DNA from: Leucoraja erinacea
Taxonomy: Eukaryota
DNA: 64,000 nucleotides
Direction: 5' to 3'
NCBI RefSeq assembly: GCF_028641065.1
Contig: NC_073400.1
Span: 31,868,001 to 31,932,000 of the forward strand
The notes beneath the pieces are model-generated. The model searched no databases and was not told the DNA's origin. It saw nothing but the letters and a program-made list of their open reading frames with translations. Below are positions 1 through 64,000 of the stretch, piece by piece; positions within the stretch are counted from its first letter, which is position 1, and each line of letters opens with the position of its first letter. Made by a program: the position numbers and the translations under genes.

Positions 1-36
1 GCCTATTTCCTTAGCTCCATAGATGCTGCTGCACCA

Positions 37-320
37 TAACTCAGTGGGTCAGGCAGCATCTGTGGAGAACATGGATAGGTGACGTTTCACAGAGTGCTGG
101 AGTAACTCAGTGGGTCAGGCAGCATCTGTGGAGAACATGGATAGGTGACGTTTCACAGAGTGCTGGAGTAACTCAGTGGGTCAGGCAGCATCTGTGGATA
201 GGTGACGTTTCACAGAGTGCTGGAGTAACTCAGTGGGTCAGGCAGCATCTGTGGAGAACATGGATAGGTGACGTTTCACAGAGTGCTGGAGTAACTCAGT
301 GGGTCAGTGGGTCAGGCAGC
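37..320 (+). repeat. 66-bp minisatellite (Penelope/SINE-derived unit)
   Basis: Tandem unit tttcacagagtgctggagtaactcagtgggtcaggcagcatctgtggagaacatggataggtgacg. Confidence 0.85.
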
Positions 321-448
321 ACACACAGCACCCGTAGTCAGGGTCCAAGCCGGGTCTGTGACACTGTGAGGCAGCAACTCTACCACTGCGTCACTGTGAT
401 GCCCTCGTCTTTATAGTTCAGAGCTTATTTGGAGTCTCTGTGACTTAT

Positions 449-758
449 GGCTCTGTCCCACGGTGCGAGTTTATTCCCAGAGCTCTCCCGAGTTTTAAAA
501 AAATCAAACTCGTAAGCACGGAGAATGAACGTAGCGGGTACGTCGGAGCTCGGGGACGTCTCTTAGCGGCTCGTAACGCTAACGGCAGGTACTCGGGAAG
601 ACTCGCTAACGGCAGGCAAGCACGGGAAGACTGGTGAAGATTTTTCAACACGTTCAAAAATGTCCACGAGAGCCCCGAGTACCGACGAGTGGCCATTACC
701 GTAAATCTCCGCGTTCGAAACTGGGCTCTTGGAATGAACTCGTACCGTGGGACAGGGG
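449..758. mobile_element. Non-autonomous DNA transposon (MITE, PIF/Harbinger-like TIRs)
   Basis: TIRs ctgtcccacggtgcgagtt ... aactcgtaccgtgggacag. A partial inverted copy lies at about 8175-8425. The superfamily assignment is tentative. Confidence 0.6.
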
Positions 759-799
759 TTTAAGATGCTTTTTCTGCCACTATTTTCCGAACTCTCGAG

Positions 800-1222
800 T
801 ACTTAGGAGAATTTAGGAGATTGAGGGGGGATCTTATAGAAACTTACAAAATTCTTAAGGGGTTGGACAGGCTAGCTGCAGGAAGATTGTTCCCGATGTT
901 GGGGAAGTCCAGGACAAGGGGTCACAGCTTAAGGATAAGGGGGAAATCCTTTAAAACCGAGATGAGGAGAACCTTTTTCACACAGAGAGTGGTGAATCTC
1001 TGGAACTCTCTGCCACAGAGGGTAGTTGAGGCCAGTTCATTGGCTATATTTAAGAGGGAGTTAGATGTGGCCCTTGTGGCCAAGGGGATCAGGGGGTATG
1101 GAGAGAAGGCAGGTACGGGATACTGAGTTGGATGATCAGCCATGATCATATTGAATGGCGGTGCAGGCTCGAAGGGCCGAATGGCCTACTCCTGCACCTA
1201 ATTTCTATGTTTCTATGTTTCT
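800..1222 (+). mobile_element. CR1-like LINE 3' end
   Basis: RGDLIETYKILKGLD...RTRGHSLRI...[14 protein letters not shown], followed by a 3'UTR hairpin and a (TTCTATGT)n tail. Confidence 0.9.
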
Positions 1223-1254
1223 ACTGATGGTTTTATGGTTTTTCTTTGCAACAG

Positions 1255-4200
1255 GAATACTAAACTGAAAACCCTTCTATCCATTGGAGGCTGGAGTTTT
1301 GGAACTACCAGGTAAAGTCTTAACAGCGGGTGACCCAGACTTACCGCCTTTGTCCCTCACTATCCACGCCTCTGATTAGAGATACAGCATGAAAACAGGC
1401 CCTTCAGCCCATCAAGTCCACGCCAACCATCGATCACCCATTCACACTCGTTCTCTGCTATCCCATTTTTCACATCCACTCCTTGCACACTAGGGGGCAA
1501 TTTACAGAGGGGCTGATTAACTTACAAACCCGCACGTCTTTGGAATGTGGGAGGAAACCGGAGCACCCGGAGAAAGCCCACGCAGTCACTGGGTGAACGT
1601 GCAAACTCCACACAGACGGTACCACTGTGTCAATCAATCAATCAACCAATCGATCAAAAGTTCATAAGTGAAAGGAGCAGAATTAGGCCATTCGGCCCAT
1701 CAAGTCTACTCCGCCATTCAATCATGGCTGATCTATCTCTCCATCTCAACCCCATTCTCCTGCCTTCTCCCCATAACCCCCTGACACCCGCACTAATCAA
1801 GAATCTGTCAATCCCCTCCAATGACTTGGCCTCCACAGCCGTCTGTGGCCATTAATTCCACAGATTCACCACCCTCTGATTAAAGAAATTCCTCCTCATC
1901 TCCTTCCTAAAGGAACGTCCGAAATGCTGCCTGAGCTGCTGAGTTACACAAACACACAAACCAACCTCCCCTCCATTGACTCCATCTACACCTCACGCTG
2001 CCTCGGCAAGGCCAGCAGCATCATCAAGGACCAGTCTCACCCCCGGTCACTCCCTCTTCTCCCCTCTCCCATCGGGCACGAGGTAGAGAAGTGTGAAAAC
2101 AAACGCACACACACCTCCAGATTCAGGGGCAGTTTTTTCCCGGCTGTTATCAGGCAACTGAACCGTCCTCTCACCAACTAGAGAGCGGTCCTGACCTCCC
2201 ATTTACCTCATTGGAGACCCTCGGACTTTGCTGGCTTTACCTTGCACTAAACGTTATTCCCTTATCCTGTATCTGTACACTGTGAATGGATCGATTGTAA
2301 TCATGTTCTGTCTTTCCGCTGACTGGTTAGCACGCAACAAAAGCTTGTCACTGTACCTACTCACGGCGCTCTCCCTGCTCCCGTTAGATTCACCAACATG
2401 GTGGCCACGACGGACTCTCGTGCGACCTTTATCCGCTCGGCCGTCTCCTTCCTGCGGCAGTTTGGATTTGACGGCCTGGACCTGGACTGGCAATATCCCG
2501 GCTTCAGGGAAAGTCCGGCAGAGGATCGGAACCGGTTCACTGTCCTGCTGAAGGTGAGAGGGCCGGGAATCTCCCTGTTACACACTCACACTAGTCCACG
2601 TTACACACTCACACTAGTTCATGTTACACACTCACACTAGTTCCTGTTACACTAGTTCACGTTACACACTCACACGAGTTCATGTTACACACTCACACTA
2701 GTTCATGTTACACACTCACACTAGTTCATGTTACACACTCACACGAGTTCACGTTACACGCTCACATACCATGCACTAGTTCATGTTACACACTCACACA
2801 CGGTGCACTAGTCCATGTTACACTAGTTCACGTTACACACTCACACTAGTTCACGTTACACACTAACATATGGTGCACTAGTTCACGTTACACACTCACA
2901 CTAGTTCACGTTACACACTCACACCCAGTTCACATTACACAATCACACTAGTTCCTGTTACACACTCACATACCATGCACTAGTTCACATTACACACTCA
3001 TACATGGCGCACTAGTCCATGTTACACACTCACATTGCGCCCTATGCCGTTACACACTCACACAGTGCACTTCCCATTACACACTAACTTCGGGTTGACT
3101 CAAAAGAAGGGTCTCGACCTGAAACGTCACCCATTCCTTCTCTCCAGGGATGCTGCCTGTCCCGCTGAGTCACTCCAGTGTTTTTGCGTCCATCTTCGAT
3201 TGTGATCACGTGTCGTCTTTGCGTTGACTGGTTAGCATGAGGAGCTTTTTACTGTAGCTCGGTACACGTGACAGTAAACTGAACTGAGCGCCCTGTGTCA
3301 CTGTTTCCCCCTGGTGTTCTGCAGGAGTTGCGAGCTGCGATACAGGACGAGGCACACAATGATGACAAAGGCAGACTGCTACTAACCGCTGCTGTTGCCG
3401 CCTACAAGGAGGTCATCGATAACGCCTACAACATCTCTGCCATCTCACAGTGAGTACCCGCATGAGTCACGCATGGTGGCCGTGTGTCGGCACTGGGCTC
3501 TGTACTCGCTGGCGTTTAGAAGGATGAGGGGGGGCTCATTGAAACGTACAGAATAGTGAAAGGCCTGGAGAGAGTGGATGTGGAGAGGATGTTTCCAGTG
3601 GTGGGAGGAAACCGAAGATGTCTGAGAAAACCCAAGCAGGTCACGGGGAGAACGTGCAAACTCCGTACAGACAGCGCCCGTAGACAGGTTCGAACCGGGT
3701 TTCTGGCGCTGTGAGGCACCAACTCTACCGCTGCGCCACCCAATTGTACTTGAGTACTTGAGACAGGTTTGGGTGTATCTATGTAGAGTATTATCGGATG
3801 TAATTGGAGAGCATGCAATCTTTTCACCGCATCTCGGTAAAGATTCACTGCATTACGCAGGCCGAATAGATTGTAATCAGTCACGGTGGCGCAGCGGTAG
3901 AGTTGCTCCTTACAGCGCTTTCAGCGCCAGAGACCCGGGTTCAATCCCCACTACGGGCGCTGTCTGTACGGAGTTTGCACGTTCTCCCCGTGACTTCCGT
4001 GGGTTTTCTCCAAGCTCTTCGGTTTCCTCCCACACTCCAAAGTCGTACAGGTTTGTAGGTTAATTGGTTTGGGATAAACGTAACTTGTCCCCAGTGTGTG
4101 TAGGATAGTGTTAGTGTGCGGGGATCGCTGGTCGGCACGGACTCAGTGGGCCGAAGGGCCTGTTCCCGCGCTGTTTCTCTAAACTAAAGAACAACTAAAC

Positions 4201-7013
4201 TAAACTAAAGATATACACAAAATGCTGGAGTAACTCAGCGGGTCAGGCAGCATCTGTGGAGAACATGGATAGGTGACACCCTTCCTCAGACTCGACCTGC
4301 AACATCACCCATTCCTTCTCTCCAGAGATGCTGCCTGTCCCACTGAGTTACTCCAGCATTATATGTCTCTTCAGTTTAAATCAGCAGTTCCTTTCTAAAC
4401 TAAACCAAATGCTTGTTGCCACAGACATTGTGGGCTGAAGGGCCTGTTCCTGTCCTGCACTATTCGATGTCTCTTCTGCAGTTGTATAGGGCTCTGGTGA
4501 GACCACATCTGGAGTATTGTATACAGTTTTGGTCTCTTAATTTGAGGAAGGACATCCTTGTGATTGAGGCAGTGCAGCCAAGGTTCATGAGATTGATCCC
4601 TGGGATGGCTGGACTATCATATGAGGAAAGATTGAAACAGACTAGGCTTGTATTCACTGGAGTTTAGAATGATGAGGGGGCACCTTATAGAAACATATAC
4701 AATTATAAAAGGACTGGACAAGCTAGATGCAGGAAAATTGTTCCCAATGTTGGGCGAGTCCAGAACCAGAGGCCACAGTCTTAGAATAAAGGGGAGGCCA
4801 AAAAACGTTTTCACCCAGAGAGTTGTGAATTTATGGAATTCCCTGCCAAAGAGGGCAGTGGAGGCCAAGTACTGGATGGATTTAAGAGAGAGTTCGATAA
4901 AGCTCTAGGGGCTAGTGTAGTCAAGGGATATGGGGATAAAGCAGGCACGGGTTATTGATAGGGGACGATCAGCCATGATCACAATGAATGGCGGTGCTGG
5001 CTCAAAGGGCTGAATGGCCTCCTCCTGCACCGATTGTCTATGTTTCGATGCCTCCACGACTACATGAATCTAACAACCTTCTTTTAATCAGGTGCTTGGA
5101 CTTCATTTCTGTGAGGACGTTTGATTTCCATGGACACTGGGAGAAGGTGACTGGCCACAACAGCCCGCTCTTCCTGGGTCCCACTGACAAAGGCAAATTT
5201 ATTTTCTATAACATTGTGAGTAGATTGATAATATACACCTTCTTCATGGTCACTATTTTACCACCAGGTTCAGGAATAGCTGCTTCCCAACACACAAGGG
5301 GTCAGGCAGCACCTTGCACTGAACCTTATACATGTTATTCCCTTTATCCTCTATCTGTGCACCATGGGCAGCTGGATTGTAATCATGTGTAGTCCCTCCG
5401 CTGAATATAGACAGAGTGCTGGAGTAACTCAGCGGGTCAGGCAGCATCTGTGGAGAACATGGATAGGTGACGTTTCACAGAGTGCTGGAGTAACTCAGCG
5501 GGTGCAGCAGCATCTATGGAGCTAAGGAAATAGGCAACGTTTCGGGCCGAAACCCGGAAGGGTTTTGGCCTGAAACGTTGCCTATTTCCAGAAGGATTTC
5601 AGCCCGAAACGTTGCCTATTTCCAGAAGTGTTTCGGCCCGAAACGTTGCCTATTTCCTTAGCTCCATAGATGCTGCTGCACCATAATTCAGTGGGTCAGG
5701 CAGCATCTGTGGAGAACATGGATAGGTGACGTTTCACATAGTGCTGGAGTAACTCAGTGGGTCAGGCAGCATCTGTGGAGAACATGGATAGGCGAAGTTT
5801 CACAGAGTGCTGGAGTAACTCAGCGGGTCAGGCAGCATCTGTGGAGAACATGGATAGGTGACGTTTCACAGAGTGCTGGAGTAACTCAGCGGGTCAGGCA
5901 GCATCTGTGGAGAACATGGATAGGTGACGTTTCACAGAGTGCTGGAGTAACTCAGCGGGTCAGGCAGCATCTGTGGAGAACATGGATAGGTGGTCCACGT
6001 TTTCACAGAGTGCTGGAGTAACTCAGCGGGTCAGGCAGCATCTGTGGAGAACATGGATAGGTGACGTTTCACAGAGTGCTGGAGTAACTCAGCGGGTCAG
6101 GCGCATCTGTGGAGAACATGGATAGGTGACATGGATAGGAGTCTCAGATTGCAGCTCTCAGTCTGAAGAAGGGTCTCGACCCGAAACGTCACCCATTCCT
6201 TCTCTCCAGAGATGCTGCCTGTCCCACGAGTTACTCCAGCACTTTGTGTGCCTATCTACGAATGAAATTGTTACATGTTCGGTACAAATCGAGACTCTCC
6301 TGACTGCCCAGAATGTGTCAGCAGCGATTATTTCACTCGTCATAAATTCATGTGATAGGAGCAGAATCAAATCGACTCCGTTATTCGATCGTGGCTGATC
6401 TATCTCTCCCTCTCAACCCCATTCTCCTGCCTTCTCCCCGTAACCCATGACACCCGCACTAATCAAGAATCCATCTATCTCTGCCTTAAAAAATCTCCAT
6501 TGACTTGTGGCCTCCACAACCGTCTGTGGCAAAGAATTCCACAGATTCACCACCCTCTGACTAAAGAAATTCTTCTTCATCTCCTTCCCAAAGGAACGTC
6601 CTTTAATTCTGAGGCTGCTGCATAGCCTCTGGTCCTGGACTCTCCCACTAGTGGAAACATCCTCTCCACATCCACTCTATCCTGGCCTTTCACTGTTCAA
6701 TGAGGACCCCCCCCCCACCCCCCGTCATCCTTCTAAACCCCAGTATAGTCGAGTCCCAGTGCCGTTAAACCACTCGCCGTATGTTAACCTGACCTTCAGT
6801 AATGTTGGTGCATGCGCTTATCCCTGCAGGACTTTGCTCTGAAGTATTGGCGGCAGCAAGGGGCGGCTGCGGAGAAGCTGCTCGTCGGGTTCCCCACCTA
6901 CGGACGCACGTTCACCCCTGAGCAGCAGCGGCAACGCCGTGGGGGCTCCAGTGACGGGAGCCGGTCAAGTGGGACTCTTCACCCGCGAGCCAGGACTGGT
7001 GGCTTACTATGAG
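1255..7013 (+). CDS. GH18 chitinase-like protein (CHIA/CHIT1 family), probable non-catalytic chi-lectin; partial gene, 5 internal exons
   Basis: AG/GT-bounded exons: 1255-1311 ([18 protein letters not shown]), 2388-2553 ([38 protein letters not shown]...LLK), 3325-3449 ([10 protein letters not shown]...[25 protein letters not shown]), 5092-5215 ([27 protein letters not shown]...YNI) and 6830-7013 ([35 protein letters not shown]). Phases are compatible and the 57/166/125/124-nt sizes are typical of vertebrate chitinases. The last exon has a +1 C (6915-6918). 5' exons lie before the window; 3' exons were not found. Confidence 0.9.
2575..3090 (+). repeat. About 23-bp minisatellite (cacactagttcatgttacacact)n
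   Basis: Degenerate tandem copies directly after the catalytic-motif exon. Confidence 0.85.
3880..4208 (+). mobile_element. tRNA-derived SINE (V-SINE/HE1-like)
   Basis: A-box ggtggcgcagcgg, B-box gggttcaatccc, conserved core gagtttgcacgttctcccc, LINE-like 3' hairpin and (CTAAA)n tail. Other copies at about 1380-1620 (-), 3600-3740 (-), 53015-53250 (+) and 60305-60540 (+). Confidence 0.8.
4475..5045 (+). mobile_element. CR1-like LINE 3' fragment
   Basis: [18 protein letters not shown]...GHSLRIKG...WNSLP. Confidence 0.85.
5410..6135 (+). repeat. 66-bp minisatellite array with nested palindromic element
   Basis: About 8 copies of the same 66-bp unit, with an inverted-repeat element at about 5490-5685. 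Confidence 0.85.
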
Positions 7014-8669
7014 GTACTGCAGCGCAGCCCCAACCTACACTCACAACATCATAAGGGATAGGAGCAGAATAGGGCCATTCGGCCCATCAAATCTACTCCC
7101 CCATTCAATCATAGAAACATAGAAAATAGGTGCAGGAGTAGGCCATTCGGCCCTTCGAGCCAGAGATCATCAGTTCATAAGGCCGTTCAGTGATAGAATT
7201 AGGCCATTCAGCCCATCAAGTCTACTCTGCCACTCAATCATGGTTAGAAACATAGAAGCATGGAAAATAGGTGCAGGAGTAGGCCATTCGGCCCTTCGAG
7301 CCTGCACCGCCATTCATTATGATCATGGCTGATCATCCAACTCAGTATCCCGTACCTGCCTTCTCTCCATACCCCCTGATCCCTTTAGCCACAAGGGCCA
7401 CATCTAACTCCCTCTTAAATATAGCCAATGAACTGTGGCCTCAACTACCTTCTGTGGTAGAGATTCACCACTCTGTGTGTGAAAATCACGGCTGATCTAT
7501 CTCTCCCTCCTAACCCCATTCTCCTGCCTTCTCCCCATAATCCCTGACACCAATACTGATCAGGAATCTATCCAAATATACTGTGTCCACTGCCTTGGCC
7601 TCCACAGCCTTCTGTGGCAAAGAGGTCTGTGTACACGCAGCAGCTCAGCTGCCGAGAATGTTTATCGCGAGTGACCTATGGCCTGGGCATGCCCAGTCGC
7701 AATACTGAACTCGCTTATTGGCCCTAGTATGTGTTGGATGGTGTTAGTGTACGGGGATCACTGGTCAGTACGGATTCGATCGGCACAAGGACCTGTAATT
7801 CTAAACTAAACTAAACCAAACTAAACAGCAGACAGACACAAAATGCTGGAGTAACTCAGCGGGACAGGCAGCAGCATCTCTGGAGAGAAGGAATGGACGA
7901 TGTTTCGCGACGAGACCCTTCTTCAGAATGGTTAGGGATAAGGGAAACGAGAGATATAGACAGTGATGTAGAGAGATAAAGAACAATGAATGAAATATTT
8001 GCAAAAAACGCCCAGACTGTCACACAATTCACGCTGCCTCGGCAAGGCCAGCAGCATCATCAAGGACCAGTCTCACTCCCGGTCACTCCCTCTTCTCCCC
8101 TCTCCCATTGGGCAAGAGATACAGTGAAAACGCAACACCTCACCAACTAGAGAGTTTGGCCCTGATTTGAACTCAGAGATTTACGGGAATAGCCGCTCGT
8201 AAGTACTCGGGGCTCTCGTGGACATTTTTCAATACGTTGATAAATCTTCACGAGTCTTCCCGAACTTACTGCGTTTCCCGAGTACCTGCCGTTAGCGTTA
8301 CGAGCCGCTAAGAGACGTCCCCAAGCTCCGACATACCCGCTACGTACATTCTACGTACTTACCACAAGTTTGATTTTTTTAAACTCGGGAGAGAACTTGA
8401 ATAAACTCGTACAGTGGGACAGGGCTATTACTCCAGAATTTTGTGTCTACCTTCGATTTAAACCAGCATCTGCAGTTCCTTCCTACACTAACCAGTTACA
8501 TGTTCTATGGACACTGTTGCGATTTGTTACTAGCATCTAATGGCCATTGCATAGTTCTCCTGAAGAATTCAATATAAACAATATTTTGAGAATCTTGATC
8601 CACATAATTTCAAAATTTATTTATGTCGAAATTCTGCTACAATGTGGTTTTTCCATGATGCAATGTGGC

Positions 8670-11600
8670 GTTTAATCTTACTATTTTACTTCGAGAGGTC
8701 ACGTGAGTGACTACCGTTGAAGACTTTCAAAGGTGTCTTTGATTTCAAACCGTGTAACAGTTATATCACTCACTGCCGAAAGGTCATCGAGGGAGGAAAG
8801 TGGTAGCTAGAGACCAACAAGTTTGTTTAGTTATAAAAAGAAATATTTATTAACTATAAACAAAAACAAAATAGCTCCCATGGGCTTTAAATCCTAACTT
8901 TGCGGTTTGTAAAACAGTATCCGCAAAGACACGCACGTCCTGTTCCATCAGCGGTTTGTTGTAAAAATCGTTGGAATGTCGATTCCCTTGACCATCCCGC
9001 TCGCCATGAGGGAGTGGTACGAGGGGGACCTGCAGTCCTATTACGCCGCTGAGGTGAGACGCCTGCCCTGGTTGAATGAGGATTTAAAAACATTAGTGTT
9101 AATCCCTGCCATGCTGAGGACCTGTTTCAACAATCTGGATAATGTTTGGCTGGTTAACCGTCCAAAAGGGTCCTGTGGCTAACCCATAAGGCTTTCTCTC
9201 TCCCTCTTAGCGTTGGGCTTGTGTCTAGATAATGATGAAGGTGGGTCACCACACACAGCCTAGTTTCTGGAGGGTAAGCCCGGAAGATCATCGGGGAGTT
9301 TGATGATACCTGGTCTACTTTGTTTACTACCAAACCCCGGCATAGTGAAAGAAATGGTCATCTGGGGTGGTCACCCAGTGGATAGTTATAGATATAAGCC
9401 TGAATGGACGCGACTGGAACCCTTTGAGCTGAGGACAAGCGCCATGAGCATGAGGGTTTTGTAAAGTGGCCTGTTCCAGGCTCAGGGATCCCACCGTGAG
9501 GGCCAACCTCGAAAAGGTGTGTGAGAACCACACTCACATCCCACATGTGAGTGTATCTAGGTGTAGGGGGTTTGGTTATTAAAGATCCCCTTAAGGAGTC
9601 TGATGACTAGAGGGTGGGATCCCACACTATGCTGTTTCTAATCGGGGTATAGCATTAGATATGCGGACAGTGCGCTCCGAGCCGTGTTGATGGCACTGTA
9701 GCTCATCTTGAGATCATGGTGGCAGGTGGGCCAGGAACTCCAGCACCGCCGAGAATCGAAGTCGTCGTGTAGGATGTCCCTGCGTTCCAGACAGTACTGT
9801 TCCCATTTCCCTGATGAAGGTCAGGTACTGTGTCTTGGTGGAAACTCGCAGGGATGCCGACATGGTGGTGATGGTTCTGTCTGATAACCCCAATCCCCGG
9901 TAAGGCCTGTTCAAATCTGGAAACCAGGAGTTTCAATTTTTTGGTGGCATGGATGCTAATGCAGTTACCGGGTGAGTCAATAATTGGGGGGTGGTGTTGA
10001 AGGACCATTGGTGTCTCTACCACCATGTCGTGGAACATTGGGCAACCATGGTTGGGTAGGCCAGTCGGGCCCACCAGAATGCCAGAGGCTTGAGTCTGCC
10101 CTGAATTTTCTGGAGTACCGCCTGATGAGGCAGAAGGGAGGGAAAGCATAGCAAAAGAAATTCCCCCAATCCAGCGCGAAGGCATCTACCGCTGCTGCCT
10201 CTGGGTCTGGTTCCCAAGCCACATACATGGGTAGTTGGTGATTTACCCTAGAACGCAACAAATCTATATCTGGCGTACCATATTGCTTGATAATTTTAGC
10301 AAATGATTTTGGGTCCAACATCCATACGATTGTCTAGTCTGTGCTTGCATTTTTCGTGACCATAGCGTGTCCGCCCACTAAATTTAGCTTGCCTGAGTAA
10401 ATAGGCAGCTTGTTAGCCAAATAGCTCGCGCTCGACACATCCCTATCCTGCGTCCTAGATTCTCTTAGCAGGTTAATGCTGGTCGCATGATAATGATCTT
10501 TAACTGCCACCCCATGTGCTGGATATGATAAGATACTTGCCGTAGTGTTGTCGATCAATAAGTCTAACATGCACGTGTCGCATCCCAGATTCTATTCTTT
10601 TAGAGCCCATAACCGGCGAGCGAGCATTTCCAAAAAGTTAATGCCCAGTGGACTGTAGTAGAGATGCCTCTGACTTAGTCCCCATCTGCCCACGGTGCTG
10701 TATTTGGCAGTTAGTAGCTACCCCAGCCTAAAGCCCTGGCATCCGTTGCAATGGTTTGGTAGTTACGATTGGTTACGTGATGAGTATGTAGGACTGTGAC
10801 TGCCTGCCAAATATGTCCAACGTCCACCACCGACGTTACTATTTTGGCTTCAGAGGGTTAAATCCATTTTGCGATCATAAGGCCCCCTATGAAGGCGTAA
10901 TTCATGAGTCCTTGCCATTGGAGATTTTGAATATGCAAGGGCCCATGTTGGGCAGCCGGAATGCGGCTAGCTGAATAGAGCACATAACTCTGGCAACATG
11001 CCGTATCTGCGTTGCGGTGCTTTATGTTGGCAATTAAATTGGCTACAAGCTTCAATGCGTGATGAAACTGTGGTGTCTGGGCACGAGTGACAGTCATGTG
11101 AAATCGTGTCATAGTGAAGCCTAAGTAATCCATGTTAGTAGTAGGTGCTCCATAATTGATTTATCTGGGTGACTCTGATAAAAACGCAGACGTGAAAGTT
11201 TCAAGGAGTTGTTTAGTGGCTAACACTCCTAGTGACAGCTTGATCCCGTGTTCTTTCCTAATATGAGAACATCGTCCAGATAGGCCACTACTAAATGTTT
11301 TAGTTCTCTCAATTTCTCATGGCCACTTTAAAGAATTTTCGTAAATTAGTTTCTGGGGAGCTGTCGTTAAATTGTTCCATTTGGGCAAAGCTCGGTATGG
11401 CCTGCCATAGCTGGCACCTCCAGATAAATTTCAGATATTTAAAGTAATCTTTTTTATGAATGGGTACCAAATAGTAAGCATCTTTGATATCTATGCCTTG
11501 CCATGTAGTATCCATTGGAGATAAGTTGTCGGGCAGTGACAAATGTCTCCACTTTGAAATGTTGATACTCAAGCAACTGATTAAGTGATGTCAGGTCAAT

Positions 11601-13514
11601 AATAATGCGACAGATGCCACCATCTTTTTTTGGTTTTGAGAAAAATATTTGATACAAATTCTTGCGGCTCGTGTGTGGTCATTTCTATGATGCCTTTAGC
11701 CACGAGCCGATCAAGTTCAGCTTGTCCTTCTACCTTCCTCACGGCGCTGCCGAGGGAAGGAACACCCTTTGGGGCATGTGCTGGAACTGGCGGGTTCTAA
11801 CGCCTCTGGTGTTGAATTCAATCTTGTATCCACTAATACTGTTGAGTTATAAACACGTGATTGTTAGTAAGGGACGAGGAGCACAAACTGCTTGAAAGAA
11901 CCTCAAACGTCCCCCTGTTAAACTGACTACAAACACTACTTTGTCTGTGTAGGTTGACAGGAACCAGACCCACCTACCTCCATGTTCACGTTGTGGGGTC
12001 CTTTTATCGGTGGGGTCTGGCCAAGGTTTGTCCGTGTGTGTGGCTGCGTTGGGCCGGCGCTTCCATCTCCCACGGCTCCGCCCTGGGCCCGCGGCTCTAA
12101 AAAAAGAGCAGTGCGGGGGTAGTGGGGAGGCGGTCCCCAGGGCTTTCACCAGCTCGGTACTCTGCTGGTGGCTGCCTGAGGCGTTGCGCGGCCAACCTGG
12201 GTGTCTCTTCGCCCTTCTCGGTCCTGGCCCTGCCCCTCATGAGGCCTACTGGTTTGGCGGCCTCTTCCAACTCCTTGATCCTTTTGGCAGCAGATAAGCA
12301 CCAAATAGCAGCACGTGTCGTTCGTCGATGGCGCTGGCGCTAGGAGCTTTACAGAGGCCCGCTTGTGTTGGGTTGAGGGTTTCAGGCCTGATGTGTCCCG
12401 CCGTAGTTGGTTTAGCTAAGGTACGTGGACTGCTGCACATCAAGTGCGAGGGCATCTTGCCGGGGGTATGGTCCAAGGTCTTCATCCCCAACCTGGACCG
12501 AGCAAGGCGGTGACGGCTGCTGAGTTTAAGCTTCAGGACTCGCTGCATTTTCTGACCTCCTGAGCCCTTATGTGCTGCCCCCAGCTGGCTTCCAGATCTG
12601 CCCATTACCAGTCTTGACCCTCAGCGCCTCGCGAATTTTCGGGCGCGATGTAGTGTCCAAGGGCCTGCTGGACAGCCTTGTCCTGCATAGCAGCGGTCTG
12701 TTGGATCAGCCTGTTTATAGTTGCCGAGCCCATTACGATTCCTGGGTGGCAAACACCATCCCAGTTGTTGGTGCCACTACGAGTGCCCCCGCATATCGGC
12801 CCCCTTACACCTGCCAGTTAGCTTCTTCTTTTCTTCGGCACTCCCGGGCCTATGCTGACGATATCCTCCTCCGCCTGCCCTTGGGATAGGCCATGTCCCA
12901 GTCCTGGCCTCCCTTACTGCCTCGAATATATAGAGGGTTACAGAAGGGTGTGGGAGAGGAGGAGGCCCAAAGCCCGTCTTCCTGGGCGATGCAGCATCTC
13001 CTTCATTGATCATACGCTCGAGGAGCTTGCCCTCATGCAGCTTATCCGAACGTCTCCCCTCCCTTTTCGTGGGGGAGAGTGTCTTCCCGTTCCTCCGAAT
13101 CCGGAGGCGAGGACATCGGTCGAGTCGGTTTTTTCTGTGTCGCCTTCCTCCCTGTGGTCGGGGCGTTGAGATTTGCCGCACTGGGGGCGCTCGCTCGGTG
13201 TCGGTGAGACGGGAAGCGTTGATGAAAACGCTCCTCCGCTGCCGAGAGGGCTGCCGTCCCGCTATGTGACCCGTCCTCGGGTGGAGTAGGGCAGGCAGTC
13301 CTCCTGGCTGGTCGCTTGCCGAGAGGCCATTACGTCCTCTCTAGCGCGACTTCCTGAAACAAAAAAGGCACTATACCTGAGGTCTCGTCTTTATGCTGCA
13401 CTGGAGAGCCTGGCTCCAGCTGCTGCCGCTGTTGCACTGCTAACGTAATGCCGCGCCTGCGCGCTGGGTGGGTTCTTCACGTAGTTCACTCACGTGACTC
13501 TCCGACAGTAAAAT
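8670..13514 (-). mobile_element. Second DIRS copy of the same family, heavily indel-disrupted; 3' terminus missing
   Basis: Colinear with 30580-35102: fragments of YR (AGWSRESTFQRF), MT (YAFPPF), RT (GIDIKDAYYLVPIH) and gag, plus the 5' terminus (gggtgggttcttcacgtag) and half of the ICR at about 8680-8725. Confidence 0.9.
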
Positions 13515-16500
13515 AATCCGGCGGCTTATGACGATACTAACACAAATTTATGGGAACGAGAGAATTAACAATATTTATTTGGAAATTGAAAAGCAGAAAA
13601 AATCGCTGTCATGGATAAAAAACAGTCTACGGGAAAAAACTGTTTTGTGTGTTACAGCCCCACAGTTAATCAGACACCATGTTTTGGGTTTTGTAGGTGA
13701 CCAAATTAGAGGACATTGACAATAATTACTTGGAATTGAGGCATCGTTACTTAGCTTTAGTTTAGTTGGAGTGTCACATGTATTGTAGCCGGCGATTCTC
13801 ATGCAACATGGGTTTTTCTGCTAGGTGCTATCAGTCAGGATGGATGAAGATCCACTCGAACCGTCTACAGTGTACAAATGCAGCGGATAAGGGGGATATT
13901 TTGTCCCGCCTGCGACCTCAGCACAAGACAGGGTTGAGTTGTTCTTGCAGATATTAACAATAATTCTATTGACTTGACCAGTACAGGCGTGTGGGGGGGG
14001 GGTGGGGGGAGGGGAGATCAGTGCAGGATAGATGGGGGGGGGGTGCAGTACAGTATGGGATCGCAGGTCTGTGCAGGATGAAATGTGATTTCACTACGGA
14101 TGAATGAGGGAAGGTTCCAGTAAATGAGGTGGGTCCAGTACGGGATGAATGCGTGTATTATACAGATGGAGGGGATCAGTATATATGTGGAGGAGGTGCA
14201 GTATGATGGGAAGGTGTAAGTACGGGTTGATTGGGGCCAGTGGAGATGATGGATGGGGGCTATGGCGGCAGGAGGATTATTGTGTGGTGGATAGGAGTGG
14301 ATCGCACATGATGAATAGATGGGGGGGGGTTAACACATCCTACACACATAGGGTGGGGTTTAGAATGGTCGGGAGCACATTGGAATAATCAGTGTCGACT
14401 GAATAGGGCGGGAATGGGGATCAGTGCGGGATATAGAGGAGGGTTCCCAGGCATACAGGGGGGGGGGGGGTGGTGAAGGGGCTTAAAAAAAAAAGGAAAA
14501 AAAAATCGAACCCGAGAGAGACGGGGGTCGAGTGGGGAGGAAGGATTAGCTGTTCACCGCTCCTCCTCGGACCGTATCGCCCGCCTGCCTCAGGTATGTT
14601 GGGAATTCCTCGCCACTCGCCTCCCTCTCTCCGCCAGCAATGGGCCAGCGGCTCTCAAAGATCCTATGCTATAGTATCTTTGGTGCAGCGTATGCTTTCA
14701 AAGTGTCGAGAGGGTGAATGACGGTCATATTTACGGTGGCGAAAGTCGGCTCCGGAGCTCCTCCTCCTCCCTGATAGCTTCGCTGGCTTGCCAACCCGTA
14801 ACGGCGATAAACCGTGAGCAGCGCAGGAAACAACCCTCCCCACACCCGATCCCGGCGAGCGGTGCGGGCGAGGCCTCATCGCGTTAAAACGCAGCGTTAT
14901 CGGATTTGCACGGAGGCCCGTATCAGGGAGGAGGATGATATGGAGCGCACTGTTCGTGGCCTGTCCATTTGTCCGGACGGAATTTGTCCACCCGCACCTA
15001 GTATTTTTCTCACTCAATAGCAGTCGTCCCGACGATACAAAACGTTCGCGTCCTTTTCCCCCCTCTTCCGTTTTCTCCATAGATGCTGCTGCCTAACCCT
15101 CGGGAGTTTCTTTCCTTCTTGTTTCTTCTTCTCCAGTTTTTTGTGTCTATCTTCGGTACAAAAACCCCCCCAGTCGATCATGGGGTTGCCAAGCCGGGCC
15201 AAATGCTCGGTGTTTAGCTGCCCAGCCGGCCTACTTTTAGTGGTCACAATATGGCCCCGAGTGACACACCGCTAATTCGAGCCCTGCTTCGAGAGATAAT
15301 TGCGGTAAATCTTTTCCATCTCATAGCAATATGACACACGGAAACGAATTTATGAAATCTACATTTAACATGTGATATAGGTCTATATGATTCCTTCCGA
15401 GGGCCTTTATCTTTTTTAAGATACTAAAGAAATAGCAATGACTTCATAAAAGATTGTGGTAAATCGTATGTCCTGGTAAAAGGCTTCTTAAATCTCACAT
15501 AGCCACGGAGACAATAAATTAGAAAATACTTTAAAATTCTACTGTAAACCTCTAAACGCAATGGTAAATTTGATGTAAGTTCAGTTTCTTAAAACTCACA
15601 TGCATTAATCGGAATCAGTATTAAAATCTGATTGTATAAAGGCCAGTATATGAAAATTCCTGAAAGGATTTAGTAATTCGCATGTCTACAGTTAGTGTAC
15701 CAGCCCGTTTACTCACTTTAGTATCTGATGTTTGGCCGACGGGCTTGGCTTTCAATTCGATTAGCAGTAATTTACCAATTGTTCCGCGCATGTATATACA
15801 ATTGACTTTTGAGTTTAAGTAACTGGTTTCGTCAATCGTGATACTAATAACAAATCATATTCTCAAATCGGTGTTCAACTCTATTCAACCAAGTTCCACT
15901 CTGCATTCTCAACAGGCAGGCGCGAGGAGCTTTTGTCAGGACTAGAGGGCATGAGGGCAGGGACGATGTTTATGGTCTGATCCCTGTCCGCAGCGACAAG
16001 GTGCGGCATGATTGGCCCTCACCTCACTGCCGTCTTCGCTAGATTTCTAGCTGAGCTTGCATTTGTAAAAATGGTGGTTTGTTTTGCAGGTGACTCCAAG
16101 TTACTGCTTCTGCATCAAGATTAAAGTGCTTTCCTTATGATTCTCAGCACTTCATCAAAGCACCAATAAACATTGTCCTTGTGAAATCTTTTCACCACTC
16201 ACGTGCTTCTAACAGAATGATTCTTGTAGTTGGTCTGTGCGACCAGAATAGCACACACGCACTGACACAGACACACACCCACTCACCCCACCACTGACAC
16301 ACAACACACCCACCACACACACTCCTGAAACAGCAACACACACACACTGCCACACAACACTCACGCCACAACACACAGCAACGACACACACTCTACTCCG
16401 CCACACACACTACACCACGACACACGTTGTTGTTTTTGTTGTTTGTGACACACTAACACACACACACTGACCACTACCTCACAGCACACAACACCACACA

Positions 16501-19500
16501 CAACACACTCCGCACTTTTACACACACACACTCCTACACACACCACACACACACTGACCCACAACACACACTCACGCACACACAACCCACAACATCATTC
16601 ACCACAACACACACACACAACCCCACCCCCCTTCCGCTCTTCCCACACATTCGCTACAAACCACTACAATAATTCTTTTTCACCTCTCCTAAGTGTATTC
16701 CCCCACCCCATTGTCTACGCCCCTCCTTTTCTCTTCCACCACCCTTCCCCCCCCCTTTTTCCCGACAACTTCCTCCAATGCTCCCCACCCTTCCCTTCTT
16801 TCCTACCCCCCCTTTTTATCCCCCCACTTTCTCATATACCCCCCACCTTTCCCTCTTTCCTCACTCTCTGTTTCATTTTTCCCCTTCTTATCCTTTCCTT
16901 CTCACTTTCTCACCTTTCCTTTCTTTCTCCATTCCTATCCCTTCCGTGTTTCTACTTTTCTTGTTTTCCTCTTTTCTCCTATTTTTTTTTATCTCTTTTT
17001 TTCTTTCTCTTTTCGCTCTTCTTTTTGTTTTTCATTCCTTTTTCCCGTTCTTGTTCTACCCTCTTTTTTTTTCTCTTTCCCGCACCTGTTTCCCCTTTAT
17101 TTCCTTTTTTTTTTTTTTTTCTCTTTCTTCTTTTCTTTTAGCGCTCTGTGTGCCCTCTCTATCTATAGCGTGTTTTGTGTGTCCCTGCTTTGTTTTTTTG
17201 TTTGGTTTTTTCGCCCCTCCTCTCTCCCCCACCGATTGTACCCCCACTCCACTGCACCAACCACATCGACATGTCTTCTTTCAAAACCCCCTCCCGTGTT
17301 TCTGCTTTCTGATGACTTCTCAAACTCCCCCAACCACCCACAAACCCCAATCCACAGGTGTTTCCTCCCAATTCTTAGTGTCCCAGCCAGTATAACGTAC
17401 CATTCACACGATTACCTCCCTTTTTTTTAGAGAGAGTTGAATATGAGACAACGCTGAGTGCTACTTATGACTTGCTAAAACAACACTTTTCTTTGTGTCT
17501 GTCAACAAGAAAAAATACAGACAAGGGATAGTGAGGTTAGACGTTGGACAAGTGTTTGTTTGAAGTTTGAAAGAGAGTTGACTTGTTAGTAGGTGTGACA
17601 ACTGTAAGTGGAGACACAACCACCAAACCCACCAAAAACAAACACAAACACCACAAAAACACCACAAAAAAAACATCACAAACCAAAATGTGAAAAATGC
17701 GTGGAGCTGCTTACAACAATGGAGTGTAGTGCTGCTGTTCGTCTGAGCTTCGAGAATTGTGTTGAGAGAAGTTTGTAGTCGGAGCAGTGATTAGTGTTGT
17801 GTGTGAGAATCGATGTAGATGTGTGAAAACCAAGAAGAAGAACATAAGAATTTAAGAAGAAATAGATGGTATAATGTTCGTACAAAACACAACAAAATCA
17901 TCATTGAAAAATGGTCGAAATAACTATCTATAGATAATAAATGAATAAGAGAGATCACAGTCTGAGGTAGGGGAAGCTTCAGACAGAGTACATAGATGGT
18001 ACACAAAAAAAAAAACTAAAAAAAAAAAACAACACACAACAACAACTACGACCAAAAACGAGGTCTATTACAAGCAGAGAGCACCAGATCACAACAAGAA
18101 AAAGTCGAGCTTGGATATCACAACAAACAATATAACCGGGCATTACCATACACCGTTTTGCTCTAGATGCCGGGGTTTTTTGTTTGACAAGAGAACGTAG
18201 ATATTGTTGATTCTATGGTGATGTTGTGTACCCGTTTTGCAGGGAGGCAGCGTCCGGGGAGCCCAAACACAAAAATGAGAATCAAGAAACACACCACAAC
18301 AAAATCCAAAAAGATAAAACAGATTGTGGAGCTTGATCAAAAAGATCTAGTGGGGTGGTACGATTGTTGTGGATGGTTCATGACACCTATGTTGTTTAGA
18401 AAATAGCTGTGTAGCACTGTGACAAGAAATGTGTGTGGCATGGTTGGCACAAGTGCGGCAGTGTGACACAAGTGTGAATGCAGCACTCTGCCGCCTGTTC
18501 TTTGGCGGGGGGATGAGCCCCCGTGCCGTCTTGCCCAGCGACTTCAACAAAAAACAAATCCTCACGTACCTAAGACATCACATATCTCCTTCTTCCAACC
18601 ACTCATAAAGATGCTTCATACCCCGGCCAAACAACCAACAAAAAAACACCCCCCATCAGCCACACCCCAATGAAACCAAAACAACGGCGTGACAAAATGA
18701 ATCTAAAGAACAAAAGAAAACCAAGGACTAAGAAAGACTTCTTATTGAATCTCACGCCGAGGACCGATTCTCAACAGACCCAAATGAAAAAACACACTAA
18801 AACCACAACACAGGTACTGCTTGAGCCTGGCAAGCAAAAAAAGACTTCCCGGGTAATATCCCTCTTTGTGCCTCATGTCCCCGCTGGGGTGGTGTGGACT
18901 GGGAGCTGGTCCGCCTGGCATTTTGTTTCTTTCATGCGGATCCCGATGCTTCGTGTCCGTGTCTTTTGTGCTTCGCCCTCCCCTGGGGCTGCCTTTCCAC
19001 GGGTTCTTTCCCTTTCCCCTTTTCTCTGTCTCCTCTCTGCTTGCCGCGCCGCACCCTTTGGCGCACATGACACAAACAAAATTTCTTCTCAATTCTCCTA
19101 GGTTTTGTCATCCATTTTCCTAGAGAGAACCCAAACTAAGTCATACCATTCTAGAATCACGCTCACATAAGAAATCCAACCCCTGTGATTTACACTTCCC
19201 CAATAACATATAATGGAGAAAGGCTACCACTGTTCGCTTTGGCTAGCATCAGCGGATTTTCAAGCTTCTACGTTCTCGTCGCCCGGTTGTGTGGGCCCCT
19301 TTTTCCATCGGTCGGGCCCGCTCTACACACCCCCCAAGGCGGGCTGCCGCGACTTCCGAGGCCGTCATATGCTTTTCTTTCCCTGCGGGGGCCCTTCATT
19401 CCGAGGTTTGTCGCCTTAGTGTCTTCTATCAAACAAAAAAGATGAAGGATATGTTTGCGTCTTATTCTTTTCTTACTTCCCCTCCTGTCCCCATACCATT

Positions 19501-19900
19501 CGAGGGAGGGAGCCTTTTGCTAACCTTAGTCACATAATTGGTGCAATTCTCTAAAGAATAATTTAGAATTATAGCACATCCCCATAGACGGACTCATCAA
19601 TCTGACACTCTTTTCGAGTGTCCACCAGTATAGGCTTTGAGCTTATTTTTCTTTACATTACATTGAACCCCAACTCAAGAGAGAAACAACACTATGCTCA
19701 GCTAGCAATGGTGTCACTGACCCCCCCCGAGTCTAGGAGCTCGCGGGGTGCTAGTAGGTACTCGTCGGCATCAAGTATGGTGGACCGAGGAAATCAGAGC
19801 CGGTTTTTAGCTGACTGAGAGAAATTTCAAGAGTAAAAAGATCGTGATTAGGTCGTGAAAGTGGGAATGGCCCCTAACTCGCGGCACAGAGGCCGCATGT
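13515..19900. other. Low-quality, low-complexity assembly segment
   Basis: Degenerate CA-, CT- and A-rich tracts and garbled versions of repeats that are clean elsewhere; no interpretable ORFs. Confidence 0.7.
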
Positions 19901-20669
19901 GGAGAGAAGGAATGGGCGACGCTTCCCAGTCAAAGATATTCTTCAGACCTGAAGACTCTAGAATCTTCTCTAGGTAGATAAAAATGCTGGAGAACTCAGC
20001 GGGCGAGGCCAGCATCTATGGAGCGAAGGAATAGGTGACGTTTTCGGTCGAGACCCGGAAGGTTCCTCGACCCGAAACGTCACCTATTCCTTCGCTCCAT
20101 AGATGCTGCCTCGCCCGCTGAGTTTCCAGACGGGTCTCGACCCCGAAACGTCACACTATTCCTTCGCTCCATAGATGCTGCCAGAAACTCGCCCGCTGAG
20201 TTTCCAGAAGGGTCTCGAGACCCACGAAACGTCACCTATTCCTTCGCTCCATAGATGCTGCTCCTCAAACCCGCTGAGTTTCCAGAAGGGTCTCGACCCG
20301 AAACGCCACCCATTCCTTCCCTCCAGAGATGCTGCCTGTCCCACTGAGCTAACTCCAGTATTTTGTGTTCAATCTTTGATGTGACACTAGTTTTTTTTCA
20401 TCGGCCTGTATTGCGCGCTATGGAAGAGACCCTTCACATGCCGCTTGCATTTATTCATCCAAGTGTTGGTCTTAATGATAGCTCACATCTTCGCGAGGGA
20501 GGGATGGAATGCATGTAACCACCGGCTAAAGCAAAGGCATGTTAGGTCAGGGAAATAATCCCACCACTTAAATAAACCAGGTTCCCAACTGTAAGTACTA
20601 TTTACACCCACGTAACAATTTGTTTTTAAATCAATGTAACTCTTGTTTGATTTTCCAATGCCGAGTTCA

Positions 20670-21140
20670 GATTCAGATCAGATTCAATTTAATTGTCATT
20701 GTCATTGTCACTGTACAGTACAGAGACGACGAAATGCATTTAGCATCTCCCCTGAAGAGCGACATAGCAAACGTTTTGAATAAATAATAATAAGTGTCGG
20801 GGGGGGGGGGGGGGTGGTGTGGTGATTGGCAGTCACCGAGGTACGTTGTTGAGTAGAGTGACAGCCGCCGGAAGAAGCTGTTCCTCGACCTCTGGTTCGG
20901 CAACGGAGAGACCCTTAGCGCCTCCCCGGTGGTAGGAGGGGAAACAGTCCATGGTTGGGGTGAGAGCAGTCCTTGGCGATGCTGAGCGCCCTCCGCAGAC
21001 AGCGCTTGCTTTGGACAGACTCAATGGAGGGAGAGCGTGGAACCGGTGATGCGTTGGGCAATTTTTCACCACCCTCTGCAATGCCTTCCGGTCGGAGACA
21101 GAGCAGTTGCCATACCATACTGTGATGCAGTTGGTAAGGA
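20670..21140 (-). mobile_element. Rex1/Babar-like LINE 3' end
   Basis: LQRVVK...RCLRRALSIAKDCSHPNHGLFPLLPPGRR...NSFF with a (TCTGAA)n-like tail. Related fragments at about 1950-2180 (+), 40860-41260, 47760-48160 and 63180-63480 (-). Confidence 0.75.
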
Positions 21141-21789
21141 TTTTGTGTCGATCAGTTTAAAACTCTGTCCTGTGGAAGGGCTTGCGGCAGCTGGTTTAAA
21201 AAATCGTGCCTTCGTTGTTGGTAGATGCTGCCCTTTCACATGAACCGCTGTCAGTGCTAGTTTTCTCAACTTCCATAGCCGCTCTGCATAGGTGTAGTCA
21301 GACGTGATGGACGGGGTGGTCTGGATCGATCGCTGACAAGTCCTGCCCCCTTTCCCCCGGCAACATCATATCTGTTATGTGGCTTTTCAGCTGAGCAGCC
21401 ATTCGGGTTAGTTGGCTTGTAGGCGACCCACCCTTTCAGTTAGTTGGCGTTTCCACTTCTTTGCTTCGGCTTCTCGTCCTTCCACGCCACGCCCGCACTA
21501 AGCAAAAGAAAACTGAACTAAACCAATTTAAAGGCAACTCCATGACACTTAATCCGGCGATGTATGTTGCCTGTAGTGAGCAAGATTTTTCGCCAAAAGT
21601 TCACACCCCAGCTCAATGCTGGCGTACAAAGAATCACTCACACACCGGCTGACTTCAGGAGAGTTTATTTTCCATTAAACGTACATTTACCGGAGCAAAC
21701 AGGGTCAGTTCTCCTCACGGCATGCGATCACCACGCTCACACCTTCCCACGCTGCTCATCCTTATACCTTTACTATTCCCTACTTTGTG

Positions 21790-23020
21790 TCATAGAGTCT
21801 TACAGACAAAGCCCCCCATTCCCCATACCATGTGCTCTAATTTTGCCCACTAATCTCCTATGTGGGACCTTACCAAATGCTTTCTGAAAGTCCAGGTACA
21901 CTACATCCACTCTGGCTCTCGCCTTGTCCATTTTCCTAGATACATCCCTCCAAAAATTCCAGAAGATTAGTGAAGCAGGATTTCCCTTCGTAATCCATGC
22001 TGACTTGGACCGATCCCGTTATTGCATATCCAAATGTGCCGCTATTTCATCTTTTATAATTGACTCCAGTATCTTCCCCCACCAGCGATGTCAGGCTAAC
22101 TGGTCTATAATTCGTGTTTAAGAGGGAACTGCAGATGCTGGAGAATCGAAGGTTACAGAAAAAAGCTGGATAAACTCAGCGGGTGCAGCGGCAGCTGTGG
22201 AGCGAAGGAAATAGGCAACGTTTCGGGCCGAAACCCTGAAGGAAATAGGCAACGTTTCGGGTCGAAACCCGGAAGGGTTTCGGCCCGAAACGTTGCCTAT
22301 TTCCTTCGCTTCATAGATGCTGCTGCACCCGCTGAGTTTTCTCCAGCTTTTTTGTGTAACCTGGTCTATAATTCCCTGTTTTCTCCAATCCTCCAATCCA
22401 CAGGAACTGATCCTGAATCTATAGAACACTGGAAAATTATCACCAATGTGTCCGCTATTTCTAGAGCCATTTCCATAATTACCCTGGGATGCAGACCATC
22501 AGGCCCTGGGGATTTATCAGCCTCCAGTCCCCATCAGTCTCTACCCAGCACCATTTGGCTGCCTAATGTGGATTTCCTTCAGTTCCTCCGTCCCCCCCAG
22601 ATCCTCTGGCCCACTAGTACATCTGGGAAATTGTTTGTGTTCTCCTTAGTGAAGTCGGATCCAAAGTAGCTGTTCATCTCGTCTGCCATTTCCTTGTTCC
22701 CCGTAATAAATTTGCCCTTTTTCGTCTTTAACGGTCCCATTTTGGTCTGAACTAATTTTTTCCACTTCACATATCTAAAGAAGCTTTTTACGATCCTCCT
22801 TTCTATTCTTGGCTATCTTACCTTCATACCTCATCTTTTCTCCCCCGTATTGCTTTTTTAGTTATCATCTGTTGCTCTTTAAAAGAGTTACCCCATCCCC
22901 TGGCTTTTCCGCTCATCTTTGCAACGTTATAACCTGTTCTCGTTTATTTTGATAGTGTCCCCTTGACTTCCCTTGTCAGCCACGGTCGCCCCTAACTCCC
23001 CTTGCAATCTTCCTTCCTCT
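21790..23020 (-). mobile_element. CR1-like LINE internal ORF2 fragment (with nested palindromic repeat)
   Basis: GPLKTKKGKFITGNKEMADEMNSYFGS plus the DFQKAF RT region near 21880-21900. Confidence 0.7.
22125..22362. repeat. Palindromic (fold-back) Penelope-derived repeat
   Basis: Arms gctggagaaactcagcgggtgcagcagcatctatggagcgaaggaaataggcaacgtttcg and its reverse complement. Similar elements at about 19980-20350, 45130-45330, 52190-52390 and 53505-53750. Confidence 0.75.
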
Positions 23021-23220
23021 TTCATCCCACACCCCAGAGACGTGCATGTTGTAGGTTAATTGGTCAGTGTAAATTGTATCTAGTGTGTGGGATAGAACTA
23101 GTATATGGGGTGATCACTGGTCCCCATTGACTCTGTGGGCCGAATGGCCTGTTTCCCTGAACTAAACTAAACTAAACTAAACTAGACTTTGCTATTGACT
23201 CTGGGACGGGCCCTGCTGAA

Positions 23221-23771
23221 TCAGTGGAAGCTTTCAAAGACTGACAGCCAGACCCATTCTTCACAAGTCCTATTATCTAGAGTGGACCAGACACAGGTAT
23301 ATAACCCTTCATCTTTCTGTTCTACGCCTGCCAGGATCAACGAGGCGTCATGTATCACATGGACATTATCATGCTTGAAACGCCAGCCGAACTGCGATCA
23401 AAACCCGCTTCGCTATGTCAGGAGGTTTAGCACCATACCTGGCAATCGTAACATTGTATTTTCTCCAAATGACATTCAAGAGTTGGTGGTATTCGCGGGA
23501 TACTTTACAGGGCAGCGTAATGATACTACCCAGAGCTGCATCGAGGATATCCTCGCTAAATGATGCACCGTAATCACTGTCAGAATCTGACTCGTTCGTG
23601 CATCTTGGAAGCTGTTTCATCGGTGACTTGTCGAGGCTCCCCGTGCGTTCCGCCCGGCCAAGTTTGCTTCCTCTCCCCCATTCTCTGGAGATCGGACCTG
23701 TTCCAGTGCGGTGACTTGCCACACACCATCTCCACAAGGACCATGAATCCTATCCATCTCTGCAGTCCCAT
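23221..23771 (-). pseudogene. V-set Ig gene copy A, most divergent; frameshifted in this assembly (pseudogene or sequencing errors)
   Basis: ATG at 23771 with the same leader. Piecewise translation: REPR-QVTDETAPRCTNESDSDSDYGASFSEDILDAALGSIITLPCKV...NVIWRKYNVTIARY...WRFKHDNVHVIHDASLILAGVEQKDEGLYTCVWSTLDNRTCEEWVWLSV. The lesions are small indels, many in homopolymer or dinucleotide runs. Confidence 0.75.
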
Positions 23772-24349
23772 GTTCCTGTGGGTGAACAATGGGTCACCTT
23801 ATTGCAACTCAGTAGGATTCATGATGACATTCCCTGAACCCCGCCCAGAGTTGGGGAATCGAGAACCAGAGGACATCGGTTAAGTGCGAGGGGGGGGGGA
23901 AGATTTCATGGAAAACTGAGGGGTGACTTTTTTACACAAAGGTGGAGGGTGTTTGGAACGAGCTGCCGGAAGAGGTAGTTTGAGGCAGGTACTATCACAA
24001 TGATTAAGAAACAGTTAGACAGGTACATTGATAGGACAGGATTAGAGGGGTAAGGGCCAAACGCAGGCAGGTGGGTCTAGTATTGATGGGACACGTTGGT
24101 GTGGGCGCGGGCAAGTTGGGCCGAAGGTCTCGCTGTGACTCTATGACTCCATCACTTGTCCCGCCCCGGTCATTCCTCCTTCTCCTGGTCCTGTCTAGCA
24201 AAGGTACAGAAGCTTGAAAGCGCGCACCACCAGACTCAGGAACAGCTTCTTCCCCTCTGCTATCAGGCTTTCTGAACTGGGGGAACAGTGAACAGAGACA
24301 ATCCCACCCCCATCACTCACAGACACTTGAAGGATCCACAGGGTTGGTT

Positions 24350-24700
24350 ACCAGCTCCGGAGTCCTCCACACAGGGTGACGGGGTCGGTCTTGTTCTCAT
24401 CTCCTGCCATCGCTCGCTCCTCCTTTTATACCGACTCCCGGCTTCTCCTGCCCCTCATTGTCTGCCCTCACGTACATTCAACCAATCACTGCCTCCCACG
24501 GAGCATTGGCCGGAGTCAGCCGCGACTCTCCACCCTCTGCCAAACGTGTCGTTTGCATCAGCCGTTAACGTTTAACAAGAACAACGTCATCCCAGCTGCC
24601 AGCGGCCAACCAGGCGCCCCACACATCCTGCTTGTGTCTCCACCACGTCTCGCTTTGGCCACCCATCGGACCAGATGTCCCCAGCCACGCCACGTCACCG
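24350..24700 (-). promoter_or_regulatory. Promoter and non-coding exon 1 of V gene copy A
   Basis: UPRE at 24690-24697, ERSE at 24482-24500, TATA at 24423-24430 and donor at 24351. Confidence 0.6.
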
Positions 24701-25319
24701 TACCACAGCCGACTTGGGCACCTGCGTCTGGTTTCCACAGTTTATACTCAATCTGAGCCGGCAGCTGGGATGGCGTTGGATCAATCCTTCCTTCCCAACA
24801 ACCATCAGGCTGTTGAACCACGACACGACACTGAGGTCAACGATGACGTCTATGGAATGTCCAAGGTTGCACTAATTCCCCTGTCCCACTTAGGAAACCT
24901 GAACGGAAACCTCTGGAGACTTAGCGCCCCACCCAAGTTTTTCCGTGCGGATCCCGGAGGTTTTTGTCTGTCTCCCTACCTGCTTCCACTACCCTGCAAC
25001 CTCCGGCAACCACCTGCAACCTCTGGGAACCTTCGGGACGAAACGTTGCCTATTTCCTTCGCTCCATAGATGCTGCTGCACCCGCTGAGTTTCTTCTCCA
25101 GCATTTTTGTGTACCTTTGATTTTCCAGTATCTGCAGTTTTCTACTTCAACATCAATAGAACAAGTTGTCCTACAACTTTAGGCTGTGCACGCCACACGA
25201 AAGAAGAAGTTGACATGTCTGTCCCGCCATCCCGGGTATTAACCTGGTGAACCTACGTTGCACTCCCTCAATAGCAAGTTATATGGACAGGTTGGATAAT
25301 CTTGGATTGGTTTCTCTAG

Positions 25320-25740
25320 AACTTCAGATGTTGAGCGGGAGACCTGACAGAAGGTAATAAAATTCTTAAGGGGTTGGACAGGCTAGATGCAGGAAGATTG
25401 TTCCCGATGTTGGGGAAGTCCAGGACAAGGGGGTCACAGTTTTAAGGATAAGGGGGGAAATCTTTTAGGACTGAGATGAGAAAAACATTTTTCACACAGA
25501 GCGTGGTGAATCTGTGGAATTCTCTGCCAGAGAAGATATTTGAGGCCAAATCATTGGCTATGTTTAAGAAGGTGTTAGATGTGGCCCTTGTGGCTAAAGG
25601 GATCAGGGGGTATGGAGAGAAGGCAGGTACTGGATACTGAGTTGGAATGATCAGCCATGATCTATTAAATGGACGGTGCAGGGCTCGAAGGGCCGAATGG
25701 CCTACTCCTGCACCTAATTTCTATGTTTCTATGTTTCTAT
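25320..25740 (+). mobile_element. CR1-like LINE 3' fragment within the duplicated unit
   Basis: Same CR1 tail. Paralogous copies on the - strand at about 39425-39850, 46340-46750 and 51400-51800, and split by the DIRS at 30100-30290/35103-35320. Confidence 0.8.
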
Positions 25741-26245
25741 GAGAGCCAGATAGGGTAGACAGTCAGAACCAATTTGCGCAGAGTGGAAATGCCAAAGACT
25801 AGAGGGCATCGCTTTAGGGTAGGAGGCTTTCAAGAGAGAGTTAGATAGAGCTCTTAAATATAGCGGAGTCAAGGGATATGGGGAGAAGGCAAGAATGGGG
25901 TACTGATTGTGGATGGCGGTGATCACAGTGAATGGCGGTGCTGGCTCGAAGGGCCGAATGGCCAACTCCTGCACCTATTGTCTATTGTCTATTGAGATAG
26001 GAAACATTTAAAGATGTGCTGGACACAGAGGGTGGTGGGTGCCTGGAACACGATGCTGTGGGTGGTGGAGGCAGATACAATAGTTCAGGGTCTTTATCTA
26101 AAAAATCTCATGGACATGCAGGGAATTGAGATTATGGATCAGGTGCAGGCAGAGGAGATTAGCTGAACTAGGCATCATGTTCAGCACGGACCATGTGGGC
26201 CGAAGGGCCTGTTCCTGTGCTGTTCCATGTTCTATGTTACATCAT

Positions 26246-26334
26246 CTTCTCAATCACATCTTGAGAAGAACATTTTTCCAGAGGTGCCCTGGTACCACCA
26301 GTGTGACATTCATTGTATCTGCTGCAGTCAATGA
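26246..26334 (+). pseudogene. Duplicated CBM14 relic (inverted unit)
   Basis: LNHILRRTFFQRCPGTT/fs/CDIHCICCSQ*. Further copies on the - strand at 29364-29451, 38820-38907 and 46025-46112. Confidence 0.55.
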
Positions 26335-27677
26335 GTGTGTTGTGTAGACAGCCAGAGGAGAAGATGGGATTTATGTGAAGTTTCATTTTGTAATCATTAT
26401 TTATTAATGTCATAGTGTAATAGAGTCATAGAGTGATACAGTGTGGAAACAGGCCCTTCGGCCCAACTTGCCCACACTGGCCAACATGTCCCAGCTACAC
26501 TAGTCTCACCTGCCTGTGTTTGGTTCATATCCCTCCAAATCTGACCTCTCCATGTACCTGACTCACTGTTCCTTAAACATTGGGATCTAAATGTTGCCTC
26601 ACCAACGCAAGATGACCTCCCAACCTCTATACTCCATACTGTGACTGATGAAGGCCAAAGTGCCAAAAGCCTTTTTGACCACCGTATCTACCTGCAACTG
26701 CATCTTCAAGGAACCATGTACCTTCACTCATAGATCCCTCTGCTCTACAACATTCCCCAGAGCTGGACTATTCACTGTGTAGGTCCTGCACATGCAAAAC
26801 CGCCTACTTTTGTGTCAAAGAAACATAGAAAATAGGTGCAGGAGTAGAGGCCATTCGGCCCATCGAGCCTGCACCGCCATTCAATATGATCATGGCTGAT
26901 CATCCAACTCAGTATCCTGTACCTGCCTTCTCTCCATACCCCCTGATCTCTTTAGCCACAAGGGCCACATCTAACTCCCTCTTAAATATAGTCTTTACTT
27001 TTGTCCCTGTTTTGTTCCTGACAACATTCCCCATTATTTTTGTTCCTGTTCTCAACATCTGCGGACTCCCATGATTTTCCACATGTTGTTCCGTCCCCGT
27101 GTGGTCATGGACAATGTTGGACACAGCTCATAGAAGCCGGCGATGTTGCCCGTAGTGAGCAAGAGTTGCACAAAGTTCACACCCAACTCAATGCGGGCGT
27201 ACAAAGAATCACTCACACCGGCTGTCTTCAAGAGAGTTTATTTCCATTAATGATACATTTACCGATGCAAGCACGATCTGTCCCATTGCACTACATTTGC
27301 CCCATATCCCCCTAAACCTTTCCCTGTCCCAAGTGTGTATTAAATATTGTTACAATTCCCACCCCACCAGACAGTTCTATAAACCCACCGCCCCCTGAGT
27401 GAAAATGTTGCCTCTCAGGTTCCTATTAAATCTTGCCCCACTAACCTTAAACTTATGTCCCCCTGGTTCTTGATTCCCGTACCCCAGGTAAAAGATGTTT
27501 TGTGTTCACCCCTCTATTCCCCACATGATGAATTAAGTGACTACAATATAGAATACTGTTGTTGGCCTAAGTGTGTGAAGTTTATAATGATGGATGTTAT
27601 TGTGTGTTTGTGCTGTCCTGCCACTGCCTGTTGCTTCTGTCACATGGGGGGGCCTGTGCTGGGTCAGTGTGAGGTTT

Positions 27678-28194
27678 TTACTTCATGACAGCTTGGAAGT
27701 TAGTCTACATTTATCTTTGCCCGTTTGCCAAGTGCAGGAATACATCCCAAACATCACTCTTCTGTAAACCCTTGATGACCAACGAGGCATACCGTGTCTC
27801 ATCCACGTTTGTTTCCTTGAACTTCCAGCGGCCGGCCCCCCCTGGATAATTGGCACCTTTCCCTATAGTAAACACGGCCAGTGTCTTCGTCCCTTTAGTC
27901 CAGGTGACCTCAAAAGTCTTGGGTCCATCCTTCCCTGTGGGTACTTTACAGGGTAGCGTAGTAGAACCACCCTGGCTTGTCTCTCTATCCGTGAATTGTA
28001 ACTTGGTCGAAGCTGATATAGCACCACATTGTGGAGTATCTTGTTTGTTGACTTGCCGAGGGGCCCGTGCGTTCCACCCGGGCAAGTTTGCTTCCTCTCT
28101 CCCATTCTCTGGAGATCGGACCTGTTCCAGTTGCGGAGACTTGCCACACCATCTCCACAAGGACCAGGAATCATATCCATCTCTGCAGCCCCTT
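27678..28194 (-). pseudogene. V-set Ig gene copy B, pseudogene
   Basis: Start ATG is changed to AAG (28194-28192), an early GGA is changed to TGA, and there are several indels. The V domain is still readable (QVNKQDTPQC...GGSTTLPCKVPTGKDGPKTFEVTW...GMYSCTW..DKCRL). Confidence 0.8.
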
Positions 28195-28774
28195 GTTCCT
28201 GTGGGTGAAACAATGGGTCACCTTATTGCAACTCAGTAGGATTCATGATGACATTCCCTGAACCCGCCCAGAGTTGGGGAATCGAGAACCAGAGGAAATC
28301 GGTTTAAGGCGAGGGGGGGGGGAAAGATTTCATGGGAAACTGAGGGGTGACTTTTTTACACAAAGGGTGGAGGAGTGTTTGGAACGAGCTGCCGAAGAGG
28401 TAGTTGAGGCAGGTACTATCACAATGATTAAGAAACAGTTAGACAGGTACATTGATAGGACAGGATTAGGGGGGTAAGGGCCAAACGCAGGCAGGTGGGT
28501 CTAGTATTGATGGGGGACACGTTGGTGGGCGCGGGCAAGTTGGGCCCGAAGGTCTCGCTGTGACTCTATGACTCCATCACTTGTCCCACCCCGGTCATTC
28601 CTCCTTCTCCCTGGTCCTGTCTAGCAGGAGGTACAGAAGCTTGAAAGCGCGCACCACCAGACTCAGGAACAGCTTCTTCCCCTCTGCTATCAGGCTTCTG
28701 AACTGGGGGAACAGTGAACAGAGACAATCCCACCCCCATCACTCACAGACACTTGAAGGATCCACAGGGTTGGT

Positions 28775-29085
28775 TACCAGCTCCGGAGTCTCCACACAGG
28801 GTGACGGGGTCGGTCTTGTTCTCATCTCCTGCCATCGCTCGCTCCTTTTATACCGACTCCCGGCTTCTCCTGCCCCTCATTGTCTGCCCTCACGTACATT
28901 CAACCAATCACTGCCTCCCACGGAGCATTGGCCGGAGTCAGCCGCGACCTCTCCACCCTCTGCCAAACGTGTCGTTGCATCAGCCGTTAACGTTTAACAA
29001 GAACAACGTCATCCCAGCTGCCAGCGGCCAACCAGGCGCCCCACACATCCTGCTTGTGTCTCCACCACGTCTCGTTCTGGTCAAC
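28775..29085 (-). promoter_or_regulatory. 5'-truncated promoter and exon 1 of pseudogene copy B
   Basis: TATA at 28845-28852 and ERSE at 28904-28922. Homology to the other promoters stops at about 29085 (inversion junction). Confidence 0.55.
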
Positions 29086-30787
29086 TCATCACAGTTGAGG
29101 CAGAAACTATCCCAACGTTTAAGAAACAGTTAGACAGGAACATGTAAAGGACAGGTTTGGAGGGATATGGACCAAACGTGGACAGGTGGGACTAGTGTAG
29201 CTGGGACATGTTGGCCAGTGTGGGCAAGTTGGGGCCGAAGGGCCTGTTTTCCATACTGTATCACTCTATGACTCTATTACACTATGACATTAAATAAATA
29301 ATGATTACAAAATGAAACTCCACATAAATCCCATCTTCTCCTCTGGCTGTCTACACAACACACTCATTGACTGCAGCAGATACAATGAATGTCACACTGG
29401 TGGTACCAGGGCACCTCTGGAAAATGTTCTTCTCAAGATGTGATTGAGAAGATGATGTAACATAGAACATGGAACAGCACAGGAACAGGCCCTTCGGCCC
29501 ACAAGGTCCGTGCTGAACATGATGCCAAGTTCAGCTAATCTCCTCTGCCTGCACCTGATCCATAATCTCAATTCCCTGCATGTCCATGAGATCTTTTAGA
29601 TAAAGACTCTGAACTATTGTATCTGCCTCCACCACCCACAGCATTGTGTTCCAGGCACCCACCACCCTCTGTGTCCCGCACATCTTTAAATTTTTCCTAT
29701 CTCAATGGACAATAGACAATAGGTGCAGGAGTTGGCCATTCGGCCCTTCGAGCCTGCACCGCCATTCACTGTGATCACCGCCATCCACAATCGGTACCCC
29801 ATTCTTGCCTTCTCCCCATATCCCTTGACTCCGCTATATTTAAGAGCTCTATTTAACTCTCTCTTGAAAGCCTCCTACCCTAAAGCGATGCCCCTCTAGT
29901 CTTTGGCATTTTCCACTCTGCGCAAATTGGTTCTGACTGTCTACCCTATCTGGCTCTCATTGAAACATAGAAACATAGAAATTAGGTGCAGGAGTAGGCC
30001 ATGGAACATGGAACAGTACAGCACAGTAACGATTGTAACTGCCTGCACTTGTATCTTTAAATGTTTCCTATCTCAATAGACAATAGACAATAGACAATAG
30101 GTGCAGGGGGAGGTCATTCGGCCCTTCGAGCCTGCACCGCCATTCAACATGATCATGGCTGATCATCCGACTCAGTATCCAGTACCTGCCTTCTCTCCAT
30201 ACCCCCTGATCCCTTTAGCCACAAGGGCCACATCTAACTCCTTCTTAAATAAAGCCAATGACTGGCCTCAAATATCTTCTGTGGCAGAGAATAGTGAGAT
30301 TAAACGAGTACTTACCAGTACGAAGTTTGATCTGTATTTTATGAGGAGTTACGATGAGGGATTACGTGAAGAACCCACCCAGTGCGCAGGCGCGGCATAC
30401 TTCCAAGCAGCGGTGTGGAATCACAGGTAGACACAATATTGAAGTAAAGATAGTAAAGATTAAAGAGACATCAGCTCGAGTTTGATCTATACAACGAGGG
30501 TGGGAGCGGAGGGCACGTAATCCCTCATCGTAACTCCTCATAAAATACAGATCAAACTTCGTACTGGTAAGTACTCGTTTAATCTCACTATTTTACTTCG
30601 GAGTCACGTGAGTGACTACGTGAAGACTTCAAAGGTCTGTGATTTCAAACCGTGTAACAGCTATATCACTCACTGCCGAAGTTCATCGAGGGAGGAAGTG
30701 GTATCTAAAGACCAACGAATTTGTTAGTTTTTTGAAAACAAAATTGTTTATTTAACAATAACAAAAATAGCTCCCCTGGGCTTTAAA

Positions 30788-31765
30788 TTATAAGTTTGCA
30801 GATTCTAAAATTTTGTCCGCAAACAAGTCCTTCTCCATCAGCGGTTTGTGGTAGAATTTTCGGAACGTTGATTCCCTTGACCATCCCGCTGTACTAAGGA
30901 TGTGGTCTATGGGAACCTGCATCCGTTCCGCCGCTGACGTGGACGCTGCCCTGGTAGAATGGGATTTTAAAACATCCGTGTTAATCCCCGCGGCTTTTAA
31001 GACCTGTTTCAACCACCTAGATATTGTCTGGCTGGTAACCCGTCCAAAAGGCTTTTTGTGGCTGACCCATAAGGCTTTTTCACTCCCTCTAAGCGTTTGG
31101 GTTGTGTCTACGTAGTTGTATAGATGGGTCACTACACACAGCCTAGGTTCTGGAGGATAGGCCCGGAAGATTAACGGAGAGTTGGGCATACCTGGCCTGC
31201 TTTGTTTTACCAACCCCGGCATGGTAAATGTAATGGAGTCTGGGGTGGTTACCATGTTGTCCAGTCTTAGTTGATGCAGTGACTGAACCCTTTGTGCAGA
31301 GACGAGCGCCATGAGCATGAGGGTCTTGAGAGTGGACTGCTCCAGACTCAAGGATCCCACCGGAGGCCAACCTCTAAGGTGTGACAAAACTACACTTACA
31401 TCCCATACATGGGTGTATCTGGGTGTAGGGGGTTTAGTATTATAAATCCCTTTGAGGAGTTTTATAACCAGAGGGTGGGATCCAATGCTGTGATGTCCTG
31501 TAGGCATAAGGTAAGCGGACAGGGCGCTCCGTGCTGCATTGATGGCACTGTAGCTCATCTTTTGGTCATGGTGCAAGTGGGCCAGGAATTCCAGCACGTC
31601 CGTGATCGAGGCTGTCTTGTATGATGTCCCTGCATCCAAGCAGTACTGCTCCCATTTCTTGATGTAGGTCAAGTACTGTTTCTTGGTAGAGACTCGCAGG
31701 GACGCCGACATGGTGGTGATTGTTCGTTCCGATAACCCCAATCCCTGGTAAGGCCTGTTCAGAAC
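30788..31765 (-). CDS. DIRS ORF3: tyrosine recombinase
   Basis: Catalytic-type residues in SAQRVQSL (R), LVKQSR (K), SHSTR (HxxR), AGW (W) and TFRKFY (Y). Confidence 0.92.
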   Translation of the reverse strand, partial: VLNRPYQGLGLSERTITTMSASLRVSTKKQYLTYIKKWEQYCLDAGTSYKTASITDVLEFLAHLHHDQKMSYSAINAARSALSAYLMPTGHHSIGSHPLVIKLLKGIYNTKPPTPRYTHVWDVSVVLSHLRGWPPVGSLSLEQSTLKTLMLMALVSAQRVQSLHQLRLDNMVTTPDSITFTMPGLVKQSRPGMPNSPLIFRAYPPEPRLCVVTHLYNYVDTTQTLRGSEKALWVSHKKPFGRVTSQTISRWLKQVLKAAGINTDVLKSHSTRAASTSAAERMQVPIDHILSTAGWSRESTFRKFYHKPLMEKDLFADKILESANL

Positions 31766-33698
31766 CTACAAACCAGGAGTTTCAATTTTTGATGGCATGG
31801 ATGGCTTATGCCGGATACCGGATGAGTCAATAGTTGTGGGTGGCTGTGAAAAACCATAGGTGACTCTACCACCATGTCGTGGAAAACTGGGAACCATGGT
31901 TGGGTAGGCCAGTCGGGTACGACCAGAATACCTGAAGCCGAGTCTGCTTGTATTTTCTGGAGTACCCGGCTGATGAGGCAGAAGGGAGGGAAAGCATAGA
32001 AGAAGAAATTTCCCCAATCCAGCGTGAAGGCATCTACCGCTGCTGCCTCTGGGTCTGGTTCCCAAGCCACATACATGGGTAGCTGGTGATTTAATCTAGA
32101 CGCAAACAAATCTATATCTGGCGTACCATATTGCTTAACAATTCTAGCAAATATTTTTGGGTCTAACATCCATTCGATGTTGTCATTGAATTTTCGTGAC
32201 CTGGTGTCCGCCACTGTGTTTAGCTTGCCTGGTAAATAGGCAGCTGATAGCCAAATATGTCTCTCGACACACCATTGCCAGATTATAGTAGTCAATTTGT
32301 CGCATGATACTGATTTTATGCCACCCATGTGCTGGATGTAAGACACCGCCGTCGTGTTATCAATCATTAACCTGACATGCACGTGCCTCATATCGGATGC
32401 ATATGCTTTTAGCCCATAAAAGGCGGCGAGCATCTCCAAATAATTTATGCCAAGTGATTGTAGTAGCGATGCCTCTGAATTAGTCCATCTGCCACCTGTG
32501 CTGGATATAGAGTTAGTAGCTCCCCAGCCTAAAGCACTGGCATCCGTTGTAATGGCTATGTTAGGATTGGTGACGGCGATAGGACTGTAACTGTGCCAAA
32601 TGTTATCCACCCACCACTGAAGTTCTGTTTTGGCTTCAGCGGGTAAGTCCATAGTTCGGTCATAATGCCCCCTACTTAGACGTAGTGCATGTGTCCTTGC
32701 TCTTTGTAAATTCTGATAATGCAAGGGCCATATTGTGCAGCTGGAAATGCTGCTACTATACTACCAATGACTCTGGCTACATGCCGGATCTTTGGTTGTG
32801 TTTTTGCGATTAAGTTGTTACAGGCTTCTGCTAATGCAGCCTTTTTGTCTCTTGGCAGAGTGACAGTCATACGGATAGTGTCGATAGTGAAGCCTAGATA
32901 GTCCATGTTAGTTGTTGGCTTCAATATTGATTTATCTGGGTGTAGAACAAATCCCAATGTTTCAAGGAGTTGTTTAGTAGCTAAGACTCCTGCGACAGCT
33001 AGTTCCCTTGTTCTCCCCAATATGAGAACATCATCCAGATAGGCCATGACTAAATGTTTTTGTTCTCTTAATTTTTTCATGGCCACTTTGAGAATTTTTG
33101 TAAATAATCTGGGAGCTGTCGTTAAACCATTGGGTAATGCTCTATACTGCCATAGTTGCCCCATCCAGATAAATTTCAGATATCTGAAATGATCCTTATG
33201 AATGGGTACTAAATAGTAAGCATCCTTAATATCTATGCTTGCCATGAAGTATCCCTTGGAGATCAGTTGTCTGGCAGTAACAAATGTCTCCATTTTGAAA
33301 TGTTGATACTCAACAGACTGATTTAGTGATGTCAAATCAATAATAATGCGACATCCACCATCTTTTTTGGTTTTGATAAATATATTCGATACAAATTCCA
33401 ATGGCTCGTGTCTGGCCCTCTCAATGACGCCTTTGGACACGAGCCTATCTAGTTCAGCTTGTCCTTCTACCTTCTCTAATTGTGTGGGAAGGAATACCCT
33501 TTGGGGTATGTGCTGAACCGGCGGTTCTATGCCTGGTTTAAATTCAATTTTGTATCCACTGATACTGTTGAGTATGAACTTGTTGTTAGTAAAGGAGCAC
33601 CAAACATGTTTGAAGAACCTTAAACGTCCTCCTGTTAATACAACACCCTTTGTCTGCGTATGTTGACAGGAACCAGACCCACCTACCTCCATGTTCAT
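31759..33698 (-). CDS. DIRS ORF2: reverse transcriptase - RNase H - N6-adenine methyltransferase-like domain (one frameshift near 32720)
   Basis: RT motifs SIDIKDAY, ALPNGLTTAPRLF and YLDD. RNase H motifs TTDASALGWG, INYLEMLA, IDNTTA and NTVADTRSR. MT motifs DIDLFAS and YAFPPF. Confidence 0.9.
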
Positions 33699-34963
33699 TT
33701 CTGGGAGCGTTTCCGATGGGTTTGGCCCGAGGGTGTCCTTGTTGGTGCTGTGGTGGGGCGACGTATCTTCCCACGGCTCCGCCCTGGGCCCCGCTCTAAA
33801 AAAGAGCTCTGGGGGTAGTGGGAAGCGGTCACCAGGCTTTCACCAGCTCGGTACCTGCTGGTGGATGCCGAGGCGTGCTGCCAACTGGGTGTCTTCACCC
33901 TGCTCGGTCCTGGCCCTGCCCTCATGAGGCCTACAGGCTTGGCCGCCTCTTCCAGCTCCTTGAGCCTTTTCGCCAAGTCGGCCCCGAATAGTAGTGCCTC
34001 CTTTTCTGGCGCCGGAGCTTTGCAAAGGCCCGCGTATTTGGGGTTGAGGGCAGGCCTGATGTTTACACGCCTTAAATTGTTGAGCTCATACTGCGTGTTA
34101 CACATTAGGGCCAGCACGTCCTGCTGAGGTGTAGAGAGCTCTGCGTTCCCCGTGGACCGAGCAAAGGCGGTAATGGCTGCGGTGTGGAGCTTCAGGATAC
34201 GCTGCATCTTCAGCTCTTGTGTCCTGATATGCTGTCCCAGCTGGCTCCATATCTGGCCGTTTACGGTCTTTACTCGGAGTGATTCACAGTTTTCCGGCGC
34301 TGTGTAAGTGTCAAGGGCCTCTTGTAAGATTTTCTCTTGCAATGGCTTATTGGAGAGCCTGTTGATACTGGCCGCCATTCTTGGCGCTAGCATCATTCCG
34401 GTCCTCGGGGGCGCCGCATACCTGCTGACTACACCCAGTAGCTCTTCTTCCTCCAGCTCGCCTGGCATGCTTGCGCTGTCGTCCGCCTGCCCTTGTGATA
34501 GGCCAGCCCAGTCCTGGCCTCCCTTACTGACCTCAAACAAGGAGGGAACAGAAGGGTGTGGTGATGGTTTGGTGGAGGCCAAAGCCCGTCCTCCTTGGAG
34601 ATGCCTTGCCTGCATCTCCTCCTCGAGCATCTGCTCGAGCAGCTGCCTTATGCAGCTTAAGCTGCCGTCTCCCCGTTTCGCCGGTGGAGAGTGTTCCCGT
34701 TCCTCCGACGAGTCGGAGGTCACCGGCCGGTCTGTTTTTCGGGTTGATTTTCTCCCTGTGCGGGGCGTCGCAATCGGCGGCACAGGGAGCGGCTCGGCGT
34801 CGGGTGTGCGGGAGCGTTCATACAGCTCCTCAGCCGCTGGTGGCTGCCGCCCAGATATTGACCCCTCCTCGGGTGGAGTTGGGCAGGCAGTCCTCCTTGT
34901 TGGTCGCTTTCGGGTAGCCATAGCTTTCTCCGTTAGCGACTCTCTGTAATACAAAAGACTCAC
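33695..34963 (-). CDS. DIRS ORF1 (gag-like)
   Basis: 422-aa open frame directly upstream of the RT ORF. Its stop overlaps the ORF2 start (ATGA). The true start may be the internal Met of MATRKRP. Confidence 0.75.
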   Translation of the reverse strand: MSLLYYRESLTEKAMATRKRPTRRTACPTPPEEGSISGRQPPAAEELYERSRTPDAEPLPVPPIATPRTGRKSTRKTDRPVTSDSSEEREHSPPAKRGDGSLSCIRQLLEQMLEEEMQARHLQGGRALASTKPSPHPSVPSLFEVSKGGQDWAGLSQGQADDSASMPGELEEEELLGVVSRYAAPPRTGMMLAPRMAASINRLSNKPLQEKILQEALDTYTAPENCESLRVKTVNGQIWSQLGQHIRTQELKMQRILKLHTAAITAFARSTGNAELSTPQQDVLALMCNTQYELNNLRRVNIRPALNPKYAGLCKAPAPEKEALLFGADLAKRLKELEEAAKPVGLMRAGPGPSRVKTPSWQHASASTSRYRAGESLVTASHYPQSSFLERGPGRSRGKIRRPTTAPTRTPSGQTHRKRSQK

Positions 34964-35899
34964 TTACCTGAGGTCTTGTCTTTATCCTGCCGCTGGAGAG
35001 CCTGGCTCCAGCTGCTGCCGCTGTTGCGCTGCTGACGTAATGTCGCGCCTGCGCACTGGGTGGGTTCTTCACGTAGTCACTCACGTGACTCCGAAGTAAA
35101 ATTCCACAGATTCACCACTCTCTGTGTGAAAAATGTTTTTCTCATCTCAGTCCTAAAAGATTTCCCCCTTGTCCTTAAACTGTGACCCCTTGTCCTGGAC
35201 TTCCCCAACATCGGGAACAACGTTCCTGCATCTAGCCTGTCCACCCCTTGAGAATTTTATTACCTTCTGTCAGGTCTCCGCTCAACATCTGAAGTTCTAG
35301 AGAAACCAATCCATGATTATCCAACCTGTCCATATAACTTGCTATTGAGGGAGTGCAACGTAGGTTCACCAGGTTAATACCCGGGATGGCGGGACTGACA
35401 TGTCAACTTCTTCTTTCGTGTGGCGTGCACAGCCTAAAGTTGTAGGACAACTTGTTCTATTTGATGTTTAAGTAGAAACTGCAGATACTGGAAAATCGAA
35501 GGTACACAAAAATGCTGGAGAAACTCAGCGGGTGCAGCAGCATCTATGGAACAAAGGAAATAGGCAACGTTTCGTCCCGAAGGTTCCTGGAGGTTGCAGG
35601 TGGTTGCCGGAGGTTGCAGGTAGTGGAAGCAGGTAGGGAGACAGACAAAAACCTTAGGGAACCGCACGGAAACCTTGGGTGGGGCGCAAAGTCTCCAGAG
35701 GTTTCCGTTCAGGTTTCCTAAGTGGGACAGGGGCATTAGTGCAACCTTGGACATTCCATAGACGTTCATCGTTGACCTCAGTGTCGTGTCGTGTTCAACA
35801 GCCTGATGGTTGTTGGGAAGGAAGAATTGATCCAACGCCATCCCAGCTGCCGGCTCAGATTGAGTATAAACTGTGGAACCAGCGCAGGTGCCAAGGGCT

Positions 35900-36251
35900 G
35901 TGGTGGTGACGTGGCGTGGCTGGGACATCTGGTCCGATGGGTTGACCAGAACGAGACGTGGTGGAGACACAAGCAGGATGTGTGGGGCGCCTGGTTGGCC
36001 GCTGGCAGCTGGGATGACGTTGTTCTTGTTAAAACGTTAACGGCTGATGCAACGACACGTTTGGCAGAGGGTGGAGAGGTCGCGGCTGACTCCGGCCAAT
36101 GCTCCGGGGGAGGCAGTGATTGGTTGAATGTACGTGAGGGCAGACAATGAGGGGCAGGAGAAGCCGGGAGTCGGTATAAAAGGAGCGAGCGATGGCAGGA
36201 GATGTGAACAAGACCGACCCCGTCACCCTGTGTGGAGACTCCGGAGCTGGT
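35900..36251 (+). promoter_or_regulatory. Promoter and non-coding exon 1 of V gene copy C
   Basis: TGACGTGG at 35907-35914, two CCAAT boxes, TATAAAAG at 36175-36182 and donor ctg|GTaacc at 36250. The ERSE is mutated in this copy (36105-36123). Confidence 0.65.
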
Positions 36252-36829
36252 AACCAACCCTGTGGATCCTTCAAGTGTCTGTGAGTGATGGGGGTGGGAT
36301 TGTCTCTGTTCACTGTTCCCCCAGTTCAGAAGCCTGATAGCAGAGGGGAAGAAGCTGTTCCTGAGTCTGGTGGTGCGCGCTTTCAAGCTTCTGTACCTTC
36401 TGCTAGACAGGACCAGGGAGAAGGAGGAATGACCGGGGTGGGACAAGTGATGGAGTCATAGAGTCACAGCGAGACCTTCGGCCCAACTTGCCCGCACCCA
36501 CCAACGTGTCCCCATCAATACTAGACCCACCTGCCTGCGTTTGGCCCTTACCCCTCTAATCCTGTCCTATCAATGTACCTGTCTAACTGATTCTTAATCA
36601 TTGTGATAGTACCTGCCCCAACTACCTCTTCCGGCAGCTCGTTCCAAACACCCTCCACCCTTTGTGTAAAAAAGTCACCCCTCAGTTTCACATGAAATCT
36701 TTCCCCCCCCCTCGCCTTAAACCGATGTCCTCTGGTTCTCGATTCCCCAACTCTGGGCGGGTTCAGGGAATGTCATCATGAATCCTACTGAGTTGCAATA
36801 AGGTGACCCATTGTTTCACCCACAGGAAC

Positions 36830-37345
36830 ATGGGACTGCAGAGATGGATAGGATTCATGGTCCTTGTGGAGATGGTGTGGCAAGTCTCCGCAACTGGAAC
36901 AGGTCCGATCTCCAGAGAATGGGGAGAGGAAGCAAACTTGCCCGGGTGGAACGCACGGGCCCCTCGACAAGTCAACAAACAAAGTTCTCCAGAATGCGGT
37001 GTTAGGCCAGCTGCGACCAAGATGAAATACACGGATGTGACGGCACGCAAGGGTGGTTCAGCTACGCTACCCTGTAAAGTACCCACAGGGAAGGATGGAC
37101 CCAAGAGTTTTGAGGTCACCTGGAGTAAAGGGAAGAGGACATTGGCCGTGTTTACTAAAGGGAAAGGTGCGACCTATCCAGGGGCTCCCGGCCGCTGGAC
37201 GTTCAAGGAAACAAAAGTGGATGTGAAACGGGATGCCACGTTGGTCATCACGGGTTTACAAGAGGCTGATATTGGGATGTATTCCTGCACTTGGATCACT
37301 GGCCAAGGGGAATGTAGACAAAATATCAAGCTGACAGTGAAGTGA
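36830..37345 (+). CDS. Secreted single V-set Ig-domain protein, copy C (171 aa: signal peptide, propeptide, RAPR, V domain)
   Basis: ATG follows a splice acceptor (cacccacAG|gaacATG). N-terminus is hydrophobic (MGLQRWIGFMVLVEMVWQVSA). V-set motifs: GGSATLPC, VTW, DATLVITGLQEADIGMYSC, KLTV*. No TM segment or C domain. Confidence 0.9.
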   Translation: MGLQRWIGFMVLVEMVWQVSATGTGPISREWGEEANLPGWNARAPRQVNKQSSPECGVRPAATKMKYTDVTARKGGSATLPCKVPTGKDGPKSFEVTWSKGKRTLAVFTKGKGATYPGAPGRWTFKETKVDVKRDATLVITGLQEADIGMYSCTWITGQGECRQNIKLTVK

Positions 37346-40300
37346 AACCTCACACTGACCCAGCACAGGCCCCCCCATGTGACAGAAGCAACAGGCAGTG
37401 GCAGGACAGCACAAACACACAATAACATCCATCATTATAAACTTCACACACTTAGGCCAACAACAGCATTCTATATTGTAGTCACTTAATTGATCATGAG
37501 GGGAATAGAGGGGTGAACACAAAACATCTTTTACCTGGGGTACGGGAATCAAGAACCAGAGGGACATAAGTTTAAGGTTAGAGGGGCAAGATTTAATAGG
37601 AACCTGAGGGGCAACATTTTCACTCAGGGGGCGGTGGGTTTATAGAACTGTCTGGTGGGGTGGGAATTGTAACAATATTTAATACACACTTGGGACAGGG
37701 AAAGGTTTAGGGGGATATGGGGCAAATGTAGTGCAATGGGACAGATCGTGCTTGCATTGGTAAATGTATCATTAATGGAAATAAACTCTCTTGAAGACAG
37801 CCGGTGTGAGTGATTCTTTGTACGCCAGCATTGAGTTGGGTGTGAACTTTGTGCAACTCTTGCTCACTACGGGCAACATCGCCGGCTTCTATGAGCTGTG
37901 TCCAACATTGTCCATGACCACACGGGGACGGAACAACATGTGGAAAATCATGGAGTCCACAGGTGTTGAGAACAGGAACAAAAATAACGGGGAATGTTGT
38001 CAGGAACAAAACAGGGGCAAAAGTAAAGGCAGATGACTATATTTAAGAGGGAGTTAGATGTGGCCCTTGTGGCTAAAGGGATTAGGGGGTATGGAGAGAA
38101 GGCAGGTACAGGATACTGAGTTGGATGATCATCCATGATCATATTGAATGGCGGTGCTGGCTCGAAGGGCCGAATGGCCTCTACTCCTGCACCTATTTTC
38201 TATGTTTCTATGACACAAAAGTAGGCGGTTTTGCAGATAGTGGAGATGGTTGTGAAAAATTGCAGCAGGATCCTGAAATATTGGCCAGTTGGGCTGAGGA
38301 ACGGTTGATGGAATTTAATACAGAGTAATGTGAGGTGTTGTGTTTTGGGGAGTCTAACATGTGCAGGACCTACACAGTGAATAGTCCAGCTCTGAGGAAT
38401 GTTGTATAGCAGAGGGATCTATGAGTGAAGGTACATGGTTCCTTGAAGATGCAGTTGCAGGTAGATACGGTGGTCAAAAAAACTTTTGGTACTTTGGCCT
38501 TCATCAGTCACAGTATGGAGTATAGAGGTTGGGAGGTCATCTTGCGTTGGTGAGGCAACATTTAGATCCCAATGTTTAAAGAACAGTGAGTCAGGTACAT
38601 GGAGAGGCCAGGTTTGGAGGGATATGAACCAAACACAGGCAGGTGAGACTAGTGTAGCTGGGACATGTTGGCCAGTGTGGGCAAGTTGGGCCGAAGGGCC
38701 TGTTTCCACACTGTATCACTCTATGACTCTATTACACTATGACATTAAATAAGTAATGATTAACAAAATGAAACTTCACATAACTCCCATCTTCTCCTCT
38801 GGCTGTCTACACAACACACTCGTTGACTGCAGCAGATACAATGAATGTCACACTGGTGGTACCTGGGCACCTCTGGAAAATGTTCTTCTCAAGATGTGAT
38901 TGAGAAGATGATGTAACATAGAACATGGAACAGCACAGGAACAGGCCCTTCGGCCCACAAGGTCCATGCTGAACATGATGCCAAGTTCAGCTAATCTCCT
39001 CTGCCTGCACCTGATCCATAATCTCAATTCCCTGCATATCCATGAGACTTTTTAGATAAAGACTCTGAACTATTGTATCTGCCTCCACCACCCACAGCAT
39101 CGTGTTCCAGGCACCCACCACCCTCTGTGTCCCGCACATCTTTAAAATTTTCCTATCTCAATAGACAATAGACAATAGGTGCAGGAGTTGGCCATTCGGC
39201 CCTTCGAGCCAGCACCGCCATTCACTGTGATCACCGCCATCCACAATCAGTACCCCATTCTTGCCTTCTCCCCATATCCCTTGACTCCGCTATATTTAAG
39301 AGCTCTATCTAACTCTCTCTTGAAAGCCTCCTACCCTAAAGCGATGCCCTCTAGTCTTTGGCATTTCCACTCTGCGCAAATTGGTTCTGACTGTCTAACC
39401 TAGAGAACCTGTCTGGCTCTCATTGAAACATAGAAACATAGAAATTAGGTGCAGGAGTAGGCCATTCGGCCTTTCGAGCCTGCACCGCCATTCAATATGA
39501 TCATGGCTGATCATCCAACTCAGTATCCTGCACCTGCCTTCTCTCCATACCCCCTGATCCCTTTAGCCACAAGGGCCACATCTAACTCCCTCATAAAATA
39601 AAGCCAATGAACTGGCCTCAAATATCTTCTGTGGCAGAGAATTCCACAGATTCACCACTCTCTGTGTGAAAATTGTTTTTTCTCATCTCAGTCCTAAAAG
39701 ATTTCCCCCTTATCCTTAAACTGTGACCCCTTGTCCTGGACTTCCCCAACATCGGGAACAATCTTCCTGCATCTAGCCAGTCCAACCCCTTAAGAATTTT
39801 ATTACCTTCTGTCAGCTCTCCGCTCAACATCTGAAGTCCTAGAGAAACCAATCCAAGATTATCCAACCTGTCCATATAACTTGCTATTGAGGGAGTGCAA
39901 CGTAGGTTTACCAGGTTAATACTCGGGATGGCGGGACTGACATGTCAACTTCTTCTTTCGTGTGGCGTGCACAGCCTAAAGTTGTAGGACAACTTGTTCT
40001 ATTTGATGTTTAAGTAGAAACTGCAGATACTGGAAAATCAAAGGTACACAAAAATGCTGGAGAAACTCAGCGGGTGCAGCAGCATCTATGGAGCGAAGGA
40101 AATAGGCAACGTTTCGTCCCGAAGGTTCCTGGAGGTTGCAGGTGGTTGCCGGAGGTTGCAGGTAGTGGAAGCAGGTAGGGAGACAGGCAAAAACCTCCGG
40201 GAACCGCACGGAAACCTTGGGTGGGGCGCAAAGTCTCCAGAGATTTCCGTTCACGTTTCCCAAGTGGGACAGGGGCATTAGTGCAACCTTGGACATTCCA

Positions 40301-40439
40301 TAGACGTTCATCGTTGACCTCAGTGTCGTGTCGTGTTCAACAGCCTGATGGTTGTTGGGAAGGAAGAATTGATCCAACGCCATCCCAGCTGCCGGCTCAG
40401 ATTGAGTATAAACTGTGGAACCAGCGCAGGTGCCAAGGG

Positions 40440-40791
40440 CTGTGGTGGTGACGTGGCGTGGCTGGGACATCTGGTCCGATGGGTGGCCAAAACGAGACGT
40501 GGTGGAGACACAAGCAGGATGTGTGGGGCGCCTGGTTGGCCGCTGGCAGCTGGGATGACGTTGTTCTTGTTAAACGTTAACGGCTGATGCAACGACACGT
40601 TTGGCAGAGGGTGGAGAGGTCGCGGCTGACTCCGGCCAATGCTCCGTGGGAGGCAGTGATTGGTTGAATGTACGTGAGGGCAGACAATGAGGGGCAGGAG
40701 AAGCCGGGAGTCGGTATAAAAGGAGCGAGCGATGGCAGGAGATGAGAACAAGACCGACCCCGTCACCCTGTGTGGAGACTCCGGAGCTGGT
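40440..40791 (+). promoter_or_regulatory. Promoter and non-coding exon 1 of V gene copy D
   Basis: TGACGTGG at 40449-40456, CCAAT-N9-CCACG on the reverse strand at 40645-40663, TATAAAAG at 40715-40722 and donor at 40790. Confidence 0.65.
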
Positions 40792-41410
40792 AACCAACCC
40801 TGTGGATCCTTCAAGTGTCTGTGAGTGATGGGGGTGGGATTGTCTCTGTTCACTGTTCCCCCAGTTCAGAAGCCTGATAGCAGAGGGGAAGAAGCTGTTC
40901 CTGAGTCTGGTGGTGCGCGCTTTCAAGCTTCTGTACCATCTGCTAGACAGGACCAGAGAGAAGGAGGAATGACCGGGGTGGGACAAGTCTTTGATTTTTT
41001 TGGTTGTAGATGGAGTCACTGGTGGGGAGTGTGGTCTGTGTGATGGACTGGGCTCCATCCACAACTCTGCAATATCTTGTGATCTTGGGCTCAGAGCTGT
41101 TCCCAAACCAAGCTGTGATGCAACCCCACAGTCTGCTCTCTGTGGTGCATCTGTAGAAGGTCCTAAGAGACATTGGAGACTTGTCGTATTTCCTCTGTCT
41201 CTGAGGAAGTCGATGCATTGGTGTGCCTCCTTGGCTGCCACTTCAATGTTGTTGGTCCACGACAGGTCAAAGCAACTTAAACTAAACCAGGCGGGAGCTG
41301 TAGAAGCTGCACAGCGACATTGCCCAGTGTGGTGGCAGCAGCTTCAGGGAATGTCATCATGAATCCTACTGAGTTGCAATAAGGTGACCCATTGTTTCAC
41401 CCACAGGAAC

Positions 41411-41926
41411 ATGGGACTGCAGAGATGGATAGGATTCATGGTCCTTGTGGAGATGGTGTGGCAAGTCTCCGCAACTGGAACAGGTCCGATCTCCAGAGAA
41501 TGGGGAGAGGAAGCAAACTTGCCCGGGTGGAACGCACGGGAGCCTCGACAAGTCAACAAACAAGATACTCCAGAATGCGGTGCTAGGCCAGCTGCGATCA
41601 AGATGAAATACACGGATATAACGGCACGCAAGAGTGGTTCAGCTACGCTACCCTGCAAAGTACCCACAGGGAAGGATGGACCCAAGACTTTTGTGGTCAC
41701 CTGGAGTAAAGGGAGCGGGACACTGGGCGTGTTGACTGAAGGGGAAGGTGCCAATTATCCAGGGGGGACCGACCGATGGAGGTTCATGAATACAAACGTG
41801 GTTGAGACACGGGATGCCTCGTTGATCATCACAAGTTTACGAGAGACTGATATTGGGATATATTCCTGCGCTTGGTTCACTGGCCAAAAGGAATGTAGAC
41901 TAAATATCAAGCTGACAGTGAACTGA
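41411..41926 (+). CDS. Secreted single V-set Ig-domain protein, copy D (171 aa, REPR site)
   Basis: Intact ORF paralogous to copy C, with SGSATLPC, VTW and DASLIITSLRETDIGIYSC. All four Cys are conserved. Confidence 0.9.
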   Translation: MGLQRWIGFMVLVEMVWQVSATGTGPISREWGEEANLPGWNAREPRQVNKQDTPECGARPAAIKMKYTDITARKSGSATLPCKVPTGKDGPKTFVVTWSKGSGTLGVLTEGEGANYPGGTDRWRFMNTNVVETRDASLIITSLRETDIGIYSCAWFTGQKECRLNIKLTVN

Positions 41927-42709
41927 AACCTCACACAGATTCAGCACAGCCCCCCCCCCCCATGTGTCAGCAACAACAGGCAATGGCAGGACAGCACAAA
42001 CACACAATAACATCCATCATTATAAACTTCACACACTTAGGCCAACAACAGCATTCTATATTGTAGTCACTTAATTCATCATGTGGGGAATAGAGGGGTG
42101 AACACAAAACATCTTTTACCTGGGGTACGGGAATCAAGAACCAGGGGGACATAAGTTTAGGGTGAGAGGGGCAAGATTTAATAGGAACCTGAAGGGCAAC
42201 ATTTTCACTCAGGGGGCGGTGGGTTTATAGAACCGTCTGGTGGGGTGGGAATTGTAACAATATTTAATACACACTTGGGACAGGGAAAGGTTTAGGGGGA
42301 TATGGGGCAAATGTAGTGCAATGGGACAGATCGTGCTTGCATCGGTAAATGTATCATTAATGGAAATAAACTCTCTTGAAGACAGCCGGTGTGAGTGAAT
42401 CTTTGTACGCCAGCATTGAGTTGGGTGTGAACTTTGTGCAACTCTTGCTCACTACGGGCAACATCGCCGGCTTCTGTGAGCTGTGTCCAACATTGTCCAT
42501 GACCACACGGGGACGGAACAACATGTGGAAAATCATGGAGTCCGCAGGAACAAAAGTAAAAGGGAATGTTGTCAGGAACAAAACAGGAACAGAAGTAAAG
42601 GGAGATGACACAAAAGTAGGCGGTTTTGCAGATAGTGGAGATGGTTGTGATAAATTGCAGCAGCATCCTGAAATAATGGCCAGGTGGGCTGAGGAACGGT
42701 TGATGGAAA

Positions 42710-44560
42710 ACTCTTTGGTGCTGCGGATACCATGACCATGCAGCGAGCGTCCTTGTGTGTCAGTTCCCACAGGGGTCAGATATGTCGCTGAGGTTGGGAA
42801 TAAATTTCCCCTGGTAGTTGACCATTCCAAGGAACCTTTGTAGGCTCACGACATCAGCAGGAACCAGCATTTTGTTGATAGGTGCAGTTTTTGATGGGTC
42901 TGGTCTGAGACCATCACTTGTGAAGACATGTCCAACGTCAGTATCTTCTGGAACTCGAAACTTGCCCTTCAAGGGATTGAGTTTGAGCTGAATGCCTTTG
43001 GCATTGTATAGTTCTTTCTTCAGATTGGCGTCATGTTCAGTCCAATCACGTCTGCAGACGAGAATGTCATCAACAATGATGGCGCATGGGTACTCAACAA
43101 ACAATTGTTCCATCGTGCGCTGGAAAACGTCGCTGGCAGAGTTGATGCCAAAGGGCATTCTCAGAAATTTGTATCGGCCAAAGGGGGTGCCGAATGAAAT
43201 GAGATTGGACGAGTCTGGGTCCAGTGGAATCTTCCAAAACGAGCTCTTGGCGTCCAGAATTGAGAATACTGATGTGTTGCCTACCTGAGCAGCAACTTCC
43301 TCTAATAATCGCATTGGGTAGTGTGGCCGTTTGATGGCAGTTAAGGTCTCTGGGGTTTATGCAGATATGGACCTCCTCTTTGTTTTTCTTTGTTGCAACC
43401 ACCATTGGGGAAACCCAGTCAGATGGGTCTGTAACCTCGGCAATAACACCCATGGAGACCATCCGCTTGAGTTCATTGTGTACTCTGTCACGCATGGCAT
43501 GCAGAGCATGATGCTGTTCTCGGACCACAGGAGTTATGTTGGGATCGACAACAATGTGGTATTTGACAGGCAATTTGCTAAGCTTGGCGTTAAACAGATC
43601 TTTGTATTGAGAGAGTACCTGTTGAGTGTGTCCATCAGCGAGAAAGAGTTGATGGACGGCGTAGCCAAACTATACCAGGCCTAGATCGTGGATTGCGTTG
43701 ATACTGAGCAAAGTCTCTGAATCCCCCTTAACAATATAAACCTTTAAGGTATGAGTCTGCTCGTCTATGGGGCACTTTAAATCAGCTTGTCCAAGAGGGT
43801 GTAGAACATCTCCCCCGTAAGTCCAAAGCGTGGCCGAGGCCTTTTCAATACATGCAGCATAACGAATTTTTAAAACTCTGTTAACGAGATGACATTGCAT
43901 TTTGCGCCAGTATCAACCTTAGCGATTAAAGGCCTGTTAATCACAAACATGGTTACCTCCGGGTCAAGTTGCTTGTTAGACGAAGGGAGGGGAGAATGTA
44001 TCTGTACTTTCTGAGAGTGGAGCGGGGGATGGCAAATCAAGCTCTTGGAAGTCATTATCAACAAGCTCATGTTGCAGCAGGTGCAGGCTCATCCTTGACG
44101 CTGCTTGAGTCACACGGGAACGGCAGCATCGAGAAAAGTGGTTTAACTTCTTGCAGAAATTACAGGCTTTACCATAAGCAACGCAGAACTGCTGACACCT
44201 AGCAAGAAAATAGTTGCAATTTTGACATCGAACAGACCTTGTATGTGTGTTACAAGAGGAGTAGTCTGCAAGATTAACACTATGCTGCGAACAGTGACCA
44301 GAGGACACAGACTCAGTGTGGGAAGATGTTATCTCAGCATCCAACAGGCATGCTCTGCTTGATTAAGGGTTAGGTCAGTATTACAAAGAAGTTCACCCCG
44401 TAACTTGCTATCAAGCATTCCTCCAACAAGTTTGTCATGGATGAGTTCTTCGCACAGATCTCGAAATTAGCAGCGTGCAGCCATTTGTTTTAAGTCACTG
44501 ATAAAACCTTTGGTTCACCAACCTGTTGCATACGAGCATAAAACTTGGTCCGTTCAATAA
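42710..44560 (-). mobile_element. Ty3/Gypsy LTR retrotransposon internal fragment (gag-protease-RT), decayed
   Basis: Zinc knuckle CNFCKKLNHFSRCC, protease VDTGAKCNVI and RT LDAKSSFWKIPL...YKFLRMPFGINSASDVFQ...IIVDDILV. Frameshifted; no LTRs seen. Confidence 0.88.
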
Positions 44561-45389
44561 TATGCTCAAGAAGGAACTGCAGATGCTGGAAGATCAAAGG
44601 TACACAAAAATGCTGGAGAAACTCTGATCTGTTCTGTAGTAAATGCCTACTATGTTCTGTTGTGCTGAAGCAAAGCAAGAATGTCATTGTCCTATTAGGG
44701 ACACATGACAATCAACTCACTTGAACACTTGAACTTGAGTGATCGCCAGTCCAGTGAATTGGCCTCCACTGCCCTCTGTGGCAGAGAATTCCACAGATTC
44801 ACAACTCTCTGGGTGAAAAGTTTTTTTTCATCTCGGTCCTAAATGGCCGACTCCTTATTCTTAAACTGTGTGGCCCCTGGTTCTGGACTCCCCCAACATT
44901 GGGAATATTTTTCCTGCATCTATCTAGTCTGCCGGATCCCTTAAGAATTTTATATGTTTTTATAAGTTCCAGTCTCATCCTAAATTCCAGTGAATACAAG
45001 CACATTCGATCCATTCCTTCGTCATATGTCAGGGGTTGAAGATTGCAAACTTCACGAGGTCCGCCCTGTTTCGACTAATGCAATCAATTCGACGAGCACA
45101 AACGGAAGATCAAATGGAACAAAGGTAGACAAAAATGCTGGAGAACCTCAGCGGGTGCAGCAGCATCTATGGAGCGAAGGAAATAGGCAACGTTTTCGTC
45201 CCGAAACCCTTCTAGAAATAGGCAACGTTTCGGGCCGAAACCCTTCCGGGTTTCGGCCCGAAACGTCGCATATTTCCTTCGCTCCATAGATGCTGCTGCA
45301 CCCGCTGAGTTTCTCCAGCATTTTTGTCTACCTCCGTTCAATAATATAGTGGTGGAGTCTCTTGGAGTCTCTTGGAGTTAGTTGAGGCA

Positions 45390-45745
45390 GGCTTCTGAAC
45401 TGGGCGAACAGTGAACAGAGACAATCCCACCCCCATCACTCACAGACACTTGAAGGATCCACAGGGTTGGTTACCAGCTCCGGAGTCTCCACACAGGGTG
45501 ACGGGGTCGGTCTTGTTCTCATCTCCTGCCATCGCTCGCTCCTTTTATACCGACTCCCGGCTTCTCCTGCCCCTCATTGTCTGCCCTCACGTACATTCAA
45601 CCAATCACTGCCTCCCACGGAGCATTGGCCGGAGTCAGCCGCGACCTCTCCACCCTCTGCCAAACGTGTCGTTGCATCAGCCGTTAACGTTTAACAAGAA
45701 CAACGTCATCCCAGATGCCAGTCTCCACCACGTCTCGTTCTGGTC
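45390..45745 (-). promoter_or_regulatory. Orphan copy of the V-gene promoter/exon 1 without a coding exon
   Basis: TATA at 45542-45549 and ERSE at 45601-45619. Has the same junction sequence (tggtcaactcatcacagttgaggcag) as at about 29085; no V exon follows. Confidence 0.6.
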
Positions 45746-47339
45746 AACTCATCACAGTTGAGGCAGAAACTATCCCGACGTTTAAGAAACAGTTAAACAG
45801 GAACGTGGATAGGTCAGATTTAGAAGGATATGGACCAAACGTGGACAGGTGGGACTAGTGTAGCTGGGACATGTTGGCCAGTGTGGGCAAGTTGGGCCGA
45901 AGGGCCTGTTTCCACACTGTATCACTCTATGACTCTATTACACTACGACATTAAATAAATAATGATTACAAAATGAAACTCCACATAAATCCCATCTTCT
46001 CCTCTGGCCGTCTACACAACACACTCATTGACTGCAGCAGATACAATGAATGTCACACTGGTGGTACCAGGGCACCTCTGGAAAATGTTCTTATCAAGAT
46101 GTGATTGAGAAGACTATGTAACATAGAACATGGAACAGCACAGGAACAGGCCCTTCGGCCCACAAGGTCCGTGCTGAACATGAAGCCAAGTTCAGCTAAT
46201 CTCCTCTGCCTGCACCTGATCCATAATCTCAATTCCCTGCATGACCATGAGATTTTTTAGATAAAGACTCTGAACTATTGTATCTGCCTCCACTTGTATC
46301 TTTAAATGTTTCCTATCTCAATAGACAATAGACAATAGACAATAGGTGCAGGAGTTGGCCATTCGGCCCTTCGAGCCTGCACCGCCATTCAATATGATCA
46401 TGGCTGATCATCCAACTCAGTATCCCGTACCTGCCTTCTCTTCATACCCCCTGATCCCTTTAGCCACAAGGGCCACATCTAACTCCTTCTTAAATATAGC
46501 CAATGAACTGGCCTCAAATATCTTCTGTGGCAGAGAATTCCAGAGATTCACCACTCTCTGTGTGAAAAATGCTTTTCTCATCTCGGTCCTAAAAGATTTC
46601 CCCCTTATCCTTAAACTGTGACCCCTTGTTCTGGACTTCCCCAACATCGGGAACAATCTTCCTGCATCTAGCCTGTCTAACCCCTTAAGAATTTTATTAC
46701 CTTCTGTCAGGTCTCCGCTCAACATCTGAAGTTCTAGAGAAACCAATCCAAGATTATCCAACCTGTCCATATAACTTGCTATTGAGGGAGTGCAACGTAG
46801 GTTCACCAGGTTAATACCCGGGATGGCGGGACTGACATGTCAACTTCTTCTTTCGTGTGGCGTCCACAGCCTAAAGTTGAAGGACAACTTGTTCTATTTG
46901 ATGTTGAAGAAGAAACAGCAGATACTGGAAAATCGAAGGTACACAAAAATGCTGGAGAAACTCAGCGGGTGCAGCAGCATCTATGGAGCGAGGGAAATAG
47001 GCAACGTTTCGTCCCGAAGGTTCCCAGAGGTTGCAGGTGGTTGCCGGAGGTTGCAGGTAGTGGAGGCATGTAGGGAGACAGACAAAAACCTCCGGGAACC
47101 GCACGGAAACCTTGGGTGGGGCGCAAAGTCTCCAGAGGTTTCCGTTCAGGTTTCCCAAGTGGGACAGGGGCATTAGTGCAACCTTGGACATTCCATAGAC
47201 GTTCATCGTTGACCTCAGTGTCGTGTCGTGTTCAACAGCCTGATGGTTGTTGGGAAGGAAGAATTGATCCAACGCCATCCCAGCTGCCGGCTCAGATTGA
47301 GTATAAACTGTGGAACCAGCGCAGGTGCCAAGGGCTGTG

Positions 47340-47690
47340 GTGGTGACGTGGCGTGGCTGGGACATCTGGTCCGATGGGTTGACCAGAACGAGACGTGGTG
47401 GAGACACAAGCAGGATATGTGGGGCGCCTGGTTGGCCGCTGGCAGCTGGGATGACGTTGTTCTTGTTAAACGTTAACGGCTGATGCAACGACACGTTTGG
47501 CAGAGGGTGGAGAGGTCGCGGCTGACTCCGGCCAATGCTCCGTGGGAGGCAGTGATTGGTTGAATGTACGTGAGGGCAGACAATGAGGGGCAGGAGAAGC
47601 CGGGAGTCGGTATAAAAGGAGCGAGCGATGGCAGGAGATGAGAACAAGACCGACCCCGTCACCCTGTGTGGAGACTCCGGAGCTGGTAAC
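47340..47690 (+). promoter_or_regulatory. Promoter and non-coding exon 1 of V gene copy E
   Basis: TGACGTGG at 47344-47351, ERSE at 47541-47559, TATAAAAG at 47611-47618 and the same donor motif. Confidence 0.65.
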
Positions 47691-48308
47691 CAACCCTGTG
47701 GATCCTTCAAGTGTCTGTGAGTGATGGGGGTGGGATTGTCTCTGTTCACTGTTCCCACAGTTCAGAAGCCTGATAGCAGAGGGGAAGAAGCTGTTCCTGA
47801 GTCTGGTGGTGCGCGCTTTCAAGCTTCTGTACCTTCTGCTAGACAGGACCAGGGGGAGAAGGAGGAATGACCGGGGTGGGGCAAGTCTTTGATTTTTTTG
47901 GTTGTAGATGGAGTCACTGGTGGGGAGTGTGGTCTGTGTGATGGACTGGGCTCCATCCACAACTCTGCAATTTCTTGTGATCTTGGGCTCAGAGCTGTTC
48001 CCAAACCAAGCTGTGATGCAACCCCACAGTCTGCTCTCTGTGGTGCATCTGTAGAAGGTCCTAAGAGACATTGGAGACTTGTCGTATTTCCTCTGTCTCT
48101 GAGGAAGTAGATGCATTGGTGTGCCTCCTTGGCTGCCACTTCAATGTTGTTGGTCCACGACAGGTCAAAGCAACTTAAACTAAACCAGGCGGGAGCTGTA
48201 GAAGCTGCACAGCGACATTGCCCAGTGTGGTGGCAGCAGCTTCAGGGAATGTCGTCATGAATCCTACTGAGTTGCAATAAGGTGACCCATTGTTTCACCC
48301 ACAGGAAC

Positions 48309-48824
48309 ATGGGACTGCAGAGATGGATAGGATTCATGGTCCTTGTGGAGATGGTGTGGCAAGTCTCCGCAACTGGAACAGGTCCGATCTCCAGAGAATG
48401 GGGAGAGGAAGCAAACTTGCCCGGGTGGAACGCACGGGAACCTCGACAAGTCAACAAACAAGATACTCCAGAATGCGGTGCTAAGCCAGCTGCGATCAAG
48501 ATGAAATACACGGATATAACGGCACGCAAGAGTGGTTCAGCTACGCTACCCTGCAAAGTACCCACAGGGAAGGATGGACCCAAGACTTTTGTGGTCACCT
48601 GGAGTAAAGGGAGCGGGACACTGGGCGTGTTGACTGAAGGGGAAGGTGCCAATTATCCAGGGGGGACCGACCGATGGAGGTTCATGAATACAAACGTGGT
48701 TGAGACACGGGATGCCTCGTTGATCATCACAAGTTTACGAGAGACTGATATTGGGATATATTCCTGCGCTTGGTTCACTGGCCAAAAGGAATGTAGACTA
48801 AATATCAAGCTGACAGTGAACTGA
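48309..48824 (+). CDS. Secreted single V-set Ig-domain protein, copy E (171 aa, near-identical to D)
   Basis: Intact ORF differing from D by one amino acid (GARP vs GAKP). The downstream flank differs from D (no Gypsy insertion). Confidence 0.88.
   Translation: MGLQRWIGFMVLVEMVWQVSATGTGPISREWGEEANLPGWNAREPRQVNKQDTPECGAKPAAIKMKYTDITARKSGSATLPCKVPTGKDGPKTFVVTWSKGSGTLGVLTEGEGANYPGGTDRWRFMNTNVVETRDASLIITSLRETDIGIYSCAWFTGQKECRLNIKLTVN

Positions 48825-64000: not shown

What the first reader, a model, noticed from the sequence alone, without database searches (positions are those of the whole stretch)
2461..5215. Chitinase paralogue with catalytic Glu->Gln: probable independently evolved chi-lectin
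Seen: the motif reads [12 protein letters not shown] (CAA at 2491-2493) instead of DxxDxDxE. A later exon reads RTFDFHG where the neighbouring paralogue has MTYDFYG, losing the conserved Met and Tyr of the active site. The first four exons have intact frames and splice sites. Knowledge: that Glu is the GH18 general acid; rodent Ym1/Ym2 have Gln there, and chi-lectins (YKL-40, YKL-39, OVGP1, Ym1) are best known from mammals. Inference: convergent origin of a chitin-binding lectin in a cartilaginous fish, adjacent to the diversifying V array and possibly part of the same defence module.
Basis: partly seen in the sequence, partly recalled or inferred. Interest (0 to 1): 0.7.

Follow-up and report, generated by a model that had tools for sequence, protein, structure and literature searches.

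The report
Ray-specific dead chitinase keeping chitin-binding tail
Skates and a sawfish share a chitinase gene whose catalytic glutamate is replaced by glutamine while its chitin-binding tail is intact, so it likely makes a secreted protein that grips chitin without cutting it, an origin separate from the mammalian chitinase-like lectins tested.

Summary
Confirmed. Exon 5 reads [12 protein letters not shown] (CAA, 2491-2493) and exon 7 reads VRTFDFHG. In human CHIT1 numbering these are E140Q, M210R and Y212F, against E/M/Y in 102 of 102 other aligned vertebrate chitinases. A pseudogene is unlikely. A full-length protein from a 1,726-nt public contig (P0012) matches the assembly's exons to residue 267 and carries a complete CBM14 domain. 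Orthologues in Amblyraja, Rhinoraja and Pristis keep Q140 and F212; R210 is skate-only. In this assembly exon 8 has one extra C, which short-read contigs appear to lack, and exons 9-11 are missing. The Q genes form one clade (100/100) inside an elasmobranch clade whose 16 shark members keep Glu. AU tests reject union with CHI3L1 and the acidic chitinases. The loss of Glu is therefore batoid-specific and convergent. The protein is likely secreted, non-hydrolytic and chitin-binding; activity, ligand and tissue are untested. Novelty is moderate: GH18 lectins arose many times, including in bony fish, and two more Glu-less paralogues sit in this cluster. The intact CBM14 and the arginine near the -1 pocket are the unusual features. 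A link to the V array is unsupported.

The parts
1255..1311 (+). Exon 4 ([15 protein letters not shown]99 kept, N100S). Exons 1-3 (signal peptide, YKLVCYY N-terminus) lie upstream of the window at G000:C24, window-relative -4489..-4465, -2134..-2102, -968..-764.
2388..2553 (+). Exon 5 with the catalytic motif DGLDLDWQ: D136 and D138 kept, E140Q (CAA 2491-2493)
3325..3449 (+). Exon 6; G187Y (Cys in Pristis; Gly in 99 of 102 other rows)
5092..5215 (+). Exon 7 with VRTFDFHG: M210R, Y212F, D213 and W218 kept
6830..7013 (+). Exon 8; one extra C in the run 6915-6918 shifts the frame in this assembly, probably an assembly error
8669..13514 (-). Frameshifted tyrosine-recombinase retroelement copy downstream of exon 8; low-complexity, apparently poor-quality sequence follows at about 16-19 kb, where exons 9-11 would be expected
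53807..53941 (-). Degenerate relic of this lineage's exon 10 (TGA stop), next to a V-set exon on the opposite strand; not the functional exon
60731..63713 (-). Exons 7-11 of the neighbouring acidic-chitinase (CHIA-type) paralogue, which has an intact DxDxE in its upstream exon 5

Best explanation
This is a conserved batoid gene for a GH18 chitinase-fold protein that has lost its catalytic acid (E140Q) and likely acts as a secreted lectin that binds chitin without cutting it. Shown: the substitutions; an intact spliced product with a signal-peptide-like N-terminus and a complete CBM14; conservation in three named batoids; descent from a clade of shark genes that keep Glu. Inferred mechanism: Gln140 cannot protonate the glycosidic oxygen, and Y212F removes a hydroxyl at the catalytic pocket, so hydrolysis should be abolished. 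The CBM14, with its six Cys and the P451/L454/W465 equivalents kept, would anchor the protein on chitin, and the retained cleft aromatics (Y27, W31, W99, W218, W358) would hold oligomers. In skates M210R, G187Y and the loss of W71 probably reshape and shorten the cleft, so CBM14 may carry most of the chitin binding. The likely role is to coat dietary, parasite or endogenous chitin at a mucosal surface as a binding or signalling protein. The tissue is unknown.
For: Q140 and F212 are present in 5 of 5 batoid rows and 0 of 102 other rows. P0012 lies on a 1,726-nt Logan contig, joins exons that are kilobases apart, and is identical to the assembly from residue 1 to 267; P0001 is a second such product. 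Domain against linker identity: skate-Rhinoraja 88% catalytic, 88% CBM14, 46% linker; skate-Pristis 75/66/24%, which indicates purifying selection. Pfam GH18 E=5e-96 and CBM_14 E=7e-9. The AlphaFold model has pLDDT 89 and superposes at about 1.0-1.3 A on CHIT1, AMCase and Ym1/2 catalytic domains. Tree built without the four motif columns: Q clade 100/100 inside a 100/99 clade with 16 Glu-bearing shark rows. Glu140 is the proton donor (PMC11182645, passages); P451, L454 and W465 are the high-impact CBM residues (PMC5459812, passages) and are kept.
Against: No binding or activity data exist. In G000 itself the gene is frameshifted in exon 8 and lacks exons 9-11, and the run behind P0012 is unnamed, so it may come from a very close relative. 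The Pristis RefSeq models lack the N-terminal exons. No stingray, manta or electric-ray orthologue appeared in the top 120 of either search. W71, Y56, N72, M210 and Y212 are changed in skates, which could impair binding in the cleft. No dN/dS could be computed.
Confidence: 0.72

Rival explanations
1. The protein is functional and non-catalytic, but the remodelled cleft binds something other than chitin (sulfated glycosaminoglycan, glucosamine oligomers or a protein partner), as reported for Ym1. CBM14 then only tethers it.
For: Skate-specific changes cluster at cleft positions: M210R, G187Y, W71K/R/S, N72E, Y56F, N100S. Skate rows depart at 17-19 of 174 conserved columns, against a median of 4 in other rows. 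Ym1 is described as binding glucosamine oligomers, heparin and heparan sulfate (PMC9366555, passages).
Against: The main stacking residues W31, W99, W218 and W358, plus D213, Y267 and R269, are kept in all batoid rows that cover them. Pristis keeps M210. This reading overlaps with the best one and differs only in the cleft ligand.
Confidence: 0.2
2. The gene works in other batoids, but in this species or individual it is broken: a real frameshift, a retroelement insertion and loss of exons 9-11.
For: One extra C in exon 8. Exons 9-11 were not found by three searches of the window and G000. A retroelement follows exon 8. Scattered relics of exons 7 and 10 show that the locus has been rearranged.
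Against: Short-read contigs over 6669-6963 are one base shorter than the assembly, with one gap each (one sample, gap position not shown). P0012 is identical to residue 267 and reads through. The downstream sequence looks like poor consensus.
Confidence: 0.1
3. It is still an enzyme with residual hydrolase or transglycosylase activity, using D136/D138 or a deamidated Gln.
For: D136 and D138 are kept in 5 of 5 batoid rows, and CBM14 is kept as in active enzymes.
Against: E140, M210 and Y212 are invariant in 102 of 102 comparison rows. Y212F also accompanies loss of Glu in two other paralogues and in a teleost dead copy. Gln at this site marks non-enzymatic IDGFs, Ym1/2 and oyster chitolectins (PMC1945033, passages).
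Confidence: 0.06
4. The gene is part of one defence module with the adjacent V-set array.
For: It lies next to the array. A relic of its exon 10 sits beside a V-set exon at two loci, window 53.8-56.1 kb and C24:12.89 Mb.
Against: V-set exons also lie at about +74, +84, +92, +106, +116 and +127 kb among active CHIA-type genes. Relic and V exon are on opposite strands. The full-length products hold no Ig domain. Co-duplication of segments explains the proximity.
Confidence: 0.08

Closest known systems
Rodent Ym1/Ym2 (Chil3/Chil4)
   Same: GH18 fold (rmsd 1.0-1.3 A, about 50% identity) and Gln in place of the catalytic Glu (PMC1945033, passages).
   Different: Ym1/2 derive from rodent Chia (PMC9366555, passages) and have only the GH18 domain (PMC2717817, abstract listing). 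The batoid gene is outside the CHIA clade, keeps D136/D138 and keeps CBM14.
Mammalian CHI3L1 (YKL-40), CHI3L2 (YKL-39), OVGP1
   Same: Non-catalytic GH18 proteins; mature N-terminus YKL; main cleft tryptophans kept.
   Different: They have Leu or Ile at 140 (PMC1945033, passages), and hamster CHI3L1 also has D138A. CHI3L1 is rejected as sister, p-AU 0.011. OVGP1 and CHI3L2 were not in the tree. None carries CBM14 according to PMC4373397 section 9.
Shark 'acidic mammalian chitinase-like' genes (e.g. Pristiophorus P0021, Heptranchias XP_067863652.1, Heterodontus XP_067913406.1)
   Same: Nearest relatives: 68% identity in the catalytic domain to P0021, same GH18-linker-CBM14 layout, same clade.
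   Different: All 20 shark rows keep E140, M210, Y212, G187 and W71.
Bony-fish chitinase-like proteins (zebrafish, gar and medaka CLP; salmon Chia.5)
   Same: Non-mammalian vertebrate GH18 with a mutated motif. Arapaima KAL4601591.1 also reads DWQY.
   Different: Salmon Chia.5 is CHIT1-like with a truncated chitin-binding domain (PMC10234404 section 11). The Centropristis dead copy is rejected as sister (p-AU 0.018). The partial Arapaima row falls near CHIT1 but is not rejected (p-AU 0.22).
Invertebrate Gln-type chitolectins (Drosophila IDGFs, Crassostrea gigas)
   Same: Glu replaced by Gln (PMC1945033, passages).
   Different: Separate origins; IDGFs lack the chitin-binding domain.

Membership tests
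GH18 family | Glyco_hydro_18 domain and (beta/alpha)8 fold | tested here: met
   Pfam PF00704 322 bits; model pLDDT 89, top fold match CHIT1
Active GH18 endochitinase | DxxDxDxE with catalytic Glu | tested here: not met
   Gln in assembly, short-read contigs and four batoid protein sets
Active GH18 endochitinase | Chitin hydrolysis | not testable with these tools
   needs an assay
Chitinase-like protein / chi-lectin | GH18 fold with the catalytic Glu replaced | tested here: met
Chitinase-like protein / chi-lectin | Intact, expressed gene under constraint | tested here: met
   spliced full-length products P0012 and P0001; domain against linker identity. Indirect: the assembly copy itself is incomplete.
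Chitinase-like protein / chi-lectin | Retained sugar-binding cleft residues | tested here: inconclusive
   Y27, W31, W99, D213, W218, Y267, R269 and W358 kept; W71, M210, Y212 and G187 changed
Chitinase-like protein / chi-lectin | Secretion signal | tested here: inconclusive
   hydrophobic N-terminus ahead of YKLVCY, read by homology; no predictor was run
Chitinase-like protein / chi-lectin | Measured carbohydrate binding | not testable with these tools
   needs a binding assay
Classical vertebrate CLP architecture | No chitin-binding domain (PMC4373397 section 9) | tested here: not met
   CBM14 present at residues 418-464
CBM14 | Six Cys plus P451, L454 and W465 equivalents | tested here: met
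   PMC5459812 passages
CHI3L1 orthologue | One clade with mammalian CHI3L1 | tested here: not met
   p-AU 0.011
CHIA / Ym1 lineage | One clade with acidic chitinases | tested here: not met
   CHIA clade 100/99 excludes it; union with own CHIA-type paralogues p-AU 1e-6. Ym1 itself was not a row.
CHIO group | One clade with tetrapod and ray-finned CHIO genes | tested here: inconclusive
   83/82 support, not recovered; the CHIO labels are my recalled assignment
OVGP1 / CHI3L2 orthologue | One clade with these genes | not tested
   no such rows were held

The most novel reading that the evidence does not exclude
Batoids turned their only copy of an elasmobranch chitinase lineage into a two-handed matrix protein: CBM14 grips the animal's own chitin, for example in the electrosensory ampulla gel, while the Arg-bearing dead cleft binds an anionic glycan and shields or cross-links the gel. 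With the two other Glu-less paralogues, this would be a cartilaginous-fish radiation of pseudo-chitinases tied to endogenous vertebrate chitin.
Probability: 0.1. Interest if true: 0.75.

Novelty: new variant of a known kind. Interest (0 to 1): 0.45.

Why it matters
It extends non-catalytic GH18 proteins to cartilaginous fishes, with a datable origin on the batoid stem (shared by skates and a sawfish) and Glu-bearing shark sister genes available for direct comparison. That gives a natural before-and-after pair for how an enzyme becomes a lectin. Y212F recurs with loss of Glu in three lineages seen here, which suggests a repeated path. Keeping a full CBM14 departs from the usual vertebrate CLP layout. 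Skates are reported to make their own chitin (bioRxiv 10.1101/687301, part 1 of 2 read), so a non-cutting chitin binder is a testable candidate for handling it. The general phenomenon is well known, which limits the surprise.

Tried and rejected
1. Single-sequence fold failed (pLDDT 33) and was replaced by the fold from a 107-row alignment.
2. Convergence with the YKL-40 change M61I (PMC11190707, abstract and sections 9 and 11) was rejected: Ile stands there in 50 of 82 non-shark comparison rows.
3. No RNA holder on record was listed for the stretch. Guessed-RNA runs X20, X15 and X16 gave no exon cover, the raw-read RNA run X21 next to none, and DNA run X5 none at exon 5. These blanks are no evidence on expression.
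4. The second exon-7 hit at C24:32.54 Mb is an orphan copy of about 1.3 kb with no other exon in 110 kb around it, so it is not the missing 3' end.
5. Permissive searches for exons 9-11 in the window found only paralogues and the relic.
6. The exhaustive HMMER search of cluster representatives could not be run, so distant Gln-bearing vertebrate relatives and further batoids are under-sampled.
7. The ESM Atlas gave only ordinary chitinase clusters for the Amblyraja orthologue.
8. Earlier scan notes: nothing found.
9. Literature: ten searches listed no paper that, by title or abstract start, describes a chondrichthyan chitinase-like lectin. Hussain and Wilson 2013 (J Mol Evol 76:240), the main vertebrate GH18 survey, is not held and may cover such genes. 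No supplements were read.
Full report
Observation. The motif is as reported: [12 protein letters not shown] with CAA at 2491-2493, and VRTFDFHG in the exon at 5092-5215, where the minus-strand neighbour has MTYDFYG. The window lies at G000:C24:31868001-31932000. The gene has three more exons upstream of the window, encoding a hydrophobic leader and a YKLVCYY start. All internal junctions of exons 1-8 are GT-AG. By the alignment to human CHIT1, the changes are E140Q, M210R and Y212F.

Is the codon real? A contig of run X1 spans 2331-2606 with two other letters and no gap. Differences listed for X1 or X2 in that stretch are at 2374, 2481 (silent) and 2573, none in the codon; 468 rows were not shown, including one of X1's two. 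X1 and X2 are one sample and may be the source of the assembly. A contig of run X3, from another organism code and study, covers the whole exon, and its only listed difference is at 2383 in the intron. The Gln is not a sequencing error.

Is the gene alive? In the assembly it looks damaged. Exon 8 has one extra C at 6915-6918, and exons 9-11 were not found in the window or in G000 (such searches score only the best candidates). Three results argue that this is mostly an assembly problem. First, the short-read contigs over exon 8 are one base shorter than the assembly, each with one gap whose place was not shown. Second, P0012, a 464-aa protein on a 1,726-nt public contig, is identical to the assembly's translation from its residue 1 to 267, reads through exon 8 and ends in a complete CBM14; P0001 (1,539-nt contig) differs in the shared part at one internal residue. 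Contigs of that length that join exons kilobases apart are best read as spliced transcripts (inference). Third, the sequence after the retroelement that follows exon 8 is low in complexity and shares almost no 15-mers with the flanking DNA. I cannot exclude a real deletion in this individual.

Orthologues. Amblyraja radiata XP_032898113.1, Rhinoraja longicauda XP_078276467.1 and Pristis pectinata XP_051890542.1 all have Gln140 and Phe212. The skates also have Arg210, while Pristis keeps Met. Alignment A2 has 107 rows chosen from the top hits; I left out double-domain models, invertebrates and one fragment. E140, M210 and Y212 stand in 102 of 102 non-batoid rows, 20 of 20 sharks included. G187 is also changed in all batoid rows (Tyr or Cys). 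Skates further change Y56, W71, N72 and N100. Y27, W31, W99, D136, D138, D213, W218, Y267, R269 and W358 are kept. The Pristis models lack the N-terminal exons, so their first 80 or so columns are uninformative. Identity is far higher in the domains than in the linker: 88/88/46% (catalytic/CBM14/linker) for skate-Rhinoraja and 75/66/24% for skate-Pristis. This stands in for dN/dS, which I could not compute. No stingray, manta or electric-ray orthologue was among the 120 listed hits of either search.

Origin. Trees were built without the motif columns. The careful tree has 56 rows, 14 of 70 having been left out as redundant, gappy or long. The four Q rows form a clade (100/100) inside an elasmobranch-only clade (100/99) whose other 16 rows are Glu-bearing shark genes. 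AU tests on quick trees reject union with hamster CHI3L1 (p 0.011), with the genome's own CHIA-type genes (p 1e-6) and with a dead teleost copy (p 0.018). They barely reject union with the two other Glu-less paralogues of this cluster (p 0.0496) and do not reject union with a 184-aa Arapaima fragment that also has Gln (p 0.22), although the free tree puts that fragment near CHIT1. Whether the elasmobranch clade belongs to the CHIO group is unresolved (83/82; not recovered). The batoid clade nests beside sawshark rows, which may reflect paralogy or its longer branch. Ym1, OVGP1 and CHI3L2 were not rows. Of 13 catalytic exons found in the C24 cluster, 7 have an intact motif, 3 change an Asp but keep Glu, and 3 lack Glu (Gln, Ala, His). 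Of the paralogues placed in trees, none falls in the shark sister clade, so the Q gene appears to be this genome's only member of it.

Mechanism. Glu140 donates the proton to the glycosidic oxygen (PMC11182645, passages), and Tyr212 lines the same pocket (PMC12042104, passages). Gln at 140 marks non-enzymatic IDGFs, Ym1/2 and oyster chitolectins (PMC1945033, passages). Loss of hydrolysis is therefore a strong inference. The model from A2 is confident (pLDDT 89, only the linker and leader low) and matches CHIT1, AMCase and Ym1/2 at about 1 A, so the fold is intact. The CBM14 keeps six Cys and the equivalents of P451, L454 and W465, the high-impact binding residues of human CHIT1 (PMC5459812, PMC4844120, passages). 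Chitin binding through CBM14 is thus likely. Binding in the cleft is less sure, because Arg210 may fill the N-acetyl pocket (recalled role of Met210; not modelled) and W71 is gone. I put a functional, non-cutting chitin binder at 0.72. A different cleft ligand overlaps with that reading; breakage in this species and residual activity are minor rivals.

V array. The array encodes single V-set Ig exons whose best PDB matches are weak (IL1RAPL1, nectin-like). Related exons lie among the active CHIA-type genes downstream too, and a V exon with an exon-10 relic recurs at C24:12.89 Mb, each time on opposite strands. This shows co-duplication, not a shared module.

What is known. Zebrafish, gar and medaka each have one predicted CLP, and CLPs are said to lack the chitin-binding domain (PMC4373397, section 9 and passages). 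Salmon Chia.5 has a mutated motif and a truncated domain (PMC10234404, section 11 and passages). Ten searches listed no paper on a chondrichthyan CLP (listings only), but the main survey, Hussain and Wilson 2013, could not be read, and no supplements were seen. The RefSeq models are named simply acidic mammalian chitinase-like. Chitin and chitin synthase expression are reported in skate ampullae of Lorenzini (bioRxiv 10.1101/687301, part 1 of 2 read), which motivates the novel case; no expression data here bear on it.

Verdict. The feature is real and conserved, and it is a convergent pseudo-chitinase of batoids. It works like a chi-lectin by inference and is not an orthologue of the mammalian one tested. 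It is a new variant of a known kind, notable for its intact CBM14 and the skate Arg210. Interest 0.45.

Noticed in passing
G000:C24:32167031-32183839 (L089-L091; L058, L061): Second Glu-less GH18 paralogue: motif DLDWAF (E140A) with exon 7 VQTFDFHG (M210Q, Y212F). Its exon matches show no stops, and no CBM14 exon was seen in the fetched stretch.
   Followed up: partly
G000:C24:32201801-32222408 (L093-L095; L059): Third Glu-less paralogue: DLAWHY (D138A, E140H) with MSFDFHG (Y212F); sister to the E140A copy (99/95). Y212F thus accompanies loss of Glu here, in the Q gene and in a Centropristis dead copy.
   Followed up: partly
G000:C24:32030684, 32071712, 32255687: Paralogues that keep Glu but change an Asp: D138H, D136E and D138V. 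The D138V gene is orthologous to Heterodontus P0006 and Heptranchias P0048, which share the Val, and has two CBM14 domains.
   Followed up: partly
window 23186-56087: Array of V-set Ig exons in both orientations (27.7-28.0 kb minus, broken; 37.0, 41.6, 48.5 and 55.8 kb plus, open; relic at 23.3 kb) inside 2-3 kb segmental repeats of 91-98% identity; six more distant V exons lie at +74 to +127 kb. Family not identified.
   Followed up: partly
window 30576-35102 (-) and 8669-13514 (-): Two copies (79% alike) of a tyrosine-recombinase retroelement. The second has long open frames with RT and integrase Pfam hits; the first is heavily frameshifted.
   Followed up: partly
G000:C24:32539025-32540385 (L046-L047): Orphan inverted copy of exon 7 of the Q gene (exon letter for letter identical) with about 1.3 kb of flanks at 95-97% identity.
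   Followed up: yes
window 53807-53941 (-) and L053:5594-5734 (C24:12.89 Mb): Two stop-containing relics of this lineage's exon 10, 88% alike, each beside a V-set exon on the opposite strand: a chitinase-V segment was copied to a site 19 Mb away.
   Followed up: yes
window-relative -41.9 to -15.3 kb and +60.7 to +138.8 kb (L003-L016, L006-L010): Recent near-identical duplications of CHIA-type genes: an inverted tail-to-tail pair upstream and three copies downstream, one (+96 to +101 kb) ending at an N gap after exon 6.
   Followed up: partly
window 2570-3080: Imperfect tandem repeat (units of about 22 bases) in intron 5.
   Followed up: no
window 14900-19900: Low-complexity stretch with almost no shared repeat words, probably poor consensus sequence.
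   Followed up: partly
L068, L072 (G000:C2:132.71-132.72 Mb): At least three CBM14-like exons on another chromosome with no GH18 exon seen in 20 kb.
   Followed up: no

Follow-up and report, generated by a model that had tools for sequence, protein, structure and literature searches.

A family of 13 small single-Ig-domain genes in Leucoraja erinacea joins a promoter and leader, likely kept nearly identical among clustered copies by repeated gene conversion, to a V domain whose divergence across the family bears the statistical marks of positive selection. Four of the 13 copies (C, D, E and F) lie intact in the window, each an open reading frame of 171 aa, by which window we mean the whole 64,000-nt stretch analyzed (Table 1).

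Genes and predicted proteins

Twelve copies are clustered among chitinase genes, and the lone copy M lies 19 Mb off, where a scan of 66 of the 94 surrounding frames gave no more than part of a reverse transcriptase and a single weak match. The chitinase array and the V genes are interleaved. Three copies (A, B and G) are broken, and nine of the ten intact ones are clustered. Leader, pro-piece and V domain are encoded by one exon, which in all ten intact copies contains an RxxR site and a single V domain and then stops. The stop follows strand G with no conserved donor, and a poly(A)-type signal lies 3' in nine of the ten. As read from the genes, the proteins are likely secreted, with a single V domain and no membrane anchor; a secretion signal and furin-type cleavage at RxxR would release the V domain, and C56 and C162 may form a second disulfide.

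Table 1. Positions in the window of the V-gene copies, their parts and neighboring features
Feature	Position	Strand	Remark
Copy A, broken	23239..23771	-	several frameshifts; H/J-type V domain
Copy B, broken	27651..28194	-	start codon missing, premature stop and frameshifts; C unit duplicated in inverse orientation
Copy C homogenized 5' block	35936..36974	+	promoter, exon 1, intron ends and signal/pro sequence; ~-890 to +145 from ATG
Copy C TATA-like box (36175) and exon 1	36175..36280	+	same in 11 clustered copies
Copy C upstream in-frame ATG	36192	+	31 extra residues if used
Copy C splice donor GTGAGT	36281	+	
Copy C intron	36281..36825	+	545 nt; contains common repeats
Copy C coding exon, intact	36830..37345	+	171 aa
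Copy C pre-pro region	36830..36967	+	46 aa; signal peptide (predicted), then a pro-piece with terminal RxxR
Copy C mature part	36968..37345	+	N-terminal arm with Cys, then V-set domain; stop directly after strand G
Copy C likely poly(A) signal AATAAA	37780..37785	+	
Copy D 5' block	40296..41555	+	
Copy D coding exon, intact	41411..41926	+	171 aa
Orphan 5'-block piece	45388..45721	-	without coding exon
Copy E coding exon, intact	48309..48824	+	1 residue different from D
Copy F coding exon, intact	55575..56090	+	62% identity with C
GH18-type chitinase gene, 3' part	60784..64000	-	chitin-binding-type last exon; motif scan

The V-set hallmarks C82 (strand B), W98 (strand C) and D147, Y151 and C153 of the D-x-x-x-Y-x-C motif at strand F are invariant in all nine aligned copies, Pfam V-set scores above cut-off in each of the three copies tested (copy C, E=1e-11), and the predicted structure of copy C (pLDDT 84.9), in line with the nine-strand V-set sandwich, has CAR and nectins as fold matches (TM ~0.7, 21-32% identity). 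Rearranging antigen receptors (Ig, TCR, IgNAR) have a V segment that ends past the F-strand Cys with a recombination signal, and obtain the G strand, with its (F/W)GxG, from a J segment; such an identity is rejected here, since the G strand is germline-encoded within the V exon and lacks (F/W)GxG. The first-pass annotation had read their evolution as toxin- or defensin-like. The analysis gave no evidence of either a toxin or an antimicrobial peptide, and the net charge of the mature part runs from +12 to -11, unlike that of a uniformly cationic family.

The family is undescribed in the literature searched, including passages of a skate genome paper, and the only close relatives found are 'uncharacterized' skate proteins. 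A profile search of 1.84 billion representatives passed 3246 at E 0.001; among the best 150, which were examined, P0007 is the sole full-length single-domain match and the others are multi-Ig proteins. No longer membrane-bound parent was found: the 74 matches among 7999 scored longer candidates are all generic Ig proteins, which is weak evidence. An exon-joined, spliced relative is protein P0009, on a 900-nt contig.

Probable gene conversion and the 5' block

The contrast between a nearly frozen leader and a variable mature domain, as first counted by eye, is exact. Copies C and D differ at 1/46 residues in the pre-pro region and 36/125 in the mature part (Fisher p=4e-5), where five codon differences are synonymous-only, and C and F at 2/46 and 63/125 (Fisher p=3e-9); the runs TGKDGPKS/KEDGAADK (residues 86-93) and ITGQGE/LVNNVP (156-161) are present in the alignment. 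The companion claim of near-identical promoters stands for the promoter and exon 1, with 0-3 differences over ~310 nt among the nine intact clustered copies. It does not extend to the intron middle (-381 to -67), which does not align between C and D and occurs among the copies as two versions that do not align.

The ~1-kb 5' block diverges by ~1% among the 12 clustered copies and by about 6% in M. That of copy C is 98-99% identical to those of clustered F-L, 95% to those of broken A and B (long shared blocks) and 92-94% to that of M. Between subfamilies, 21-54% of fourfold sites in the V domain differ. To illustrate, mismatches in the 5' block versus the mature part are 8/625 versus 115/375 for C/F, 5/625 versus 169/369 for C/H, and 3/625 versus 154/363 for C/L. 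The boundary between identity and divergence falls inside the coding exon, at residues 43-63. On the other side, the 3' flanks of most subfamily pairs, C and F included, do not align; that of C/D differs at 27 of 596 nt, not below silent V sites (3/46 fourfold, p=0.47). For C/B and H/I/K, both flanks stand at 1-2% and the domain at 8-17%.

A block divergence of ~1% beside fourfold V divergence of 21-54%, with M at 6%, fits gene conversion rather than recent duplication or hypermutation, and the identity of the 5' block among clustered copies likely arises through repeated conversion. Silent tree length is 1.53 for the mature part versus 0.096 for the block, M contributing 0.062 of the latter. 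Copy M serves as an internal unconverted control: 33 columns set it apart from all nine intact clustered copies, despite a V domain whose distance from that of L (dS 0.31) is smaller than the one between L and C (dS 0.58). Block and mature partitions each reject the other's tree (p-AU 0.002 and 5e-5), and conversion tracts extend into residues 49-59 (global p 0.002 for I/J, 0.007 for J/K). In another organism's contigs the M letter stands at promoter sites 36017 (69.6/69.6 depth) and 36154 (370.3/370.3), where the clustered copies carry the non-M letter; these two sites fit paralogues grouping by species and not by orthologue. A Rhinoraja protein groups with L (86/85). On the opposite side, a tree uniting the cluster against M plus this protein is not rejected at the protein level (p-AU 0.09).

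A transposon or LTR origin of the block is rejected, its 16 places all being on one contig (C24), at the cluster or M; an exception is a 125-nt common repeat in the intron of the block, which occurs elsewhere. Assembly collapse behind the identity is unlikely, given a short-read promoter contig of 374 nt whose depth of 413 compares with 25-35 in V-domain contigs, from a run that may itself be the assembly's source.

Gene conversion, which the first-pass annotation had added as a possible extra, appears to be the main cause of the frozen part, and flanking DNA is therefore no neutral yardstick here. Coding sequence diverging faster than non-coding, earlier taken as a signature of selection, is mostly a conversion effect. 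With its built-in unconverted control the family is a clean case in which 'exons faster than introns' comes largely from conversion of the flanks, and a caution for toxin-like claims.

Selection on the V domain and its possible role

The codon tests exclude broken A, B and G and use 121 gap-free mature columns; the site tests assume one tree and rest on our own implementation with M0-scaled branch lengths and naive empirical Bayes. Overall mature dN/dS under M0 is 1.25, and the pre-pro region has w=0.36. Family-wide, diversifying selection holds: M1a/M2a gives 2dL=27.9 (p=9e-7), with a class of w=2.7 at 41% of sites, and M8a/M8 gives p=2e-7. The site test persists without residues 47-65 (p=2e-5) and under F61 codon frequencies (p=5e-7). 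Taken alone, neither C/D nor C/F shows selection. For C/F, NG86 dN/dS is 0.91 and dS is 0.42 against 1.3% in the 5' block, a pattern that had been named beforehand as pointing to 5' conversion only; for C/D, dN/dS of 1.71 lies above 1 but is not significant alone (p=0.28). The mean posterior is 0.76 at 12 outward GFCC' sites versus 0.31 at nine BED sites (p=0.002), the two face sets having been drawn up with the posteriors already in view, by alternation starting at core residues and not from coordinates. Selected sites favor the GFCC' face and FG loop and extend beyond CDR-like loops.

We consider it probable that a conversion-kept 5' block is joined here to an old, positively selected V domain, the copies most likely binding different, changing outside ligands. 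Repeated conversion would copy the ~1-kb promoter-plus-leader block among clustered copies, and the V domain would escape it if selection removes tracts that overwrite the binding surface. Binding may take place through the GFCC' face, and a changing outside ligand, e.g. a microbial or parasite surface molecule, would drive the change. That the ligands belong to pathogens, met by decoy or recognition as in bat PSG-like CEACAMs, is a tentative proposal by analogy, to which we give slightly less than even chances. If the skate proteins do bind microbes, a non-rearranging V-domain repertoire would be added to cartilaginous fish immunity, and with it a single-domain scaffold that is stable yet variable on one sheet face.

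A less likely version keeps the same conversion and selection and assigns the proteins to reproduction or chemical signaling (seminal, egg-capsule gland, gametes, pheromone), with sexual or partner co-evolution. Secreted, lineage-restricted, fast-evolving families are as typical of reproduction as of immunity, the ruminant analogue CEACAM32 is described as testis-specific in the cited passages (PMC7042247), a single shared promoter suits a single gland, and copy F has a sub-threshold Izumo-Ig match (E=0.029). In three RNA runs of unlabelled tissue, 1-5% of each run being read, neither exon 1 nor the coding exon of C received a read. With leaders 98-99% alike across the family, this holds for every member within the portion read but does not make the genes silent, and it fits a narrow adult tissue. 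Against this version, the neighbors by fold and by features are receptors of immunity or adhesion (CAR, nectins, TIGIT, CD200/CD200R).

That the copies are type II membrane proteins, a 31-residue upstream extension making a signal anchor and the V domain being shed at RxxR, seems improbable. The NCBI models and P0009 do begin at the upstream ATG, which is in frame in 11 of the 12 clustered copies. However, the ATG follows the TATA-like box by just 17 nt, the hydrophobic stretch, which contains Glu, is short, the Rhinoraja model begins at MGLQ, and the upstream frame is broken in intact M (as in A), where the GTGAGT donor is retained.

Somewhat less probable still, and already weakened, is that only the 5' conversion is real, the V domains drifting under relaxed constraint and the dN/dS excess arising artificially from alignment, recombination or multi-base changes. 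NG86 dN/dS between subfamilies is 0.62-1.21, M1a places 84% of sites at w=1, the C/D/F set alone gives p=0.08, three of 13 copies are broken, and a D/F tract at 128-135 is marginal (global p=0.08); strong conservation covers just 12-16% of sites, so much of the V domain may be near neutral. Yet neutral models are rejected in six of seven mature-domain data sets, the ungapped H/I/K set included (w=3.76, p=5e-4), I and K differ by nine non-synonymous and no synonymous changes, the signal survives when double substitutions are allowed (2dL about 22), and the two sheets differ.

It is very hard to credit that the clustered copies are all young (~1%), with targeted hypermutation of the mature exon at tens of times the rate of the flanks, a process proposed for toxin genes. 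Silent V sites exceed both flanks in H/I (3/48 versus 7/600 for the 3' flank, p=0.03), and in C/D they exceed the 5' block (p=0.009), but the youngest pairs show no excess (mature D/E 1/375 and G/J 0/385 vs flanks 15/2430) and rule it out in practice, and against it stand also the unalignable 3' flanks of most subfamily pairs, the Rhinoraja grouping with L, and C-type V sequences in other organisms' contigs, where the promoter is different.

Comparison with known systems

The best sequence, fold and feature neighbors of the skate V domains are the V-set domains of nectin, CAR, TIGIT and CD200, and the nearest other V exons in the skate genome are presumably nectin- and CD200-like. Unlike these proteins, the skate genes lack C domains, membrane anchor and tail, and have no separate phase-1 exon for the V domain. 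Nectin/PVR/TIGIT proteins carry A-X6-G on C'-C'' and T(F/Y)P in the FG loop. A-X6-G is present in C and F, appears as G-X6-G in D/E and is absent in H-M; the FG-loop motif, as T(F/Y)P or (T/M)FP, is absent from all nine aligned copies and T(F/Y)P is present in nectin-like exons L030 and L032. Membership is rejected, as FG-loop motif, transmembrane segment and cytoplasmic tail are all missing. CEACAM/PSG N domains have no B-F disulfide; a CEACAM/PSG identity is rejected on the canonical cysteines of the skate copies and on leader and V sharing one exon, and no CEACAM is among the 36 PDB sequence matches or fold matches listed.

Conotoxin precursors, as far as the cited passages describe them, resemble the family in a conserved signal region, diverse mature part and conserved cysteines, but their three regions lie roughly on separate exons, and the skate product is a 125-residue Ig fold with no venom sign (PMC3862624). 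Protochordate VCBPs are secreted and polymorphic, with a pair of V domains joined to a chitin-binding domain (PMC2632668, PMC4757023). The skate V genes, whose products are likely secreted, sit among chitinases with chitin-binding-type last exons; unlike those VCBPs, as portrayed there, their single V domain ends in a stop and the gene layout allows no fusion. A VCBP identity, with the chitin-binding domain C-terminal in the same chain, is rejected on the one V domain and stop of all ten intact copies. That a germline-encoded, non-rearranging repertoire of secreted V-domain recognition proteins under one conversion-kept promoter and leader is co-expressed with the chitinases, which would give a jawed vertebrate a two-chain VCBP-like mucosal defense, is doubtful.

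In red/green opsins, according to the cited passages, gene conversion homogenizes the flanks and a selected region stays divergent as a peak (PMC3924837). C/B and H/I/K match this pattern; the skate peak differs in covering an entire domain, and copies of different subfamilies now share the 5' side alone. By analogy, the closest counterparts appear to be the secreted bat PSG-like CEACAMs and ruminant CEACAM32. In the relevant passages, CEACAM32 is one membrane-bound paralogue (PMC7042247), whereas 12 skate copies have a common block with its boundary inside a coding exon. The bat proteins are portrayed as a lineage-specific secreted expansion with many pseudogenes and as proposed pathogen decoys (PMC5594555). 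Like them, the skate copies have one IgV domain under positive selection, the bat sites lying on the CFG face (PMC5594555); as far as that account goes, leader, V and IgC-like parts of the bat genes are separate exons, and the skate genes differ in encoding leader, pro-piece and V in one and in having an RxxR site plus two additional cysteines.

Family layout and genomic neighbourhood

The skate genome holds 13 copies of this family (A-M), each a pre-pro leader followed by a V-set domain. Twelve of them (A-L) lie inside ~105 kb of contig C24, and M lies 19 Mb off. Ten copies are intact and three (A, B and G) are broken; the window contains four intact open reading frames of 171 residues, along with A and B, both on the minus strand. 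All share one gene plan, in which a short exon 1 and an intron precede a single coding exon. This exon runs from a predicted signal peptide through a pro-piece to the V-set domain (for C, Pfam E=1e-11), with the stop directly after strand G. An RxxR site occurs in 10/10 intact copies, at residues 40-43 instead of 43-46 in J and K. Extra cysteines 56 and 162, invariant among the aligned copies, probably form a second disulfide. The structure model (pLDDT 84.9) finds fold matches in CAR, nectins, TIGIT-partner and TIM domains, with TM ~0.7 and 19-32% identity.

By motif scan, chitinase-type genes form an array in which the V genes are interspersed; in the G/J and H/I/K blocks, some of the chitinase-type genes seem to have been duplicated together with V genes. 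The V domains of G and J differ only by 2 nt inserted in G, possibly an assembly error.

Features in and around the window
Feature	Position in window	Strand	Remarks
Open reading frame C	36830	+	intact
Open reading frame D	41411	+	intact
Open reading frame E	48309	+	intact
Open reading frame F	55575	+	intact
Chitinase-type genes or partial genes	-948..7002; 60784..69480; on C24 to ~32.03 Mb	+; -; 	array of at least 6
Inverted duplication	26793-29090 vs 35936-38235		B and C head to head; 95% identity
D and E units	39430-42609 vs 46328-49535		97% identical; one residue changed
DIRS-type retrotransposon	30576-35102	-	between inverted B and C units; open frames encode a 408-aa gag-like protein, a 340-aa reverse transcriptase and a 307-aa tyrosine recombinase, plus one more frame of 297 aa
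Second DIRS-type copy	8669-13514		77% identical to first
Decayed LTR-retrotransposon-like protease and reverse transcriptase frames	42760-44500	-	between D and E

Divergence of the 5' block and the V domain

The first-pass annotation had counted 1 of 46 pre-pro and 36 of 125 mature residues differing between C and D, with 5 silent-only codons, and 2 of 46 and 63 of 125 between C and F; these counts proved exact. In DNA comparisons under strict scoring, 98-99% identity spans ~-890 to +129/+145, even between copies whose V domains do not align. Mismatches in this 5' block and in the mature part number 8/625 and 115/375 for C/F, 5/625 and 169/369 for C/H, and 3/625 and 154/363 for C/L. Protein change alone does not account for the contrast, because 21-54% of fourfold sites differ between subfamilies, NG86 dS between them is 0.42-1.04, and silent changes add up to a tree length of 1.53 for the mature part versus 0.034 for the block among the nine intact clustered copies. 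With just 16 occurrences, three of which lack a coding exon, the promoter block is not a dispersed repeat.

M's block is 6% off every clustered copy (33 fixed columns), and V-domain dS is lower for M/L (0.31) than for L/C (0.58). Since M is distant in its block yet near L in its V domain, the clustered blocks, with M as control, appear to have been homogenised later than the split of the V lineages. The block and mature partitions reject each other's tree (p-AU 0.002 and 5e-5), leader variants form a patchwork (PGW in L and C/D/E, AGR in F and H-J), and the I/J and J/K pairs have tracts extending to residues 49-59 (global p 0.002 and 0.007). Contigs from another organism carry, at all depth, M's letter at two promoter sites, and two only, where the clustered copies here differ; in the protein tree, the Rhinoraja sequence groups with L (86/85). 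Counting against conversion, cluster monophyly is not rejected by the protein tree test (p-AU 0.09).

Under conversion, the long identical 5' stretch would let adjacent copies overwrite one another, which would preserve a single promoter and a single secretion leader across copies. The V domain, once diverged, would stop pairing between copies, and tracts entering the binding surface would likely be purged by selection.

The intron middle (window 36449-36761) exists in two non-aligning versions, D/E/L/M versus the other copies, flanked by two homogenised arms. In X3, a sequencing run from another organism, the promoter contig matching window 36212-36352 has a depth of 1084 versus ~27 for V-domain contigs, which suggests, contig depth being a rough measure, that this organism has many more copies.

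Selection on the mature domain

Hypermutation is an unlikely source of the diversity, because the youngest pairs show 1 mismatch in 760 mature nt versus 15 in 2430 flank nt. Within subfamilies, the domain is a divergence peak, low on either flank (0.5%, 8.5% and 1.2% across flank, domain and flank for H/I; 1.1%, 17% and 1.7% for C/B). These peaks match what PMC3924837 describes for selection in the presence of conversion, a divergence peak between low flanks.

Codon models, run with our own code on 121 gap-free columns from the 10 intact copies, gave an M0 dN/dS of 1.25 and favoured positive selection in both comparisons (M1a/M2a, 2dL=27.9, p=9e-7; M8a/M8, 27.4, p=2e-7), with 41-44% of sites in a class at 2.5-2.7. 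The signal survived dropping residues 47-65 (p=2e-5), using F61 (p=5e-7), and restricting the set to six deep lineages (p=2e-5), to H-M (p=0.006) or to ungapped H/I/K (w=3.76, p=5e-4), and 2dL was still ~22 when double substitutions were allowed; for C/D/F alone, the test was not significant (p=0.08). For the pre-pro region, w was 0.36. Seventeen sites have a posterior >0.9, including 5/12 outward GFCC' positions, 0/9 in BED and 3/12 in the BC and FG loops, with sheet faces assigned post hoc by alternation; the N-terminal arm and further loops hold the remainder.

The secreted domain would be freed at RxxR and bind via its front sheet. Our best guess at the ligand, by analogy with bat PSG-like proteins (PMC5594555), is a microbial or parasite target. 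The main rival is a role in reproduction, for which CEACAM32 offers a parallel (PMC7042247).

Relatives and comparison with known families

Close relatives comprise only seven clusters, whose labels name uncharacterized proteins from Leucoraja erinacea and Rhinoraja longicauda. A 202-residue relative differs from C at 25/125 mature and 2/46 pre-pro residues, and from D at 26/125 and 1/46. Its 900-nt contig spans the exon junction and corresponds to 1154 nt of genome, and so is most likely a spliced transcript. No reads fell on the exons in three RNA runs of unlabelled tissue, 1-5% of each being read. Elsewhere in the genome, the closest V domains (L030:5260-5508, L031 and L032, loci on contigs C13 and C1534) are 30-41% identical and are ordinary phase-1 V exons, which we take to be of TIGIT/CD200/nectin type; such exons are candidate kin of the family's parent.

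A literature search, with most subscription papers outside its reach, returned no match in print for the family or its one-exon pre-pro-V layout; the evolutionary pattern itself is already known. By the membership tests applied, the skate family belongs neither to CEACAM/PSG nor to nectin/TIGIT, VCBP or the rearranging receptors. Its likeness is to secreted, positively selected IgV families, which work similarly.
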